Part shown: piece by piece, positions 1-57,468 of the stretch
How positions within the stretch are numbered: the stretch's first letter is position 1
Layout: every line of letters starts with the position of its first letter
Source of the DNA: a virus
Lineage: Duplodnaviria > Caudoviricetes
Reading direction: 5' to 3' (one strand)
DNA: 57,468 nt
IMG/VR virus record: IMGVR_UViG_3300043099_000120
Coordinates: 1 to 57,468 of that record
Notes under the pieces: model-generated
What the model saw: the letters and a program-made list of their open reading frames with translations, nothing else
Database searches by the model: none
What the model was told of the DNA's origin: nothing
Position numbers and translations under genes: made by a program

Positions 1-127
1 TGGTGGGTGCAGACCGACGCGCCGGAAGGGATGAAGCTGATGATGCGCCGTGGTCTGGAAAAGACCATGGAAGGTGACTTTGAGACCGACACCATGCGGT
101 ACAAGGCCACCGAGCGTTATGACCTCG
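1..127. repeat. Terminal direct repeat, copy 1 (identical to 57342-57468); circular-assembly overlap
   Basis: tggtgggtgcagaccgacgc...gagcgttatgacctcg is present at both ends; 127 nt is a typical assembler k-mer size. Confidence 0.97.
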
Positions 128-171
128 GCTTCACTGATCCGCGTGCGATGTACGGTACGCCGGGCGTCTAA
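1..171 (+). CDS. Major capsid protein, C-terminal part (continues from 56598 across the junction)
   Basis: Frame 1 reads WWVQTDAPEGMKLMMRRGLEKTMEGDFETDTMRYKATERYDLGFTDPRAMYGTPGV with TAA at 169-171, in frame with the ORF starting at 56598. Confidence 0.93.
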   Translation, partial: WWVQTDAPEGMKLMMRRGLEKTMEGDFETDTMRYKATERYDLGFTDPRAMYGTPGV

Positions 172-194
172 GTAACCGAGAACGGAGAAACATC

Positions 195-1226
195 ATGGCC
201 CTGACTAATTTCCCGAATGGGATCACTAGCTTCGGGGTGCCCGTTCTCGGAACCATCGGCGGTCTGCCGTTCTCTGGAAACTACTACTTCGTAGATCCGG
301 TGAACGGCGCTGATGGCAACGACGGCACTCCTGAGCTGCCTCTCAAGACGCTTTACGGTGCCCTGGCTAAGTGTACGGCTGGCAACAACGATGTGGTTGT
401 GCTGATGGGCGATGGTACTGCGGCGGGTTCTGCCCGTCTGAGCACCGCGCTCGCTCAGTCGATCGATTCGACGGCGACGGCTGGCACGCTGAACTGGAAC
501 AAGAACGCGACGCACCTTATCGGTATGGCTGCTCCCACGATGGTGGCGCAGCGTGCGCGAATTGCTCCGCCAACGGGTACCTACACGGCTGCGACCTTCA
601 ACAGTGATGCGTTCATCAACGTCACTGCCTCGGGTTGTTACTTTGCTAATCTGTCCGTGTTCTGTGGATTCTCCACGGGCTCGGCCAGCATGATTGCGTG
701 GACCGATTCGGGTTCGCGTAACGCATACAGCAACGTGAACATCTACGGCATGGCGGATGCTGCGTCTGCGGGTGGTGCGAATGCTCGGTCCCTGAAGTTG
801 AATGGGGGCGGTGAGCATACGTTCATCAACTGCACGCTCGGTGGTGACACCGTGGCGCGTAGCGCGGCAAACGCAACCCTTGAGCTGGCCAGCGGTACCG
901 CTCGCAATACCTTCATCGATTGCGTCTTCCCGTTCCAGTGCAGTGCTGGCACGCCTCTCGGCCTCAAGGTTGGAGCGGCGGCTGGTATGGATCGGTATGC
1001 AATCTTTAAGGGCTGTTCCTTCATCAACAACGTTGGTTCGACTTCGACCAGCATGACGGCGTTTGCTACCCTGGCAGCGTCGGCTGGTGGTCAAGTTGTG
1101 ATCAAAGATGCGATGATGGTCGGCATTGGCGAGTTTGGCTCCGATGCTTCCTCCCTGGGTCAGATCTACGTCGATATGCCTGCTCCGAGCGCGGCGGCTG
1201 GCGGTATCGGTGTAAATCCGTCGTGA
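195..1226 (+). CDS. Probable capsid-associated/structural protein with a parallel beta-helix (pectin-lyase-like) body
   Basis: GGAGA RBS; directly after the capsid gene; YYFVDPVNGADGNDGTPELPLKTL is a typical beta-helix N-terminal motif; repeated F.NC/F.DC rungs. Confidence 0.6.
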   Translation: MALTNFPNGITSFGVPVLGTIGGLPFSGNYYFVDPVNGADGNDGTPELPLKTLYGALAKCTAGNNDVVVLMGDGTAAGSARLSTALAQSIDSTATAGTLNWNKNATHLIGMAAPTMVAQRARIAPPTGTYTAATFNSDAFINVTASGCYFANLSVFCGFSTGSASMIAWTDSGSRNAYSNVNIYGMADAASAGGANARSLKLNGGGEHTFINCTLGGDTVARSAANATLELASGTARNTFIDCVFPFQCSAGTPLGLKVGAAAGMDRYAIFKGCSFINNVGSTSTSMTAFATLAASAGGQVVIKDAMMVGIGEFGSDASSLGQIYVDMPAPSAAAGGIGVNPS

Positions 1227-1232
1227 TGAACC

Positions 1233-1254
1233 TCCGGCCGCTTCGGTGGCCGGA
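1233..1254 (+). promoter_or_regulatory. GC-rich UUCG-tetraloop hairpin (processing, stability or weak terminator)
   Basis: tccggccgc-ttcg-gtggccgga, 9-bp stem with one G-U; no U tract. Confidence 0.6.
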
Positions 1255-1269
1255 TTAAAGGAGGTTGAA

Positions 1270-2376
1270 ATGGGTCAGTTCAAGCCGATGGTCAAGATGG
1301 AGACCACGGAGCCCACCGTTGAGCTCAAGCTCAAGAAAGGTGGCAAGGTTGAGAAGAAGATGCAGATGGGTGGTTCGCCAGACATGGCGGCTCCCGCAGC
1401 TCCTTCGATGCCGGCCCGTGGCGGAATGATGCCCCCTGCAACGCCGATGCGCCCCTCGCTGGCTGCTCGTCGTCGTGCGATGCGTGCGATGCCTTCTGGT
1501 GCTGCTCCCGCGGCTCCGGTGGGGATGGCCGGTCGCATGATGAAAGAGGGCGGTGAGAGCAAGGCCGAGCACAAGGCTGAGATGGCCAAGACCGCAAAGG
1601 CGTTGAAAGAACACGCCGGCAAACCCGCTAGCAAGGCTCACAAGGGCCTGAAGACTGGCGGCGTGGTCATGGGCCAGGGTGGCTACAAGCACGGCGGCAT
1701 CATCAACACCGAGGGTCAAGGTGGCGAGTATCGCGACACCAAGATGCACGACGGTGGGAAAGAGCACAAGACGCCCAAGAAGACCGGCGAGGTCGTGATG
1801 GGCAAGCCCGGTGGTTATGCGACCGGGGGCGTGGCCAAAGCTAATGCGGGCGGCTATAAAAAGGGCGGTGCCGCAAAAAAAGCTTTCGCTACGGGGGGAG
1901 TTGTTAATAGCGGTGCCCCCGTAGCGATGCCTCAAGGCCGCAAAAAACCTAGTGCTCCGGTATCAATTACCGCGTTGTCTGGCACCTTCAAGAAAGGCGG
2001 CAAAGTTACAGCTGCCGAGGGTCGTCTGCACAAGAACTTCGAGAAAGAGAACGCTACGGCCATGAAAGAGGCCAAGGCGTACTCTAACGAGGTTTACAGC
2101 AAGTACGGCAAGAAGATGGCCGGTGGCGGCGTTCCTTCAGCGGTTCGTGACCAGAGGCAGACTGAAGAAAATCAGCGAGCCTATGAAAACTGGGAACGAT
2201 CGCAAACGCAAGAGAACGAAGCCATGAGGAATGCTATTACAGGGTTCCCGCGGAAAGTGATGAGGGGCATCAAGGGGTTGTTCTCGTCTGGTGCGCCGAA
2301 GGGTAGCGTGACGGAAACCGAGAAGTCGGTGACAGTGACGCCATCCAAAAAGCGCGGAGGCGCGGTGACCTGTTGA
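1270..2376 (+). CDS. Basic low-complexity protein with about 12 hydrophobic/Lys-x-x-GG motifs (probable internal head protein)
   Basis: AAAGGAGG RBS before ATG 1270; motifs LKKGG, MQMGG, MKEGG, LKTGG, YKHGG, MHDGG, YATGG, YKKGG, FATGG, FKKGG, MAGGG, KKRGG. Confidence 0.8.
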   Translation: MGQFKPMVKMETTEPTVELKLKKGGKVEKKMQMGGSPDMAAPAAPSMPARGGMMPPATPMRPSLAARRRAMRAMPSGAAPAAPVGMAGRMMKEGGESKAEHKAEMAKTAKALKEHAGKPASKAHKGLKTGGVVMGQGGYKHGGIINTEGQGGEYRDTKMHDGGKEHKTPKKTGEVVMGKPGGYATGGVAKANAGGYKKGGAAKKAFATGGVVNSGAPVAMPQGRKKPSAPVSITALSGTFKKGGKVTAAEGRLHKNFEKENATAMKEAKAYSNEVYSKYGKKMAGGGVPSAVRDQRQTEENQRAYENWERSQTQENEAMRNAITGFPRKVMRGIKGLFSSGAPKGSVTETEKSVTVTPSKKRGGAVTC

Positions 2377-2379
2377 ACC

Positions 2380-2408
2380 GCAGGGGCTTCGGCCCCTGCC
2401 TCATTTTG
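2380..2408 (+). terminator. UUCG hairpin, probable weak intrinsic terminator
   Basis: gcaggggc-ttcg-gcccctgc followed by ctcattttg, just after the stop at 2376. Confidence 0.6.
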
Positions 2409-2418
2409 AAGGCGTTGA

Positions 2419-3201
2419 ATGATGAGTACAACTATCTCGTCAATTACAAGGCAAGGGGCATACGAGCCTTTTGAGTTGCAAGTCGCTCGCGGACAGATTC
2501 AGGGCCACAGAAGTGTTGTTGTGTTTGGTTTTAATCCGGACGTAGACACCTCGCAGGTATCAGTCTGGCCGTTGCCAAGCCTAATTACGTTTCCGGCCGC
2601 TGCACTGCAAATGACAGTAAGTTCGTCAAACGCAAACGATACGGCGTTAGGCACAGGAGCCCGTACAGTTGTTGTGCAGGGGTTGGATGCCAACTACAAC
2701 GAAGTAAGTGAGACGGTCACGCTAAACGGGCAGACTGCCGTTACGATGACGGCGTCCTTGCTTCGAGTCAATTATGCTTATGTGCTCACGGCTGGATCTG
2801 GAAACGGCGCTGCTGGTGACATCTACATAGGCACTGGTGTTGTAACAGCAGGCGTTCCTGCAACCACATACGACGTTATCAAGTTTGACTACAACACCAC
2901 AATAACTGGAAGTTGGACGGTTCCCGCGGGTTACACCGCATACGTCTCCCAGGGGTTGTTTTCATCTGGTCAAGCGGGTGGTTCTAATCAAGTTCAAGGC
3001 AGACTGTTGACGAGAGGAACAGACAACATTCGGCGCACCGCCGCAGTTACGAGTATCAACAATGGCGTGGCAGACTATGTGTTTGAGTATCCAATCGTGA
3101 TCCAAGAAAAGACAACAATTGAAGCAACAGCAATTGGTAGTTCTAACAACAATGCTGTTTCGTCAATGTTCATCTTGGTGTTGGTCAAAGAAGGTCCGTA
3201 A
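2419..3201 (+). CDS. Hypothetical beta-rich structural protein
   Basis: 260-aa T/V/G/S-rich ORF in the structural block; its TAA overlaps the next ATG. Confidence 0.75.
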   Translation: MMSTTISSITRQGAYEPFELQVARGQIQGHRSVVVFGFNPDVDTSQVSVWPLPSLITFPAAALQMTVSSSNANDTALGTGARTVVVQGLDANYNEVSETVTLNGQTAVTMTASLLRVNYAYVLTAGSGNGAAGDIYIGTGVVTAGVPATTYDVIKFDYNTTITGSWTVPAGYTAYVSQGLFSSGQAGGSNQVQGRLLTRGTDNIRRTAAVTSINNGVADYVFEYPIVIQEKTTIEATAIGSSNNNAVSSMFILVLVKEGP

Positions 3202-3605
3202 TGCCAGCAAAGACCCAAGCGCAGTTTCGGCTGATGAAGGCCGCGGAGAACAATCCGACGTTTGCGAAGAAGGTTGGCATCAAGCCTAGTGTGGCGGCGG
3301 AGTTCACGTCGTCTAACGTAGGCAAGAAGGCCTACGGCAAACTGCCGGAGCGCATGAAAAAGGGCGGACCTAGTCTGGCCATTGGGCGAGGCGAAAAACT
3401 GCCTGCAAAGCAAGGTGCCGGGCTGACGGAGAAAGGCCGGGCAAAGTACAATCGCGAGACAGGCAGCAACCTGAAGGCACCGCAGCCGCAGGGAGGGCCG
3501 AGGCGGGACTCGTTCTGTGCCAGGATGGGTCCAATTGCACGCAGTAGTGAACGGGGGAGCCGCGCTCGAGCCTCAATGAAGCGCTGGAATTGCCCCGGTT
3601 GGTAG
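3201..3605 (+). CDS. Small basic phage protein (DUF6321-like) with a MKKGG motif
   Basis: GLTEKGRAKYNRETGSNLKAP...RRDSFCARM...RWNC pattern recalled from DUF6321; translationally coupled to the upstream gene. Confidence 0.65.
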   Translation: MPAKTQAQFRLMKAAENNPTFAKKVGIKPSVAAEFTSSNVGKKAYGKLPERMKKGGPSLAIGRGEKLPAKQGAGLTEKGRAKYNRETGSNLKAPQPQGGPRRDSFCARMGPIARSSERGSRARASMKRWNCPGW

Positions 3606-3613
3606 GGTGAACC

Positions 3614-4675
3614 ATGGCCTATTCTGGAACCGTTGGGACGACCGTCATCCAAGTCCAGACCCTGATTGATCATGGGGCGCGGCGGTGCGGGAAATTGGCC
3701 GAAGAGCTGACTTCTGAGCAGGTATTGAGCGCTCGGGAGTCGTTGTACTTCCTGTTGTCCAATCTGATCAACATCGGCATTCAGTATTGGGCCATCGACA
3801 AGAAGGTGTACGGGCTCCAGGCGGATCAGTACGTCTACAAGCTGCCTGTTGGTGGCAATGACGTGCTGCAAGCGCTCTATCGGCGCATGAATCGACCCTC
3901 TGGGGCGTATGCAACGAGTGCTGGCGGGACGGTTGAGAACGCGTTTGATAGCAACATTGACACAATCTGCACGCAATCAGCCCCGAATGGCAACATTTCC
4001 GTCAATTATGGGACGAACAATCCCGTCTACATTGGCTCAATCGGCGTACTTCCGGGCGTTTCTGGCAGTATCGACTGCATATTTGAGTATTCCAGCGACG
4101 GAATTGCCTGGAGCACGCTCTATGACCCCGGAGTGACGGCCTGGGTCAACAACGAGTGGATCTGGTACGACATTGAGCCCGGTCAAACGGTCGAGTGGTA
4201 CCGGATTCGGGCAAGAAATGGGTCGACTTTGTCGCTTAGAGAGCTGTATTTCGGCAATAACTCGACCGAAATCACGATGGCGCGGCTAAATCGTGATGAC
4301 TACACCAATCTGCCGAACAAAAACTTCACGGCGAACCAACCGTTTCAGTATTGGTTCAACCGGACCATTCCGCAGGCGGAAATCACGCTCTGGCCGGTGC
4401 CTTCGGACCCGTTTGTGCAGATGACGGTCTGGTACTCGAGGCAGATCATGGATGTTGGTGATCTGTCCGGAGAGCTAGAGATCCCGCAGCGGTGGTATCT
4501 GGCGGTTCAGTCAATGTTGGCGCATCAGATGTCGCTGGAACTGCCGGGAGTGGCGACAGACCGCATCCAGTACCTGGAAGGTCAGGCGGATAAGTACTTG
4601 ACGCTGGCCGAGGTGGAAGAGCGCGACAAGTCGCCGATCTACTTTGCCCCGAACATCAGCGTATACACAAGGTAA
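3614..4675 (+). CDS. Head-tail adaptor / tail tubular protein A-like, with an inserted discoidin (F5/8C)-like domain
   Basis: Helical N-terminus (LIDHGARRCG...ARESLYFLLSNL); C-terminal LNRDDYTNLPNK...LWPVP...EIPQRW; insert with NAFDSNIDT, EYSSDGIAW, WYRIRA, LRELYFG. Confidence 0.6.
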   Translation: MAYSGTVGTTVIQVQTLIDHGARRCGKLAEELTSEQVLSARESLYFLLSNLINIGIQYWAIDKKVYGLQADQYVYKLPVGGNDVLQALYRRMNRPSGAYATSAGGTVENAFDSNIDTICTQSAPNGNISVNYGTNNPVYIGSIGVLPGVSGSIDCIFEYSSDGIAWSTLYDPGVTAWVNNEWIWYDIEPGQTVEWYRIRARNGSTLSLRELYFGNNSTEITMARLNRDDYTNLPNKNFTANQPFQYWFNRTIPQAEITLWPVPSDPFVQMTVWYSRQIMDVGDLSGELEIPQRWYLAVQSMLAHQMSLELPGVATDRIQYLEGQADKYLTLAEVEERDKSPIYFAPNISVYTR

Positions 4676-4677
4676 TC

Positions 4678-5013
4678 ATGCCGCGATTTCTGGACACGCT
4701 AGGCTACTCTGACATTGCAATAGCGGTCTGTGATCGTTGCAAGATGAAGCGCCCCCATGCGGTGATGAGGAGTGATCCGAACTTCCCAGGGTTGCAGGTA
4801 TGCAACGAGGGATGCGCGGACGAGTTTGACCCGTACCGGTTGCCGGCGCGAAAGACAGAACGAATCACGATTAGGTTTCCCAGGCCCGATGTGTCTGTAG
4901 CGGTTGACCCGAACAACCTGACTACCGGAGGATACGGCAACTATGTAGTATCGCCGGAGCAGAATACGCAGACGCCGGAGAACAACGGCAACCTAGACAG
5001 CATCGAGGTGTAG
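4678..5013 (+). CDS. Conserved Cys-rich (CxxC...CxxxC) virion-module protein
   Basis: AVCDRC...LQVCNEGC...DPY...PRPD; tightly packed in the operon. Confidence 0.75.
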   Translation: MPRFLDTLGYSDIAIAVCDRCKMKRPHAVMRSDPNFPGLQVCNEGCADEFDPYRLPARKTERITIRFPRPDVSVAVDPNNLTTGGYGNYVVSPEQNTQTPENNGNLDSIEV

Positions 5014-5014
5014 T

Positions 5015-7963
5015 GTGGCGAACGTAACGATCACCCAACTGCCTGCGGCCGGCGTAATTACCGGGTCGGAACTAGTCCCCATCGTTCAGAACGGTCAGAC
5101 GGTTCGCACGACGACTGGTGCAATTGCTGCCTCGCCGAGTCAAACACAGACCTTTCTGACGTTGAATCAGGAGCCGTCATTACCGAACAGTCGGTTTCTG
5201 CAAGGCGGGGTAGGAATTGGCCTGACGGACGCCGGGGCGCAGTCCTATCTGCAAATAGTGCTTAACGGGGCCTCTGGAAGCCTCGAGGCCGCGTCAAACG
5301 GCGTGATCGTCAAGACGGGTTCAGGATCGGTCACAAATCGCTCTATCGCGGTTTCTGGGGACGGCTTATCGATTGCAAACGGCAGTGGCGTTGCTGGCAA
5401 CCCGACGATCTCGTTGACGGGTATTGCGCTCGCCATGGCGCAAGTATCTGGGACAGGATTCCTGGCAGTGGTCGGAGGCACGACAATTGCAGGCCGTGAA
5501 CTGTTCGGAACGGCGCAGCAGATCAACGTGACGGCCGGGAATGGGACGAACAGTCCCGTGTTCTCGTTGGCACCGAATACCGTGATTCCAGGCACTGGCT
5601 CGATCACGATTCCCGTAGGAACGACGGCGCAACGGCCAGTCGGGCAAGACGGGATGATTCGATACAACACCGACATCAGTTCGTATGAGGTATATGAAGC
5701 CGGATCGTGGAGTTCGCTACCTGGGGGAGCGGTGACGCTGATCAACACCGGAACCGGCCTTACCGGTGGCCCGATTACCTCGAGCGGCACGATTGCCTTA
5801 GCGAACACTGGGGTGCTTCCGGCAACTTACGGAACTGCGGCAGCTGTGCCGCAAATTGTTGTAAATGCGCAGGGGCAGATCACTTCAGCGACGGAAGTGG
5901 CAATTGATCCCGCGGCGATTGGCGCGGTGGCATCGGTCACGGGAACCGCGAATGAGATCGACGCGGTAGGCACGACAAACGTCGTGTTGTCGCTGCCAAC
6001 GAACATGGACTTCACCGGCAAGACGGTGACCGGCGGCACGTTTGATATGGTTGCGGCTACAGTCAACTCGGTGCCGGTGGTGACCGAAGACGCAGTGCAG
6101 ACGCTGACCAACAAGACGCTGACGACACCGAGTATTGCGCAGATTTTGAACACCGGCACGTTGACGCTCCCGACATCGACGGACACCTTGGTTGGTCGTG
6201 CAACATCGGATACGCTGACCAACAAAACGATTGATGCGTCGAGCAACACGTTGTCAAACATCGGCAACGCATCGTTAACAAATTCTTCGATCGCGTTTAC
6301 GTATTCCAACGGCATTACGGGTTCTGCGTCCGTCTCTCTGGGCGCAACGAACACCATGTCGTTGTCGAATGTACCAAATGCTGCATTGCAGTTTAGCTCG
6401 GTGACGATTGGCTCAACGTCGGTGTCGTTGGGTGGCACGGCAACGAGTTTGGCTGGCCTGACAACGGTGACGGTGACCCAGGCTCCGACCGCTGCGTTGC
6501 AATTAGCGACCAAACAGTATGTCGACGACGCGGTGTCGGCCGGGCTTGCGATTCACGTTCCTGTGCGAGTAAATACGCCAAGCGCGTTGACGGCGACCTA
6601 TACGCCGGGTGGAACAGCAGTCACGGTCACCGACATCACTGGCGGCACGACACTGACGTTTGCTACGTCTCCGAGTCTGTCGATAAACGATCAAATTGTG
6701 TTCTCGTCCACCGCAAACGGGATTGTGTCGGGGACGGCTTACTACGTGTACTCAGTTCCTGCGGCCAATCAGGTGACGCTCTCGTTGTCCTATAACGGCC
6801 CGGAGATCACAACGTTTACTAACGGCACGGGGTTGTCGATTGCTGGCGTGGTCAATGCCGGTGTAGGTGCCACGCTTACGAATGCCGGGGCCAAAGCGGC
6901 GTTGCAGATTGATGGAGTGAACCTGTCAGTTAGCAATCGAGTCTTGGTCTCCAACCAAGCAAACGCCTTTGAGAACGGGATCTACACGGTTACCACAGTT
7001 GGAACCCCTGATCCTGGCGGCACGGATTGGGTTCTGACGAGAGCATCAGACGAAGACAAGTACAAACCGGACTCTATAAATGGCATGGGCCAGGGAGACT
7101 ACTTCTTCGTTCAAGAAGGGTCGTCCGGAGCGGGTGAGTCGTATGTCATGACGACCAACAACCCGATAATCATTGGGACAACGAATTTAACGTTTACGCA
7201 ATTTTCCGCATCGCAAGTGTATTCTGCGGGTACTGGCCTGACATTAACTGGCACGCAGTTCAGCATCACAAATACCGGGGTTGCTGCAAACACCTACGGA
7301 TCAGCCTCGAGTGTGCCGACGATTGCAGTCAATGCTCAGGGACAGATCACGAGCGCCAGCAATACGTCGATTGCAATCAACGCCAATCAGATCACGTCGG
7401 GATCGATTCAGAATTCGCAGCTACAAAACAGCGCGATTACGGTCAACAGCACGTCGATTTCTCTGGGCGGGTCGGCGACGATCACTGCGGTCAATCCGAA
7501 TGCTTTGACAATTGGCACCGGGTTGTCTGGTAGCAGTTATGACGGGTCGAGCAACATCACAATCGCAATCTCTAATACGGGTGTTGCAGCGGCGACATAT
7601 GGATCTGCCTCGAGTGTCCCAACGATTGCGGTGAATGCCCAGGGGCAGATTACAAGCGCTAGCAACACGTCCATTGCGATCGATGCAAATCAGATTACGA
7701 CAGGCACGATTGGATCGTCGTTGATCAGTGGTTCGTACACCGGGATCACTGGCGTTGGAACGTTGACCGCAGGAACATGGAATGCAACAGAAATCGCTGC
7801 GGCCAACGGTGGTACGGGGCAAACCTCGTATGCAGCTGGCGATCTGCTTTATGCTAGCGGAGCGACGACACTATCAAAGCTTGCGTTAGGTGCGCAGGGA
7901 TACGTTTTGAAGGCAGGGGCATCGGCTCCAGAGTGGGGCGTGATCTCTGGCGGTACTTTCTAA
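5015..7963 (+). CDS. Tail fibre protein (982 aa)
   Basis: GTG start; N-terminal ITQLPAA...LVPIVQNG; fibre motifs GTTAQRP..GMIRYNTD, ATKQYVD, YSAGTGLTLTGT; repeated TYGSASSVPTIAVNAQGQITSA; ends ISGGTF. Confidence 0.8.
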   Translation: MANVTITQLPAAGVITGSELVPIVQNGQTVRTTTGAIAASPSQTQTFLTLNQEPSLPNSRFLQGGVGIGLTDAGAQSYLQIVLNGASGSLEAASNGVIVKTGSGSVTNRSIAVSGDGLSIANGSGVAGNPTISLTGIALAMAQVSGTGFLAVVGGTTIAGRELFGTAQQINVTAGNGTNSPVFSLAPNTVIPGTGSITIPVGTTAQRPVGQDGMIRYNTDISSYEVYEAGSWSSLPGGAVTLINTGTGLTGGPITSSGTIALANTGVLPATYGTAAAVPQIVVNAQGQITSATEVAIDPAAIGAVASVTGTANEIDAVGTTNVVLSLPTNMDFTGKTVTGGTFDMVAATVNSVPVVTEDAVQTLTNKTLTTPSIAQILNTGTLTLPTSTDTLVGRATSDTLTNKTIDASSNTLSNIGNASLTNSSIAFTYSNGITGSASVSLGATNTMSLSNVPNAALQFSSVTIGSTSVSLGGTATSLAGLTTVTVTQAPTAALQLATKQYVDDAVSAGLAIHVPVRVNTPSALTATYTPGGTAVTVTDITGGTTLTFATSPSLSINDQIVFSSTANGIVSGTAYYVYSVPAANQVTLSLSYNGPEITTFTNGTGLSIAGVVNAGVGATLTNAGAKAALQIDGVNLSVSNRVLVSNQANAFENGIYTVTTVGTPDPGGTDWVLTRASDEDKYKPDSINGMGQGDYFFVQEGSSGAGESYVMTTNNPIIIGTTNLTFTQFSASQVYSAGTGLTLTGTQFSITNTGVAANTYGSASSVPTIAVNAQGQITSASNTSIAINANQITSGSIQNSQLQNSAITVNSTSISLGGSATITAVNPNALTIGTGLSGSSYDGSSNITIAISNTGVAAATYGSASSVPTIAVNAQGQITSASNTSIAIDANQITTGTIGSSLISGSYTGITGVGTLTAGTWNATEIAAANGGTGQTSYAAGDLLYASGATTLSKLALGAQGYVLKAGASAPEWGVISGGTF

Positions 7964-7973
7964 GGGAACAATC

Positions 7974-9188
7974 ATGGCCGCAACGAACTTTACGCCGATC
8001 ATTCTGTATCACAGCACAACGGTTTCCGCGACACCGTCTGCTGTGAACCTGAATAACGGCGAACTGGCAATCAACATCACCGATGGCAAGTTGTTCTACA
8101 AGGACAACCTGGGCGCGGTGCAGACGATTGCATCCACGACCGGTGCGGCGTTTACGTGGCCCGGCGCTGGGATTGCGAACAGTACAGGATCGTCATGGGG
8201 CACGTCATACAGCACGACCGGAAGCGGCACGGTTGTGGCGCTGGCCACCTCGCCAGCACTCGTAACTCCGGACCTGGGAACGCCATCAGCCGGCAATCTG
8301 TCGAACTGTACGGCCCTGTCGTTGTCGACTGGCGTATCGGGCACCCTGGCCGTTGGAAACGGCGGGACGGGCATCACGGCCGGCACTTCTGGCGGCATCC
8401 CGTATTTCTCGGCAACGAACACGATTGCAAGTTCTGCGGCGTTGACGGCGAGCGCTCTGGTGATTGGAGGCGGTGCGGGCGTTGCTCCATCAACGACGAC
8501 AACCGGCACCGGGGTTCTGACGGCAATCGGGAATGCGGTCAATACGGCAAACGGTCTGGTGACGCAGACCGCGACGCTGACTTCTAGCGCCTTGTTGCTT
8601 GGCGGCGGATCGGGAACTGGAATTAGCTCAACAACGACGGGCACGGGTGTTGTGACTGCGGTGGGTAACGCGGTAAACACAACCGGCGGGTTGGTCACGC
8701 AGTCCGGGACGCTGACGGCAAGTGCATTGTTGATCGGTGGCGGCGCAAGTACAGCGATCAGCTCGACAACGACTGGTACGGGTGTTCTCACTGCATTGGG
8801 GAACAACGCGAACGCTAGCGGCGGCTTTACGACGATTAACGGTACGGCCACGCTGACGAACAAGCGGATTGATCCGCGGGTCTCGAGTGCTGCTTCAGCA
8901 TCGACCCTGGACCCAGACATTTCTGCATATGATCAGTATGCGTTTACAGCGCTGGCGTCAGCATTGCAGATCAACGCGCCGACTGGCACTCCGGTTGATG
9001 GCAACAGGCTTATCTTTCGGCTCTTAGATGATGGTACGTCGCGAGCGTTGACCTGGAACGGTACCTACACACCGATTGGCGTGACGTTGCCAACTTCAAC
9101 GACAATCAGCAAGACCACCTATGTCGGCTGCATCTACAACGCCAACAACACGCGTTGGGATGTGGTGGCTGTTACGACCCAAGCTTAA
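7974..9188 (+). CDS. Tail fibre/spike protein
   Basis: N-terminal TPSAVNLNNGELAINITDGKLFYKD fibre-head motif; three STTTGTGV.TA.GN repeats; C-terminal beta domain. Confidence 0.75.
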   Translation: MAATNFTPIILYHSTTVSATPSAVNLNNGELAINITDGKLFYKDNLGAVQTIASTTGAAFTWPGAGIANSTGSSWGTSYSTTGSGTVVALATSPALVTPDLGTPSAGNLSNCTALSLSTGVSGTLAVGNGGTGITAGTSGGIPYFSATNTIASSAALTASALVIGGGAGVAPSTTTTGTGVLTAIGNAVNTANGLVTQTATLTSSALLLGGGSGTGISSTTTGTGVVTAVGNAVNTTGGLVTQSGTLTASALLIGGGASTAISSTTTGTGVLTALGNNANASGGFTTINGTATLTNKRIDPRVSSAASASTLDPDISAYDQYAFTALASALQINAPTGTPVDGNRLIFRLLDDGTSRALTWNGTYTPIGVTLPTSTTISKTTYVGCIYNANNTRWDVVAVTTQA

Positions 9189-9198
9189 GGAGCAACCA

Positions 9199-9471
9199 AT
9201 GATCAAGATTGACTTCGAGTTTCAGACGCCGCATGGCAAGTTTGCGGACGCTTTGCATCTGCCAGAGAACCATGGCTTGAGCGAAGCAGAGATCCAGGCA
9301 ATGAAAGAGCAGCGCCGGGATAACTGGATTGCCATCGTGACTGCGCCGCCTGTTGAGCAGTTGGAAACTACCAAAGAGATTGGTGGTGAGGTGTATCAGA
9401 AGCTAGAGGGTGTTCCTCCTGCTGGCGCAAAGCTGGTCGAAGTCGAAGGCGTTTGGTATTACAAGGTGTAA
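9199..9471 (+). CDS. Small fibre-associated protein (possible chaperone)
   Basis: AAGGAG RBS before ATG 9199; MIKIDFEFQTPHGKFADALHL...; lies between fibre genes. Confidence 0.75.
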   Translation: MIKIDFEFQTPHGKFADALHLPENHGLSEAEIQAMKEQRRDNWIAIVTAPPVEQLETTKEIGGEVYQKLEGVPPAGAKLVEVEGVWYYKV

Positions 9472-9474
9472 GCC

Positions 9475-12400
9475 ATGGCTGACAGGTACTGGGTTGGGGG
9501 TACGGCGAACTGGGATGGTACTGCCGGTACTAAGTGGTCTTTGACCTCTGGTGGGCCGGGGGGTGAAGCCGTGCCTACCAGTGCGGATGATGTGTTTTTT
9601 GACGCTGCGTCAACCGGCACTTGCACGATCAGCGCCGGAAACACTGGGGCCAAGTCAATCAACTGTACCGGGTTCACGGGAACCTTGGCGGGCTCTGCTG
9701 CGATAACCGTATCTGGCAGCGTGACGTTTGTCGCTGGAATGACGCTGACTTACAATGGCACATTGACCCTGAATGCTACGGGTACGCTGACGAGCGGTGG
9801 CAAGACGCTTGGCCCGGTGACGATTAACGGGTCGGGAATTACAGTTACGCTTGGAGATGCACTGACATCATCAGGTTCGATAACAGTTACCAACGGCACT
9901 TTCACCACCAACAACTTCAACGTCACTGCCACATCCCTGTCGTCCAGCACCGTCAACACACGGACGATCAATTTGGGTAGCTCTACGGTGACGTTGAGTG
10001 GCACTAACCCTGTTGACTTTACAAACGGAAACGCCACTCTTACGTTTAATGCAGGAACCTCATTAATTGCTATATCTGGAACAGCAACCACTTTAAGAGG
10101 CGGCGCATCGGGAGGAAGCACTGGGGTTTCTTTTTATAACGTGTCATTTACATCAACAACCGTTACCACGCAAGCTGTCCAAGCCATAAACACATTTAAC
10201 AATTTGACTGTAACTGGGCCAGCTTCTGCTGGCGTGATGCAATTTGTTTTTGACTCCCGCCAAACCATCAACGGCACCCTTTCCACTACTGGCACCGCAG
10301 GCAACCGCCGAGTCTGGTTCCGTAGCGCAACCCACGGCATTGCACAAACTCTCACCATCAACGCCCCACCGAGTCTGACAGACGCAGACTTCCGGGACAT
10401 CTACGTTGTTGGCACTGCTGCGCCGATTTCTGGTACGCGGGTCGGAAATCTACGCGGATGCCGAGGAATCACGTTTGATACGCCTAAGACGGTTTATTGG
10501 AACCTCGCTGGCGCACAGAACTGGTCGGCAACTGGCTGGTCAGATACATCGACCGGTACACCAAACGATAACTTCTTCCCGCTCGCTCAAGACACCGCCA
10601 CGTTTACGAACGCAGGTTCAGTGACGGGCACGATTACGATGAACTCTGCTGTTGCCTATACCGGGACGGTGGATATGTCTGGTCGCACGAGTGCCATGAC
10701 GCTGGCAATTGGAGCAAACTTTACGATCTATGGCGACTGGAAAAACGGTTCTGGAACCACATTAAGCACTGCAAACACCTTGACGTTCTCTGGCCGCAAC
10801 ACGCAAACCATCACCAGCGCAGGCAAGACATTTAGCGGCAACATTGTGGTTGACTCCTACGGCGGTTCCGTCGAGCTTGCTGATGCGCTGAACATTGGGT
10901 TCAACAGCTTTACCGTCACCAACGGCACGTTTGACACCAAGAACTTTAACGTAACCGTTTTTGATTGGTCTTCTAGCAACTCTAACATCAGGGCAATTAC
11001 GCTGGGTAGCAGTACGGTAACGTTAAGTGGTACGTCGGCAGTAGTATTTACTACAGCAACAAATTTAACGTTTAATGCTGGAACTTCGCAAATTACGTTG
11101 ACTACAACATCAACAGCTACTTTTGCTGGTGGTGGGCTGACGTTCTACAACGTATCTTTTACAGGCACCACGGCAGTTACTCATGTTGTTAATGGAGCCA
11201 ACACCTTCAACAATTTGACCATTACCGCCCCCGCTTCTGCGGGTCTGATGGGCTGCACCTTCAATGGAAACCAAACCATCACAGGCACCCTCACCGTCGC
11301 TGGAGCCACAGCAGTTCGCCGTGTATTCCTGCGTTCAGATACCCTCGGCACTACCCGCACTCTCACTGTAGGCACTCTGTCTGCAACTGATTGCGACTTC
11401 CGCGACATCACGATTGCTGGTGCAGCAGCAGGATCATCGCCCACCCGAGCTGGTGACTGCGGTGGGAACTCTGGGATCACGTTCCCGGCTTCAAAGACCG
11501 TTTATTGGAACCTTGCGGGGACACAGAACTGGAGTGCGACAGCATGGGCTCCATCGTCTGGCGGAACACCTGACATCAATCAGTTTCCTCTTGCTCAAGA
11601 CACAGCGGTGTTTGACGAAGCAGGCAGCGTGACGGGGGCGATCACGATCAATGCTGCGTGGAATATCGGTACTTTTGATGCGTCGGCTAGAACGAGTGCG
11701 ATGACGATAAGCAATGGCTCTACTCCTTTTGTTTATGGAGATTGGGGCTTTGGTACCGGGGTTACATCAAGCAACACAAGTAACACGATCACATTTGCTA
11801 AGCGCGGCACTCAAACTATTACTAGTTCTGGGATAGCATTTAAGTGCCCTATTGATGTTAATTCTGTAAATGGGTTGCTTCAATTAGCAGACGCATTTGA
11901 AATTCAGGGCGAACGCAATTTTACACTTACAAGTGGTACTTTTGACGCCGTTACATATAATGTAACACTCGGTTTGAGACTACTTCTCACAGGCTCTACA
12001 ACAAGAACTCTAAAAATGGGCTCAGGCACATGGACTTTAACTGTTGGTGATACTTTTGTAGTTTGGGATGCAACTACTACAACAAACTTAAATTTTTATA
12101 AAGGAACTGCAAACATTTTACTTTCTGGAGCTGGAGTAGGCTCTACAAGAACATTCCACGGCGGCGGTCTTTCCTACAACAAGCTCACCATCGGGGGCAC
12201 CACCGGCACATCTACTACCACCATTACCGGCAACAACCAATTTACCGAGCTTGCCTCGACCAAGACCGTTGCACACACTATAGATTTTGGTTCCACCACC
12301 CAGACCTTTGGCAAGTGGACTGTCACGGGCACCTCTGGCAACGTGGTCACGCTGACGGGTACTGGAACCTCTCACATCCTTGCTGGCGCGTGTACCTCGG

Positions 12401-14652
12401 GTATTGATTACCTTGCAATGGGCAGCATTGGGTTTGCTAACGCATCTCCAGGTGAGTTCTATGCTGGAGCCAACAGCACCGGAACCGCTGGAGCACCCGT
12501 CTACCTTACTGCTAAACCCGCAGACTCCACCCGCTACTGGGTCGGTGGTACGGGCAACTGGTCGGATACTGCGAGATGGTCTACTGGATCTGGTGGTTTG
12601 AGTGGCGCATCGGTTCCAAGAAGCCACGACGATGTGGTATTTGACTCGGCGTCTAACGCGACTGCCTACACTGCTACGGTAAACGCCGTGACTGGCGGCA
12701 TCAGGATGAAGTCGCTCACGATTGCTGGCCCTGCGACTGGGAACGTGACGCTCGCCGGAACGACTGCGATGGTTGGGATTCATGGCAACGTGACGCTGCC
12801 TGCTACGGGGTTAACGAGGACTTATACCGGAGCGATGACGCTATCCAGCAACTCGACGGGTCTGACGTTTACTACTAATGGGGTGATTCTTGCGAGTTTG
12901 ATAGCGATAAATGGTGTTGATTGTGGGTGGAGTTTAGGTAGTGCTCTAGACATTGGATCATCTAATTTAACCGTTACCAATGGATCAATTGATTTTGCAA
13001 CTTACAATTTAACTGCATCACAAATATCTTCAGATAATGGAAATTCCAGAACAATTGATTTTGATACCGGAACAACCACGCTTTCACTTTCTACGCCACT
13101 CAATTTTGGAACAACTGAAACTAACCGCGCCAATCTTACGGTCACTGCAAGCACATCACAAATTAACCTGTCTTCTGCTACTGGGTCGGGTCAATTTAAT
13201 GGCAACAACCAAACGTTCTACAACGTATCTTTTACCAGCACCAGCGGAGGTTCCTTTACCATCAGCGGAGCAAACAGCTTCAACAACCTGTCGTTTACCG
13301 GCCTCACAGCCGCTGGCCTGAAGAACATCAGTCTATCTGCCAACCAAACCGTTACCGGAACACTGACGTTCTCCGCTGGCACCAATGCCACGATGCGGCA
13401 CTTCGTCCGCTCTGACACCATCGGAACGACTCGCACGATCACCACCGCTGCGTTCTCCGGGACTGACGTAGACTTTCGAGACATCACCATCGCTGGAGCT
13501 GCTGCTCCGGTATCCGGAACTCGTTTGGGTGATGCGAAGGGCAACAGCGGGATTACGTTTGTTGCTGGTAAGACCGTCTATGTTCGCTCGACCGGATCAG
13601 CTAACTGGTCATCGTCTACCGGCTGGTCTGCTACGGAAGGTAGCGCAGCGGATGTTACGCAATTCCCTCTGGCTCAAGATACGGTTATTTTTCCTGCGGC
13701 AACGTATCCAGCATCCGGCAGCACGATTACGGTTGATCAGTCCTACAACATCGGCACGATTGACATGTCGTTGAGGACTGGTAACACGGTGACGCTGGCA
13801 ACTGGATCGACCACTCCTCAAGTCTACGGCAACTGGGTCAACGGGACTGGCACGACGCTGACCGGAACCGGAGCCTTGACGTTTGCTGGCCGAGGCAGTC
13901 AGACGATTACGAGTGCGGGTAAGACTTTTACGCAAGGTTTTACGATCAATACGCCCGGTGGTTCAGTAACGCTGCAAGATGCACTTACTAACAGCGCCGC
14001 GTCTGGAAACGGCTTGGATTTGCAAAGCGGAACTTTCGATGCGGCTACGTTTAATGTAACTTTTTCTGGAAATTCGGCGGTGGCGCTTGGAAATAGTACG
14101 GCGCAAAGAACGTGTGCTTTTGGTTCCGGGTTGTGGACTATTGTTGGGAATACGTTTAGTGCAAACCCGCCGACTAACCTCACCGTCACCGGCACCGGCA
14201 CCATCAGTCTGACCAGCGGGTCTTCTAAGACCTTCGCAGGCGGCGGCATTGCCTACACCAATATCACGTTAAACCAAGGCGGTAACGGTACGCTGACAAT
14301 CACCGGCAATAACACCTTCAAATCTATTACCAGCACCGCTGCGGGTGCGAACACAATCAACATCGGCACGACAACCCAGCGGATCACGACCTCATGGACT
14401 GCTGCTGGCACTGCGGGTAACATCCTAACGGTCCAAGGTACATCGGCAGCATCTCCGGGTACGCTGATCTTGACCGGTGCAACGAAGCCGAACGTTGACT
14501 ATCTAACAATCACGGGTGTGCGGGCGTACAGTCTTCTGGATACATGGTATGCCGGCACAAACTCAACAAACAACGGTAGTCTTGGGTGGTACTTTGAGGC
14601 GGCTCCTGTGCCTTCTACCGCAACTGGCAACTTCTTCTTGGTGTTCGGATGA
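9475..14652 (+). CDS. Large beta-helix-like receptor-binding/fibre protein of five ~340-aa modules (1725 aa)
   Basis: Module starts YWVGG/YWNLAG/YVRSTG..NW at 9487, 10495, 11503, 12535 and 13579; T/G/S/N-rich; ends NFFLVFG. Confidence 0.8.
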   Translation: MADRYWVGGTANWDGTAGTKWSLTSGGPGGEAVPTSADDVFFDAASTGTCTISAGNTGAKSINCTGFTGTLAGSAAITVSGSVTFVAGMTLTYNGTLTLNATGTLTSGGKTLGPVTINGSGITVTLGDALTSSGSITVTNGTFTTNNFNVTATSLSSSTVNTRTINLGSSTVTLSGTNPVDFTNGNATLTFNAGTSLIAISGTATTLRGGASGGSTGVSFYNVSFTSTTVTTQAVQAINTFNNLTVTGPASAGVMQFVFDSRQTINGTLSTTGTAGNRRVWFRSATHGIAQTLTINAPPSLTDADFRDIYVVGTAAPISGTRVGNLRGCRGITFDTPKTVYWNLAGAQNWSATGWSDTSTGTPNDNFFPLAQDTATFTNAGSVTGTITMNSAVAYTGTVDMSGRTSAMTLAIGANFTIYGDWKNGSGTTLSTANTLTFSGRNTQTITSAGKTFSGNIVVDSYGGSVELADALNIGFNSFTVTNGTFDTKNFNVTVFDWSSSNSNIRAITLGSSTVTLSGTSAVVFTTATNLTFNAGTSQITLTTTSTATFAGGGLTFYNVSFTGTTAVTHVVNGANTFNNLTITAPASAGLMGCTFNGNQTITGTLTVAGATAVRRVFLRSDTLGTTRTLTVGTLSATDCDFRDITIAGAAAGSSPTRAGDCGGNSGITFPASKTVYWNLAGTQNWSATAWAPSSGGTPDINQFPLAQDTAVFDEAGSVTGAITINAAWNIGTFDASARTSAMTISNGSTPFVYGDWGFGTGVTSSNTSNTITFAKRGTQTITSSGIAFKCPIDVNSVNGLLQLADAFEIQGERNFTLTSGTFDAVTYNVTLGLRLLLTGSTTRTLKMGSGTWTLTVGDTFVVWDATTTTNLNFYKGTANILLSGAGVGSTRTFHGGGLSYNKLTIGGTTGTSTTTITGNNQFTELASTKTVAHTIDFGSTTQTFGKWTVTGTSGNVVTLTGTGTSHILAGACTSGIDYLAMGSIGFANASPGEFYAGANSTGTAGAPVYLTAKPADSTRYWVGGTGNWSDTARWSTGSGGLSGASVPRSHDDVVFDSASNATAYTATVNAVTGGIRMKSLTIAGPATGNVTLAGTTAMVGIHGNVTLPATGLTRTYTGAMTLSSNSTGLTFTTNGVILASLIAINGVDCGWSLGSALDIGSSNLTVTNGSIDFATYNLTASQISSDNGNSRTIDFDTGTTTLSLSTPLNFGTTETNRANLTVTASTSQINLSSATGSGQFNGNNQTFYNVSFTSTSGGSFTISGANSFNNLSFTGLTAAGLKNISLSANQTVTGTLTFSAGTNATMRHFVRSDTIGTTRTITTAAFSGTDVDFRDITIAGAAAPVSGTRLGDAKGNSGITFVAGKTVYVRSTGSANWSSSTGWSATEGSAADVTQFPLAQDTVIFPAATYPASGSTITVDQSYNIGTIDMSLRTGNTVTLATGSTTPQVYGNWVNGTGTTLTGTGALTFAGRGSQTITSAGKTFTQGFTINTPGGSVTLQDALTNSAASGNGLDLQSGTFDAATFNVTFSGNSAVALGNSTAQRTCAFGSGLWTIVGNTFSANPPTNLTVTGTGTISLTSGSSKTFAGGGIAYTNITLNQGGNGTLTITGNNTFKSITSTAAGANTINIGTTTQRITTSWTAAGTAGNILTVQGTSAASPGTLILTGATKPNVDYLTITGVRAYSLLDTWYAGTNSTNNGSLGWYFEAAPVPSTATGNFFLVFG

Positions 14653-14813
14653 TGGACAAACTCATTAAACTCGAGCTCACGGTCAAAGAGATCGACTTGG
14701 CCTTGCTAGGCATCAGCAAGCTACCTCTTGGCGATGTGCTGGATCTGTTCAACAAGATCCGCACGCAGTCGCTCGAACAACTTCAACCCCCGGCACAAGA
14801 CCCTGGAGCATAG
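14652..14813 (+). CDS. Small helical protein (53 aa), possible fibre chaperone; absent from the ORF track
   Basis: TGATG overlap with the previous stop; MDKLIKLELTVKEIDLALLGISKLPLGDVLDLFNKIRTQSLEQLQPPAQDPGA. Confidence 0.75.
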   Translation: MDKLIKLELTVKEIDLALLGISKLPLGDVLDLFNKIRTQSLEQLQPPAQDPGA

Positions 14814-14815
14814 GC

Positions 14816-15037
14816 ATGGATGTGCAGGTCGTGTTTAACGTCATTGTTGGCATCGCGGCGTTCTTTGGCGGCTGGGTGTTGAACAACATCACGAAGGCGA
14901 TTGAGCGCCTGGATGCGGACGTGCGCGACATGCCGCATACCTATGTGACGAAAAGCGAGTATCACCGCGACATTGACGAGCTGAAGGACATCTGCAAGCA
15001 GATCTTCAACAAGCTTGACAACAAGGCCGACAAATGA
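14816..15037 (+). CDS. Single-TM holin-like protein
   Basis: N-terminal TM segment (VVFNVIVGIAAFFGGWVL) then coiled coil; immediately upstream of the endolysin. Confidence 0.6.
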   Translation: MDVQVVFNVIVGIAAFFGGWVLNNITKAIERLDADVRDMPHTYVTKSEYHRDIDELKDICKQIFNKLDNKADK

Positions 15038-15510
15038 ACTTTGACACTGCCTTTCATACGCTTTTGGGCCACGAGGGGTCGTACTCAAATCATCCAAATG
15101 ATCCGGGTGGCGAGACAATGTGGGGCATCACGATTGCGGTAGCACGAGAGCATTGCTACGACGGCCCGATGAAAGACATGCCGACTGATGTAGCAAAGTC
15201 AATCTATAAAAAGTCATACTGGGACGCGGTGCGTGCAGACGAACTGCCTGCATTGATACGGTATGCGGTCTTTGATGCCGCGGTGAATAGTGGTGTTGGG
15301 ACTGCGGTGCGCTGGTTGCAGCAGTCTGTTGGAGCAAATCCTGACGGTGTCCTCGGCCCGAAGACCTTGGCTGCGCTCCATGAAGTCAATCCTGATGGTC
15401 TGCTTCGGAAGATGTTGGCTCGACGGCTTCGTGCAATGACGGACATGTTTGGCTGGCCGTCGTTCTCAAAAGGCTGGGCTAGACGTATTGCGAGCCTTCT
15501 GGAGGCATAA
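15034..15510 (+). CDS. Endolysin, glycoside hydrolase family 108 with a peptidoglycan-binding region
   Basis: HEGSYSNHPNDPGGETMWGIT, FDAAVNSG, DGVLGPKTL, F.KGW.RR motifs. Confidence 0.92.
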   Translation: MNFDTAFHTLLGHEGSYSNHPNDPGGETMWGITIAVAREHCYDGPMKDMPTDVAKSIYKKSYWDAVRADELPALIRYAVFDAAVNSGVGTAVRWLQQSVGANPDGVLGPKTLAALHEVNPDGLLRKMLARRLRAMTDMFGWPSFSKGWARRIASLLEA

Positions 15511-15927
15511 GTGAATACGCTGCGGCAGGAGATTGCAAAGCTTAAAGCCGAGGCGGAAGTAGAACTACGCCGGCTGGACGCTCAAGCGCCTGCGAAAGAA
15601 GTGGCCGGCAAAGCTATTGGCAAGCACGGTCTCTTTTACATCACGTTGATTGTCGTCATTGGGGTTGTTTCGAGTCTGTACTTAGAGTCCGACAAGATTG
15701 CTGCTGTGATGGGGCTGCTAGGTGCTTCGTTGACGGCGTTGATTTCTATGTTGAACGGCATCGCTGGCGCGACTCCGAAGCAGGAAAAGCCCGAGTTCCA
15801 GGTCATCCAGACGTTGATTGATAAGCTTGACAAGCTTGATCGTCAAGACCCGCCCATGAAGGTTGAAGTTACCGAAGGGCGGGTTACTGTGACTAAGGGC
15901 GATGACATCATCACAACGGAGAAGTAA
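15511..15927 (+). CDS. Two-TM membrane protein in the lysis cassette
   Basis: TM segments GLFYITLIVVIGVVSSLYL and IAAVMGLLGASLTALISML. Confidence 0.65.
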   Translation: MNTLRQEIAKLKAEAEVELRRLDAQAPAKEVAGKAIGKHGLFYITLIVVIGVVSSLYLESDKIAAVMGLLGASLTALISMLNGIAGATPKQEKPEFQVIQTLIDKLDKLDRQDPPMKVEVTEGRVTVTKGDDIITTEK

Positions 15928-16428
15928 GTGGCTCCTCTTATCGCAAGTATCGTATCGGGTCTGATCTCCAACAACCTGCCGAAGGTTGCCCAGGCAGTCG
16001 TTGATAAGGGTCTGGACTACGTGCAGGAAAAGACCGGCATCGAGCTAAAGCCTGACATGAACCCGGAGGAGGTGAAAGCCCTGCGGGAAGCGGCTCAGAA
16101 GCATGAAGAGTTCAAAATCGAGCAGGCGAACAAGAACACGGCTGATGCTCGAGCCATGCAGGTAGCAGCGTTGCAGCAAAATGATACGTTTGCCAAGCGG
16201 TACGTCATGTACTTGGCGACGTTCTGGTCGATCACTGCCGTGATGTACATCTTTCTGATCACGTTCACTAACATCCCGGAAACGAACGTGAGGTTTGCGG
16301 ATACGATCCTCGGGTTCCTTCTGGGCACTGTCGTTGCCACCATCCTGAACTTTTTCCTCGGGTCGAGCGCAAGCAGCAAGGAGAAGACGGAAGTGTTGGC
16401 GGCTGAACTTAAAGAGCAGAAAAGATGA
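15928..16428 (+). CDS. Holin-like protein (3TM/GTA-holin-like)
   Basis: D..DARAMQ motif followed by two TM helices and NFFLGSS..SK.K; located in the lysis cassette. Confidence 0.7.
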   Translation: MAPLIASIVSGLISNNLPKVAQAVVDKGLDYVQEKTGIELKPDMNPEEVKALREAAQKHEEFKIEQANKNTADARAMQVAALQQNDTFAKRYVMYLATFWSITAVMYIFLITFTNIPETNVRFADTILGFLLGTVVATILNFFLGSSASSKEKTEVLAAELKEQKR

Positions 16429-16817
16429 GTTCCGCGGTCAAGTCTGATCCTGGCAAGTGGAAACGGATTGTTTCCTCTGTCAAAGCGAGCAGCAAAGGCG
16501 GCAAGCCGGGCCAATGGAGCGCCAGGAAGGCGCAGTTAGCCACCCAGAGATACAAAGCCTCTGGCGGGGGTTACAAAGGGCCTAAAAAAGCCGATAATTC
16601 GCTCACAAAGTGGACGAAGGAGGACTGGGGTACCCGGTCTGGAAAGCCGTCTACGCAGGGTCCAAAAGCTACGGGTGAGCGCTACCTCCCCCGGCAGGCT
16701 CGAGAGAAGCTAACCGCTTCGGAGTACGCCGCTACGACACGCGCCAAGCGTGAGGGGACGCGGCAAGGTAAGCAGTACGTCCCGCAGCCTGAGTCAATCA
16801 AGAAAAAGGTGTGGTGA
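16425..16817 (+). CDS. Small basic protein (DUF5872-like)
   Basis: GQWSARKAQL...YKASGGGYKG...SLTKWTKEDW...GERYLP...GKQYV pattern, family recalled from memory. Confidence 0.65.
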   Translation: MSSAVKSDPGKWKRIVSSVKASSKGGKPGQWSARKAQLATQRYKASGGGYKGPKKADNSLTKWTKEDWGTRSGKPSTQGPKATGERYLPRQAREKLTASEYAATTRAKREGTRQGKQYVPQPESIKKKVW

Positions 16818-17452
16818 TGACAGTCGCTGCCGTAATGACGTATGACTCGTTGGTCAACGACATACAAACCTATCTCGAGCGTACCGACCAAGCCACCATC
16901 GAGAAGATTCCGCAGTTCATCATGCTCGCGGAGCAAGTGATTGCTGCCGAGCTCAAGTTCCTGGGCAACCTGACGGTTGCAGAAAGCACGATGATCCAAG
17001 GCCAGCCGGTGATTGACAAGCCGGCGCGGTGGCGCAAAACCGTGTCAATGAACGTCACGGTGAACGGGCAGAAGTTTCCGGTGTTGCTTCGCAAGTACGA
17101 GTACCTGCGGGAGTATTGGCCGGAGGTGACAGACGAAGACGTGCCTAAGTATTACTGTGACTACGACTACACGCACTGGCTGGTTGCACCGACGCCGGCG
17201 GCGGCGTATTCGTATGAGGTGCTGTATTACGAGCGCGTGCAGCCGCTGGATTCGACCAATCAGACCAACTGGTTTACCGAGTACGCTCCGCAAGCGATGT
17301 TGTACGGGTCATTGTTACAGGCGATGCCATTCCTCAAAAACGATGAGCGGATGGGGATGTGGCAGAGCCAGTACCAACAGATCATGGACGTACTGAAGAC
17401 CGAGGACGTTGCGCGGATCGGGGATAGGCAAACCATGGCGAGGGATTCATGA
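16817..17452 (+). CDS. Head-tail adaptor / tail tubular protein A-like
   Basis: MTYDSLVNDIQTYLER...IPQFIMLAE; P.YY...VAPTP..AY..EVLYY; TNW....PQAMLYGSL. Confidence 0.7.
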   Translation: MTVAAVMTYDSLVNDIQTYLERTDQATIEKIPQFIMLAEQVIAAELKFLGNLTVAESTMIQGQPVIDKPARWRKTVSMNVTVNGQKFPVLLRKYEYLREYWPEVTDEDVPKYYCDYDYTHWLVAPTPAAAYSYEVLYYERVQPLDSTNQTNWFTEYAPQAMLYGSLLQAMPFLKNDERMGMWQSQYQQIMDVLKTEDVARIGDRQTMARDS

Positions 17453-18687
17453 GCTTCAATTCACCCTTCACTGGCAACGTCATACAACCAACGGACGTAT
17501 CGTTCCGAGCGATTACGCTGTCGGCTGACTCGCAACTTGAGTGGCCGATCAACGGAAGCCCAACGGACAATCCTGCTGCCAGGATCATGAACGTCACGGC
17601 GACCGCTGGCGGCTTGAAGCTAAAGATGCCGCCAGCCAATCAGGCGTCGGTCGGACAAGATGCGCTGATTCGCAACGTTGGAGGCACGGCCTTCACGGTG
17701 ACGGACTACGACGGCAACACGATCATTAGTGTGACCGCCGGCCAAGCCAAGTACATCTACATTACGACGAACGCGACGACCGCAGGCACCTGGGGCAACA
17801 TCGCATTCGGAGTTGGAACGAGCAACGCTGATGCGGCAACGTTGGCAGGCTATGGTCTCAAAGCCATCGCTTCCACGCTCAATCAAGCGTATTCGGTGAC
17901 AACGTTTTCCTCAAATTACACCGCGTTGGCATCAGATCGTGCGTCATCGTATCTGTGGACCGGCGGTGCAGGAACCTTGACGCTGACGGCTCCGACAACG
18001 ATCGGCAACGACTGGTTCATGATGTTGCGCAACGGCGGTACGGGGACGCTTACGGTATCGCCGGCATCTGGGTTGATCAACGGGGCCTCGAGTATTTCGT
18101 TGCAGCCCGCGGACTCAGCGTTCATCGTCTGCTCTGGTGCAACGTACTTCACGGTTGGCCTTGGCAAAACCTCGCAATTCAACTTTACGCAGCTCACCAA
18201 GGCGGTGGTGTCTGGAAACTACACGTTGTCCAGCGCAGAAGCCGCAAACGTCGTTCAGAAGTACACGGGCACGTTGAGTGGCAACGTCACGGTAATTCTT
18301 CCGCCTACCATCCAGGTCTATTACATCTCCAATCAGACGGATGGCACGGGGGCAGGTTACAGCATTACGTTTACGACAAATATCGCGGGGTCAGGTACGG
18401 CGACCATTCCTGCTGGACAACAGGCCATTCTGGTGTGTGACTCAGTCAACATGCTGAATGCTTCCACGGTCCTTGCCGGAACAACTAGCATCTCGTTGGG
18501 AGATGGAACCGCAGGATCTCCGGCATTGAACTTTAGCGCGGAAACGAACACGGGCATTTACCGGCCATCGACCAATCAGTTTGGGATCAGCGTAAACGGC
18601 ACGCAGCGGCTGCGGGCAACGAATGCCGGCGTAGTCATCACAGGTACGGGCACCTTCAGCCTGGGTGTCAGTGGCGGGACGTTCTGA
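17449..18687 (+). CDS. Tail structural protein (beta-rich)
   Basis: Between adaptor and nozzle genes; DGTAGSPALNF..TNTGIY fibre motif; ends VSGGTF like the 5015 fibre. Confidence 0.65.
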   Translation: MSFNSPFTGNVIQPTDVSFRAITLSADSQLEWPINGSPTDNPAARIMNVTATAGGLKLKMPPANQASVGQDALIRNVGGTAFTVTDYDGNTIISVTAGQAKYIYITTNATTAGTWGNIAFGVGTSNADAATLAGYGLKAIASTLNQAYSVTTFSSNYTALASDRASSYLWTGGAGTLTLTAPTTIGNDWFMMLRNGGTGTLTVSPASGLINGASSISLQPADSAFIVCSGATYFTVGLGKTSQFNFTQLTKAVVSGNYTLSSAEAANVVQKYTGTLSGNVTVILPPTIQVYYISNQTDGTGAGYSITFTTNIAGSGTATIPAGQQAILVCDSVNMLNASTVLAGTTSISLGDGTAGSPALNFSAETNTGIYRPSTNQFGISVNGTQRLRATNAGVVITGTGTFSLGVSGGTF

Positions 18688-20894
18688 TGACGCAGAAGGT
18701 TTTTGCACTCGATACAAAGGCTGGCATTCAGCGAGACGGCACGCTGTTTGACAAGATGTTCTACAACGACGGGCGTTGGGTGCGATTCCAGCGTGGTCGG
18801 CCAAGGAAGATGCTTGGCTATCGCGTGATCTCAAATCAATTGACCGGGCCGTCGCGAGGCATTTGGGTCAACAGCATCAACGGTTTTGTCACTATTTTTT
18901 CTGGCTATTCTGACGGCCTTCAGTCGTTGACTATTGATGACAACGGGATTGGCGCGGGGTTCTCAGACTTTACGTTGAACGACTTCACCGCATCGCCCAA
19001 CAACCTGTGGCAGTTTGACGGGTTCTACAGCGTCACAGGCGGCATCAATAACTTGTTGGCGCATCCAGGGCAAAACCTTGCGGCTATCGACGAGACCATC
19101 AATACGCCGGTGCTGATTGGCGACATCAGCGGCACGTCGATGAGTCAGATTGGTGTGTTCACTGATAGTGTGACGACAACCTCTGGTCTGCCGACGATTA
19201 CGTTAGCCGCAGCAAACCCAAAGATTGGGCCAGGGCAAACGATTACAGGCGCAGGCATTCCTGCCGGCACGACCGTTGTTTCAAACGTCTCAACGACGGT
19301 CACGATGTCACAGAATGCTTCGGCATCGGCGACCATAACGGCAACGTTCAACAACAACATTTCGGTCTCTGGCGGGGTGGTGTCGCTGCATCCGTATGTG
19401 TTCGTCTACGGGGATGCGGGGCTCATCAAGAACTGTTCGGCTGGTGATCCAACAGACTGGGTCTCGGCGGACGCAAACGAGGTCAACGTAGCGACAGGGA
19501 AGGTCGTCCAAGGGTTACCGGTCAGGGGCGGTTCAAACGCGCCTTCTGGGCTCTTCTGGAGCGTTGATAGCCTGATTCGCGTGTCCTACATCGGCGGAAC
19601 CGGTTCGCCGCCACAATTTTGGCGGTACGACATCATCTCGAGTCAGACCTCAATCTTGTCGTCACAGTGTGCAATTGAGTATGACGGAATCTATTACTGG
19701 ATCGGCGTTGATAGGTTTTTGCTATACAACGGCACGGTCAAAGAGATCCCGAACGACATGAACCAGAACTACTTCTTTGACAACCTGAACTACAGTCAGA
19801 GGCAGAAGGTCTGGGCGACGAAGGTTCCGCGGTACGGGGAGATCTGGTGGTTCTATCCCCGAGGTAACGCCACGGAGTGTACCGACGCAATTGTGTTTAA
19901 CGTTCGCGAGCAGACATGGTACGACGCTGGCGAAGCCCTGGGAGCGAGGCGCTCCGCAGGATACTTTTCTCAGGTGTTTGCGTTTCCCATTAGCGCCGGC
20001 TGGGAAGTCATTCCGCAAGAGGTGATCTTCTCGGGCGAGTTTGATCTTGTGAACGGCAGTGAGATGTTGTACTTGGATACGTACAACACGGTGCTCGAGG
20101 ATCGAATGGTTGTGTCCGGCACCGGCATCCCTGATGACACAACGATTGTCACAATTACAAGCTCAAACATCAAAACCCTTGGAGCCATTACCCCAGGTTC
20201 CGGATATGCGGACGGGTCATACACCGACGTTCCGTTAACAGGCGGATTGGGGTTTAACGCAACAGCAGACATCACGGTAGCGGGCGGTGTAATTACGGTG
20301 GTGACGATTGTGGACCGCGGAGCCGGATATGTGATCGGAGATGCGTTGAGCGCCGATGACGCAGATCTAGGGGGTGGCGGTGGCGCGGGATTCTCAATCC
20401 CGGTCGATGAGATCTATGCTCAAGCGATTGAGCTATCCGCTGCGGCAACAACAACGTCTACTGAAATTCTGACCTTTCAGACGCCTCCAGATCGGATTCA
20501 GTTGTGGCAACACGAGGTCGGCGTGGATGCGGTAGACGGGCAAAACGTCTCGGCAATTGAGTCGTACTTCGAGACCAATGACCTGGGATGGGTCTCTGGA
20601 GGACCGTCACAACCCGCGATGGAAGGTGCAAATCGCTGGTTAAGACTCGAGCGGGTAGAGCCGGACTTTTTGATGAGCGAAGAGATGGAGCTGATCGTCA
20701 CGGGGCGGCCCTACGCTCAATCGGAAGACTATGCATCGGACCCGTATGTGTTTGACAGCACGACCAACAAGATCGATATGAAAGAGCAGCGGCGAGAGCT
20801 GCGGTTGAAGTTTCGGTCTAACACGGCTGGGGGCAATTACCAGACCGGTCGCGTTATTGTAAGTGCCGACATCGGGGACGTGCGTGGCTACTAG
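18687..20894 (+). CDS. Tail nozzle / tubular protein B-like (P22 gp10/T7 gp12 class)
   Basis: 735 aa; N-terminal GIQRDGT...GRWVRFQRG; propeller-like segments YWIGVDRFLLYNGTV and EIWWFYP; C-terminal SYFET.D...RVEPDF. Confidence 0.7.
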   Translation: MTQKVFALDTKAGIQRDGTLFDKMFYNDGRWVRFQRGRPRKMLGYRVISNQLTGPSRGIWVNSINGFVTIFSGYSDGLQSLTIDDNGIGAGFSDFTLNDFTASPNNLWQFDGFYSVTGGINNLLAHPGQNLAAIDETINTPVLIGDISGTSMSQIGVFTDSVTTTSGLPTITLAAANPKIGPGQTITGAGIPAGTTVVSNVSTTVTMSQNASASATITATFNNNISVSGGVVSLHPYVFVYGDAGLIKNCSAGDPTDWVSADANEVNVATGKVVQGLPVRGGSNAPSGLFWSVDSLIRVSYIGGTGSPPQFWRYDIISSQTSILSSQCAIEYDGIYYWIGVDRFLLYNGTVKEIPNDMNQNYFFDNLNYSQRQKVWATKVPRYGEIWWFYPRGNATECTDAIVFNVREQTWYDAGEALGARRSAGYFSQVFAFPISAGWEVIPQEVIFSGEFDLVNGSEMLYLDTYNTVLEDRMVVSGTGIPDDTTIVTITSSNIKTLGAITPGSGYADGSYTDVPLTGGLGFNATADITVAGGVITVVTIVDRGAGYVIGDALSADDADLGGGGGAGFSIPVDEIYAQAIELSAAATTTSTEILTFQTPPDRIQLWQHEVGVDAVDGQNVSAIESYFETNDLGWVSGGPSQPAMEGANRWLRLERVEPDFLMSEEMELIVTGRPYAQSEDYASDPYVFDSTTNKIDMKEQRRELRLKFRSNTAGGNYQTGRVIVSADIGDVRGY

Positions 20895-21141
20895 TAACGC
20901 ATTCGTCTATGATCCGAGGTATCACACTTTTGAGTCGTGGGCCTCGCTTATGGTCGAGCAGTACGCTGCGCAGCAGCTGTCAATTCCTACGGCCGACACC
21001 GACTGGAAGCTCTGGGGACAGGGGCTCCTGGCCATCGATGTCTTTACCAATGAGGCGGTGCCAAACCCAGCACAGTACAACGACTGGCAAGACTGGGCCG
21101 CGGCATTGTATGGAGCGATCAACCCTGGGATTCCGCAATGA
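20884..21141 (+). CDS. Small Trp-rich tail-associated protein
   Basis: GTG start overlapping the nozzle gene end; P.QYNDWQDWA motif. Confidence 0.65.
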   Translation: MATSNAFVYDPRYHTFESWASLMVEQYAAQQLSIPTADTDWKLWGQGLLAIDVFTNEAVPNPAQYNDWQDWAAALYGAINPGIPQ

Positions 21142-21800
21142 ACTGGTGCGACAACTCCCCAGCGTGGACGAATTTCAGTGATGCAATAAGCATTCTCTTT
21201 CCGGCGTGGGAACGAGCGTTTGCGGAGGTGGCGCGTCACTATCAGACCAAAGTATCGTCAGATCTTGCCGAGCGGATTAACCAATTTGCCAAAGAAGAAG
21301 AAGCGCACGCCAACGCTCATGCCGCCTACAACCGCCGGCGATTGCTTGACGAGTATGAAAACCGCGAGCTTGCGAAGACGAGAATGATCTACCAGCGACC
21401 GGGCATGAAGATTTGGCTGGGAACCATGGTGTCAATCGAACATCTGGCGTCTTGCATGGGGCGGATGTGGCTTACGTACCATGCCGGCAAGGAAGGCAAA
21501 GAGTTCAAGCTCTTCGAGTGGCACGCCAGGGAAGAGCTTGGCCACAAAGCCTTAGCGATCGATGTATGGAACGAGATGGGTTACACCGGTCTTGACGACA
21601 TCGTTAAGCAGAACCAACGATATGTATGCGGATACATACTTCGGTATGTTCTGGCTAGAACCAACTGGTGGTCACCCAAGGCCGTATGGGATCTAGCCAA
21701 GTGGCTCTGGGCCATGACGGTGTATGTGTTCATCCCGATGAAGGCAATCTACGAGTCAACTTTCCATCCCAACAACATTGATGATCGGGTGATGGTGTGA
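21138..21800 (+). CDS. Ferritin-like diiron protein ('predicted metal-dependent hydrolase', PF10118-like)
   Basis: ISILFPAWER...F..EEEAHANAH...SIEH...WHAREELGHKALA.DV, the paired E..H diiron pattern. Confidence 0.75.
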   Translation: MNWCDNSPAWTNFSDAISILFPAWERAFAEVARHYQTKVSSDLAERINQFAKEEEAHANAHAAYNRRRLLDEYENRELAKTRMIYQRPGMKIWLGTMVSIEHLASCMGRMWLTYHAGKEGKEFKLFEWHAREELGHKALAIDVWNEMGYTGLDDIVKQNQRYVCGYILRYVLARTNWWSPKAVWDLAKWLWAMTVYVFIPMKAIYESTFHPNNIDDRVMV

Positions 21801-22264
21801 ACGTCTATCCAGTAGACTCGAAAAAGACAATGTTGAAGCCGCAAGACATCTTTGCGGTGGCTGCGCACGAATACAAAAAAGGGTTAGAGCTTGCCAAAGA
21901 GCCGGCCAAGAAGGCTGGCGTCTCTCCGGAACGGATGTCTTACACCATCATGTTGACGGAGTATAGCGACCCGAGGTTGATCCGCATCCGTGCCGGCAAC
22001 ACGCTGTTCACGATTGCTGCGCTTCCGGATCGGACGGGGTTCGTTCGGGGGTACAACGGCGATACCGCACCGAACTACATCAACAACATGCTCGAGCTCA
22101 TCCAGGCGGCTCGCAAGATGGGTTTTGACACGCTCTTAGCGTACACGACGGAACCAGTCGTGCGAGCCATGAAGCTGGCATTGCGTCGGACATCCGAAGT
22201 CAAGGTGCAGTTCGATAGTGCTAATCAAGCCATGGTCGTGACGACCGGGCCTGCAAGGGATTAG
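21797..22264 (+). CDS. Hypothetical alpha/beta protein (T7 gp13-like position; possibly a degenerate GNAT fold)
   Basis: Lies after the nozzle and before the ejection-type genes; ELIQAARKMGFDTL resembles a GNAT motif. Fold assignment is weak. Confidence 0.55.
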   Translation: MNVYPVDSKKTMLKPQDIFAVAAHEYKKGLELAKEPAKKAGVSPERMSYTIMLTEYSDPRLIRIRAGNTLFTIAALPDRTGFVRGYNGDTAPNYINNMLELIQAARKMGFDTLLAYTTEPVVRAMKLALRRTSEVKVQFDSANQAMVVTTGPARD

Positions 22265-22266
22265 CC

Positions 22267-25200
22267 ATGGGCTGGGTACGAGAAAAAACAGGCATCGAGC
22301 TCAACCCGTTCAAGGTTGCTGAGAGCGCCTTAAACAAGATTGGCGATGTTGTTCAGAACATCATGGAGAACCCATTGCCGGCAATCCTGCAGATTGCAGG
22401 AGCGGCGATAGGAATTCCTCCGTATGTGACCTCCGCAGCAATCACGGCGGCGCAAGGCGGCAACATCAAGGACATCGCCAAGTCCGCGGCGATTTCGTAC
22501 ATCACGTCCGATTTCTTGCAGAACACGCAGATCGGGGCAGACATCCGCAACTACACGTCCAATTTGGTTGCTGGTGATGTCACCGACTACATGATCGAGA
22601 ACTTTGACATCACTGCGGATCAAGCAATCAAGGTGGCGAAACTCTCTACGGCCGCACTCAATGGTGCGGTGGTAGGAGGCATCCGCGCCACCTTGACGGG
22701 CGACAGCATCGCTACGGGCATTGGATCTGGGTTCTCGCAAGGTCTCGTGTATTCAGGCGTTGACAGCTATTTTGATGACCTGAACAAGGATCAGAACTGG
22801 GGACTTGGGAAAAAGACGCTCAACATGATCAAGGGTGCAACAAGCACTGCTTTGAACACGTTGATCAGTGGAAAGGGAGATCCAGCGGCTGCGGTAGGCA
22901 ACTACATCGCCTACGCCACATTGAAGCTTGGTACTTCAGAAGCCAAAACAGCTTTACAAAGAGCCTACGAAGACCTTACTGGCAAAACAGACGAAGCCAA
23001 AGCCGCACAAGACGAATTAGTGAAGTTGCAAGCGGAGTACAACACGCAACTGAACCGTCACAACGAGTTGGTCAACTACGCAAACACCCAAAAACAATCA
23101 TATGACATGTATGTTGGGAACTATCAACGGAGCATTGAAAGCTTTAATTCGTCTATAGAAAGAGATCAAACTGACTATGAACGAACGCTCGCGAGCTTGA
23201 AAAGACAACAACAAGACTATGAGGTGTTTGCAAATGCTGCAAGAACCACCGGGCATCCCGAATATGTAACGTTAGCAAACACTGCCGCAGAGCGAGTCAA
23301 TCAGTATGCTGAACAGCTCAATTCAATTGTTGAATCAGCAAACACTCGGGCAACGAGAGAGTTGTCTATTTTAGAGAGCGAGAAAAAGGTAATAGAGCGA
23401 TACGATGCAGAGCTTGTAAGGCTATCAGATGGAATTGACACGCTACGCAAAGAACTGGAAACGCCGCAAAACGGCAATCTAGCGGAGCGTTTGCAGAAAG
23501 CCGCCAAAGACTACGAGGTCAAATATGCGAACTACAAAGCTTCGGAAGATGGAAAAAACAGGGCTGCAGAGAATTACAACAAGATTGTTGCGGAAGTTGC
23601 TACGCGTGATGCAACGATTGATGCGATCAACGCAGGAGCCATCACTGTTACCGGCCGTACCGCTGATGGTGGTTTCCAACTAGACAACGGCATGATAGTG
23701 AAGGACGGAAAGTTCTATCAGGGGAACGAACCGGTCTTCAGCAATGCGGCGGGTCTGCAACAGAACATGCTAGAGCTCATCGACAATGATGGGCAAGTGT
23801 ATCGGTACGGTATGGATGCCGGTCGGCAGATGTCAACGACAGACATTCAGAACGCGTTCCGCCGGGACTATCAAATTGAATTGTCAGATGCTGAAGCGCA
23901 ACGGTTCGTCGGCGGAAAATATGGCACATATGATCAGCAGAAGTTTGATGACTTTGCGAAAGCACGGGCGCAAGAAACGTATCGCCTGATTGCTGGCCGG
24001 CCAGCAACACAAGAACAACTCAACCAATTCGTGCAGTCGCCAAATAGTCAACAAGCAGCAAGTAACGCCGCGATTCGGGTAACTACTAATGACAGCACGA
24101 TTGTAGACAATGCATCGGCGTTGTCTGTCCGAGAAACAGCGGCACGACAAGTGATCGAAGGGTATTACAAGCAAGGATTGACAGCAGAACAAGTCGAAGA
24201 AAAGCTGGCATCCGGTCAAGCAAATCGGGACATGCAAACGCTTGTAGATCAACGGAAGTTGATTGTTGATCAGCAAATTCAAGGCGTGAAGAACGCTGAA
24301 GCGCAATACGGGGTCAACAGCCCACAGTACAAACAAGCGTACCAGCAAGCTTTAGATCAGATGTCTAAGCTGGGCGGTTATGACGTTATTAGGAATGCGG
24401 ACGGTTCGTTCTCGCACAGCACCTTTGGGCGGCTTGATCAAGAAACGATGATGCCGATGACGGATCGAGCCTACACAGATCCCGTCACAGGAAAACAGTA
24501 CCCGGACAAGGTTGAACAACAGGCAACCGGAAGCTTTGACACGCGTGATGTAGGGATCGTCAAAGCGCGTTTGTCCGATATGTTGGATGATCCAAAGGCA
24601 AACCCTGCGGATCTGTCGACGAAGGAGATGAATAGCTTCGTAGAAAACTTTGCAAAAGCAACGCCACAACAACGCGCAGAGTTGTTGCGAGGAGCCGATA
24701 GCAGCACGTATCAAGTCATCAACGACATGTTCCAAAGCTACTCTGGAGTGGCGGAACGGATGTCGGGTCAGACGTATGAACAGCCGTCCGTTGTAGGAAG
24801 TCTCAAAGAGTCAGATCTGACCAACTACCAGCAGGTGCTGAAGACTGGTCTGCGTGGGGCGGCAGCGGATATTGTTGGCCTGGGTACGCGTGCGGGACAG
24901 CTCGTTGGCGATCTATTGGGATACGACACGCCAACGCTCGACAAGCTGCAAGATCTGATGACTAAAGACAAGCAGACCAACATGGACAAGTTGGTCGGCA
25001 ACGAGCAAGCAGTGGCTGGAGGCTTGGCTTCTGGAGTTATCTCTGCGATTACGTTTATCGCTGGCGGGCCTATGGCAGCCGTGGCGACCATGGGTGGAAT
25101 CGCTGCGAACAACGCTTGGATTGAAGGCGCAAACGCGGTCATTGACAAAGACAACAACGCGTACCGTAGTGAAGAAGAAGCGCGAAAAAATGGTGTGTTT

Positions 25201-28200
25201 GAGTACCGCAAGCTGACGCCCGAAGAAAACGGTATGCGGACGGCGATGATGACGGCCGCGGAAATGGTCGGCGAAGCGCTGGGGGCAAAAGCACTTGGCA
25301 TGGTCATGAAGGGTGTCCCGATCAGTGGCAGCCCGAGTGAAATCATCGATGCAACGCGGCGCATTGCGGTAGGCATGCTGGGCGAGCAAGCGACCGAACA
25401 ATTGACGACGGCGATGCAGATGGCCGCAGACAAGTGGACATCTGTGGGCCTTGGGAAGAACGCAACGTTCGAGGACTATCAGAAGGCGATGATGGACACC
25501 GCCATCGCAACAGCGGTTGCGGTAGGTACATCAACGTCGGCCGGTACGCTTGCGACCAATTTGCGTAATGCATCGCAGACGCCCAACTTGTTCTCGCGAG
25601 ATACGCGAGAGACGGAAGTTGAACCAACGTTGCCCTCGTTAGTACAAACGTTCAAAGAATCTGGTGTTACGAACGTTGAGACGATCGTCAAAGAGTTCCA
25701 AGAGACCATTCAAAATGGTGGCCAAGGCGTTGAAGTGGTGCGAGACAACACTGTCAACACGCTAGTTGATGCAGGGGTATCGAAAGTTCGCGCAGAAATT
25801 CTGGCGAATGAAATGTTAGACCGTGCGTTGTCAACCAAAATTGAAGAAGATCTTAAGGTTAAAGGCCTGTCAGATGCAGAGATTGCATCGATTACGAAGC
25901 CAATCAAAGACATTACAAACGACTTTATCAAGGGCGAAACATCACCTGAACAAAAAGGATTTGATGAGTTGTTTCGCGTGTTGACAGATCCGCAGTTACA
26001 GCAGACGTTGTATCCGGAAAAGGTCACGCCCACTCCAACAACGCCGGACACGCCGCCGGTTACTCCGACGACGCCAACGGTTCCGACTACACCCACAACT
26101 CCAACGGTACCGACTACGCCAACGGTTCCGGAGACACCAACAACCCCGACAACACCAACGACCGATCCGGCGTTGACGCAGTTGCGCAGCGATCTCACGC
26201 AACAGATTGCGGATGCGCGAGCGCAAGGCAAGAGCGAAGTCGAGGCTGTGCAGCAAGCGGTAAATACCGTCGCAGCAAACCTGGGCACTACCAAAGAAAC
26301 GATTCTTGCGCAGTTGGGCACTACGGAAGCGCAGTTGCGAGCGGACGTTGCAAGTCAGGTGGGTGGAGTGGAATCCAGGTTGAGCGCAGCTATTGAAGCC
26401 GCCAAGCAGTCCGGCATGGAAGGCGATGCGGCTTTGCAAGCTGGGATCAATACGGTGTCTCGTGATCTTGGGATAACGAAAAACTCGTTACTGTCACAGC
26501 TGGGCAGGACCGAGCAACAATTGCGATCAGACTTTGCTGGGCAAATCGCAAGCGTCAGCAGTCAGGTGTTCAATGTTCAAACTAGTCTTAGCAACGCTAT
26601 AGCCGCGGCTAGGGCTGCTGGTGCGTCTGGTGATGCTGCGTTGCAAACAGGACTTGACAAGGTTGCGAGCGATCTAGGCACAACCAAAGAACAATTGTTA
26701 ACGCAACTGGGGAAAACGGAAGAACAGTTGCGGGCAGATGTTGCAAGCCAAGTGGGTGGCGTGGAATCCAGGCTCACCGCGGCTATTGATGCTGCTAAAC
26801 AATCAGGCATGCAAGGTGATGCCGCGTTGCAAGCCGGCATCAATCAAGTAGCGTCAGAACTTGGTACAACCAAAGAACAGTTGCTGGCACAGGTTGGAAA
26901 GACCGAAGCGCAGTTGCGTGCAGATATGCAAGCGCAAATCGGTGGCGTTGAAACGCGATTGATTGAGGCTATTCAGCAAGCACGTCAATCAGGCTTGCAA
27001 GGCGATGCGGCTCTCCAGGCTGGGATTGATACAGTTGCTTCGGATATTGGGGCCACTAAGGAACAGTTGCTTGCGCAAGTAGGTAAGACTGAAGCACAAC
27101 TTAAAGCCGATATGCAGGCGCAGGTTGGAGGCGTGGAGTCACGTCTGACCGCAGCAATTGCAGAGGCCCGGCAATCCGGATTGCAAGGGGATGCAGCGCT
27201 TCAAGCCGGTATTGACAGGGTTGCGTCGGATCTCAACACAACGAAAGACATTGTTCTTGAGCAAGTTGGAAAGACCGAACAACAACTGCGGACAGATTTT
27301 GCATCGCAACTAGGCGGGGTGCAGCAACAGATCGGACAGGTGCAGACCGATCTGACCAAAGCGATTGCAGATGCAAAAGCTGCCGGCGCGACCGACGTGC
27401 AAGCCGTTCGCGACGCTTTGGCCACCGTATCAACAAGCCTGGGAACGACGCAAGAGGCGTTGCTGCAACAACTAGGGAAGAGCGAAGCCGATCTGCGTGC
27501 TGAGTTCCGTGCGGGGCAACAAACAACGCAAGAACAAATTGCAGACCTGGGATCAACGTTCATGCAGCAATACGATGCATTGAACGCAGCACAGAAGGCC
27601 CAGTTTGACGCGTTGGTTGAGCAAGGCAGCAACCTGCGGTCTGCGATGAATCTTGTGCAAACACAGACGCAAGAGCAATTGCAGAACGTTGAAACCCGTC
27701 TGCGTGATGCCATGGCTGCTAATGAAGCCGCCGGAATGTCTCGGGATGCAGCGGCGACTAAAGCGATCCAAGACGTTGCTACAAGCGTTGGAACAACGAA
27801 GAGCGAGCTGCTAGCACAGGTTGGCAAGACAGAAGATGTATTGCGTAGTGAACTGGCAACAGGCCTTGCGCAAACGCAAGAGCAGATTCGTAGCGAATTG
27901 CAATCACAATACGATCAATTGACTGCCTCGCAAAAGGCGCAGTTTGATGCAATGGTCGAGCAGGGTGCCAATCTGCGTACCGCGATGGATCTTGTCAGAT
28001 CTGAGGCGCAAGCCGCGCAGGAACAGACGCGAGAGCAGATCGCCCAATTGGATGTCAGCACTCAAGCGAAGTTTGAGCAGATGTCGGAAGCGCAGCGGCA
28101 GCAGGCGCTGCAACTTGCGCAAACCTCTGGAGACCTGACCACAGCAATCAATAACGTTGCTGCTACGACCGCAACGCAGATCACGGGCGTAGAGACCCGA

Positions 28201-31200
28201 TTGCGGGATGCTATAGCGGCAAACGAAGCCGCTGGTTTGTCGCGAGACGAAGCAATTACAAAGTCGATTACCGATGTTGCAGCAAACCTGGGAACCACAA
28301 AAGATGCGTTGCTGGCGCAACTGGGAACGTCTGAGCAAGTTTTGCGGTCAGAATTGACCGCCGGCTTGCAAGCAACGCAGCAACAGTTAAGCCAACAACT
28401 TCAAACGCAATATGACCAGCTAACGGCCGCGCAGAAAGCGCAGTTCGATGCGTTGATCGAGCAGGGAGCGAATTTACGCACAGCGATGGATCTGGTGCGG
28501 TCTGAAGCTCAAGCGGCACAAGAACAAACGCAGCAGCAGATTGCGCAGCTGGACGCCAACACGCAATCGAAGTTCAATCAACTGTCGGATGCGCAGAAGC
28601 AACAAGCGATTGATCTTGCCAGAACGTCTGGCGATCTGACGACGGCAATCAATAACGTTGCGGCTACGACGGCCACCCAGATTACAGGCGTGGAAACGCG
28701 ACTGCGCGAAGCTATGGCCGCTAACGAGGCGGCAGGCCTGTCGCGAGACGAAGCGGCAAACAAAGCGATTCAGGATGTTGCAACGAGCGTTGGCACAAGC
28801 AAAGAGCAGTTGTTGTCGCAACTTGGAAAAACCGAACAGACCTTGCGCGGCGAGTTGGCGGCGGGGCTGGCAGGGGTGCAGACAGGCTTGGAAAGCCAAA
28901 TTGCAGGCGTGCAGAAGAACTTGAACGACGCAATTGCTGCAAACGAAGCAGCAGGATTGTCGAGGGACGCCGCGATTACGAAGTCCATCACCGATGTTGC
29001 GACAAGCCTGGGTACAACAAAGGAGGCGTTGCTAGCGCAACTTGGTACGTCAGAGCAAACGCTCCGGTCAGAATTGGCTGCTGGGTTGCAGCAGACGCAA
29101 CAGCAGTTGAGTCAACAGATGCAGGCGCAATACGACAGTTTGTCGGCTGCGCAAAAAGCCGAGGTGGATGCTCGTGTTCAACAAGGCCAGGATTTGACGG
29201 CCGCGATGCAGGCTGTTGGGCAGCAAATATCGCAACAACTATCGCAATCAGAAACGGCGCTCCGACAAGCGATTGGTCAACTGGGGACGAATGTTCAGGG
29301 TCAGTTTGATCAAATGAGCGCAGCACAAAAAGCGGAAGTTGCTGCACGCGTACAACAAGGGCAAGACTTGCAAGCGGCAATTCAGGGTGTTAGCGAGCAA
29401 ACGCAACAACAGATTGCTCAGTCCGAGACCGCGTTGAGACAAGCGATTGGGCAGCTTGGTACAAACGTACAAGGGCAGTTTGATCAGATGTCGGCTGCGC
29501 AGAAAGCCGAAGTAGCCGCGAGGGTGCAACAGGGGCAAGATCTATCAGCAGCTATTCAGTCTGTTGGTGCGCAAGCAACGCAACAAATTGCACAAACTGA
29601 GACTGCGTTGCGTCAGGCTATTGGCCAACTAGGAACCGATGTTCAAGGCCAATTCAATGCCATGGACGCTGCGCAAAAAGCGGAAGTCGCTGCGCGTGTC
29701 CAGCAGGGGCAAGATCTTCAAGCCGCGATTGCAAACGTCGGAGCTCAGACCGAACAGAAGCTGGCGCAGACGCAGGCTGGACTCGAGGCAGCGATCGGAC
29801 GCCTGGGGTCGGACGTGCAGTCGCAGTTCTCGCAGATGGACGCAGCACAGAAGGCTGAAGTCGCTGCTCGCGTTCAGCAGGGACAAGATCTACAGACGGC
29901 CATCGCAAACGTAGGCACGGCCACGGCGCAACAAATTGCGCAGAGCGAGGCTGGTCTTCGCGAAGCAATCGGTCAGCTGGGAACCAACGTTCAGGGTCAA
30001 TTCGATGCGATGACCGCGGCACAGAAGGCTGAGGTTGCCGCCAGGGTCCAGCAAGGTCAAGACCTTCAGACGGCGATTGCCAACGTAGGAACGCAGACGC
30101 AGCAACAGATCGCGGCGTCAGAAACTGCGATGCGCGAAGCCCTTGGTCAACTGGGTACGGATGTTCGCACGCAGTTTGATCAGATGTCCCAGGCGCAGAA
30201 GGCTGAAGTCACGGCCAGGATGCAGCAAGGACAGGATCTTCAGACGGCAATCCAGAACGTTGGGCAACAGGCGTCACAACAGCTGACGGAAGCGCAGACG
30301 GCGTTGCGCGGGCAGATCACGACGCTTGGTGAGGATCTGCAACGTCAGTACAACACGATGAGCGATGCCCAGCGCGAAGAAGTTGCGCAGCGTGTTCAAT
30401 TGGGTCAGCAGCTGGATGCAGCAATTTCAAACGTTGGGATGCGGATAGGGCAAGTTGAAGAAAAACTGACACTAAACGTCGAAGATTTGCGCAAACAGAT
30501 TGCTGCTGAGAATGCTCGGAAGGCCGCAGCCGATAAAGCGGCGGCGGAAAAACAGGCTCGTGAAAAAACGTTGCAACTTGGCCAACAAGCAGTAGCAACG
30601 CCTGAAGGAACTCCAACTCCAGAAGCGCAGTTCCGTGGCCCCATGATGACTGGTGAGGCCAAAGATACCGAATTCAAAGGCCCCCTTGAAGAATTCTTCA
30701 AGAAAGTTGAGCAAACTTCGTACACGGCACCGCCAGGACAACCTATGCAGCAACCACAACCGACTCAGGTGGCGCAACAACAGACTGCGCAGCCAGCACA
30801 ACAAGGCCCCAACTACTATTCGTATGGGGTGTTCAACGAGATTGACCAGATTTTGAATCCGCTATCGAGTGCGATGCCCTCGATGTTTGCGAAAGCGGGT
30901 GGTCTGGCAACCCCGATGTTTGCGCAGGGTGGCTTGAATGTGGTGCATCACTCTGGCAAAGAACGGTTGGATTTCCGGCAGGGAGCCGCGGTCAGTGGCC
31001 CTGGGGACGGGCAGTCGGACGACATCCCAGCGATGCTGGCTGACGGGGAGTTTGTCTTCCCGGCCGATGTTGTTGCAGCCCTGGGGAATGGATCTACTAA
31101 GGCTGGAAGCGATAAACTATACGACATGATGCATTCCATCCGGGCGCACCACCGGTCGGCAAGACCTGAAGATCTGCCGCCTCCGGCTAAAAAATCGCCT

Positions 31201-31230
31201 TTGGACTACCTGAAGAAGGCTAGGAGATAA
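22267..31230 (+). CDS. Giant putative internal virion/ejection protein (2987 aa) with Q/A-rich repeat arrays and a C-terminal GPGDG-SD-GEFV domain
   Basis: Uninterrupted ORF with hydrophobic G/A helices, coiled coils, a Pro/Thr linker and 62-, 167- and 58-aa repeats; ends FAQGG...GPGDGQSDDIPAMLADGEFVFPADVV. Confidence 0.8.
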   Translation: MGWVREKTGIELNPFKVAESALNKIGDVVQNIMENPLPAILQIAGAAIGIPPYVTSAAITAAQGGNIKDIAKSAAISYITSDFLQNTQIGADIRNYTSNLVAGDVTDYMIENFDITADQAIKVAKLSTAALNGAVVGGIRATLTGDSIATGIGSGFSQGLVYSGVDSYFDDLNKDQNWGLGKKTLNMIKGATSTALNTLISGKGDPAAAVGNYIAYATLKLGTSEAKTALQRAYEDLTGKTDEAKAAQDELVKLQAEYNTQLNRHNELVNYANTQKQSYDMYVGNYQRSIESFNSSIERDQTDYERTLASLKRQQQDYEVFANAARTTGHPEYVTLANTAAERVNQYAEQLNSIVESANTRATRELSILESEKKVIERYDAELVRLSDGIDTLRKELETPQNGNLAERLQKAAKDYEVKYANYKASEDGKNRAAENYNKIVAEVATRDATIDAINAGAITVTGRTADGGFQLDNGMIVKDGKFYQGNEPVFSNAAGLQQNMLELIDNDGQVYRYGMDAGRQMSTTDIQNAFRRDYQIELSDAEAQRFVGGKYGTYDQQKFDDFAKARAQETYRLIAGRPATQEQLNQFVQSPNSQQAASNAAIRVTTNDSTIVDNASALSVRETAARQVIEGYYKQGLTAEQVEEKLASGQANRDMQTLVDQRKLIVDQQIQGVKNAEAQYGVNSPQYKQAYQQALDQMSKLGGYDVIRNADGSFSHSTFGRLDQETMMPMTDRAYTDPVTGKQYPDKVEQQATGSFDTRDVGIVKARLSDMLDDPKANPADLSTKEMNSFVENFAKATPQQRAELLRGADSSTYQVINDMFQSYSGVAERMSGQTYEQPSVVGSLKESDLTNYQQVLKTGLRGAAADIVGLGTRAGQLVGDLLGYDTPTLDKLQDLMTKDKQTNMDKLVGNEQAVAGGLASGVISAITFIAGGPMAAVATMGGIAANNAWIEGANAVIDKDNNAYRSEEEARKNGVFEYRKLTPEENGMRTAMMTAAEMVGEALGAKALGMVMKGVPISGSPSEIIDATRRIAVGMLGEQATEQLTTAMQMAADKWTSVGLGKNATFEDYQKAMMDTAIATAVAVGTSTSAGTLATNLRNASQTPNLFSRDTRETEVEPTLPSLVQTFKESGVTNVETIVKEFQETIQNGGQGVEVVRDNTVNTLVDAGVSKVRAEILANEMLDRALSTKIEEDLKVKGLSDAEIASITKPIKDITNDFIKGETSPEQKGFDELFRVLTDPQLQQTLYPEKVTPTPTTPDTPPVTPTTPTVPTTPTTPTVPTTPTVPETPTTPTTPTTDPALTQLRSDLTQQIADARAQGKSEVEAVQQAVNTVAANLGTTKETILAQLGTTEAQLRADVASQVGGVESRLSAAIEAAKQSGMEGDAALQAGINTVSRDLGITKNSLLSQLGRTEQQLRSDFAGQIASVSSQVFNVQTSLSNAIAAARAAGASGDAALQTGLDKVASDLGTTKEQLLTQLGKTEEQLRADVASQVGGVESRLTAAIDAAKQSGMQGDAALQAGINQVASELGTTKEQLLAQVGKTEAQLRADMQAQIGGVETRLIEAIQQARQSGLQGDAALQAGIDTVASDIGATKEQLLAQVGKTEAQLKADMQAQVGGVESRLTAAIAEARQSGLQGDAALQAGIDRVASDLNTTKDIVLEQVGKTEQQLRTDFASQLGGVQQQIGQVQTDLTKAIADAKAAGATDVQAVRDALATVSTSLGTTQEALLQQLGKSEADLRAEFRAGQQTTQEQIADLGSTFMQQYDALNAAQKAQFDALVEQGSNLRSAMNLVQTQTQEQLQNVETRLRDAMAANEAAGMSRDAAATKAIQDVATSVGTTKSELLAQVGKTEDVLRSELATGLAQTQEQIRSELQSQYDQLTASQKAQFDAMVEQGANLRTAMDLVRSEAQAAQEQTREQIAQLDVSTQAKFEQMSEAQRQQALQLAQTSGDLTTAINNVAATTATQITGVETRLRDAIAANEAAGLSRDEAITKSITDVAANLGTTKDALLAQLGTSEQVLRSELTAGLQATQQQLSQQLQTQYDQLTAAQKAQFDALIEQGANLRTAMDLVRSEAQAAQEQTQQQIAQLDANTQSKFNQLSDAQKQQAIDLARTSGDLTTAINNVAATTATQITGVETRLREAMAANEAAGLSRDEAANKAIQDVATSVGTSKEQLLSQLGKTEQTLRGELAAGLAGVQTGLESQIAGVQKNLNDAIAANEAAGLSRDAAITKSITDVATSLGTTKEALLAQLGTSEQTLRSELAAGLQQTQQQLSQQMQAQYDSLSAAQKAEVDARVQQGQDLTAAMQAVGQQISQQLSQSETALRQAIGQLGTNVQGQFDQMSAAQKAEVAARVQQGQDLQAAIQGVSEQTQQQIAQSETALRQAIGQLGTNVQGQFDQMSAAQKAEVAARVQQGQDLSAAIQSVGAQATQQIAQTETALRQAIGQLGTDVQGQFNAMDAAQKAEVAARVQQGQDLQAAIANVGAQTEQKLAQTQAGLEAAIGRLGSDVQSQFSQMDAAQKAEVAARVQQGQDLQTAIANVGTATAQQIAQSEAGLREAIGQLGTNVQGQFDAMTAAQKAEVAARVQQGQDLQTAIANVGTQTQQQIAASETAMREALGQLGTDVRTQFDQMSQAQKAEVTARMQQGQDLQTAIQNVGQQASQQLTEAQTALRGQITTLGEDLQRQYNTMSDAQREEVAQRVQLGQQLDAAISNVGMRIGQVEEKLTLNVEDLRKQIAAENARKAAADKAAAEKQAREKTLQLGQQAVATPEGTPTPEAQFRGPMMTGEAKDTEFKGPLEEFFKKVEQTSYTAPPGQPMQQPQPTQVAQQQTAQPAQQGPNYYSYGVFNEIDQILNPLSSAMPSMFAKAGGLATPMFAQGGLNVVHHSGKERLDFRQGAAVSGPGDGQSDDIPAMLADGEFVFPADVVAALGNGSTKAGSDKLYDMMHSIRAHHRSARPEDLPPPAKKSPLDYLKKARR
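26026..26165 (+). repeat. Pro/Thr low-complexity linker (TPTTPTVP)n
   Basis: TPTPTTPDTPPVTPTTPTVPTTPTTPTVPTTPTVPETPTTPTTPTT. Confidence 0.9.
26362..27500 (+). repeat. Imperfect tandem 186-bp (62-aa) coding repeats
   Basis: GGV(E/Q) anchors at 26362, 26755, 26941, 27127 and 27313; 186-bp spacing except the first interval (393 bp, two units, one of them longer). Confidence 0.85.
27691..29100 (+). repeat. Imperfect tandem 501-bp (167-aa) coding repeats
   Basis: ETRLR anchors at 27691, 28192 and 28693. Confidence 0.85.
29130..30450 (+). repeat. Eight imperfect tandem 174-bp (58-aa) coding repeats
   Basis: QKAEV/QREEV anchors at 29152, 29326, 29500, 29674, 29848, 30022, 30196 and 30370. Confidence 0.9.
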
Positions 31231-31232
31231 GC

Positions 31233-32306
31233 ATGGCCCTCACGCAAGGCGCTCCGTTGCCGAACATCACGACGACGGATACGAGTGTTCAAAAAGCTCC
31301 TCAGTTTTATACCGACTATCTGACTGGATTGTCTCAGGCAGCTAGCACTGCCATGGCAAGGCCGGCGGCAGAAGCGATTGCTGGCTACGATCCGTTGCAG
31401 ACGGTAGGTTATGGGCAGATGCAAACGGCGGCTGACGCTTACAAGCCTGGGTTGTCTGCTGCCGAATCAACGCTTGGCAAAGCAGCACAAGGGGTGACCG
31501 GGGCAAGAATCAGTGAGCTGATGAACCCGTACACCAATCAAGTCGTCAACGAGATGGAGCGTCTGCAACAGCAGTCGATGCAGCGCTCTCTGCTGCCCAC
31601 AATGAAGGCCGGCTTTGTTGGAAGCGGAGGGTTAGGAAGTCAGCGGTATGCCGGAGCGCTAGGACAAGCATTAGCAGATGCGCAGCGTAATCTGACGGGA
31701 CAACAAGCCGCGGCCTTGCAAGCAGGGTTCAGCGAAGCGCAAAAGACTGCTTTGGGAGAGCTACCGTTTCTGGTGCAAGCCGGGCAACAGCAATTGTCAG
31801 GTGCCAAGCTGGGACAAGAGCTAGGGTTGACGGGTGCGGGTGCGTTGACTAAGGCAGGCGCAGAAAAACAAGCGTATGAACAAAGCTTGCGTGACTATCC
31901 TTTGCAGACTGCGACAACGGCTGCGGGATTGTTGCGAGGCTACCCAATTCAGTTGGACGAAACTAAGACTCGTGTTGGGCCCGGTCAGGCGGGGCAGTAT
32001 CAAAAGTCGCCGCTTGAGAATGTTCTTGGTTTGGTATCGATGTTGGGCGCTGCAAGTGGCGCGACAACAATCGGACCAGACGGCAAGCCGGTTCAAAGTC
32101 CGCTGGGTGCCGGCCTTGGGAGGCTTGTAGACATCGGGAAAGGCATTCTGGGCGGATTTAGCGGAACGAGCTTTACGGTTGATCCCAAAGAATTTATTGG
32201 CGCGGCAACAGAAGGCGGTCCAGGTTTGTATTTTGATCGTGACACGTATCAGTATTACGATTCGTCCGGCAACTTGGTGCCAATTTCCGGATCAGAAGGC
32301 GAGTAA
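31233..32306 (+). CDS. Putative ejection/DNA-transfer protein
   Basis: Q/A/G-rich; LMNPYTNQVV and GGLGSQR motifs typical of podovirus internal proteins. Confidence 0.65.
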   Translation: MALTQGAPLPNITTTDTSVQKAPQFYTDYLTGLSQAASTAMARPAAEAIAGYDPLQTVGYGQMQTAADAYKPGLSAAESTLGKAAQGVTGARISELMNPYTNQVVNEMERLQQQSMQRSLLPTMKAGFVGSGGLGSQRYAGALGQALADAQRNLTGQQAAALQAGFSEAQKTALGELPFLVQAGQQQLSGAKLGQELGLTGAGALTKAGAEKQAYEQSLRDYPLQTATTAAGLLRGYPIQLDETKTRVGPGQAGQYQKSPLENVLGLVSMLGAASGATTIGPDGKPVQSPLGAGLGRLVDIGKGILGGFSGTSFTVDPKEFIGAATEGGPGLYFDRDTYQYYDSSGNLVPISGSEGE

Positions 32307-32308
32307 TC

Positions 32309-33928
32309 ATGGCAGACAAAGCTCCGGCAGTAGGGTACTTGCCACCGACTGATCCTGCGGCCGAAGAGGCAAACCGGGTTTATCAGGAAGCGCTTGCCAA
32401 GCTGAATCAATCGTTGGATCTGCGGAAAAACCGCATGTTCGATCCGATGTATTTGGCCGCGGCACGAGGGTTTCTTGGTCCGTCGCAGACCGGAAGTTTT
32501 TATGAGTCGCTGGGTCGTGTTGCTGGAACGGTCGGCGAAGCTCAAGAGCAACGAATCAAAGAGCAGCAGGAAGAAGCCCGGCAACGGCTAGATGTTGCTG
32601 GCGCTGGTCTCGAGCTAGAGCGCCTCAAGCAGCAAGAACGAGCGATCGGCCAATTCCTTGGCGGTGGGCAACAGCCGCCGGCTGGCGGTCTTGCGGCCGG
32701 GCCGGCTCCTGGCGCGGCACCTACCGGCGGATTGCCTGGGCGTGCTCCGGCTCCCGCGGGCGGTGGTCTGGCAAAGCCACCAGGGTTTGAGGATGTGCAA
32801 GGTATTCAGACGATGCCGCCCAATCCAGAGTTCATGACTGGGCGCGACTTTATTGAGTTGAATCGGTTTGAGCGCGGCAGGAACTTCCCGGATCTTCTGA
32901 AGCAAGCGCAGGAGATAAATCAGAAGCGGTACGTTGCCAAGGAAGGCGGCTTACAGGACATGCGCACAGGCTTGTTCTTTCCGTTCCCGAAAGGCGAGCA
33001 GGTTGATCGTCAGATCGATGGCAAGACGTACAAAGTCGATAGTAAGACGGCCGCGCTTCTGGACATGTACGCAGCGAGTAACGACCCGCGCTACTACTCT
33101 GTGGCCAAGCGGGTTGTCGAAGGGCCGACGAGACCGGCAGATGGCAAAGCGGAAGAGCCGCAACGTCGCAAGTCCCAGGAAGAGCTGGAGATTGAGCGCA
33201 AGCAAGCGGAGGCCTTGGCGACTGGTCGAGGGCAAACGGCGGCAAAAGAGGAAGCCGAGTTACCGTCACGCGTCAGTGCGGCGCGGCAGATGTTTGGGGT
33301 TGCTGGCCGTGTTGAGAATGCGTTAAGAGAGAGCGGCAATTTCTTTGGCATTTTCCAGCGTCCTGGAATTGTCCCGGCCGTTGGTAAGCTTGTGGCAGAA
33401 GGCGTGCAAACGCCTGGGGGAACGATTAACCTTCCAGGGTTGCAACAAGCGGTGACGCAAGCGCTGCCAGGGGTAACGCAAAAAGACATCGACAACGTTG
33501 TTACCGCCGCTGCGGATTTTGCCGAGGTTGAGTTGCTCTACCGCCGGTTGTATCTGCAAGGCCAAGGCGCGGTCAGCAACATGGAAGGTCAGGTCGTTGC
33601 GCGACTTGGTGGATCGGTGGCCAATTCTCCTGGCGTGTTGCGAGCGCGGATGCAGCTGTTGCGAGAGCGGTCGCAATTTGATATGGATGTTGGCAACGCC
33701 TGGGGGGTGTACCAAGACAAGAATCCGGATAAGTCGTTCACGGATTTCCGTCGAAGCAGTATGTATCGAGATTTGCTGCGGAACTTTGAAGAAAAGATGG
33801 GCGAGCTCGAGAAGCGGTTGCCAGCTGTTCCGACGAGTCAAAGGCCGGCAGCAACTCCAGCGCAGCCGTCTCAGCAAAATCTCGGGACAGCACGTCAACG
33901 GTTGGATTCACTGCTACAGGGGCAATGA
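32309..33928 (+). CDS. Putative ejection protein (helical)
   Basis: Position in the ejection block; coiled coils; GQGAVSNMEG motif. Confidence 0.65.
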   Translation: MADKAPAVGYLPPTDPAAEEANRVYQEALAKLNQSLDLRKNRMFDPMYLAAARGFLGPSQTGSFYESLGRVAGTVGEAQEQRIKEQQEEARQRLDVAGAGLELERLKQQERAIGQFLGGGQQPPAGGLAAGPAPGAAPTGGLPGRAPAPAGGGLAKPPGFEDVQGIQTMPPNPEFMTGRDFIELNRFERGRNFPDLLKQAQEINQKRYVAKEGGLQDMRTGLFFPFPKGEQVDRQIDGKTYKVDSKTAALLDMYAASNDPRYYSVAKRVVEGPTRPADGKAEEPQRRKSQEELEIERKQAEALATGRGQTAAKEEAELPSRVSAARQMFGVAGRVENALRESGNFFGIFQRPGIVPAVGKLVAEGVQTPGGTINLPGLQQAVTQALPGVTQKDIDNVVTAAADFAEVELLYRRLYLQGQGAVSNMEGQVVARLGGSVANSPGVLRARMQLLRERSQFDMDVGNAWGVYQDKNPDKSFTDFRRSSMYRDLLRNFEEKMGELEKRLPAVPTSQRPAATPAQPSQQNLGTARQRLDSLLQGQ

Positions 33929-35466
33929 TGCTGACATTCCTCGACAAGCTCGATGACGAGCAGATTGCCAACGCAGAGAAGGTAGCCAAGGCTGCTCGTC
34001 GGGCCGGCGTTGATCCGAAGCTTGCGGTGGCGATTGCGTTCCGCGAGAGCAGTCTTCGAGCAAATCCTCCTCGAGGATCGTCTGGTGAGATCGGCATCAT
34101 GCAAGTCATGCCGGGTACCGGCCGAGGGATTGGGTTTGACGAAAAGAAACTTCAAGATGTCGATCAGAACATTGAGGCTGGTATCGCATACCTGAAGCAG
34201 GGTTTGCAGGCGACAGGTAACGATCCGAAGCTTGCTGCGGTGTATTACAACGGCGGTCCTGGCGCGGTTCAAGCGTTGTCGTCTGGCAAAGATCCAGACC
34301 CGCGAGTCATTGAATACGTGCGAGCGATCAATTCGTTTGGTACGTTCGGTCGCCCGGCTCAAGCAGAACAGCCGGCAACGCCGCCTGCCGCACAAGCTGC
34401 GCCTATGGAACAGCCCCCAGCAGGAGCGATGCCCGAAGAGGCTCCGGCAGAGACCGATGCTGAAAGGGATGCAAGGATTCAGCAGGCCATCGAAGCACAG
34501 AACCGGAGGATGGGCCAGCTCTACGGTGCTGGGGTTGGAGCTGGGGTATCAGCAGGACGCGGATTGGCGGGGCTGGCGCGTTCGGGGATTGAAGGGGCAG
34601 GGCAGGCATACGGAAGGGGCCTCCAGGCGGGAATGCAGCCTCCTGGAGCTCTTCCAGGCGCGGGAGCGGCACCAGCTCCTGGGGCGCTTCCAGGCGCTCG
34701 TGGGGCTGCTCCTGGGGCTCCCGCGGGTGTGCCGCCTGGAACGCCTCCGGGGATGTACCCGCCAGCAACCGGTCCTGGTAGCGCGACGGCTAACTATGGT
34801 CGAGTCTTTGGATTGCCGGAGATTGAAGCACAACGAGCGCTGGGTCTTGGCAAACAACAGGGCGAGGTCTGGGATCTGATGGAACGCCGTCGGGCGGCAT
34901 TGCAGGACATCCAGCAGCGATTCCCGACCGAGCGGTACGTTGAGAATCCGCGGTTCGGTGGCATCATGACGCCGGATCCAGGGGCGGGTGGTGGCCCGCG
35001 AGCGCAGTACGTTCAGCCGGAGCCGTCAGCCGTTCAGCCGACACCTCGAGCGGGCGCAGCACCAGCGCAGCAATTAACGCAGCTGCCGCCACCGCAGCCA
35101 GTTCCAACAACGCCGCCAGCACCTACCGGATTGCAGGCGGTGACGCAGGAACTTAGAGCGTTAGCGCGACCAGTGGTGTCAGCGCTGGGCGCTGCGAGTC
35201 GGTTTGTTGCGCCTCCGCTCGGTCTTGCTACAGCAGGCGGTGAGGCTGCAACGGTGGAAAGCGAGTTACGTCGCCAAGACCCGGATTACATCAAAGCGGC
35301 GTTGTCTGGCATTACGGGTCTGTCTGGACTGGCGGCGCTGTATCCGCCTGCGACGTTGCCTGCGGCGGCAATCGGAGGGGGTTCTGCATTAGCGAGCTAC
35401 CTGCGAGAGAAAGAGCCGATCGGCCCCTTTGAGCCGAGATTTTCGCTACAATCAACTGCTCCCTAA
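33925..35466 (+). CDS. Virion-associated lytic transglycosylase (SLT/GH23) with a long Pro/Ala/Gly tail
   Basis: AIAFRESS (catalytic Glu), GIMQVMP, NIEAGIAYL, YYNGGPG. Confidence 0.88.
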   Translation: MMLTFLDKLDDEQIANAEKVAKAARRAGVDPKLAVAIAFRESSLRANPPRGSSGEIGIMQVMPGTGRGIGFDEKKLQDVDQNIEAGIAYLKQGLQATGNDPKLAAVYYNGGPGAVQALSSGKDPDPRVIEYVRAINSFGTFGRPAQAEQPATPPAAQAAPMEQPPAGAMPEEAPAETDAERDARIQQAIEAQNRRMGQLYGAGVGAGVSAGRGLAGLARSGIEGAGQAYGRGLQAGMQPPGALPGAGAAPAPGALPGARGAAPGAPAGVPPGTPPGMYPPATGPGSATANYGRVFGLPEIEAQRALGLGKQQGEVWDLMERRRAALQDIQQRFPTERYVENPRFGGIMTPDPGAGGGPRAQYVQPEPSAVQPTPRAGAAPAQQLTQLPPPQPVPTTPPAPTGLQAVTQELRALARPVVSALGAASRFVAPPLGLATAGGEAATVESELRRQDPDYIKAALSGITGLSGLAALYPPATLPAAAIGGGSALASYLREKEPIGPFEPRFSLQSTAP

Positions 35467-35482
35467 AGTCTCCTTCAGAGTT

Positions 35483-35509
35483 AGCCCGGCGTGTGCCGGG
35501 CTTTTTTTA
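35483..35509 (+). terminator. Rho-independent terminator ending the late operon
   Basis: agcccggc-gtgt-gccgggct followed by a T run, at the convergence of + and - strand genes. Confidence 0.9.
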
Positions 35510-35722
35510 TGGTCGGAGCTGTTCAAGTTCGCGAGCGATGTCTTCGTTGAATTCAGCAACGATCCGCACGCAGCGTTGATGTTCAGCGCGAGCAGTTCTC
35601 ACCCTAACTAGGGCGGCGACGTTGTTGGCAAACTGAACAATGTCGACTTCATCGGCAACCAGAGCGTTACGACGCGGCCGATCGGACTGAAAGAAAATTT
35701 GTTTGATTGTCTCTTCGTCCAT
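35507..35722 (-). CDS. Hypothetical protein (71 aa)
   Basis: MDEETIKQIFFQSD...; ATG overlaps the nuclease stop codon. Confidence 0.7.
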   Translation of the reverse strand: MDEETIKQIFFQSDRPRRNALVADEVDIVQFANNVAALVRVRTARAEHQRCVRIVAEFNEDIARELEQLRP

Positions 35723-36456
35723 CACTGATGTCCGTTCTTGAGCTGCCAATACGTCAGAAGTTGGACGAACATCTTCCACCCGCGGGATAGGTCGTCCGAA
35801 GACCATTCAATCAGTTTGCAAAGGCCTGGGACTGAGCGGCTGACAAAGACGTTAGCGCAGCGAGCCTCTGGGATGCCGAGGCCAACGCGATACGCGGCAA
35901 GTTGCATCAAGTGCTCGTCGTAGCCCTCGACCTTGTCGCCTTCCGTAAACTCTTTGGTCTTGATGTCAACGACGACGCCTTGAGGCGAGTGTAGGTCGAC
36001 CTTCCCGCCAAAGCCGAGTTCGTGCGCGAAGGAGCGTTCAGCAATCCAGCCGTGATAGCCGAAGGCATCAGTAATCGTGCGCGTACAGGCTTCAACGTGC
36101 TCGCGGTGCTTGATCGCAACAGATTGACCCTCGTAAAACCCCTGAATGGATGCGTGGATGTCTGTTCCGGCGTCTGCGGCTGCTCGCGCCTGGGCTTTGG
36201 AGTCTTCGAGGATACGAGCAATGAAGGCGTCTTCTGTTTCATCATGCACTCGAGGCAGTGTTAGTGCGGCCAGCAGAACCTGACGCTGCATCCATAGCAT
36301 CAGGCCCGGCTTGGCCGCGATGTTAAGCACGGTCGTCACGGACGGCACGAGGTTGTATTTACGGGCATCACGCAAAGTTGTTGGCCGTTGAAAGCCATTG
36401 CCTGCGGTGACGGTGTATCGCGGAGTGCCTTCGCGGTCGTACCAGTGTTCAGCCAT
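35722..36456 (-). CDS. PD-(D/E)XK exonuclease (Cas4/RecB-like phage nuclease)
   Basis: PSVTTVL, AADAGTDIH, E...GFGGKVDL...VVDIKT, QLAAY motifs. Confidence 0.85.
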   Translation of the reverse strand: MAEHWYDREGTPRYTVTAGNGFQRPTTLRDARKYNLVPSVTTVLNIAAKPGLMLWMQRQVLLAALTLPRVHDETEDAFIARILEDSKAQARAAADAGTDIHASIQGFYEGQSVAIKHREHVEACTRTITDAFGYHGWIAERSFAHELGFGGKVDLHSPQGVVVDIKTKEFTEGDKVEGYDEHLMQLAAYRVGLGIPEARCANVFVSRSVPGLCKLIEWSSDDLSRGWKMFVQLLTYWQLKNGHQ

Positions 36457-36737
36457 CAGAACAGACTCGGTTGAATGGATGAAAGCTTGACGGGATGAAC
36501 CGTCTTGCCGGTGATTGAGCAACGTCGGGTCGCTGTCTCCTCGAGCATTCCGATAGCCAGGAGTTCATTGACACGCCCACAGACCGACGAGAGTTCTAGC
36601 CCAGTGTGTCGGGCCAGTTCTCGTCGACTGTAGGTTGTGCCAGGGACCATCTGGGAGAGGATGACGTTAGCTTGCCGACTGAGTTTCCCGGTATCTCGGT
36701 GATCGTGATACGCGGTCACAGATGTGTCAGCAATCAC
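36456..36737 (-). CDS. Winged-helix DNA-binding protein
   Basis: SRRELARHTGLELSSVCGRVNELLAIGML followed by RRCSITG. Confidence 0.75.
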   Translation of the reverse strand: MIADTSVTAYHDHRDTGKLSRQANVILSQMVPGTTYSRRELARHTGLELSSVCGRVNELLAIGMLEETATRRCSITGKTVHPVKLSSIQPSLF

Positions 36738-36746
36738 GATGCCTCC

Positions 36747-37373
36747 TCAGAATGGGATTTCTTCGTCCTGGGTTCTGGCCGGTGCAGGAGCGTCGCGGTT
36801 TTGCCACTCGGGAGACTGCGCGATCTTCTCTTGCAGCGATCGACTGAAGGTTGCATACATGGCCATGTCTGGCGCGGCAAGTGAGAAGAGTCCCAATTCG
36901 TTGTGCCCTTCAGGAAGTCCAGCACGTTTGATGGAAGGGGGAACTGGGGAAACCGCAACGACGTTGCTGTATTCCTTACCGTTCTTTCCGGGGGTTCTGG
37001 CAACGGTCAACATGCACCACTGGCCAAGGATGTTCTTGAGCACGAACCCTTTGCGTTCCTCGGCAGTGAAGTCCCGGCTTCTCCAGGAGGCCAGATCAGC
37101 GCGGAGCGTAGCTTTGTCTCCCAGGTCGTTGGTGTAGTTCTTCGAGATGGACATCGGCTCGCCCTTCGTTGTCAACAGCGGCTTGCCATCATCGTCTTCC
37201 GAGTAGATTTCCCACTGGATCATGATCTTGTGCAGATGCTTGACGCGATCCTGCCAGACCGATTTTTGAGTCCCGAGATCAACGATCCGGTAGCACCGGG
37301 CTAGATGCATGCCGGCAGGCACGGGGATGAAATCACTCACTCGTCCGCTGCTATTGTCACGTGCGATCAACAT
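36747..37373 (-). CDS. SSB-like replication protein (NGO0469-like family)
   Basis: PAGMHLARCYRIVDLGTQ...KATLRADLASWR...LGQWCML; acidic-aromatic tail DEEIPF as in single-stranded DNA-binding proteins. Confidence 0.7.
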   Translation of the reverse strand: MLIARDNSSGRVSDFIPVPAGMHLARCYRIVDLGTQKSVWQDRVKHLHKIMIQWEIYSEDDDGKPLLTTKGEPMSISKNYTNDLGDKATLRADLASWRSRDFTAEERKGFVLKNILGQWCMLTVARTPGKNGKEYSNVVAVSPVPPSIKRAGLPEGHNELGLFSLAAPDMAMYATFSRSLQEKIAQSPEWQNRDAPAPARTQDEEIPF

Positions 37374-37515
37374 TTTTGATTCTCCTGAGTCCGCATTCAA
37401 AGTAGATGATTTGCCAATCCTCTTCTTGAGCCGTTCCATCTTCGGCGCGTATGAGGGCGTCTTCCAGTCTCTGTTGTCTTTCAAGCATCAGTTGGTGCAT
37501 TTCTCCTTGATCCAT
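37357..37515 (-). CDS. Hypothetical protein (52 aa)
   Basis: AAGGAG RBS inside an ACAGCGAAGGA box; MDQGEMHQLMLERQQRLEDAL... Confidence 0.75.
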   Translation of the reverse strand: MDQGEMHQLMLERQQRLEDALIRAEDGTAQEEDWQIIYFECGLRRIKNVDRT

Positions 37516-37541
37516 CGCTACTCCTTCGCTGTGGAGGCTCA

Positions 37542-37570
37542 AGCATACATCATCTAATGCAGGATTACAA
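37542..37570 (-). promoter_or_regulatory. Sigma70-type leftward promoter
   Basis: On the minus strand TTGTAA-N17-TATGCT, upstream of the 37515 ORF and divergent from the Cro-like gene. Confidence 0.6.
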
Positions 37571-37591
37571 GCGATGGTGTAAGCTACGGTT

Positions 37592-37804
37592 ATGGAGGAC
37601 ACCATGACTTTACGAGACCTGTTGAAGACGATGCCCCGCGGAGCGCAGAAAGAACTAGCGTTGCTGCTCGGGATTACGCAGACCTGGATGACGCTGATCG
37701 TCAATGGTCACGCACGGCCGAGCGCGGAGCTGGCAGCGAAGATTGCTGATGCGACCGATGGCAAGGTGACGCTGAAAGACCTACGGCCGGATCTCTTCGC
37801 ATGA
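37592..37804 (+). CDS. Cro/YdaS-like HTH regulator (start may be 37604)
   Basis: QKELALLLGITQTWMTLIVNG..RPS...IADATDGKVTLKDLRPDLF; GGAGG RBS before 37604. Confidence 0.85.
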   Translation: MEDTMTLRDLLKTMPRGAQKELALLLGITQTWMTLIVNGHARPSAELAAKIADATDGKVTLKDLRPDLFA

Positions 37805-38118
37805 ACTGGTACAAGTTCCCGGTTGTCGACTACCGCAAGATTGCTGCCGAGTTGCCAGATGCGGAAGATCTGGCCTTTCGCCGGATGATGGATCTGTACT
37901 ACCTGCGCAAGGGGCCGCTGCCGCTCGATCAAGACGAGCTGGTGCGCGAGATCCGACTCGACTGGGATTGCATCGAGCCGGTGCTTTATGGGTTCTTCAC
38001 GCGGACCCCTGACGGCTGGCTGAACGACTACCTTCAGGCGGATGTTATGCGCAGGATCAAGCGGTCAGAGACAAACAGCCAAAGCGGTCGGCGTGGCGGT
38101 CGGCCAAAGAAGGCTTGA
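37801..38118 (+). CDS. YdaU/DUF1376-family protein (N-terminal domain of a replication initiator)
   Basis: MNWYKF...DY...EDLAFRRMMDLYY...PLP...VL..FF...GW.N...GGRPKK. Confidence 0.85.
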   Translation: MNWYKFPVVDYRKIAAELPDAEDLAFRRMMDLYYLRKGPLPLDQDELVREIRLDWDCIEPVLYGFFTRTPDGWLNDYLQADVMRRIKRSETNSQSGRRGGRPKKA

Positions 38119-38143
38119 CAGTACGCAGACACGGCTATAAGAT
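38115..38143 (+). promoter_or_regulatory. Strong sigma70-type promoter
   Basis: TTGACA (38115-20)-N17-TAAGAT (38138-43). Confidence 0.8.
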
Positions 38144-38149
38144 TGGATC

Positions 38150-38254
38150 TGTTGGCGTAGGAACCGACATCAATAGAACCCTTGCTCATGCATCCTGCCC
38201 AGTCCCTCCGGTCTGGGTTCCTACCAGGGTGCAGCAGCAAGGGTTTTTTGTTTT
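38150..38254 (+). ncRNA. Leader RNA/attenuator: small hairpin plus long terminator-like hairpin with complementary 9-mers (C4/CI antisense-target-like)
   Basis: tgttgg/ccgaca hairpin carrying GTAGGAACC (38157-65); its reverse complement GGTTCCTAC (38216-24) sits inside the stem aacccttgct/agcaagggtt, which is followed by a T tract. Confidence 0.6.
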
Positions 38255-38264
38255 CTACGTTAGC

Positions 38265-38500
38265 CGTTCCCCTCACGATAGCGAGAGCCTGCATGGGCTG
38301 CGAGGGAGGAAACACCGGCCAATCTTCACCCTGATTGCGTGCCGACCAGCCTGTCTGCGAGGGACTGGTGTAGACGCTTGGGACAGCGGTGGTAGACCAC
38401 CCAGGCATCGAAACAATCGCAGCCTCCGGGTGCTCTGGCTTTGTCACAGGATGACAGTAGCGGGAGAGGTGGGAAACCAGTCATGGGCTCCACCCTGGGG
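38265..38500 (+). ncRNA. Candidate multi-stem structured RNA or structured replication origin
   Basis: Long-range helices agagc/gctct and ggctgcga/tcgcagcc enclose several hairpins; the region has no convincing CDS. Confidence 0.5.
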
Positions 38501-38611
38501 ATGTCATGTTCAAAGTCCATGAAAACTATCAACATCCGAATCCCGATAAATAAAAATCAACGCCAAGAACAAGAAACCCGGTTACAGTCAGCTCTGTAAC
38601 AAGGAGATCCA

Positions 38612-38920
38612 ATGAAACCTGATGACGTAAGCGATGAATGTTGGGCCGACTTCCTCGAACATCGGCGCAAGAAGCGAGCGATTGTCACGGCGCGTGTAGT
38701 CCGGTCCATTCGAGTGGAAGCCGAAAAGGCCGGTTATACCCTAGAGGCTGCATTAGATCATTGCGTGATGATGGGTTGGCAGGGGTTCAGGGCCGACTGG
38801 GTCAAGGCTAAAACCGAAAAAGAGCGGACGCTTGACTTTTTGTACGGGCGAACAGGGCAGGATCGGACTATTGACGTTTTTGATTGGGAAGTGATCAATG
38901 ACAAACCACCGCTACTTTAA
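38612..38920 (+). CDS. Replication-initiator C-terminal-like domain protein
   Basis: AAGGAG RBS; PDDVSDECWADFLEHRRKKRA.VT...EAEKAG..LE.AL......GWQGF.ADW. Confidence 0.7.
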   Translation: MKPDDVSDECWADFLEHRRKKRAIVTARVVRSIRVEAEKAGYTLEAALDHCVMMGWQGFRADWVKAKTEKERTLDFLYGRTGQDRTIDVFDWEVINDKPPLL

Positions 38921-39446
38921 TCGCATTATGGAACGGTTCGGGGTGTTGTTCGGCCATCAGAAGATGGCGGCAGTCTTTCAGGGTGCTGATGACGCGACAG
39001 CGCAAGCCTGGGAGGTCCACCTGCGGTCGACTGATCCTGAAGTAATTCGTAAGGCGTTGGAGTCTCTTGCGACCAACCCGCCAGACTGGCCACCGGCGCT
39101 TGGTGAGTTCATCAAGCTTTGCAAGCAGATGAATCGCCCGGAGCACCGTGTCGCGCTTCCGCCGCCGCGGTTTGAGCCGACGGAGGAGGGCCGCAAGCTT
39201 CAGGCCGAGATCATGTCGTCGATCACTAAGTCGAACTATGACTACCTGTATTGGGCCAAGCGGCCTGGATCTGCGAGAGCGGTTGCGCTGTTGGTTCGAG
39301 GCGCTCGGGAGGATCGTAGACTGAGGGATATTCTGGATCACCTGATAGCCACCGATGGACACGACTGCCGACGAGACGATGCTCGACAAGCGATCCGAAG
39401 CCTTTCGGCATCAATGCGAAGTCAGGTGGCTTTTGCGCAAGGCTGA
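38898..39446 (+). CDS. Helicase-loader-like protein (lambda P-like position)
   Basis: W...L......I..AL......DWPPALGEF...C motif, directly after the initiator-like gene. Confidence 0.6.
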   Translation: MTNHRYFNRIMERFGVLFGHQKMAAVFQGADDATAQAWEVHLRSTDPEVIRKALESLATNPPDWPPALGEFIKLCKQMNRPEHRVALPPPRFEPTEEGRKLQAEIMSSITKSNYDYLYWAKRPGSARAVALLVRGAREDRRLRDILDHLIATDGHDCRRDDARQAIRSLSASMRSQVAFAQG

Positions 39447-39588
39447 CAGAGCAAAAGACAAGAAGGCTGCGACGTATGACTACATCGGACTGGTGCGGGC
39501 GGCTCGAGGCGATGATGCGGCGGACAAGTTGTTGAGAGATACGAGAGAACAATGGGCCAAAGGGAACAGGGGCGACGGATGGAAATAA
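39379..39588 (+). CDS. Hypothetical protein
   Basis: SEAFRHQCEVRWLL...RG..AADKL.RD...QW..GNRG..G.W; overlaps both neighbours. Confidence 0.7.
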   Translation: MLDKRSEAFRHQCEVRWLLRKADRAKDKKAATYDYIGLVRAARGDDAADKLLRDTREQWAKGNRGDGWK

Positions 39589-39923
39589 CCTTGCCATGGC
39601 CACCGTCAGTCAATACGTACTGGCGGACCTTCCGCGGTCGGATGCTGATCAGCGCCCATGGCCGCGAGTACCGCACCGCGGTAGCGGAGCAAGTGATGAT
39701 GCAGCGAGGGGCGATGCATTACACCGCGCCGCTCAAAGTCACGATCGAAGCCTGGAGGCCAGACCGCCGGAAGCGGGATCTCGACAACCTGCTGAAAGCT
39801 GCTCTGGACTCGCTCGCGCACGCCGGGGTATTCGAGGACGACTCGCAGATTGTGGACCTACGGATCTACTGGGCTCCGAACATCGGCGGGATGCTCAAAG
39901 TAACGATTGAGGAAGTGCAATGA
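39579..39923 (+). CDS. rusA: RusA family Holliday junction resolvase
   Basis: LPWPPSVNTYWR, PDRRKRDLDNLLKAALDSL, FEDDSQI. Confidence 0.92.
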   Translation: MEITLPWPPSVNTYWRTFRGRMLISAHGREYRTAVAEQVMMQRGAMHYTAPLKVTIEAWRPDRRKRDLDNLLKAALDSLAHAGVFEDDSQIVDLRIYWAPNIGGMLKVTIEEVQ

Positions 39924-40129
39924 ACGAAGCAAAACCGTTGATGGTGCGGTGGTTCAAAGGCGGTAAGGGGTTAGTCGGGGTGGTGAAATGCGAGCTCGAA
40001 GATGGCACGATTGAGTACCGCATCGGCGCGGTTGACGGGTTCATGGAAAAGATGGATGTCTTGCAACTAGTTGCCTGGGGCGCGGAGTTCCCGAAGGCCG
40101 CGGGCGACGCACTTATGAAAGCGAAGTGA
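39920..40129 (+). CDS. Hypothetical protein
   Basis: ATGA-coupled 69-aa ORF with an RBS. Confidence 0.7.
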   Translation: MNEAKPLMVRWFKGGKGLVGVVKCELEDGTIEYRIGAVDGFMEKMDVLQLVAWGAEFPKAAGDALMKAK

Positions 40130-40130
40130 T

Positions 40131-40454
40131 ATGGAAAATCCAGAACGAGCGATCGAGTACATCTTTGCGCATGGCAAGAAGCTGGCGAAAGCGAAGGCGG
40201 AACGAATCTATCTCGAGGAGTACCGCAAAAGTTTGAAGGCGATCCTGATGAAGAAAAGCGGCGAACAGACCTCGGCCGCTCAGGAGCGCGAGGCTTACAG
40301 TCACCCGGACTACCGCGAGCTGCTGAACGGGCTCAAGGAAGCGGTCGAGGTTGAAGAAGAGATTCGTTGGGGGCTGGTCGCTGCGCAAGCAAGGATTGAG
40401 GTCTGGCGGTCGCTCGAGGCGACCAATCGGATCGAAGGTAAGTCGACACTGTAG
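40131..40454 (+). CDS. Conserved helical phage protein
   Basis: AKAKAERIYLEEYRKS...AAQEREAYSHPDY...IEVWRS; in operon. Confidence 0.75.
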   Translation: MENPERAIEYIFAHGKKLAKAKAERIYLEEYRKSLKAILMKKSGEQTSAAQEREAYSHPDYRELLNGLKEAVEVEEEIRWGLVAAQARIEVWRSLEATNRIEGKSTL

Positions 40455-40462
40455 GAGGCAAC

Positions 40463-40630
40463 ATGGAACAGCAAGAGCCCAAATCACTCTGGGGCAGGCC
40501 CTGGACTCGAGGCGCTGACGTCCAGGCGGTCTGGAAGCGGTTCGGCTGGCGGCCGCCTAGCGAGTATCGGGACGATTTTTTGTTCAAGCAAAACCGGGAG
40601 GCGCAGGGAGGCGACGATGTACGACGCTGA
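40463..40630 (+). CDS. Hypothetical protein (55 aa); absent from the ORF track
   Basis: AGGAGG RBS; MEQQEPKSLWGRPWTRGADVQAVWKRFGWRPPSE... Confidence 0.7.
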   Translation: MEQQEPKSLWGRPWTRGADVQAVWKRFGWRPPSEYRDDFLFKQNREAQGGDDVRR

Positions 40631-40781
40631 AGAAGAGGCATGGAGGGAACTGGCGCGTAAGCAAGAGCAGCAGCGGCTGGACGAAGCGCTCGAAAGGTTC
40701 ATCAACGACTACAAGCCGGAAGCCTCGCCTTCCCTAATTAGGGTGGCGTTCGAGGCCGGGTGGAGGGCAGCGAAAGAATGA
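40617..40781 (+). CDS. Hypothetical protein (54 aa); absent from the ORF track
   Basis: GGAGG RBS; MYDAEEEAWRELARKQ...AFEAGWRAAKE; its stop overlaps the next ATG. Confidence 0.7.
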   Translation: MYDAEEEAWRELARKQEQQRLDEALERFINDYKPEASPSLIRVAFEAGWRAAKE

Positions 40782-41125
40782 AGAGAGCAGAAAAAATCCA
40801 CCTATCGCGGGTGGCGGAACTAGGTTGTGCCGTCTGCCGGCGGCTGGGGCATGAGGGAACCCCCGCGGAGATACACCATTTAAGGGCCGGAACAGGGGCT
40901 GGGAGGCGCTCAAGCCACTGGGATGCTATCCCACTATGTCCGGAGCATCACAGAGGCTCCACGGGCCTCCATGGGCTCGGCACGAAAGGGTTCCCAAAGC
41001 ACTGGGGGTTCGATGAGCATGAGCTGCTGCAAGACACGGTGAAGTTGATAGAGGATGCCTATGGACCCCTACCTAGTCGATTAAAAACTTTTTTGCCAGG
41101 GGTTCACACAAGCGCGGAAAAGTAA
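40778..41125 (+). CDS. Ref-like (RecA-dependent) HNH nuclease
   Basis: RVAELGCAVC...PAEIHHLR.G.G...R......IPLCPEHHR...GLH. Confidence 0.8.
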   Translation: MKRAEKIHLSRVAELGCAVCRRLGHEGTPAEIHHLRAGTGAGRRSSHWDAIPLCPEHHRGSTGLHGLGTKGFPKHWGFDEHELLQDTVKLIEDAYGPLPSRLKTFLPGVHTSAEK

Positions 41126-41133
41126 GGCAGAAT
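41078..41133 (+). promoter_or_regulatory. Repeated early promoter module, copy 1
   Basis: CGAT..AAAA, then TCACAC 26 nt after CGAT, N18, CAGAAT. Confidence 0.6.
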
Positions 41134-41181
41134 TACATCAACGACATCGCAGTGATGTCGACAACAGCGAAAGAAAGCGAA

Positions 41182-41463
41182 ATGATCACTACCACCCGCA
41201 TCGATGAGCTCGGCGCTCTCTTGGCTCAGATCAAAACCCTGACGGCTAAGGCCGAGGCAATCAAGGTCGACATCAAAGAAGAGGCCTCGATGACTGGCCA
41301 GAAGCTTTGGGACGGCGAGTCGTATGCTGCGTCCTACAGCGAGTCGAATGTCTCGACCGTCAACTGGAAGGCTCTGGCCAAAGAGCTCGCGATCCCCGCG
41401 GAGTTGATCGCAAAGCATACGAGCACCTCCGCCCGTTACACGGTTAAGTGCGAGGAGAAGTGA
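41182..41463 (+). CDS. Hypothetical early protein
   Basis: ACAGCGAAAGA box before ATG 41182; IDELGALLAQIKTL...VNWKALA. Confidence 0.75.
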   Translation: MITTTRIDELGALLAQIKTLTAKAEAIKVDIKEEASMTGQKLWDGESYAASYSESNVSTVNWKALAKELAIPAELIAKHTSTSARYTVKCEEK

Positions 41464-41464
41464 G

Positions 41465-41644
41465 ATGAGCCCCAAACAACTGCTGATGATTGCTCAGGCC
41501 CTCCGGGCCTTGAGCGAGGTGGCCAACAGCCGTGAAGCGGTGGTCTTCAACGCGGTGACCGAGGCCTTGCGCAACCAGGGCATCAACTACAGCGACGTAG
41601 TTTCAGCGAAGACTATCGTCAACCTGGAGATGAATCGTGAATGA
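41465..41644 (+). CDS. Hypothetical protein (59 aa); absent from the ORF track
   Basis: MSPKQLLMIAQALRALSEVANSREAVVFNAV...; GAGGAG upstream. Confidence 0.65.
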   Translation: MSPKQLLMIAQALRALSEVANSREAVVFNAVTEALRNQGINYSDVVSAKTIVNLEMNRE

Positions 41645-41765
41645 ATGGCGCTCACGTCATGACAGGAAGGTCCGCGACACGTCGTGGATCAATCTTGTGC
41701 AGGGTGCAGTCATCGCTGCGATCTTTTACATTTTTGTGGTCATCGTGTTCTCGGTGGAGATATGA
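41637..41765 (+). CDS. Small single-TM membrane peptide (42 aa)
   Basis: GTG start; MNEWRSRHDRKVRDTSWINLVQGAVIAAIFYIFVVIVFSVEI; stop overlaps the next ATG. Confidence 0.6.
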   Translation: MNEWRSRHDRKVRDTSWINLVQGAVIAAIFYIFVVIVFSVEI

Positions 41766-41920
41766 ACGAGGATTACATCACCGGCTGGAAGGACGGGCAT
41801 CAGTGGGCGCTCGCGGAGATGCGGGACTACCTGCTACAGCTGCCCGAAGAGGAGGCCTGGGTGCTGTTGCAGTGTTTGTTCGCGCTCACCCCGCCGCCCG
41901 CCAACAAGCTTCCGAACTGA
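41762..41920 (+). CDS. Hypothetical protein (52 aa)
   Basis: GGAG RBS; MNEDYITGWKDGHQWAL... Confidence 0.65.
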   Translation: MNEDYITGWKDGHQWALAEMRDYLLQLPEEEAWVLLQCLFALTPPPANKLPN

Positions 41921-41938
41921 CTATCGCATCGCGGTTAG

Positions 41939-41994
41939 CGATAGAAAAAATTGTTGCCACCACCTCACACAAACCGCTACGGGTAGGGCATAAT
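41939..41994 (+). promoter_or_regulatory. Repeated early promoter module, copy 2
   Basis: CGATAGAAAAAA, then TCACAC (41965)-N18-CATAAT (41989). Confidence 0.65.
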
Positions 41995-42028
41995 TCTGTT
42001 CACCAACTCAACAGCGAAGGACAGCGAA

Positions 42029-42256
42029 ATGGAATTCAGTTCACGTGTTTGCGGCATCCCCTGCATCATCGAGGCGGAAGTGTTTGTGTCCAGCCCAACC
42101 TACGGTGACTCAAGTGCAGATGACTGCTGGGGCTACACCGACATCGAGTCGTGGCGCGTCCTGGACCGCAACGGTCGGCCGGCTCCCTGGCTCGAGCGCA
42201 AGCTCAACCAGAGCGAGATCGAGCGCATCGAATCCGAAATCTACCGCCGCGCTTAA
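42029..42256 (+). CDS. Hypothetical early protein
   Basis: ACAGCGAAGGA box; VCGIPC...VLDRNGRPAPWLERKL. Confidence 0.75.
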   Translation: MEFSSRVCGIPCIIEAEVFVSSPTYGDSSADDCWGYTDIESWRVLDRNGRPAPWLERKLNQSEIERIESEIYRRA

Positions 42257-42266
42257 GGGGAACGAC

Positions 42267-42461
42267 ATGCACTTCTGCGACTACATTGCGAGCGTGATCA
42301 AGCGCACCGTCCTGGTCTTCGATCAGGACCAGATCATCAAAGCGGTCGGTCCGGTCGACTATGACCTCGACAAGTTCGGTGCAATGAAGAGCACTAACAA
42401 AACGATCGATGTCCAGGACATCAACGGTCAAAAGTACCGTATCACTGTGGAGGCTTTGTGA
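42267..42461 (+). CDS. Hypothetical protein
   Basis: AAGGGG RBS; MHFCDYIA...KYRITVEAL. Confidence 0.7.
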   Translation: MHFCDYIASVIKRTVLVFDQDQIIKAVGPVDYDLDKFGAMKSTNKTIDVQDINGQKYRITVEAL

Positions 42462-42838
42462 TGGAGTTTTTTGATTCAGAACATCAAAACAAGGCCTGCC
42501 GGGCCTTGCTTGCGAACGTGGTGCTCCTAGCGCTGGCAGACGCGTGTTCGGAACCGACAACGAAGCGAATCAAGATCGGCAAGGCAATCCCGACAGATCA
42601 GTACACCGCGATGCGGTTCCTGTTCGACAAGACTGAGTCGGGTGTTGATGTCTACGCGCTTTGGTTGGATTTCGATTGCGACCAGTTTCGTGAGCGGCTG
42701 TTAAAGACGATGGCAAACAACGGGCCGTTGAACATCAACGGATTCACGCCGCTCCAGCGGCGGAACTTTAGGTTCAACTACCGTCAGTGGTTGGCCAATC
42801 AAAACCTAGAACTTGTGGAAGAGGAAAACGATGATTGA
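42458..42838 (+). CDS. Hypothetical protein
   Basis: ACRALLANVVLLALADA...AMRFLF; coupled to both neighbours. Confidence 0.7.
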   Translation: MMEFFDSEHQNKACRALLANVVLLALADACSEPTTKRIKIGKAIPTDQYTAMRFLFDKTESGVDVYALWLDFDCDQFRERLLKTMANNGPLNINGFTPLQRRNFRFNYRQWLANQNLELVEEENDD

Positions 42839-42998
42839 TTGGGCAGAGGGGCATCACGAACTGAAGCGGCTGGTCTCGCAACTGTATGAGCAGATGCTGA
42901 CCGGCAACTTTCAGAAGGCAATCGAGACCTGCGACAAGATTGTGGTCGAGGCCAGGATGACTCGAGCGAAGATCGGAGCTCAGACCAATGAGTCTTGA
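42831..42998 (+). CDS. Hypothetical protein
   Basis: GAGGA RBS; MIDWAEGHHELKRL... Confidence 0.7.
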   Translation: MIDWAEGHHELKRLVSQLYEQMLTGNFQKAIETCDKIVVEARMTRAKIGAQTNES

Positions 42999-43215
42999 CG
43001 CAATGAAGCAGGAGCTTGTCTGCGTGTGTGGCGCAATTTGGGAAGGTCAAGAGCTTGTCTCAACCCCGCCACCGCGCCAATGGCAAGGACTGACGTATGA
43101 GGAGATCGGCAGTTTATGGGATGGTCATGTTGTGCCAGTGTTTGGCAAAAACGGTATCAATCCAATCGTATTTGCCCGAGCCATCGAAGCAAAACTTAGG
43201 GAGAAGAACACATGA
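42988..43215 (+). CDS. Modular hypothetical protein (WQGLT..E / EAKL.EKN family)
   Basis: Shares C-terminal module boundaries with 43212-43874. Confidence 0.7.
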   Translation: MSLDAMKQELVCVCGAIWEGQELVSTPPPRQWQGLTYEEIGSLWDGHVVPVFGKNGINPIVFARAIEAKLREKNT

Positions 43216-43874
43216 CTGACAAAGAACTGATGCAGCAGGCGCTGATGGCGCTGGAAGAAGGCATGACAAGTAAAGAGTGGCGCGAACTGGTCAAAGCCCT
43301 GCGAGATAGGCTGGCGCAGCCGGAGCAGGAGCCGTTTTGCTATCACGATGGGCGCGATATTGTCGGCAAGGAGTACGCAGACCATTCGGATGTTTTCCCT
43401 CTCTATACATCTCCAAATCCGGAACAGCAGAAGCCTGTGAGATTCAATTGCACCGTGATTGATGACGCCCACCTGAATGGTGTGCCGCTGAGTCAGTGGG
43501 GGAAACAACATGAAATGCAACCCTGCGCCGGACGCAACTGCGGCAGCACCAACCCCAACCTGCATTCGGCTGAGTGCTTTGAGGACTACGAGAAGTCAAC
43601 GGGAATGGCGCAGCCAGAGCAAAAGCCGGTGGCATGGCGATGGAAAGAGCGTATTAACAATGACTTCGATAGTTGGGTTATTACTTCCTCGGAGCCACCG
43701 CCTTATGCGGTTGAAAGACAACCCCTCTACACCGCACCGCGCAAATGGCAAGGGCTGACGGATGAGGAGATGGATGAGATGCGTCAAGAGTCCAGGCTAA
43801 ATTTCGTGACACTGAGAGAGTTTAGGGTGGTTGCTAGGACTGTTGAAGCAAAACTGAAGGAGAAGAACGCGTGA
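43212..43874 (+). CDS. Mosaic modular protein with AQPEQ.P, PLYT and WQGLT boundary motifs
   Basis: Repeated linkers AQPEQEP, PEQQKPV, AQPEQKPVAW, and PLYT twice. Confidence 0.75.
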   Translation: MTDKELMQQALMALEEGMTSKEWRELVKALRDRLAQPEQEPFCYHDGRDIVGKEYADHSDVFPLYTSPNPEQQKPVRFNCTVIDDAHLNGVPLSQWGKQHEMQPCAGRNCGSTNPNLHSAECFEDYEKSTGMAQPEQKPVAWRWKERINNDFDSWVITSSEPPPYAVERQPLYTAPRKWQGLTDEEMDEMRQESRLNFVTLREFRVVARTVEAKLKEKNA

Positions 43875-44086
43875 GCCCGCAGCAGCGGTTCATGTTGCGC
43901 ATGTTCGATCAGGGCTGGGGCTTCCGGCTTTTCAACGAGCGCCGCGGCAGCTGGAACACGTATTGGTCGTTGAAGCGCAACGGCTACATCAAGACAAAAC
44001 CCGCGGTCGAGCACGCCGGGAAACCGGTGGTCATGGCAGAGCTGACAGAGCGGGGCAAAAGAGCGATCATTCAGGAGGCGAAATGA
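43871..44086 (+). CDS. Hypothetical protein, winged-helix-like C-terminus
   Basis: SLKRNGYI...ELTERGKRA. Confidence 0.6.
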   Translation: MSPQQRFMLRMFDQGWGFRLFNERRGSWNTYWSLKRNGYIKTKPAVEHAGKPVVMAELTERGKRAIIQEAK

Positions 44087-44274
44087 GTTTATGCCCGCAG
44101 TGTGGGGCCTGGGAAAGCAAGACCCTGGAAACGAGGAAAGACACGCGATTCAACTGGAGATGGAGACGACGCAGATGCCTGGATTGCAGAACGATCTTCG
44201 AGACTTACGAGATCCCGACGACCGCAATAGAGGAGACCGATCCGATCAACCCGAACGGCAAGCTCGAGCGGTAG
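44083..44274 (+). CDS. NrdR-N-like zinc-ribbon protein
   Basis: CPQCG...TLETR...RRRRCLDC...FETYE; AGGAGG RBS. Confidence 0.8.
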   Translation: MSLCPQCGAWESKTLETRKDTRFNWRWRRRRCLDCRTIFETYEIPTTAIEETDPINPNGKLER

Positions 44275-44408
44275 ACGTAGTCGAAGCAAGCCTGACCGCG
44301 GTGATCACGGCGAAGCAGCGGATCGGAGGGCACGAGCGAGACATTAAGACGCTCCAGGACGCGATCAATCTGTGGACTAATAGGCACCGCCTATCGGGGT
44401 TCGAGGAG

Positions 44409-44464
44409 CGATGAAAAAATAGTTGGCGAACAACTTACACAAGCAAAGCGAAATGCTTTACAGT
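44409..44464 (+). promoter_or_regulatory. Repeated early promoter module, copy 3
   Basis: CGATGAAAAAAT, then TTACAC (44435)-N18-TACAGT (44459). Confidence 0.6.
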
Positions 44465-44512
44465 TCTATCCATGCACTGCATCCCGCGGTGCAAGACAGC
44501 GAAGGAACAGCT

Positions 44513-44698
44513 ATGTTGACAACCAGCATGAACATCCACGACGTCACCAAAATCACGGTCGAACCTGAGTGCGTTAACAAGACTTACGGCGCACGTACGA
44601 TTCGTATCGAAACCGAAACAGGTGCGATCGAGATCACACTGTTCAGCAAGAGGCAGGAAGAGGACGACGAAAAACGGTACATGTCGTTTGTGATTTAA
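44513..44698 (+). CDS. Hypothetical early protein
   Basis: ACAGCGAAGGA box before ATG 44513; MLTTSMNIHDVTKI...EITLF. Confidence 0.75.
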   Translation: MLTTSMNIHDVTKITVEPECVNKTYGARTIRIETETGAIEITLFSKRQEEDDEKRYMSFVI

Positions 44699-44703
44699 CC
44701 AAT

Positions 44704-44719
44704 AGGGGCTCCGGCCCCT
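44704..44719 (+). promoter_or_regulatory. Intergenic hairpin
   Basis: aggggc-tccg-gcccct directly before an ACAGCGAAGGA box. Confidence 0.5.
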
Positions 44720-44739
44720 CTTACAGCGAAGGAAAAGCC

Positions 44740-44928
44740 ATGTTGTTGATTGAAGCAGTGAAGAGCGTAAAAATCTCAGCGGTGCGTAACTCGCGCTGCT
44801 ACGGCGAGCCAACGGTGTTCGCGATGATTGTCGATGACGAAACCGGATACGCAAACGAGATTGAGTTCGCCGACCGCGCCGAAGCGCAGCGGTTCTGCGA
44901 CGCTATCAACCAAAGGAACATCAAATGA
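44740..44928 (+). CDS. Hypothetical protein
   Basis: ACAGCGAAGGA box; ...EFADRAEAQRFCDAIN. Confidence 0.75.
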   Translation: MLLIEAVKSVKISAVRNSRCYGEPTVFAMIVDDETGYANEIEFADRAEAQRFCDAINQRNIK

Positions 44929-45071
44929 AAGCACTCATCTTTGCAATCGGCCTCCTGACCTCAGGGGTAGCAGCAGCTGCCTGCACGACTCACACTTACT
45001 TCGTCAACGGCCGCATGGTTATGTGTACCACCTGCTGCTTCGGCGGTAACTGCACAACTAACTGCATCTGA
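44925..45071 (+). CDS. Exported Cys-rich mini-protein (48 aa, 6 Cys); absent from the ORF track
   Basis: AAAGGA RBS, ATGA overlap; MKALIFAIGLLTSGVAAAACTTHTYFVNGRMVMCTTCCFGGNCTTNCI. Confidence 0.75.
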   Translation: MKALIFAIGLLTSGVAAAACTTHTYFVNGRMVMCTTCCFGGNCTTNCI

Positions 45072-45118
45072 CTTACACTCTCCGGTAAAATCCACTGGAA
45101 CACTTACCGGAGAGGACT

Positions 45119-45736
45119 ATGGCCAAGCCAGAAACCCCGCAGAAGCCACCAAAACGCGCTACAAGCCGCAAACAGCCCGCGGCAATACCAAAGCAGCCAG
45201 AACAACAACAAACGGCTGCAAAGCCTAAAATCGGCCGCCCAAGCAAATACACGCCAGAGCTAGCAGCTGAGATCTGCGAACGCCTGGGTAACGGTGAGCC
45301 ATTACGCCAGATCTGCCGTGATGACCATATGCCTGCATGGCAGAAGATCTACGAATGGATGGGAAAGGACGACGCTCTTGGGGAGCGCGGCACCGGCCTT
45401 TCGGGAGCAATCGCGCGTGCGCGTGAGCTCGGATACGACGCCATTGCCGAGGAGTGCCTGCTCATTGCCGACAACCCGCGGTACGGGGAAAAGCAGGTGA
45501 TGACTGACCAGGGAACGGCAACGACGGTCGAGGACATGCTCGGGCACCGCAAGCTCCAGATCGAGACGCGACTCAAGCTTCTGGCCAAGTGGAACCCCAA
45601 GAAGTACGGCGACCGCGTGGCCCTGGCCGGCGATGCTGACAACCCGATCAAGATCGAGGCTGAGACGCAGGCGGACAGGCTGATTAACGCGCTCTTACAG
45701 AACGCCGAACTACGCAAGCAAAGTGAATCTCGCTGA
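45119..45736 (+). CDS. terS: Terminase small subunit (P22/Sf6-like)
   Basis: GRPSKYTPELAAEICERL..GEPLRQIC....MP...RKLQIETRLKLLAKWNPKKYGD; upstream of TerL. Confidence 0.88.
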   Translation: MAKPETPQKPPKRATSRKQPAAIPKQPEQQQTAAKPKIGRPSKYTPELAAEICERLGNGEPLRQICRDDHMPAWQKIYEWMGKDDALGERGTGLSGAIARARELGYDAIAEECLLIADNPRYGEKQVMTDQGTATTVEDMLGHRKLQIETRLKLLAKWNPKKYGDRVALAGDADNPIKIEAETQADRLINALLQNAELRKQSESR

Positions 45737-47147
45737 TCTTGCGGAGCCTGATGTCCAGGCGGCACTGAAGGCGCTGCCACCTTACAAGAGGCTGGCAACC
45801 GCATGGCGTCTGACTTGGTTACAGAAGGCCCTGAAGCATCAGGTGGTCCCCCCAGGCGATTGGTGGTCCATCTGGCTGATGCTTGCCGGCCGCGGTGCCG
45901 GTAAGACCAGGACGGCCGCAGAACAACTTGGCTGGTGGGCCTGGGAGTACCCGAAGACACGGTGGCTCGTTGCTGCCCCGACTTCCGCGGACGTGCGGAG
46001 CACCTGCTTCGAGGGCGACAGTGGCTTGGTGTCAGTGATTCCGGCTCCGTTAATAGAAGATTACAACAAGGCTTTACACGAACTGCGCCTAGTCAACGGG
46101 AGCCTGATTAAGGGCATCCCGGCCTCGGAGCCCGAGCGCTTCCGGGGGCCTCAGTTCCACGGGGGTTGGTGCGATGAGCTCGCCGCTTGGGAGTACCTGC
46201 AAGAGGCCTGGGACATGATGCAGTTCGGCCTGCGACTGACCCTCGGGCCGGACTTTAAGACGAAGTTAATCTGCACCACAACGCCGAAGCCGAAGGACCT
46301 GATCCTCGAGCTGATCAACCGCGAGGGTGATGACGTTGTACTTACAACAGCGTCAACCTACGACAACATCGAGAACCTGTCGGAGAACTTCCGCCGGCAG
46401 ATTCTGGCCTACGAAGGCACGAAGCTTGGCAGGCAGGAGATCTACGCGGAGATCATCGATCCCGAGGAGGGCGGCATCGTCAAGCGGGATTGGTTCCGCC
46501 TGTGGCCGGATGGCAAGCCGTTCCCGAAGTTCGAGTACATCATCCAGTCATACGACTGCGCAGCCACCGAGAAAACACAGAACGACCCGACCGCCTGCAC
46601 CGTCTGGGGAGTCTTCAAGCCGCTGGATGGCCCGATGTCGGTGATGCTGATCGACGCATGGCAGGACCGCTTGCAGTACCCGGACCTCCGGCCGAAGGTG
46701 GTCGAGGAGTACGGCGTGGTCTTCGGCGAGGGCAAGGAAAAGAAGCGGGTGGACCTGATCCTGATCGAGGACAAGTCGGCCGGTCAGGCGCTCATCCAGG
46801 ACTTGCAAAGGGCTCATCTGCCGGTCATGGCCTACAACCCTGGCCGGGCGGACAAGATCCAGCGGCTGAACATCGTCAGCAACATCATCGCCCGCGGCCG
46901 TGTCTGGATACCCGAGAGCAGCCAGCGCAAGGGGTTCGTCCGCGACTGGGCCGAAGGATTCGTCAGCCAGATCTGTAGCTTCCCTGAGACGACGCACGAC
47001 GACTTCGTTGACACCTGCTCCCAGGCTTTGCGGTACCTGCGTGACGCCAGCTGGCTCGAGATCGATCCGCCGCCGGACGACGACTGGGACGAGGACGATT
47101 ACGTAGACAGTGGCCGAGGAAGGCGAGCAAACCCGTATGCTCAATAG
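45723..47147 (+). CDS. terL: Terminase large subunit
   Basis: Walker A AGRGAGKT, Walker B WCDE, TTTP, nuclease motifs QSYD...ND.TA, IEDKSAG, HDDFVDT.SQAL. Confidence 0.95.
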   Translation: MNLADLAEPDVQAALKALPPYKRLATAWRLTWLQKALKHQVVPPGDWWSIWLMLAGRGAGKTRTAAEQLGWWAWEYPKTRWLVAAPTSADVRSTCFEGDSGLVSVIPAPLIEDYNKALHELRLVNGSLIKGIPASEPERFRGPQFHGGWCDELAAWEYLQEAWDMMQFGLRLTLGPDFKTKLICTTTPKPKDLILELINREGDDVVLTTASTYDNIENLSENFRRQILAYEGTKLGRQEIYAEIIDPEEGGIVKRDWFRLWPDGKPFPKFEYIIQSYDCAATEKTQNDPTACTVWGVFKPLDGPMSVMLIDAWQDRLQYPDLRPKVVEEYGVVFGEGKEKKRVDLILIEDKSAGQALIQDLQRAHLPVMAYNPGRADKIQRLNIVSNIIARGRVWIPESSQRKGFVRDWAEGFVSQICSFPETTHDDFVDTCSQALRYLRDASWLEIDPPPDDDWDEDDYVDSGRGRRANPYAQ

Positions 47148-47173
47148 ACTTGACAGGCCTGGGCCGATATGAT
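47145..47173 (+). promoter_or_regulatory. Possible sigma70 promoter for the cargo/portal genes
   Basis: TAGACT-N17-TATGAT. Confidence 0.4.
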
Positions 47174-47198
47174 GCCGGGATATTAACCGGGGGGATCG

Positions 47199-49724
47199 AT
47201 GGAACCCGTCCGTGAAGACGAGATGAAAGCCTACGAGCCGACGATGCGAGAGCGAATCGCGTCTGGCTTGCAGTCAGCGTTCGAGGGCCTGGGAGCCAAC
47301 CGTTACAAGGCCCGGCAGCGAGCGCAGACAATCACTGGTGGTCAGAGCAGCAACCTCCCGCTCGGCATGGGCGTGGCGGATGTTGTCTCCGCGGTCAGCC
47401 TGCCGGCCACGATGGCCATGGCCCCGATCTACGCCGAAGAGGGTATCCGTGACATCAAGTCGGCTGGACAAGCAGCCGGACGAGGCGACTACGTCGGCGC
47501 GGGTGTTGAGGGCCTGTTCGGGGCGCTAAACCTCCTGCCGGCCGTCAGTGGCGTGACAGGATTAGCCAGAAGGGCGATCGGCCAACCAATCAAACCGCCA
47601 GCAATACCGGACACTCCCAGAATTACAGAGAGCCCATATGAAACAGCCCAAGAAGGACCGTTCTACCGAGTCAAGCCGCGATTTGCTCAAGAGGCTGGAC
47701 CAAAAGCTCGCGGAATACGAGAAGAAGTACCAGCCGAGCCTGTCGGAGGACCAGCTGGCGGCGATGTTCCGCAACCAGCTCAGATCGATGCCAAGGCGCT
47801 GATTGCCGACCCGACGAACTTCGTCAGGCGGGCGGCAGACGATTACAGCCAGCGGGCGCTAGGCAAGCCCTATGAGCTGCCGAAGATGCCGAAGGCGGCG
47901 CTCGCCAAGCAGAGCGGTATCGGTCGCACCTTCCAGCTGGCAGCGTCGGATGACCCAGGATACAAGCGAGCGGTCTTCGAGGCATATGGGCGGCAGTTCC
48001 CGGACATCGTCGAGGCCACAGGCGCTCAGAACTACGATCAGCTGATGGAGGCGGCGTACCGGCAGCTGGCCAAGGAGACCAAGGACCAGTTCGATACGCT
48101 GCCGATCAATATGTCGTTCTATCGGGGCGGTGAAGGCGCATACGAGAACAGCCCGCAGATGCTGCGAGACGTGTACGGCAACCGGCATATGTACGTCTAC
48201 CAGGGAGGCCAGCCGCATGACTTCCTGAACGCCGTCGATCCGAACACGGGATTGAATGCCAACGAGATGTTCCGGGCAGTGCATGACTTCTACGGGCATG
48301 CGGTGCATGGCAACCCGTTTGGCCCAAAGGGCGAAGAGATCGCCTATGGGGCGCACTCGCAGATGTTCTCGCCGCTCGCCAGGATGGCGATGGCCAGTGA
48401 GACGCGGGGCCAGAATTCGTTCGTCAACTATACGCCGCTGAACGCCGAATTGATGCAGCGCATCAACAGGATGAACGGCGTTCGATACGAAGCGAAGCGG
48501 GCGCGGGATCAGAAGACGGTCGCGGAGATGGACGCCCTGCTACGTGAAGCCTGGGGCGGCTTTCAGTTTGCGCCGCAAAAGAGTCTGCTGCTGCCGCCGG
48601 AGTACCTCGATCCACAGTTTACGGGCGGCGTGCCAAGCTACATCCAGCCGTTGATCAAGCCGGAGCCCGGCACGACGACCGCGGAGAGGCTGACGCACTT
48701 CAGCCAGTCGCCGGAGCTCGAGGCGCTCGATCCACGGCGTTACGGCACAGGGATTGCTGGCGAGGAAATGGGCCGGCTGAAGTACACGCAGAACCCGGTG
48801 ATGGAACGGTCCTACTTCTACACCGGCGAGAACCCGCGGCCGGAGCCCGGCCTGGGGCCGTACCGGTACGGTGCTGAGAGCCAGGGGCTGTATAACCTCG
48901 AGGAAGATCCTGTGCGGTTGCGGACGCTGGCAGCTGAAGCGAACCGCACGCCTTACACGTCACCGTACAACCAAGGGATCACCGATCCGGGTCAGACGAT
49001 CACTGACATCGAGCGTATGGCCAAAGAATACGGATACGAAGGGATTGTGAATCCTCAGCAGCGGACGGCGGTGATGTTCAACCCGACGCCAGTGCAACGG
49101 TATCAGCGCGGCGGAGCCGTGAAACAGAAGGTCAAAGGGGCGTTGAGACAAGCCATCGACATTCTGTCGCCAGCAGAACGCGAAGCCAACAAGGCGAAGT
49201 TTTTGGAAGAGAGCAAGGTGCAAGAGCGGTTGTATCACGCGACCCCGAGAGACTTCTCAGAGTTCATGCCGGGCGGAGAAAACCCGGCTGTCAGTGGGCC
49301 GGCAATCTGGATGTCACCGAGCGCGACAAACCAGCCGGCGGCTCACAACATCAGAACCATCCCTGGTAAGCCTGGGCATGTCTATCGCGATCCGAAAATG
49401 TATACGCCGGGCACGAACGTCATGCCGTTGTATTCGTCAATCAAGAACCCAGTGGTTGCAACTGAGGCGACATGGAAACAAGACTTCAAGCCGTTTGGTG
49501 GAGGAAGCCCATGGACGATGACGGCGGAAGAAGTGCAGCGGATGAAAGAAGCTGGCCATGATGGGATTCTGTACTACAACAAGAACGGCGCTCTTGAGGA
49601 AGTGATTGCGTTCGAGCCGCAACAAGTCAAGTCAGCGATCGGCAACCGAGGAACTTACGACCCGGCCGAACGAGACATCACGAAAGCCCGCGGCGGTTTA
49701 GCGGCCATTACACGGAGAAAATAA
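47199..49724 (+). CDS. Polyvalent protein: HDxxGH metallopeptidase-like domain, ART-like domain and ART-PolyVal-like ADP-ribosyltransferase
   Basis: FRAVHDFYGH...GEE.AY..H...ETRGQN; LTHFS...RSYFY...GYEG; LYHAT...F..F...VMPLY..IKNP...GHDG...AFEPQQVKSAIGNRGTYD. Confidence 0.65.
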   Translation: MEPVREDEMKAYEPTMRERIASGLQSAFEGLGANRYKARQRAQTITGGQSSNLPLGMGVADVVSAVSLPATMAMAPIYAEEGIRDIKSAGQAAGRGDYVGAGVEGLFGALNLLPAVSGVTGLARRAIGQPIKPPAIPDTPRITESPYETAQEGPFYRVKPRFAQEAGPKARGIREEVPAEPVGGPAGGDVPQPAQIDAKALIADPTNFVRRAADDYSQRALGKPYELPKMPKAALAKQSGIGRTFQLAASDDPGYKRAVFEAYGRQFPDIVEATGAQNYDQLMEAAYRQLAKETKDQFDTLPINMSFYRGGEGAYENSPQMLRDVYGNRHMYVYQGGQPHDFLNAVDPNTGLNANEMFRAVHDFYGHAVHGNPFGPKGEEIAYGAHSQMFSPLARMAMASETRGQNSFVNYTPLNAELMQRINRMNGVRYEAKRARDQKTVAEMDALLREAWGGFQFAPQKSLLLPPEYLDPQFTGGVPSYIQPLIKPEPGTTTAERLTHFSQSPELEALDPRRYGTGIAGEEMGRLKYTQNPVMERSYFYTGENPRPEPGLGPYRYGAESQGLYNLEEDPVRLRTLAAEANRTPYTSPYNQGITDPGQTITDIERMAKEYGYEGIVNPQQRTAVMFNPTPVQRYQRGGAVKQKVKGALRQAIDILSPAEREANKAKFLEESKVQERLYHATPRDFSEFMPGGENPAVSGPAIWMSPSATNQPAAHNIRTIPGKPGHVYRDPKMYTPGTNVMPLYSSIKNPVVATEATWKQDFKPFGGGSPWTMTAEEVQRMKEAGHDGILYYNKNGALEEVIAFEPQQVKSAIGNRGTYDPAERDITKARGGLAAITRRK

Positions 49725-51226
49725 TGTCACTCGACCGCCTGAAGCGCCTGCTTGGCGAAGAGCCCAGTGCCATCAAGCCATTCCCGACGACGGTAAAGAT
49801 GGCCCGCGGCGGAGCGGCAAAGCAGGAAGTCAAAGAGTCACTGTTGCAAGCGATCAATTCGATCCGCGATAAGTTTGCAAAGAAGGCCGAAAAAACTAAG
49901 GGTGAGCCAATTGCAAATGAGCGGACGATCACGTCAGCGGTAACTCGAGCAGCGGCGGATATTCAAAAGGCCAATCCGAAGATGGCGGATGCCGATGTTG
50001 CCAAGCGGGCAGAGCGCGAGGCACTGTCGCGGCTAACTTGGGAACGGTCCGAGAAGCCTGACATCGAGGCAAGATACGGATTGCTTGAGCAGTCATCGTT
50101 CCGTGACCCGTTGGCCAAGCGACTGCGCAACCTACCGGAGGTGGTAGAGCAGCGAGCCAGGAGGGCGGAAGAGTTCCTTGCGCAGCCTACAGAGCCCTGG
50201 AAGCCGCCGCCTCCCGAGTTGCAGGCGTTCGACCGGTCGCTCATCAAGGATGCGCTGGAAGGATTCCCAGGGATCGAGCAGACCCGGTTCCCGCGGTACC
50301 AGCCGGCACGTGCGGACACCGGGTACATCGACGAGATCTACGATGACCCGAGGAATCGCGAGCTGATCAAGAAGCAGATCCAGCGCGGTCTGCCGTTAGG
50401 CGGCGAGACCTTCTATGCCAGTCTGTATCCACTGAAGGTCGCGGCCATGGAGCGCGGCATACCGGCAGAGGCCTTCGAGCAGTTTGTGTATCAGACCGCA
50501 CCGGCTAGCGCCCGCAACAGCATCATGAATGAGATGGCCGTGGGGCAGTTCCTGCGGGACATGAAGGCGCGGGGATTGCCGCTCGATGAAGACACGGTCA
50601 AAGCGGAGATGGATCTCTTCAAGACTAAGTATGGAACGGGCCTGCCACTAATGCCGGTGCATCGCGAAGGCGTGCGGCAGGTAATTGAAGGCGGCTTGAA
50701 TATGCGCGACATGTTGAAAGCCGACATCCCGACAAACTACAAGATCCCAACGTATGGCACGCAGAAGGCAGGCGACTTCGGCAAGAGCATGGTGCTGGAC
50801 GTGCATGAGTCAGCGGGGCAAACGCAAGGCAGTCGCTATCATCCATACTTCACTGAGCAAGGTGGATTTGGGCCGACAGAATATGGTGCGGCCGAGAGCA
50901 AGATGCTTGACATCGCCAACGAGCTGGGTATTCCAGGCGGTATGGCGCAAGCCGGACGATGGTTTGGTGGCGGCGAATTGACCGGATTGAAATCTCCCCG
51001 CGGGGACGCGCTAGACCTATTGGAAAGGCAGGCGGCGTATACCATGCAGGGCCTGGGAATCAAACCAACGCCAGCAAATATTCGGAACTACCTGCTGGAT
51101 ATGATCGAAACCGGGGAGGGCGTGTTGATGCCGTATTTCAAATCAACGCCCTTGCCAGATGTTCGCACGCAGAAAAAAGAGGGCGGCGAAGTAAAATCTG
51201 GGCTGTCCGTACTGAAAAGGGCGTAA
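49724..51226 (+). CDS. Cargo-like protein with an HhH-GPD/glycosylase-like C-terminal signature
   Basis: K..TY....G.....VLDVH...Y...E..M..IA.ELG.....AQA..W; flanked by MARGG and KKEGG. Confidence 0.5.
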   Translation: MSLDRLKRLLGEEPSAIKPFPTTVKMARGGAAKQEVKESLLQAINSIRDKFAKKAEKTKGEPIANERTITSAVTRAAADIQKANPKMADADVAKRAEREALSRLTWERSEKPDIEARYGLLEQSSFRDPLAKRLRNLPEVVEQRARRAEEFLAQPTEPWKPPPPELQAFDRSLIKDALEGFPGIEQTRFPRYQPARADTGYIDEIYDDPRNRELIKKQIQRGLPLGGETFYASLYPLKVAAMERGIPAEAFEQFVYQTAPASARNSIMNEMAVGQFLRDMKARGLPLDEDTVKAEMDLFKTKYGTGLPLMPVHREGVRQVIEGGLNMRDMLKADIPTNYKIPTYGTQKAGDFGKSMVLDVHESAGQTQGSRYHPYFTEQGGFGPTEYGAAESKMLDIANELGIPGGMAQAGRWFGGGELTGLKSPRGDALDLLERQAAYTMQGLGIKPTPANIRNYLLDMIETGEGVLMPYFKSTPLPDVRTQKKEGGEVKSGLSVLKRA

Positions 51227-51229
51227 GCC

Positions 51230-53785
51230 ATGGCCACACAGATGCCGATCGACCCGGAGTATGGGCGATTCATCCAGGGAACACCGAACGATGCACCCGC
51301 GGAGCCAGAGGAAGGCGTCGAGGTGCCGCTCGAGCTGACCGACGAAGACCTCGAGGAGTTGCCAGACGGGTCAGTGAGGGTCCGGCTCGACACGACCGGG
51401 CCGATGGATAGCAAGGACTTCTACGAGAACCTTGCCGACTCGGACGTGCTTGACCCTGTCGAACTGCGGATGATGGCCCTGCGGTACATCGAGTACGCAG
51501 AGAAGGACAAGGAAGCGCGGAAGAACCGCGACAAGCAATACGAAGACGGCATCAAGCGTACCGGCCTGGGCAACGACGCCCCTGGTGGCGCGAACTTCCA
51601 GGGTGCAAGCAAGGTAGTCCACCCCGTGATGGCCGAGGCGTGCGTCGACTTTGCCTCGAGAGCGATCAAAGAGTTGTTCCCGCCTGATGGTCCGACCCGG
51701 ACGAAGATCCTCGGGGACGTGGATGAAGAGAAAGTAGCGATTGCCGAGCGCAAACGCGACTACATGAACTGGCAGCTGACTGAGCAGATCGAGGAATTCT
51801 GCGATGAGCAGGAGCAAATGCTCACGCAACTGCCGCTCGGAGGCTCGCAGTACCTGAAAATCTGGTACGACGAGAAGAAAAAACGGCCCTGTGCGCAGTT
51901 TTTGCCCATCGATAACGTGCTGTTGCCCTTTGCAACGGCCAATTTCTATACGGCACCGCGTGTTACGGAGGTGGATGACATCTCCGAGTACGAATTCAAG
52001 GCGCGAATTGCCTCGAAACTGTATCGAGACACCGATTTTGTCCGGGCAACGATGGACCCGGAGCCCACTGGACCGCAAAAAGCCACCGATAAGATCGAAG
52101 GACGGTCGCCAAACGACAACGAAGACGGTCTGCGGCGCGTTTATCACGTCTATACGTGGCTTGAGCTCGAAAACGACCCGTATACCAAGGGCGAGCCGGC
52201 TCCGTACATCCTGATGATCGACGAGATCGAGACGGAAGTGGTCGGGTTGTACCGCAACTGGGAAGACGGCGACGAAACGATGACGAAGCTCGACTGGATT
52301 GTCGAGTTTAAGTTCATCCCGTGGCGTGGAGCCTATGCCGTTGGTCTGCCGCACCTGATTGGAGGCCTTTCCGCGGCCCTTACGGGCGCTCTGCGGGCCT
52401 TGTTGGACTCTGCCCACATCAACAACGCTGCGACGCTCCTGAAGCTCAAGGGCGCGAAGGTATCGGGGCAGAGTCAACAGGTCGAAGTCACCCAGGTTGC
52501 AGAGATCGAAGCCGCGCCGGGTGTCGATGACGTGCGCAAGCTTGCAATGCCGATGCCGTTCAACCCGCCAAGCGCGGTGTTGTTCCAGTTGCTAGGCTGG
52601 CTGACAAGCGCGGCCAAGGGCGTGGTGACGACGAGCGAAGAGAAGATTGCGGACGTTAACGCTAACGCTCCGGTCGGAACGACGCAGGCGCTGATCGAGC
52701 AGGGTGCCGCGGTGTTCTCGGCGATTCACTCGAGACTGCACAAGTCGCAGGCCAGGGTGTTGCGGATTCTGTCCCGGATCAATCGCTGGTACCTGGACGA
52801 CATGCAGCGCAGCGAAGTCGTCGAGGATCTGGACATCAAGCGCGAGGACTTTGCGCGGGTGACGGACGTGATCCCGATCTCCGACCCGCATATCTTCAGC
52901 GAGACGCAGCGGATGGCGCAGACCCAGGCGGTCATGGCCATCATGAAGGACAATCCGGATCTTTTTAATCGCCGGGCCGTGATCCAACGGTTCTTGAAGC
53001 AGATCAAGGTGCCGGGTATCAACGAGCTGATGACAGACGTGCCGCCGCCGGCGAAGCTGGATGCAGCGAACGAGAACGTAGCCATGGCGATCGGGCAGGC
53101 GGCGTTTGCGTATCCCGAGCAGGATCACCTGGGGCACATCCAGGCGCACCTGGACTTCGCGAAGAATCCGGTGCTGGGTGGCAATCCGTTCATTGCGCCG
53201 ACGTTCCTGCCGAAGGCCATCGAGCATATCAAGCAGCACATTGTCCTGTGGTATCTCACGCGGATGAATGGCTACGTGCAGAAGGCCATGGGCGCGAAGC
53301 TGGGTGAGTACGACATGCTCGATGATCCGAAGGATGTCGACAAGCTGTTTGCGTTGGCAAGCCAGCACGTTGACTTGGATACGCAACAGACGCTCCAGGG
53401 CATCATGCCGGTCATCCAGCAGATGGTTCAGCAGTCGCAGCAGTACAAGCCCAAGCCTGATCTGACGCCGGATGGACAAGTGCTGTTGCAGACCAGCATG
53501 GCTGAGACGCAGCGCCGGCAGGCCCGCGATCAGGCGGAGTTGCAGTTGAAGGACAAGCAGGTGGCCGCGGAGATCCAGCGCGACATGCAGAAGCTGCAAT
53601 TCGAGCAGCAGCAAGCGATGGAAGAATTGCAGTTGAAGCTTGCCATCGCAACCGGCGACATGGAGTTGAAAGAACGCATCGAGACGGCTCGTCTGACGAG
53701 GGATGCGGCGCACATTGTCAACGACAAGGAGCGTATCGTCTTGGATTATCAAACCAAACTCGGAGGTCCAAGTGGCTACCAGTAA
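51230..53785 (+). CDS. Portal protein (P22-like, with long C-terminal coil)
   Basis: 851 aa; GASKVVHPVMAEA, LPLGGS.YLKIWYD, YAVGLPHLIGGL, APVGTTQALIE; Q-rich helical barrel; located downstream of TerL. Confidence 0.9.
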   Translation: MATQMPIDPEYGRFIQGTPNDAPAEPEEGVEVPLELTDEDLEELPDGSVRVRLDTTGPMDSKDFYENLADSDVLDPVELRMMALRYIEYAEKDKEARKNRDKQYEDGIKRTGLGNDAPGGANFQGASKVVHPVMAEACVDFASRAIKELFPPDGPTRTKILGDVDEEKVAIAERKRDYMNWQLTEQIEEFCDEQEQMLTQLPLGGSQYLKIWYDEKKKRPCAQFLPIDNVLLPFATANFYTAPRVTEVDDISEYEFKARIASKLYRDTDFVRATMDPEPTGPQKATDKIEGRSPNDNEDGLRRVYHVYTWLELENDPYTKGEPAPYILMIDEIETEVVGLYRNWEDGDETMTKLDWIVEFKFIPWRGAYAVGLPHLIGGLSAALTGALRALLDSAHINNAATLLKLKGAKVSGQSQQVEVTQVAEIEAAPGVDDVRKLAMPMPFNPPSAVLFQLLGWLTSAAKGVVTTSEEKIADVNANAPVGTTQALIEQGAAVFSAIHSRLHKSQARVLRILSRINRWYLDDMQRSEVVEDLDIKREDFARVTDVIPISDPHIFSETQRMAQTQAVMAIMKDNPDLFNRRAVIQRFLKQIKVPGINELMTDVPPPAKLDAANENVAMAIGQAAFAYPEQDHLGHIQAHLDFAKNPVLGGNPFIAPTFLPKAIEHIKQHIVLWYLTRMNGYVQKAMGAKLGEYDMLDDPKDVDKLFALASQHVDLDTQQTLQGIMPVIQQMVQQSQQYKPKPDLTPDGQVLLQTSMAETQRRQARDQAELQLKDKQVAAEIQRDMQKLQFEQQQAMEELQLKLAIATGDMELKERIETARLTRDAAHIVNDKERIVLDYQTKLGGPSGYQ

Positions 53786-53921
53786 CCCGAAAGACGCGCT
53801 CCACATCCCGATGCACAAGCGTATCGCCATGGGCGAGAAGCTTGATGGCACGTCGTTGCAACCCAAGGGCCAGCAGCCCGCGAAGAACGGAGGCGGACTA
53901 TCGCAAGCTAAGAAAAAATAA
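53772..53921 (+). CDS. Small basic protein (49 aa)
   Basis: GGAGG RBS, GTG start; ...IPMHKRIAMG...KNGGGLSQAKKK. Confidence 0.65.
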   Translation: MATSNPKDALHIPMHKRIAMGEKLDGTSLQPKGQQPAKNGGGLSQAKKK

Positions 53922-54103
53922 TGGCGACACTAGGTGACCTTATTGGTCAAATCAAGGCGTCACAGGCTGAAATAGCCTTGTCCTTAGCGCAGGGAAATGC
54001 GCTTAATTGGGACGCCTACCAACGACTGGTCGGGAGACATGAAGGGCTGCAAGAAGCTCTGTTGATTCTCGACAACCTGATGAAGGGTGATGATGATGAG
54101 TGA
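53921..54103 (+). CDS. Conserved small head-module protein
   Basis: LAQG.A..WDAYQRLVG...GL..AL; between the portal and GroES genes. Confidence 0.75.
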   Translation: MATLGDLIGQIKASQAEIALSLAQGNALNWDAYQRLVGRHEGLQEALLILDNLMKGDDDE

Positions 54104-54527
54104 ACCGGTAGCGGTTAACCCCGCTGAATTGGCTTGGGCATTTCCGAGCGTGGACCCCGGTGCAAAGCCTCTTGGTGGCCGTATTCTGGTGCAACTGCGG
54201 CGCACAAAAAAGAAGACGACGAGTGCTGGGATTATCTTGGTTGAAGAAACCAAAGAAACCGAAAAGTGGAACAACATGGTGGCCAAGGTCATCGAGATTG
54301 GTCCGCTCGCTTTCAAACACCGGGACACGATGCAGTCCTGGCCGGAAGGCTCGTGGTGTCAGGCAGGCGAGTACATCCGCGTGCCGAAGTGGGGCGGCGA
54401 TCGTTGGGAAGTCAAAGTTCCTGGCGAAGATGACAAGGAAGACCCGGCGCTCTTTATGATCCTGAACGATCATGAGGTGATCGCTAAGGTCACGGGCAAT
54501 CCGCTGGCGATGAGGGCATTCGTATGA
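54096..54527 (+). CDS. groES: GroES/Cpn10-like co-chaperonin
   Basis: KPLGGRILV...KTTSAGIIL...AKVIEIGP...GEYI.VPKWGG...ILNDHEVIAKV. Confidence 0.85.
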   Translation: MSEPVAVNPAELAWAFPSVDPGAKPLGGRILVQLRRTKKKTTSAGIILVEETKETEKWNNMVAKVIEIGPLAFKHRDTMQSWPEGSWCQAGEYIRVPKWGGDRWEVKVPGEDDKEDPALFMILNDHEVIAKVTGNPLAMRAFV

Positions 54528-55444
54528 GCACCGAACCGAAGATCAAGGAAGAATCGTTTGAGGTGACCGAGGAGAAAGATGGCTCGGTCGTCGTAGAGTT
54601 GCCGGAGACCATTGAGTCGCCGGACAAGGAAGCGCAAGCTGATGGGGATGAAGATCATCCCGACGATACCGATGCAGTACGCGAGGCGCGACGTGCTCGG
54701 CGGCGTGCGAAGAAAGAGTACATCCGCAAGAGTAATGAAGAGAAGGACCAGCGGCTCCAGCTGCTACAGCGGCAGAACCAGGAGCTGATGGAGCGGCTGG
54801 CCGCGGTTGAGCGGAAGACGCACACCGCGGATCTGGCACGGCTAGATTCGGCAATCTCTGACGAAGAGTCACGGCTCGAGTTCTTCCGCCGAAAGATGCA
54901 GGAGGCAACCGATAACTCGGATGGCACGGCATTTACCAAAGCGCAGGAAGCTTGGTATGAGTCGCGTCGAAAAGTCGAGGCCATGCAGGGCATCAAGCAG
55001 CGTGCCGTGCAAGCGACCAACAACGATGCAGGCCCGGCAAATCCCAAGTTGGTGCGGCTGGCCAACCAGTGGATGGAGCGCAACCCCTGGTACGACCCGA
55101 ACGGCGGCGACGAAGATTCGCAGATTGCCAAGGTGGTCGACAACAAATTGGCGGCCGAGGGCTGGGACCCAACGAGCGAAGAGTATTGGGAAGAGTTTGA
55201 CCGTCGCTTGCAGCAACGGTTACCAAGTCGGTATACTGGTGATCAGGATGAGCAACCCAGGAGACGGCCTCGAAGTGTAGTGACGGGTTCCGGGCGTGAA
55301 TCGCAGACCTCACGCGGTAATTCTTTTGTTCTTGAGCCTGAACAGGTTCGAGCGATGAAAGAAGCGGGATTCTGGGACAACCCAGAAGTTCGCAACCGGA
55401 TGATCAAGCGTTACGCTGAACAAGCACGAAACAATAGGGGCTAA
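54524..55444 (+). CDS. Probable scaffolding protein
   Basis: Acidic N-terminus, long coiled coil, W..RNPWY, DPTSEEYW.E.D.RL; upstream of the capsid gene. Confidence 0.7.
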   Translation: MSTEPKIKEESFEVTEEKDGSVVVELPETIESPDKEAQADGDEDHPDDTDAVREARRARRRAKKEYIRKSNEEKDQRLQLLQRQNQELMERLAAVERKTHTADLARLDSAISDEESRLEFFRRKMQEATDNSDGTAFTKAQEAWYESRRKVEAMQGIKQRAVQATNNDAGPANPKLVRLANQWMERNPWYDPNGGDEDSQIAKVVDNKLAAEGWDPTSEEYWEEFDRRLQQRLPSRYTGDQDEQPRRRPRSVVTGSGRESQTSRGNSFVLEPEQVRAMKEAGFWDNPEVRNRMIKRYAEQARNNRG

Positions 55445-55446
55445 AC

Positions 55447-55983
55447 ATGGATTCTCGTCTGAAAAAATCTCTCTCTGCCGGTGGTCGCGAAACTCGCGCA
55501 AGCGAGGACGCCAGCCGCGTTGCACCTGAAGAAAAGTTCATGTCGTCGCAGGAACGTCGCAAGATGTGGAGCGATGAGTGGACACAGAGTGCGCTACCAA
55601 AGTTGCCCGAACTGCCGGGCTGGCATCTTTGCTGGTTGTCAACCACCAACAGCTACGACAGCATCGATAAGCGGATTCGCCTTGGATACCAACCTGTCGC
55701 TCAGGATGAGTTGAAGGGGTTTGAGAATTACCGCGTAAAGGCTGGAGAGCATGTTGGCTATATCGCCTGCAACGAAATGCTCCTGTTCAAGATTCCGATC
55801 GATATGTATCAGGACATTATGTTGCAGATGCACCACGAGAAACCGATGGAGGAGGCGGAAAAGATCCGCGTCCAACTCGAGAACTTGCAGGGTGCGCGAG
55901 ACTCGTCAGGCAAACACCTGGGGAGGGTTGAAGGCGAAGGCTTTGGTGACATGGACCGTCACGTTCCCACGCCTGTCTTCTAA
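55447..55983 (+). CDS. Conserved head-module protein
   Basis: LP..PGWHLCWLS...GYQPV...MLLFKIP; between scaffold and capsid genes. Confidence 0.75.
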   Translation: MDSRLKKSLSAGGRETRASEDASRVAPEEKFMSSQERRKMWSDEWTQSALPKLPELPGWHLCWLSTTNSYDSIDKRIRLGYQPVAQDELKGFENYRVKAGEHVGYIACNEMLLFKIPIDMYQDIMLQMHHEKPMEEAEKIRVQLENLQGARDSSGKHLGRVEGEGFGDMDRHVPTPVF

Positions 55984-56012
55984 GGCTGGGGTCATCAATC
56001 AAGGAGTTAATT

Positions 56013-56585
56013 ATGTCTGCGACTAATGCTCCGTTCGGTCTGCGCCCCGCGTTCCATCCTAGTGGTCTGGATCGCGCTCAGGCGCTCGCCGGCGGTATTG
56101 CGTCGGGTTACAACACCGACATTCTCAAAGGTCAGCCTGTCAAGCTCGACTCTAACGGCAACATCGTTGTTGCTGATCCGGGCGATGCCTTCCAAGGCGC
56201 GTTCGCTGGCGTGGAGTTCACCGACACCACGGGTCGTCGTCGCGTGTCGAACTACTGGCCGGCCAACACGGCTTACCAGACTGGTTCGTGCGTGGCGTAC
56301 TTCTACAACGATCCCAATATCGTTTATGAGATCCAGGCTCAAGGCTCGTTGCAGCAGAGCTCGATCGGCGATATGGCGGATCTCAGCAACACCACTGCTG
56401 GCTCGACGACCACCGGTCTGTCGCAATGCACGCTGTCGACCACGCTGGTCGGTGCGGGTAATAGCGCTCAGATGCTGATTCGTGATCTGGCTCCGTACCC
56501 CGACAATGCTTGGGGAGACGCGTACACGGTTGTACGAGTGACGATCAACGAGTCGCAGTTTAATGCGTCCGTGAACGCCATTTAA
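56013..56585 (+). CDS. Capsid decoration/cement-like protein
   Basis: AAGGAG RBS; NAPFGLRP...I..GQPV...GAFAGVEF...DPNIVYEIQ...TGLS; immediately before the capsid gene. Confidence 0.6.
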   Translation: MSATNAPFGLRPAFHPSGLDRAQALAGGIASGYNTDILKGQPVKLDSNGNIVVADPGDAFQGAFAGVEFTDTTGRRRVSNYWPANTAYQTGSCVAYFYNDPNIVYEIQAQGSLQQSSIGDMADLSNTTAGSTTTGLSQCTLSTTLVGAGNSAQMLIRDLAPYPDNAWGDAYTVVRVTINESQFNASVNAI

Positions 56586-56597
56586 GGAGGGTGAATC

Positions 56598-57468
56598 ATG
56601 GCCGCCCCAATGCGCAGTACTGATTTTCGGTCCATTGTTGAACCGATCCTGAATGAATGCTTCGATGGTGTTTACGACCAGCGGGCTGATGAGTGGAGCC
56701 GAGTGTTCCGCGAGCAGCAAGGCATTCCCCGCAACTACCACGAAGAGCCGGTTCTGTACGGTTTTGGTGCCGCGCCTGAGTTGCCTGACGGCACTCCGGT
56801 TACGTACCAGCAGGGTGGTGTGCTGTTCCTCAAGCGCTACGTCTACAAGGTCTATGGTCTGGCCTTCGCTCTGACGAAAGTGCTGGTCGAGGACGGCGAT
56901 CACATTCGTATCGGTCAGGTGTACGCACGTCACCTTGCTCAGTCGCTGATTGAGACCAAGGAAACGCTGGCTGCAAACATTCTGAACCGTGCGTTCAATG
57001 CTTCGTATCCTGGCGGTGACGGTGTCGCGCTGAACAGCAACGCGCACCCGATCGTCAACGGTACGTTCAGCAACCTGCTGACCACTGCGGCAAACCTGTC
57101 GCAAACCTCGCTCGAGCAGATGCTGATCCAGATCCGTCAGGCTGTTGACAACAACGGCAAGAAGATTCGTCTGGTCCCCCGCCAGCTGGTGGTGGCTCCG
57201 GGCAACGTCTTCCAGGCGGAAGTGCTGCTCAAGTCGGTTCTGCGAGCTGGCGTGGCAAACAACGACATCAACCCGATCAAGTCGATTGGCTTGCTCGACG
57301 AGGGTGCCGCTGTGATCTCGCGTCTGACCTCCGCCACTGCGTGGTGGGTGCAGACCGACGCGCCGGAAGGGATGAAGCTGATGATGCGCCGTGGTCTGGA
57401 AAAGACCATGGAAGGTGACTTTGAGACCGACACCATGCGGTACAAGGCCACCGAGCGTTATGACCTCG
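56598..57468 (+). CDS. Major capsid protein (Mu gpT-like, HK97 fold), 304 aa when joined to 1-171; missed by the ORF track
   Basis: AAGGAGG RBS; MAAPMRSTDFRSIVEPIL...GFGAAP..PDG..V.Y...YGLAFALT..LVED...TKE..AAN.LN.AF...GGDGVAL...HP; open to the window end. Confidence 0.92.
   Translation, partial: MAAPMRSTDFRSIVEPILNECFDGVYDQRADEWSRVFREQQGIPRNYHEEPVLYGFGAAPELPDGTPVTYQQGGVLFLKRYVYKVYGLAFALTKVLVEDGDHIRIGQVYARHLAQSLIETKETLAANILNRAFNASYPGGDGVALNSNAHPIVNGTFSNLLTTAANLSQTSLEQMLIQIRQAVDNNGKKIRLVPRQLVVAPGNVFQAEVLLKSVLRAGVANNDINPIKSIGLLDEGAAVISRLTSATAWWVQTDAPEGMKLMMRRGLEKTMEGDFETDTMRYKATERYDL
57342..57468. repeat. Terminal direct repeat, copy 2
   Basis: Identical to 1-127. Confidence 0.97.

Follow-up and report, generated by a model that had tools for sequence, protein, structure and literature searches.

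A directional hydrophobic-x-x-Gly-Gly motif repeated in a disordered basic podophage protein, found also at module ends of unrelated proteins: a putative docking motif

Short peptides in described systems and in this genome

Little is understood of the way in which tailed phages select the proteins to be packed and injected when they have neither a prohead protease nor a MuF-type adaptor. In T4, internal head proteins that are otherwise unrelated have in common a short peptide for prohead entry, an N-terminal tag removed by gp21 at L/I-x-E. Glycine pairs also mark processing sites, and those of adenain, ubiquitin-like and double-glycine leader systems have the form hydrophobic-x-G-G. In encapsulins, according to the excerpt of PMC10960027 consulted, the Family 1 targeting peptides (GSLxIGSLK, GGDLGIRK, GSLGIGSLR, LTVGSLRR) are short C-terminal sequences with glycine, two hydrophobic residues and a basic end, and they bind inside an HK97-fold shell. 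For polyvalent proteins, metallopeptidase domains have been proposed for processing, and the words "glycine" and "linker" have no occurrence in the main text of their description (PMC5512222).

The window, i.e., the whole stretch of DNA analyzed (57,468 nucleotides), is a complete podophage genome of 57.3 kb with a terminal repeat of 127 bp. It encodes a basic protein, the target of this study, which carries a repeated hydrophobic-x-x-G-G motif (the tag). The idea of a short peptide shared by unrelated internal proteins is that of T4, but the tags here are C-terminal or internal and not N-terminal and cleavable. With Gly-Gly processing (adenain, ASFV pS273R, ubiquitin-like and double-glycine systems) the tags have in common a hydrophobic residue followed by Gly-Gly at the borders of mature parts. 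They differ in the hydrophobic residue, which lies one position further away, and in that split genes keep the tag; moreover, no clan CE, C39 or other GG-specific peptidase was found in any ORF with Pfam and PHROGs. The likeness to the encapsulin peptides of that excerpt consists of a short C-terminal glycine peptide with two hydrophobic residues and a basic end, borne by unrelated proteins, together with an HK97-fold shell. The G-S-L core, however, is absent from the tag consensus, the tag is also internal and occurs 12-20 times in one protein, and the container is a phage head, filled with DNA and with a separate scaffold, in which docking to the capsid is putative.

The head module contains the following genes:

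51230..53785, plus strand: portal protein (phrog_1216, E = 5.5e-18)
54524..55444, plus strand: probable scaffolding protein, candidate receptor, assigned from its position and its helical, acidic-then-basic make-up
56598..57468, plus strand: major capsid protein, 304 aa, candidate receptor (PF25209, E = 2.9e-11; Mu gpT)

The sole match of the putative scaffolding protein in the PHROG search was phrog_28737, a family with no function assigned. The capsid gene crosses the terminal repeat, ending at nt 171 of the window, and is uninterrupted in a related locus (L002:4107-5018); its product is 88-100% identical in 60 loci. The PF25209 and Mu gpT families are taken to have the HK97 fold. The module also encodes a GroES-like Cpn10 homologue at 54087-54527 (PF00166, E = 2.4e-6). 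As the earlier note had reported, an HK97- or T4-type prohead protease was not detectable: Pfam and PHROGs searches gave none of the S77/S78/U35 type and no peptidase family in any ORF, and PDB profile searches of three unassigned head-module families (55447, 56013 and 2419) were empty or weak. ESM Atlas with 55447 as query returned only unnamed viral clusters.

The motif in the basic protein

1270..2376, plus strand: target gene, 368 aa, basic, Gly/Lys/Ala-rich and mostly disordered, with conserved N-terminus and C-terminus
1330..2361, plus strand: stretch holding 12 hydrophobic-x-x-G-G copies, most GG columns being invariant in a 63-sequence alignment (A2)

The ORF is real and truly begins with the Met at 1270, homologues opening MGQFKPMVKM. 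Conservation covers the N-terminus (MGQFKPMVKM..EPSVELKLKKGG) and the C-terminus (KKRGGAVTC), and the family comprises 562 confirmed loci from metagenomic phages in one IMG/VR scan. The protein has a pI of 10.18, with 66 K+R against 30 D+E. The AF2 model, with a mean pLDDT of 50.3 and 208 of 368 residues below 50, predicts disorder, the usual setting of linear motifs. No match was obtained in Pfam (E ≤ 1, including the KGG stress-protein repeat), PHROGs or PDB; the PDB profile search of the family gave nothing meaningful, and ESM Atlas gave only unnamed viral clusters. A tblastn search against phage records was also without match, probably due to the low-complexity filter; MW202545 does encode a homologue.

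The copies start at nt 1330, 1360, 1540, 1648, 1669, 1684, 1744, 1816, 1855, 1885, 1987 and 2116, and a terminal KKRGG is found at nt 2347-2361. Among 18 GG positions, L, M, Y or F stands three residues before the first Gly at 12, against 1.67 expected, and none of 2000 shuffles of the protein reached at least 12 copies. The description in the earlier note of a basic protein with about 12 such copies was thus confirmed. With a position matrix trained on 71 homologues of the target, 15 matches were obtained, against 1 in the reversed protein and 0.58 after shuffling within 15-aa blocks, so the motif also exceeds what composition predicts. In the 71 homologues (1033 GG sites), position -3 is Y, M, L or F at 70% of sites vs 13.5% in the background. 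The consensus is hydrophobic (Y/M/L/F), K or A, x, G, G, x, V or A, and the residues after GG in the tags are mostly V, A or K.

The GG columns are near-invariant in the family over 46-99% sequence divergence, while the invariant motif positions are encoded by 16-27 different nucleotide strings. Extra copies occur in insertions and in longer family members, giving 12-20 per protein, and the stretches between sites, including four predicted helices, are conserved as a single protein. The motif is a real, directional feature under protein-level selection. A linker for recombination at the nucleotide level was also considered and was rejected because the motif codons vary freely.

Occurrence of the motif in other proteins

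Every motif site that the earlier note had named was found in its place, but its claim of recurrence in unrelated proteins held only in part. In the window alone, the matrix gives three matches outside the target (47199 at aa 638, 49724 at aa 29 and 487) vs 0.96 expected, which is not significant. The sites in 3201, 22267 and 53703 and the C-terminal site of 47199 fall below the matrix threshold, and the loose pattern is not enriched in these proteins; their significance comes from conservation in homologues only. In this respect the claim stood, as described below.

Across 80 related loci (995 non-redundant ORFs, target homologues left out), the matrix gave 102 matches vs 10 after reversal and 18.9 after local shuffling. 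In the last 25 residues of these ORFs, 27 matches were found vs 2.7. Since the counted ORFs are akin to one another and the matrix itself derives from the target family, these large ratios overstate the number of independent events. In addition, when homology breakpoints of 32 polyvalent ORFs were tested blind, the result was only weakly positive, with 41 of 149 lying within 10 aa of any GG vs 18% at random.

Small basic proteins carry the tag between modules or at their ends:

3201..3605, plus strand: small basic protein with N-module MPAKTQAQFRLMKAAENNP.., MKKGG and DUF6321 (aa 73-129; PF19846, E = 1.3e-13)
16425..16817, plus strand: small basic two-module protein (phrog_17747 and phrog_14910; weak DUF5872 match)
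53811..53921, plus strand: short ORF overlapping the end of the portal gene and terminating NGGGLSQAKKK, matched in 30 related loci

In the first protein, the junction tag MKKGG lies at nt 3354-3368. A GG is present at most nine residues before the DUF6321 core in all 54 fusions, with a hydrophobic residue at -3 in 51, and the same junction is used by three different N-modules; conservation at domain boundaries in homologues is therefore confirmed here. Where the gene is split, the break falls at the tag, and 13 of 17 separate N-module ORFs still end in it, while the stand-alone DUF6321 ORFs read start with MAKN.., MAKKN.. or MSKKK.., without GG. The upstream piece thus keeps the tag with nothing left to cut, which is more in keeping with a tag than with a cleavage site only. 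The second protein has YKASGGG at its module junction (nt 16551-16571), and in five related loci (L023, L030, L031, L063, L073) its N-module is a separate ORF ending YK.AGGGYRD at the stop. The start of the post-portal ORF is uncertain, as its frame has no stop from 53703 onward and offers two Met codons, at 53811 and 53829; the tails of about 14 matches listed are GGLSQAKKK-like.

Two larger module proteins precede the portal gene:

47199..49724, plus strand: polyvalent protein, 841 aa (PF18760, E = 9.6e-13; middle domain phrog_3170)
49724..51226, plus strand: module protein, 500 aa, with MARGG near the start and tail KKEGGEVKSGLSVLKRA

The order in 47199 is middle domain, YQRGG (nt 49101-49115), ART-PolyVal domain and tail KARGGLAAITRRK, with the tail tag at nt 49683-49697. 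Instead of the two ART-like domains previously proposed, Pfam gives a single ART-PolyVal domain (aa 677-819; 49.5 bits vs a cut-off of 31.2), which qualifies 47199 as a polyvalent protein, and for the middle domain Pfam gives no match at E ≤ 1. As in the proteins of PMC5512222, the gene has a head location and its modules are shuffled among relatives, but no metallopeptidase domain was found here. In one relative (L004), the middle-domain protein ends in YQRGGLAAIKRRV followed by the stop. In 49724, MARGG lies at nt 49799-49813 and the tail tag at nt 51173-51187, and in L015, L041, L067 and L068 the same module is part of longer fusion proteins. Past the tag, 47199 and 49724 have homologous linkers (RGGAVKQKVKGALRQAIDIL vs RGGAAKQEVKESLLQAINSI), so part of the motif sharing reflects common descent of a cassette. 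More generally, the ORF directly 5' of the portal has GG in the last 24 residues of 22 of 26 distinct tails, 16 of which also end in K or R. Tagged tails in this lineage that compare with the encapsulin peptides include ..KKKGGLAALRK, ..GGLSALRK and ..SGLSVLKRA, each at the stop.

The longest protein with the tag is tape-measure-like:

22267..31230, plus strand: tape-measure-like ejection protein, 2987 aa, with apolipoprotein-like helical repeats and C-terminal matches to tape-measure PHROGs
30886..30933, plus strand: tags FAKAGG and FAQGG, just 5' of the C-terminal module (alignment A6 and 150 representatives)
31003..31227, plus strand: ultra-conserved C-terminal module GDGQSDDIPAMLADGEFVFPADVVAALGNGSTKAGSDKLYDMMH..LPPP..KSPLDYL, from a cluster search

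The C-terminal part matches tape-measure PHROGs with E between 3e-6 and 1e-4, and both GG pairs are at least 90% conserved, in alignment A6 as well as among the 150 representatives. The module was found in 13,949 representative clusters (E ≤ 1e-3). Among 150 matches listed, in proteins of 97-3022 aa, it stands at or near the C-terminus, with one ending about 34 residues earlier. It aligns to the tape measure proteins of mycobacteriophage Douge (8zdo_S, E = 0.007, two stretches) and JBD30 (8rk3_A), which have the arrangement (hydrophobic)-A-x-G-G-x-V-x-GPGTGxSDxIPxxxSxGEF, in two copies in 8zdo_S. The end of 22267 has the same arrangement, with the tags followed by G-D-G-Q-S-D-D-I-P-A-M-L-A-D-G-E-F-V, i.e., the pattern G-x-G-x-S-D-x-I-P-x-x-L-x-x-G-E-F after (hydrophobic)-A-x-G-G, and Caulobacter phage RW and MW202545 have it too. 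In the target, by contrast, the tag occurs without the module. The literature searched assigns no function to the module in 22267 or in tape measure proteins, and a text search with motif strings found no paper.

The 30919-31150 domain had been put forward as a possible reader of the motif. The prediction goes against this, as AF2 of the 125-aa C-terminal module alone gave no fold (pLDDT 53.5), and the region looks like another conserved anchor peptide and not an enzyme. For the same reason, the idea of a small Ser-Lys peptidase reading the tags was dropped.

The tag is restricted to one lineage. Relatives without the target protein have practically no tags, as do the F116 polyvalent proteins, in which the tag is absent, and Roseobacter phage CRP-901; five target-less relatives binned with metagenome-assembled genomes gave one match among about 100 ORFs. 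MW202545 has both a target homologue and tags, Caulobacter phage RW has the module with a tag and no target protein, and the nearest isolates are without the tag system. This restriction may represent a single evolutionary event. It is also confounded, as target-less relatives mostly lack a polyvalent gene before the portal.

Overall, comparison of homologues supports a motif common to unrelated proteins of the structural, probably injected, set, and placed at module junctions and in C-terminal tails. The motif is real and undescribed, and its function is putative; searches of the literature on DUF6321, the module strings, and tape-measure, glycine-motif and ejection-protein topics found no description.

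Docking and alternative explanations

The motif of a disordered protein is shared with the ends and links of modules in unrelated proteins, so it looks like a docking or processing tag. From their gene position, the tagged proteins are most likely carried inside the capsid and injected. Tentatively, and with somewhat less than even confidence, we prefer docking: virion proteins that are internal and injected would be bound through a multivalent motif, for which there are only candidate receptors. On this reading the target, conserved, strongly basic and predicted to be intrinsically disordered, belongs to the structural module of the virion and works through its directional short linear motif, present in about 12-15 copies. 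The same motif marks C-terminal module ends in 47199, 49724, the DUF6321- and DUF5872-type proteins, the post-portal peptide and the 22267 anchor. Through its sticky peptide, each module would attach in the procapsid to one abundant receptor shared by all, possibly the scaffold, the packaged DNA or the inner wall of the capsid, with the target acting as a multivalent hub or filler on the same receptor. Prediction of a complex of capsid protein, putative scaffold and target, run without controls, gave no verdict (score 0.00, mark 0.32) and so speaks neither for nor against docking. Tape measure proteins of siphophages belong to the tail tube and not to the capsid, and therefore a capsid-wall receptor cannot explain all occurrences of the motif.

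A more specific form, an encapsulin-like cargo system in which the tags and the disordered hub dock injected effector modules and small basic proteins in an HK97-fold head, is considered unlikely. If it were true, the set of injected proteins could change simply by swapping tagged modules. If docking is true, a portable peptide of 7-15 residues on shuffled effector modules would be a simple packing rule, and the tag would offer a means of filling phage heads with foreign proteins. The lineage is common in metagenomes, and with 562 loci of the target family and 13,949 clusters with a related module, any result would apply widely.

The alternative that survives best, which we hold to be possible if rather doubtful, needs no dedicated reader: the tag would be a basic flexible hinge cassette moving with recombining modules, and the target a lysine-rich DNA-neutralizing filler, like protamines or RGG/KGG-type regions. 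The excess of basic residues and predicted disorder of the target agree with it, as do the many tags that read K-R-G-G or A-R-G-G, the homologous linker of 47199 and 49724, and the weak breakpoint test. A hinge or filler, however, would need no fixed direction, and in reversed sequences the matches are 10 instead of 102, and 1 instead of 15. Nor would it need a hydrophobic or aromatic residue at a set distance or near-invariant GG columns in such divergent proteins, and shuffles that keep local composition give only 18.9 matches vs 102. The Pfam KGG repeat, as stated above, is not matched, and DNA binding through a defined motif would count as docking instead. Should the motif prove to be no more than a hinge, little would be left of the finding beyond a well-described family of basic, disordered head proteins.

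It is improbable, though arguable, that the motif is a processing site, by which fused and polyvalent proteins would be polyproteins cut near GG by a phage or host protease and the target would yield short basic peptides. In its favor, the module junctions where the motif stands are exactly the points at which genes are naturally split, and many tagged proteins have a few residues after GG, like ubiquitin-like precursors. Besides, processing close to the C-terminus is known for tape measure proteins: in the excerpts consulted, that of T5 is cleaved after R1127, with a reference title there involving the host (PMC10038345), and cleavage of that of JBD30 is proposed at residue 1066 (PMC11445458). 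The latter lies 12 residues past the stretch aligned to the C-terminal module of the window, but the T5 site follows Arg and not GG. Against processing are also the searches described above, which found no protease family, and the hydrophobic residue at P5, compared with P4 in the adenain, ubiquitin-like, papain-like and double-glycine consensus. Finally, separate upstream modules keep the tag (13 of 17), and conservation of the inter-site stretches of the target does not suit release of peptides.

Mimicry of the GroES mobile loop (..K-S-A-G-G-I-V-L..), by which the tags would recruit or occupy host GroEL in connection with the GroES-like gene, is very improbable: the phage does encode the Cpn10 homologue and some tags read ..KHGGIIN.. 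or ..KTGGVVM.., but the same gene is present in Caulobacter phage RW, CRP-901 and the five target-less relatives, which are counted as tag-less (RW having the tag before its module), and GG is mostly followed by V, A or K and not by three bulky hydrophobic residues.

The repeat of the target protein

The target ORF at 1270-2376 (+) starts, as in its homologues, with the Met at 1270 and encodes a basic protein of 368 amino acids (pI 10.18, 66 K+R, 55 G). At its 18 GG positions, L, M, Y or F stands three residues before the first Gly (position -3) in 12 cases, against a shuffle mean of 1.67, and 0 of 2000 shuffles reached 12, while 1 of the 18 has a hydrophobic residue at the mirror position after the GG. 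Using a position matrix built from 71 homologues (site threshold ≥4 bits), 15 sites were found in the target, compared with 1 in the reversed sequence and 0.58 in shuffles within 15-residue blocks. Therefore, the repeat is real, has a direction and does not simply follow from composition. AF2 with the homologue alignment gave four helices only (mean pLDDT 50.3), and Pfam, PHROG, PDB and Atlas provided no lead.

Of 8000 candidates scored in a word-indexed search with the target, 5054 reached E ≤ 0.001; the matches listed (120 of 5054) are 54-99% identical to it and all unnamed. One IMG/VR scan confirmed 562 loci of the family. The 71 distinct complete homologues contain 1033 GG sites. Position -3 holds Y in 29%, M in 19%, L in 14% and F in 8% of these, the four together having a background of 13.5%; at -2, K (46%) and A (26%) prevail, and the second residue past the pair is V in 30% and A in 22%. 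A 63-sequence alignment shows no variation in most GG pairs, in the first 25 residues or in the final Cys; the C-terminal end differs in a few relatives from bins of metagenome-assembled genomes. Insertions are extra motif copies, the 647-752-aa members simply holding more of them. Since each invariant motif position of the family is encoded by 16-27 different nucleotide strings, selection on the motif acts at the protein level.

Occurrence and placement of the tag in other proteins

The window is the entire virus record of 57,468 bases, with nearly all large genes on the + strand. Bases 1-127 recur exactly at 57342-57468; this may not be a true terminal repeat and could have arisen where the assembly of a circular contig overlaps itself.

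Gene order in the window (start or coordinates)
45119, small terminase
45723, large terminase
47199, 841-aa protein with ART-PolyVal domain
49724, 500-aa protein
51230, portal
54087-54527, GroES-like gene (GroES/Cpn10 homologue), inside the head module
54524, probable scaffold
55447 and 56013, two unassigned proteins
56598-57468 and 1-171, major capsid protein (wraps; whole gene also at 4107-5018 of related locus L002)
195, variable 343-aa protein
1270-2376 (+), target
Beyond the target, small basic proteins, adaptors, fibres and lysis cassette
22267, 2987-aa helical protein
33925, further ejection-type proteins including an SLT transglycosylase

Outside the target, the window holds 3 matrix sites against 0.96 expected, all within 47199 and 49724, and the remaining sites of the earlier note fall below the threshold. 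The case for a shared tag is thin from the window alone, but the homologues change the picture. Among 995 non-redundant ORFs from 80 loci (target homologues left out, including L058_4622), 102 matrix matches were found; reversing the sequences left 10 and shuffling them locally left 18.9. The last 25 residues hold 27 against 2.7. These ratios overstate independence because the ORFs are mutually related and the target served to train the matrix. At least one match is present in 57 of these ORFs. A blind homology-breakpoint test was only weakly positive, with 41 of 149 breakpoints within 10 aa of any GG versus 18% for random positions. The fibre-like protein at 7974-9188 looks enriched in the loose pattern (7 versus 1.9) because of its own repeat L-[LVI]-[LI]-G-G-G, unrelated to the tag.

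A DUF6321 core (3201 type) is present in 64 distinct ORFs. The core is fused to an N-module in 54, all of which carry a GG at most 9 residues ahead of it, with a hydrophobic residue at -3 in 51; this junction is common to at least three unrelated N-modules. In the 10 stand-alone DUF6321 genes, those read start with MAKN.., MAKKN.. or MSKKK.., Met taking the place of the hydrophobic residue, without GG. ORFs consisting of the N-module only end with the tag in 13 of 17 cases (e.g., ..AKMRGGGSCW* or ..YKDAGGGYRD*) and lack it there in 4; in the window, the 16425 protein is a fused counterpart of the YKDAGGGYRD type. The invariant terminal Cys of the target (2362-2373) and the S/T-C-W ends of split N-modules (L080:5719, L025:5037) echo the ..NCPGW end of DUF6321; the Cys may form a disulfide or bind a metal.

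Modules of the pre-portal proteins are shuffled among loci: the 49724 module is embedded in longer proteins in L015, L041, L067 and L068, and the 47199 middle domain is a separate protein in L004, with the C-terminal end YQRGGLAAIKRRV*. The ORF just before the portal has a GG within its final 24 residues in 22 of 26 distinct tails, 16 of these 22 being also K/R-ended. The short ORF after the portal was matched in 30 loci, with about 14 listed tails resembling GGLSQAKKK.

The C-terminal module and candidate readers

Two tags stand ahead of the C-terminal module of the 2987-aa ejection protein, whose final 75 residues (31003-31227) it forms. The module is present in 13,949 representative clusters; among the matches listed (150 representatives), these 75 residues vary very little, about 60 of them being near-invariant, and the module is placed C-terminally, or close to the C-terminus, in proteins of 97-3022 aa. 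The same arrangement of tags followed by the module was found in the tape measure proteins of mycobacteriophage Douge and JBD30, and in Caulobacter phage RW and MW202545. The earlier note suspected this module of reading the tag, but AF2 predicts no fold of its own for it; we regard it as a conserved anchor peptide.

Pfam and PHROG searches found no peptidase family in any ORF, in agreement with the earlier note, which found no HK97- or T4-type prohead protease. Nothing usable came from searching PDB sequences with profiles of the three conserved head-module families that lack an assignment. The 178-aa protein at 55447-55983, between the scaffold and capsid genes, has invariant H60, C108, H129 and H130. 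Family, PDB and Atlas searches gave no lead for it, and since relatives without tags also encode it, it probably does not read the tag. Identities across 60 related loci are 88-100% for the major capsid protein, 44-100% for the scaffold and 46-99% for the target. The C-terminal module is as conserved as the capsid protein; this unusual conservation of both is worth noting, but proves nothing. A predicted metal-dependent hydrolase (PF10118, E = 6.5e-30) lies at 21138-21800 among virion genes, directly ahead of the ejection-protein block.

Possible function and lineage distribution

The tag is a real, conserved and undescribed feature; its function and the virion location, binding and cleavage of the tagged proteins are all matters that we infer. 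The upstream module keeps the tag with or without a sequence behind it, the downstream module loses it when encoded alone, and one disordered protein, the target, has it in many copies. These features suit a docking motif and sit poorly with a pure cleavage site. GG-specific proteases have a site consensus with a different spacing of the hydrophobic residue, which also speaks against cleavage. In its favor, tape measure proteins are cut near their C-termini: according to the parts consulted, that of T5 is processed after R1127 (PMC10038345) and similar processing is proposed for JBD30 (PMC11445458). A passive hinge or DNA-neutralising filler explains the charge and disorder, but leaves the direction, the fixed hydrophobic residue and the invariant GG columns unexplained.

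For the docking motif, the closest parallel in form is the encapsulin targeting peptide, as described in the portion consulted (PMC10960027), a likeness of style and not of sequence. The literature searched, in the parts covered (PMC5512222 by term look-up in the main text), contained no description of the motif, the target family or the function of the C-terminal module.

The tag distribution fits a lineage-specific set. It may also reflect a single evolutionary event. F116 encodes polyvalent proteins with the ART module in common, and none of them shows tag junctions. Five target-less contigs with capsid proteins 62-80% identical gave 1 match among about 100 ORFs, a comparison confounded by most target-less relatives being without a polyvalent gene ahead of the portal. 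The portal places the RW group of Caulobacter phages (47% identity) and Roseobacter phages CRP-901/902 closest among named isolates. RW carries tags solely beside its C-terminal module; CRP-901, with the same head-gene order, is without this module and has 1 matrix match in 25 structural proteins. MW202545 encodes a 449-aa target homologue, with tags in its polyvalent protein and in a small protein ending FKKGGKVNW*.

Capsid-gene contigs L085-L130 were binned with metagenome-assembled genomes of many phyla, most commonly labeled Betaproteobacteria and Burkholderiaceae; these labels do not give the host, since most are probably mis-binned phage contigs. Caulobacter phage RW, Roseobacter phage CRP-901 and MW202545 encode a GroES/Cpn10 homologue as well.

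Follow-up and report, generated by a model that had tools for sequence, protein, structure and literature searches.

The window examined here, meaning the whole 57,468-nucleotide stretch of viral DNA (Caudoviricetes; IMG/VR record IMGVR_UViG_3300043099_000120), contains a gap of 493 nt (38119-38611) between two short genes on the + strand. The upstream gene (37801-38118) encodes a short DUF1376 protein of 105 aa (PF07120, E 4.4e-14), and its open reading frame (ORF) aligns with positions 1-110 of 'primosomal protein' PHROGs, the full profiles having 272-345 positions. The downstream gene (38612-38920) has its own AAGGAG Shine-Dalgarno (SD) sequence and encodes a protein of 102 aa resembling the C-terminal part of the replication initiator O, with matches to positions 219-291 of 346 in phrog_678 and positions 177-264 of 272 in phrog_6451. 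The gap holds a structured RNA, referred to as module B (38264-38510, + strand), which was delimited with an nhmmer profile, a covariance model (R1) and covariation counts. Sequence comparison suggests that a portable cassette ends with module B and begins with module A (38115-38254), which would comprise a promoter, a structured leader of ~100 nt and a terminator. On comparative grounds module B is a real RNA of ~245 nt, with a fold that contains three pseudoknots.

Module A opens with a sigma-70-type promoter (38115-38143, + strand), in which a -35 hexamer TTGACA (38115-20) and a -10 hexamer TAAGAT (38138-43) are separated by a 17-nt spacer; the match is 10/12, and this is the sole promoter-like site in 37300-39000. 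Transcription would be expected to start at ~38149-51. Diverged members of the family keep the same spacing between the first stem-loop and either -35/-10-like hexamers or an extended -10 (TGTGTATAAT), as judged by eye and uncounted, and in some members (L025, L041, L047 and L100) the promoter module is missing and module B directly follows a gene. The first stem-loop, SL1 (38150-38169, + strand; UGUUGG/CCGACA; helix 1, 94.5% paired), has an 8-nt loop carrying GUAGGAA (38157-63), which could form a tertiary pairing with UUCCUAC (38218-24), located in the 3' internal loop of the terminator hairpin. This pairing emerged from a listing of 7-mer complements and from alignment: the exact 7-mer and its complement are present at both positions in 45 of 59 distinct T-run-bearing flanks, in at least 15 versions of the 7-mer (counted by eye from the listing), and an unfitted MAFFT alignment gave 75.7% pairing with 4/7 pairs changed on both sides. 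A third copy of the 7-mer, as a possible target in trans, was sought also; the sole exact copies, at 5615 and 30085, fall within coding regions and are uninformative. The remainder of module A (38179-38254, + strand) comprises a long hairpin, SL2 (38179-38243), and a U-run (38244-54), recognised by minimum free energy (MFE) and covariation as a putative intrinsic terminator or attenuator. The MFE of SL2 is -50.1 kcal/mol (z -5.33; 0/200 shuffles as stable), and its stem (helix 3) is 96.9% paired, with 13/16 pairs changed on both sides. SL2 was missed by a simple terminator scan because the scan takes only loops of 3-8 nt. As in intrinsic terminators, a stable G+C-rich hairpin stands directly before a U-run on the transcribed strand, and a T-run lies within 45 nt of module B in 65 of 97 distinct upstream flanks.

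The distribution of module B was examined by motif and profile searches, which together placed the family in at least 129 IMG/VR contigs. The motif CCTGCATGGG-N4-18-AAACACCGG matched at least 119 viral contigs, and an nhmmer profile returned 131 matches among 150 loci, with no match among the 12 element-free DUF1376 relatives (L004-L015) or in two chance genome matches. A second, independent motif matched 103 stretches, and 38 of 48 new loci were confirmed as module B; among metagenome contigs the element was confirmed in 54 of 120. Full-length extracts (n=117) reduced to 92 distinct sequences, with 49 representatives less than 80% identical. Each genome carries one copy, and conservation of module B is well above that of the flanking sequence. 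In the window the profile matches 38253-38543 (E 2.2e-70), which is the sole copy, and covariance model R1 matches 38312-38512 with 180 bits. A single phage in GenBank, MW202484, has module B; it was found in INPHARED with an L055-type query, whereas neither the window's 521 nt nor an L037-type member matched any INPHARED isolate phage. Matches to a 19-mer in two contigs of a genome collection (Gemmatimonadales and Mucilaginibacter) were dismissed as chance, both contigs being without the element. Among 24 sequencing runs, 20 DNA runs were listed as containing the sequence, all of them lake or freshwater metagenomes, and no RNA run was.

The family is unnamed so far and is absent from Rfam. 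No match to Rfam 15 was obtained at gathering scores anywhere in the window. With E values up to 10, the sole overlap within 37000-40000 was mir-2066, at 19.5 bits against a gathering score of 100, on the terminator hairpin, and a search of 14 diverse member loci (57 kb) with E up to 5 gave two weak, unrelated matches elsewhere. ARAGORN predicted no tRNA or tmRNA genes in the window. These results, with the size of the family and its strong covariation, bear out the original prediction, in which the stretch 38265-38500 was described as a candidate novel multi-stem structured RNA that matched no tRNA, riboswitch or intron. A full-text literature search found no description of the motif in the main texts covered. 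From the same data source, IMG/VR, Fremin, Bhatt and Kyrpides (2023; PMC10690425) catalogued thousands of unnamed candidate structured RNAs, some of which precede RusA, capsid, terminase or methylase genes; the main-text passages compared here name no such motif.

The comparative evidence supports a fold for module B of seven helices, three pseudoknots (PK1-PK3) and one isolated tertiary pair. Pairing was counted in the 3' part with a covariance model of 199 positions and in the 5' domain on 42 sequences aligned with MAFFT (alignment A3). In the 3' 200 nt, counted on 83 distinct rows, 88.2% of cells are paired compared with 67.6% in shuffles, the covariation score is 0.496 compared with 0.161, and 44 of 51 pairs have changed on both sides; none of 500 shuffles paired as highly, and pairing fell to 37-45% when the alignment was slid. 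The 5' domain (38265-38306, + strand) consists of stem S1, PK1 and hairpin c, and is 93.5% paired compared with 73.2% in shuffles (0/500 as high; 19-45% when slid). S1 is a 3-bp stem (38265-67/38275-77), the loop of which (38270-73) pairs with 38303-06 as PK1, with 4/4 pairs changed on both sides, while hairpin c (38286-90/38295-99) has a UGCAUG-like loop. Some members have a different 5' domain. A role for the hairpin-c loop as a palindromic kissing loop or as a mimic of the initiator anticodon (UGCAUG) was considered and rejected, the independent motif search having returned the variants UGUAUG, UGAAUG and UGCCUG.

Four of the hairpins originally proposed are conserved and covary. Hairpin d (38316-38344, + strand; helices 1 and 2), which pairs CGGC CAAUC with GAUUG ... 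GCCG as proposed, has a near-invariant CACCC (38327-31) in its loop. Hairpin e (38345-38369, + strand; helix 3) is longer than the accag/ctggt pairing first suggested, extending to 38345-52/38361-69, and is 96.0% paired with 8/8 pairs changed on both sides. Hairpin f (38373-38409, + strand; 38373-82/38400-09; helix 5), which corresponds to the proposed gcttggg/cccaggc, is 91.1% paired with 9/9 pairs changed on both sides and carries GGUGG (38388-92) in its loop. The UGUCA/UGACA pairing (38442-56) also stands, as the tip in the window of the longer helix h (38433-38466, + strand), formed by 38433-36/38463-66 and 38438-39/38460-61 (helix 8, 94.1% paired; helix 9, 74.2%); the tip is variable in length, with insertions of up to ~50 nt in other members. 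Hairpin g (38423-24/38429-30; helix 6, 91.3% paired) and the lone tertiary pair C38426-G38437 occupy 38423-38437 on the + strand.

Conversely, the overall architecture first proposed, a junction closed by two long-range helices, was not borne out, as the closing helices are not conserved. Among 42 diverse members, these helices (agagc/gctct and ggctgcga/tcgcagcc), taken with a local ggtgg/ccacc (38388-92/38397-401), have 61.7% paired cells compared with 60.4% in shuffles, and a covariation score of 0.129 compared with 0.112. The repeat CTGCGAGGGA fared better in one copy than in the other: CUGCGA of the second copy (38355-60), in the loop of hairpin e, pairs with UCGCAG (38417-22), whereas the first copy is lineage-specific, being missing in locus L003 and many others. 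The pairing of the second copy constitutes PK2 (38355-38422, + strand; helix 4), which is 98.1% paired with 6/6 pairs changed on both sides, and its pairs are also among those with the highest mutual information. Since PK2 was left out of the covariance model, this support was not favoured by the fit. The lone tertiary pair likewise lay outside the model, and is 100% paired (C-G 56, U-A 23, U-G 1, unpaired 0; n=80). The original finding holds and its observation is partly confirmed, with the fold largely wrong.

The third pseudoknot, PK3 (38388-38494, + strand), joins GGUGG in the loop of hairpin f (38388-92) to CCACC at 38490-94. It is 98.3% paired, at least 5/6 pairs are formed in 61 of 61 members, and the fifth pair is G-C in 37, A-U in 18, G-U in one and other in three (n=59). 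The same GGUG of the f-loop has an alternative partner in CACC of the d-loop (38327-30), 95.6% paired. The only members informative for a switch between the two are L107 and L128, in which the d-loop, the f-loop and the 3' strand are altered together. A local GGUGG arm (38468-38472, + strand; helix 10, 70.9% paired) could pair with 38490-94 instead; with a mean of 4.51/6 pairs compared with 4.36 in shuffles, and 18 A.C mismatches at the fifth pair, it is a weak candidate for an alternative to PK3. Inspection by eye revealed no consistent covariation for two further pairings, one between the 3' CUAU and AUAG (38278-81) and one between the SD-like G-run and the d-loop.

Two near-invariant U.G pairs (80/81 and 77/82 cells) and many G.U/A.U exchanges indicate that the molecule is an RNA of the + strand. 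The folding z-scores proposed as a check were not significant (-0.63 on the + strand, -0.38 on the - strand and -0.49 for 38262-38512). This was not counted against the RNA because the fold is pseudoknotted, and the comparative evidence, in which 88-94% of cells are paired compared with 68-73% in shuffles (0/500 as high), was given precedence over a nested-only energy model that is blind to pseudoknots.

At the 3' edge of the RNA (38497-38508, + strand) an SD-like G-run (38497-38500) is followed by an AUG (38506-08). Among 82 members, an SD-like run within 12 nt is present in 76 and an AUG at the fixed position in 61; of the 21 lacking this AUG, the 19 listed read UUG, AUC, AUA, AUU, CUG or ACG. 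In the window the AUG opens a mini-ORF of 15 codons (MFKVHENYQHPNPDK; 38506-38553, + strand) whose length and sequence are not conserved in the family. Elsewhere in the family the ORF beginning at this AUG usually has 2-66 codons and is seldom the real gene (130, 207 or 253 aa); the start of the real gene lies 70-190 nt further on. Terminator-like sites were found within 170 nt downstream of module B at 3 of 81 loci, compared with 34 of 81 upstream. With no terminator after it, module B would form part of the downstream message.

The genes that follow module B across the family encode replication proteins, capsid proteins, terminases, tail fibres, methylases and HNH proteins, and in T7-like contigs the element lies between the scaffold and major capsid genes. 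The link to DUF1376 and replication as such, which had been drawn from the window, is accordingly not upheld. No shared upstream protein partner was apparent either, since 39 of 41 upstream ORFs are without a Pfam family and the other two are T7 capsid assembly proteins; by PHROGs, the upstream genes have diverse functions. No difference separates loci L017 and L020 until the start codon of the downstream gene, which is a different gene in each, whereas L025 and L027 have module B in common and different upstream sequence, and L003 has an extra gene separating the DUF1376 gene from the cassette. A downstream ORF of at least 100 aa exists in 79 cases, and a crude count places the nearest such ORF on the same strand in only 60 of these. 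DUF1376 relatives without module B have a different conserved RNA in the same slot, the closing helix of which contains the SD of the next gene.

Taken together, these data favour, tentatively and at somewhat below an even chance, a reading in which module B acts in cis as a leader RNA for the phage genes that follow it, reached by read-through of the terminator. From the anatomy of the locus we infer read-through, a switch and a regulatory output. RNA polymerase would start at the cassette promoter, or arrive from an upstream early operon, and the leader terminator would stop most transcripts. Those that read through would contain module B, which would fold into a compact knot with its last strand (38490-94) placed 2-3 nt before the SD-like G-run and start codon. 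Pairing of the f-loop GGUGG with this strand (PK3) or with CACCC of the d-loop could then set ribosome access to the short leader ORF and, via this ORF, expression downstream, which in the window would be that of the O-like replication gene at 38612. Candidate triggers are a ligand, a protein and folding kinetics. The promoter and putative terminator directly upstream, the frequent SD-like run and AUG, the scarcity of terminator-like sites after the RNA, the single copy per genome and the presence of a different, SD-containing RNA in the same slot of relatives without module B all argue for a leader. Among the functions originally offered, which also comprised candidate roles as a primer RNA or a ribozyme, that of a regulatory RNA read only on attenuator read-through fits this anatomy best, such that the original interpretation is partly supported. 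The switch is suggested by the compatibility of both f-loop pairings in at least 95% of cells and by the joint changes in L107 and L128; however, these are two related sequences and may reflect one evolutionary event. Against the leader reading, the AUG is not universal and mostly opens a tiny, unconserved ORF, the closest ORF of at least 100 aa downstream shares the strand in just 60 of 79 cases, the local alternative arm is weakly supported, and three pseudoknots with many invariant unpaired bases exceed what most translational operators need, being rather ribozyme-like. The diversity of downstream genes yields no candidate ligand, and a processing or stability element fits that diversity equally well. 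A bolder and rather doubtful extension is that module B represents a new catalytic or ligand-sensing RNA class, ribozyme or riboswitch, of uncultured, mostly freshwater phages, which together with a programmable module A leader would provide an RNA-only timing switch that could be placed before any operon, whether for replication, capsid or packaging.

A further reading, unlikely on balance, treats module B as a ribozyme that processes itself, or as an RNA-stability element, cutting or capping the transcript between the leader or upstream gene and the message downstream and freeing the downstream mRNA from upstream RNA, in the manner in which RNase III sites between T7 genes separate messages. 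The ribozyme-like complexity, with three pseudoknots, a lone tertiary pair and long invariant unpaired stretches, would be accounted for, as would the lack of a terminator after the element and its position between scaffold and major capsid genes in T7-like contigs. Module B lies between many unrelated genes and beside HNH endonuclease genes, as small self-cleaving phage ribozymes do. However, it resembles no Rfam ribozyme family, no conserved candidate cleavage site was identified among its members, and processing alone leaves the SD-like run and AUG at the 3' edge unexplained. That same edge weighs against module B, alone or with module A, being a trans-acting non-coding RNA, whether it titrated a host protein or defence system as a decoy or sponge or served as a scaffold in the manner of ROOL and GOLLD. 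Module B follows rather than precedes the cassette terminator, 78 of 81 loci have no terminator of their own, and some members are devoid of the promoter module; these points make a role in trans less probable still, despite the single copy, the conservation far above that of the flanks, the strong consensus promoter, the variation in 5' domain among some members and the appearance of module A alone as a stable, terminated RNA of ~100 nt with an internal tertiary pairing.

The remaining readings are held to be improbable. Conservation at the level of DNA, as a replication origin, primer site or packaging site with folding single strands, or as a mere linker for module recombination, would suit the position of the window's element in a replication module and the coincidence of module borders with the element (L017/L020 and L025/L027). 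It is nevertheless improbable, since pairs kept through G.U would be A.C on the complementary strand, which also makes the structured origin first suggested a poor fit at the level of DNA. The conservation takes the form of helix covariation rather than iterons, the sole repeat is lineage-specific, the element also precedes capsid, terminase and tail genes, and linker recombination explains mosaic contexts but not compensatory changes. A self-splicing or other mobile intron splitting a replication gene is slightly less credible again. The DUF1376 ORF and the next ORF do correspond to positions 1-108 and 177-264 of phrog_6451 (272 positions), downstream ORFs elsewhere often match only the C-terminal part of replication-protein families, and HNH genes are nearby. 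Yet in the 12 relatives without the element (nine distinct sequences) the DUF1376 gene is just as short (104-125 aa) and ends at a stop codon of its own, the downstream ORF has a strong SD and ATG ~100 nt past the RNA, and no group I or group II intron was matched in Rfam. The extra gene at L003 is equally hard to reconcile with an intron, and many flanking genes match nearly the whole of a PHROG profile (terminase small subunit, methylase, major head protein). Least credible of all, and virtually dismissed, is that the region encodes protein. ORFs of 135 aa (38115-38522, + strand) and 137 aa (38034-38447, - strand) are open in the window and a 'hypothetical protein' CDS covers the element in MW202484, but neither ORF has a Pfam match, stops interrupt all three forward frames across the 3' 200 nt in 45 of 82 distinct members, indels are not multiples of three (2 nt between the window and L003), and substitutions in helices are compensatory. 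No frame conserved with codon-type substitutions was seen, and the coding of 38115-38522, named at the outset as an outcome that would overturn the RNA, is refuted.

Large RNAs with several pseudoknots are, to our knowledge, rare, and most of those known are ribozymes, riboswitches or RNA-protein machines. With more than 100 natural variants, the family is large enough for a structure model of covariation grade, and module B is short enough for probing, crystallography and cryo-EM. Placed in front of key phage operons and after a putative promoter-proximal terminator, it may reveal RNA-only timing of expression in uncultured freshwater phages. Annotation is corrected also, in respect of the MW202484 CDS and the two spurious ORFs in the window, and a portable promoter-terminator-leader cassette may be of interest to builders of genetic circuits.

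Comparison with known systems places module B between several of them. ROOL and GOLLD are large, ornate, phage-associated RNAs known from metagenomes, for which function is not established. Module B is likewise highly structured, phage-carried and of metagenomic origin, but it is shorter (~245 nt), it abuts a start codon, the window has no tRNA genes, and neither the window nor 14 other members matched these families in Rfam. The put antitermination RNA of HK022, with ~70 nt and two stem-loops between the promoter and the first terminator, differs from module B, which has ~245 nt and three pseudoknots and lies past the cassette terminator. Module A alone is reminiscent of the late operons of lambdoid phages, in which the pR'-tR' '6S' leader is terminated and Q antiterminates, in that a strong putative intrinsic terminator lies ~100 nt past a consensus-like promoter, such that downstream expression would need read-through. 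It also recalls the RNA-based immunity leader of P4, in that complementary leader segments vary between phages and stay complementary. However, the window yielded no antiterminator, Q-like or other, the cassette occupies both early and late positions, and we know of nothing like module B downstream of the terminator in lambda or P4. In plasmids of the IncB and IncI-alpha type, a leader peptide and a pseudoknot control replication-initiator genes, and the window similarly has a structured leader and a short ORF before a replication-initiator-like gene, with long-range pairing beside the ribosome site. Differences from these plasmids are that no antisense RNA gene was found here, that the mini-ORF is unconserved and not always present, that module B also precedes capsid, terminase and tail genes, and that there is no sequence relation. 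Compared with riboswitches, module B is without a clear expression platform, is larger and more knotted than most classes, has no Rfam riboswitch match and precedes unrelated genes rather than those of one pathway. Nevertheless, it shares with riboswitches in general a conserved, covarying and aptamer-like fold positioned in a 5' leader, and no terminator follows. As in riboswitches and other structured leaders that gate ribosome-binding sites, a conserved pseudoknotted fold lies directly before an SD-like run and start codon, apparently within the downstream message, and two alternative pairings may be available to the SD-adjacent strand.

The virus record is complete at 57,468 bp, with direct terminal repeats; by PHROG matches its terminase, portal, tail, lysis and replication functions lie nearly all on the + strand, and no tRNA or tmRNA genes were found in the window. 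The structured RNA, module B (38264-38510, + strand), sits inside a 493-nt gap (38119-38611) between genes encoding a 105-aa DUF1376 protein (37801-38118, +; PF07120, E 4.4e-14) and a 102-aa protein that resembles, by PHROG match, the C-terminal part of replication initiator O (38612-38920, +). Of the 272 positions of phrog_6451 ('primosomal protein'), the upstream flanking gene matches 1-108, at the N-terminal end, and the downstream one 177-264, at the C-terminal end, which suggests that a replication initiator was split long ago or has a two-gene form. Open reading frames crossing the gap on either strand (38115-38522, +; 38034-38447, -) matched no Pfam family. Elsewhere in the window, two very large ORFs (22267-31230, 2987 aa; 9475-14652, 1725 aa) have almost no PHROG annotation. 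Over the whole window the 8-mer GTTCCTAC, with one mismatch allowed, is present 52 times, where shuffles lead one to expect 29.2 +/- 5.4 (0 of 100 as high), with no pattern seen in the positions of the copies.

The original prediction of a novel multi-stem RNA at 38265-38500 was borne out by comparison of homologues rather than by folding energy. Folding z-scores against shuffles were not significant for this interval (-0.63 on the + strand, -0.38 on the - strand) or for the corrected borders 38262-38512 (-0.49), and taken alone would have refuted the structured RNA; the comparative test reverses that conclusion. Relatives of the DUF1376 protein, one of them identical, are encoded on 14 viral contigs. 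Among the loci compared, L003, with a DUF1376 protein of 76% identity, keeps window positions 38242-38500 at 78.6% DNA identity between diverged flanks, and several of its differences are compensatory. Helices were drawn by eye, with RNAalifold and from mutual information, and then counted. When the 3' 200 nt were aligned by a covariance model (85 hits, 83 distinct), which is fitted to the nested helices and so favours them, 88.2% of cells held standard pairs compared with 67.6% in shuffles and the covariation score was 0.496 compared with 0.161, values reached by none of 500 shuffles; sliding the partners by 1-3 columns left 37-45% paired, and changes on both sides were present in 44 of 51 pairs. 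Pseudoknot PK2 (38355-60 with 38417-22, +) and the isolated pair C38426-G38437 (+) are free of this bias, because they lie outside the covariance model: the former is 98.1% paired with both sides changing in all six pairs, and the latter is C-G in 56 members, U-A in 23, U-G in one and unpaired in none. For the 5' domain, a MAFFT alignment of 42 diverse members, not fitted to any helix, gave 93.5% paired (73.2% in shuffles; 19-45% when slid); the domain comprises, all on the + strand, a 3-bp stem (S1, 38265-67/38275-77), PK1 between the loop of that stem (38270-73) and 38303-06, and hairpin c (38286-90/38295-99). A third pseudoknot, PK3, joins the GGUGG loop of hairpin f (38388-92) to CCACC at 38490-94 (+); it is 98.3% paired, with at least five of its six pairs formed in all 61 distinct members, and its one variable pair is G-C in 37, A-U in 18, G-U in one and otherwise in three. 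That some U.G pairs hardly vary and G.U/A.U exchanges are frequent shows that selection acts on the + strand RNA, and not on the DNA or the other strand.

Four of the hairpins initially proposed, d (38316-44), e (38345-69), f (38373-38409) and the tip of helix h (38433-66), were retained, whereas two supposedly junction-closing helices and a local ggtgg/ccacc hairpin, at 61.7% paired against 60.4% in shuffles, were not. A repeat also pointed out there, CTGCGAGGGA, is half coincidence: its second copy supplies a strand of PK2 and its first is confined to the lineage of the window. Rfam gave no match for the window, at gathering scores, or for 14 other members, and nothing relevant emerged around the gap at E values up to 10.

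A 19-mer from the conserved core was found in 17 viral contigs representing 14 distinct elements, the motif CCTGCATGGG-N4-18-AAACACCGG in at least 119 viral contigs, and a 3' motif in 34. A profile built from 92 distinct full-length copies gave 131 nhmmer hits among 150 loci, and no match in 12 DUF1376 relatives without the element (L004-L015), two chance genome matches and six other loci. A third motif, chosen to avoid the first, returned 103 stretches, and 38 of 48 new loci were confirmed by the profile. Metagenome contigs yielded at least 120 stretches with the first motif; among the matches listed, 54 were confirmed by the profile, and the other 66, very long contigs included, are chance matches of the sort that a 19-base gapped pattern is expected to produce. 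There is one copy of module B per contig. No match was found among the cultured phages of INPHARED. The complete cassette, module B with the preceding module A, is present in MW202484, a GenBank phage assembled from a spring (covariance model 57.8 bits, E 1.3e-16). In that entry a CDS annotated as 'hypothetical protein' (MW202484.1 33533-33892; L199:2523-2882) covers the module A terminator and all of module B and is probably a spurious ORF. The element as it stands in the window recurs, nearly identical, in DNA from lakes or fresh water (20 runs, 17 studies), three of the entries perhaps being the source itself. Four loci (L157, L170, L179, L193) keep the central and 3' parts of module B with a different 5' domain, in which ...CCGGAUUGA.AAGGCCAG..., about 60 nt before AAACACCGG, replaces S1, PK1 and hairpin c.

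Module A (38115-38254) opens with a promoter-like site directly after the DUF1376 stop codon (TTGACA, 17 nt, TAAGAT, +; 10/12 match), the only such site in 37300-39000; diverged members, read by eye, have equivalent hexamers or an extended -10 at the same distance. The predicted transcript of about 100 nt (-50.1 kcal/mol, z -5.33) would comprise a small stem-loop (SL1, 38150-69) and a long hairpin (38179-38243) ending in a U-run (38244-54), the form of an intrinsic terminator. Covariation supports the pairs of this transcript (89.9% paired, 69.7% in shuffles; score 0.578 compared with 0.203; 0 of 500 shuffles as high). Within the terminator hairpin, an unpaired 7-mer (38218-24) is the complement of the SL1 loop (GUAGGAA, 38157-63), and 45 of 59 distinct flanks, read by eye, show an exact 7-mer and complement at both positions. 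Across the window and the corresponding sites of L003-L146 this pairing comes in at least 15 versions (GUAGGAA, GUGGAAG, GUGAGAG, GUCGAAA, GUUGCAC and others), with a loop strand that nearly always starts with GU; it resembles a specificity determinant more than an ordinary helix. A search of the window for a third copy or a trans target of the 7-mer found none. In 65 of 97 distinct flanks a T-run stands no more than 45 nt from module B, and in some members (L025, L041, L047, L100) module A is absent and module B directly follows a gene. Four others (L062, L096, L122, L133) carry an additional long hairpin (GAGACUGGGACUG...CAGUCC.AGUCUC) after the module A terminator and about 120 nt before module B; just upstream of it, ORFs match only the C-terminal part of endonuclease phrog_93.

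A Shine-Dalgarno-like G-run lies 2-3 nt past the end of module B in 76 of 82 distinct members, and an AUG follows CCACCC by 10 or 11 nt in 61 of the 82; the other 21 lack an AUG there and, among those listed, have UUG, AUC, AUA, AUU, CUG or ACG. In most cases the AUG at the conserved place starts a tiny ORF that is not conserved, 2-66 codons long (15 codons in the window, 38506-38553, +), and only rarely the real gene. Terminator-like sites were found within 170 nt downstream in only 3 of 81 loci, compared with 34 of 81 upstream by the same test, which argues that module B is part of a longer transcript running into the next genes. Those neighbours are very diverse across the family: downstream are C-terminal-type replication-initiator ORFs (many loci), terminase small subunit, major head protein, tail-fibre adhesin, HNH endonuclease, DNA methylase, PAPS reductase and a queuine transferase fragment; upstream are HNH endonucleases, terminase large and small subunits, thymidylate synthase, primase and repressors. 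On two T7-like contigs the cassette stands between a T7 capsid assembly protein gene and a major head gene. The cassette is common to L017 and L020 as far as the start codon, beyond which their genes differ; the borders of the modules coincide with those of the element, and the cassette thus behaves, on this comparison, as a portable unit at mosaic joints. The terminase large subunit upstream of the cassette in L099 (7503-9743, 746 aa) matches TerL profiles in two blocks (residues 25-151 and 518-727), the intervening ∼370 residues possibly being an intein or inserted domain. In L003 an extra small gene (3324-3646; phrog_3870, unknown function, signal-peptide-like N-terminus) lies between the DUF1376 gene and the cassette.

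Phages that encode a related short DUF1376 protein but lack the cassette have a different conserved RNA-like element of about 150 nt in the same slot (L004:1198-1353, L005:3319-3500, L006:3328-3480, L008:3770-3930, L010:3316-3470, L015:3274-3440), with a GCGCC-GUGRRAA-GCGC hairpin, a covarying long-range closing helix (e.g. UCUCCAUUGG/CCAAUGGAGA versus CCAGAGG/CCUCUGG) and no Rfam match. That helix contains the GGAG Shine-Dalgarno of the next gene, a second, longer DUF1376 gene. The presence of this other element supports a regulatory role for the slot.

The comparisons establish an RNA of given strand and fold, a promoter and terminator beside it, a Shine-Dalgarno-like run and start codon at its 3' edge and no terminator after it. 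Transcripts escaping the module A terminator, or arriving from upstream genes, would fold into module B, and the fold could then control ribosome entry at its own 3' edge. The f-loop GGUG has two possible partners, the 3' strand (PK3) and the near-invariant d-loop CACC, the latter compatible in 95.6%, and in L107 and L128 the d-loop, f-loop and 3' strand all carry a matching U/A exchange. This hints at a switch between the two pairings, weakly, because these are two related sequences. A cis-acting leader RNA ranks first among the readings, tentatively, at somewhat under even chances. That module B is a self-processing or stabilising ribozyme seems rather unlikely, and a trans-acting RNA is doubtful. 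DNA-level, intron and coding readings have low probability. An intron splitting a replication gene might be read from the match of the DUF1376 ORF and the next ORF to two ends of one PHROG, but was rejected: DUF1376 genes are just as short in relatives without the element, the downstream gene comes with a Shine-Dalgarno and start codon of its own, L003 has its extra gene in between, and no Rfam intron model matches the window or 14 other members.

We know of no described counterpart for the coupling of such an RNA to a terminator module that is promoter-proximal and programmable. A full-text literature search, as far as the passages it returned extend, found no published description of the motif. 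The IMG/VR catalogue holds 10,006 unnamed candidates, among which part of the module B family may be listed (PMC10690425). Module B is rated a new family, of unusual architecture, within a known kind, the structured leader or non-coding RNAs of phages.
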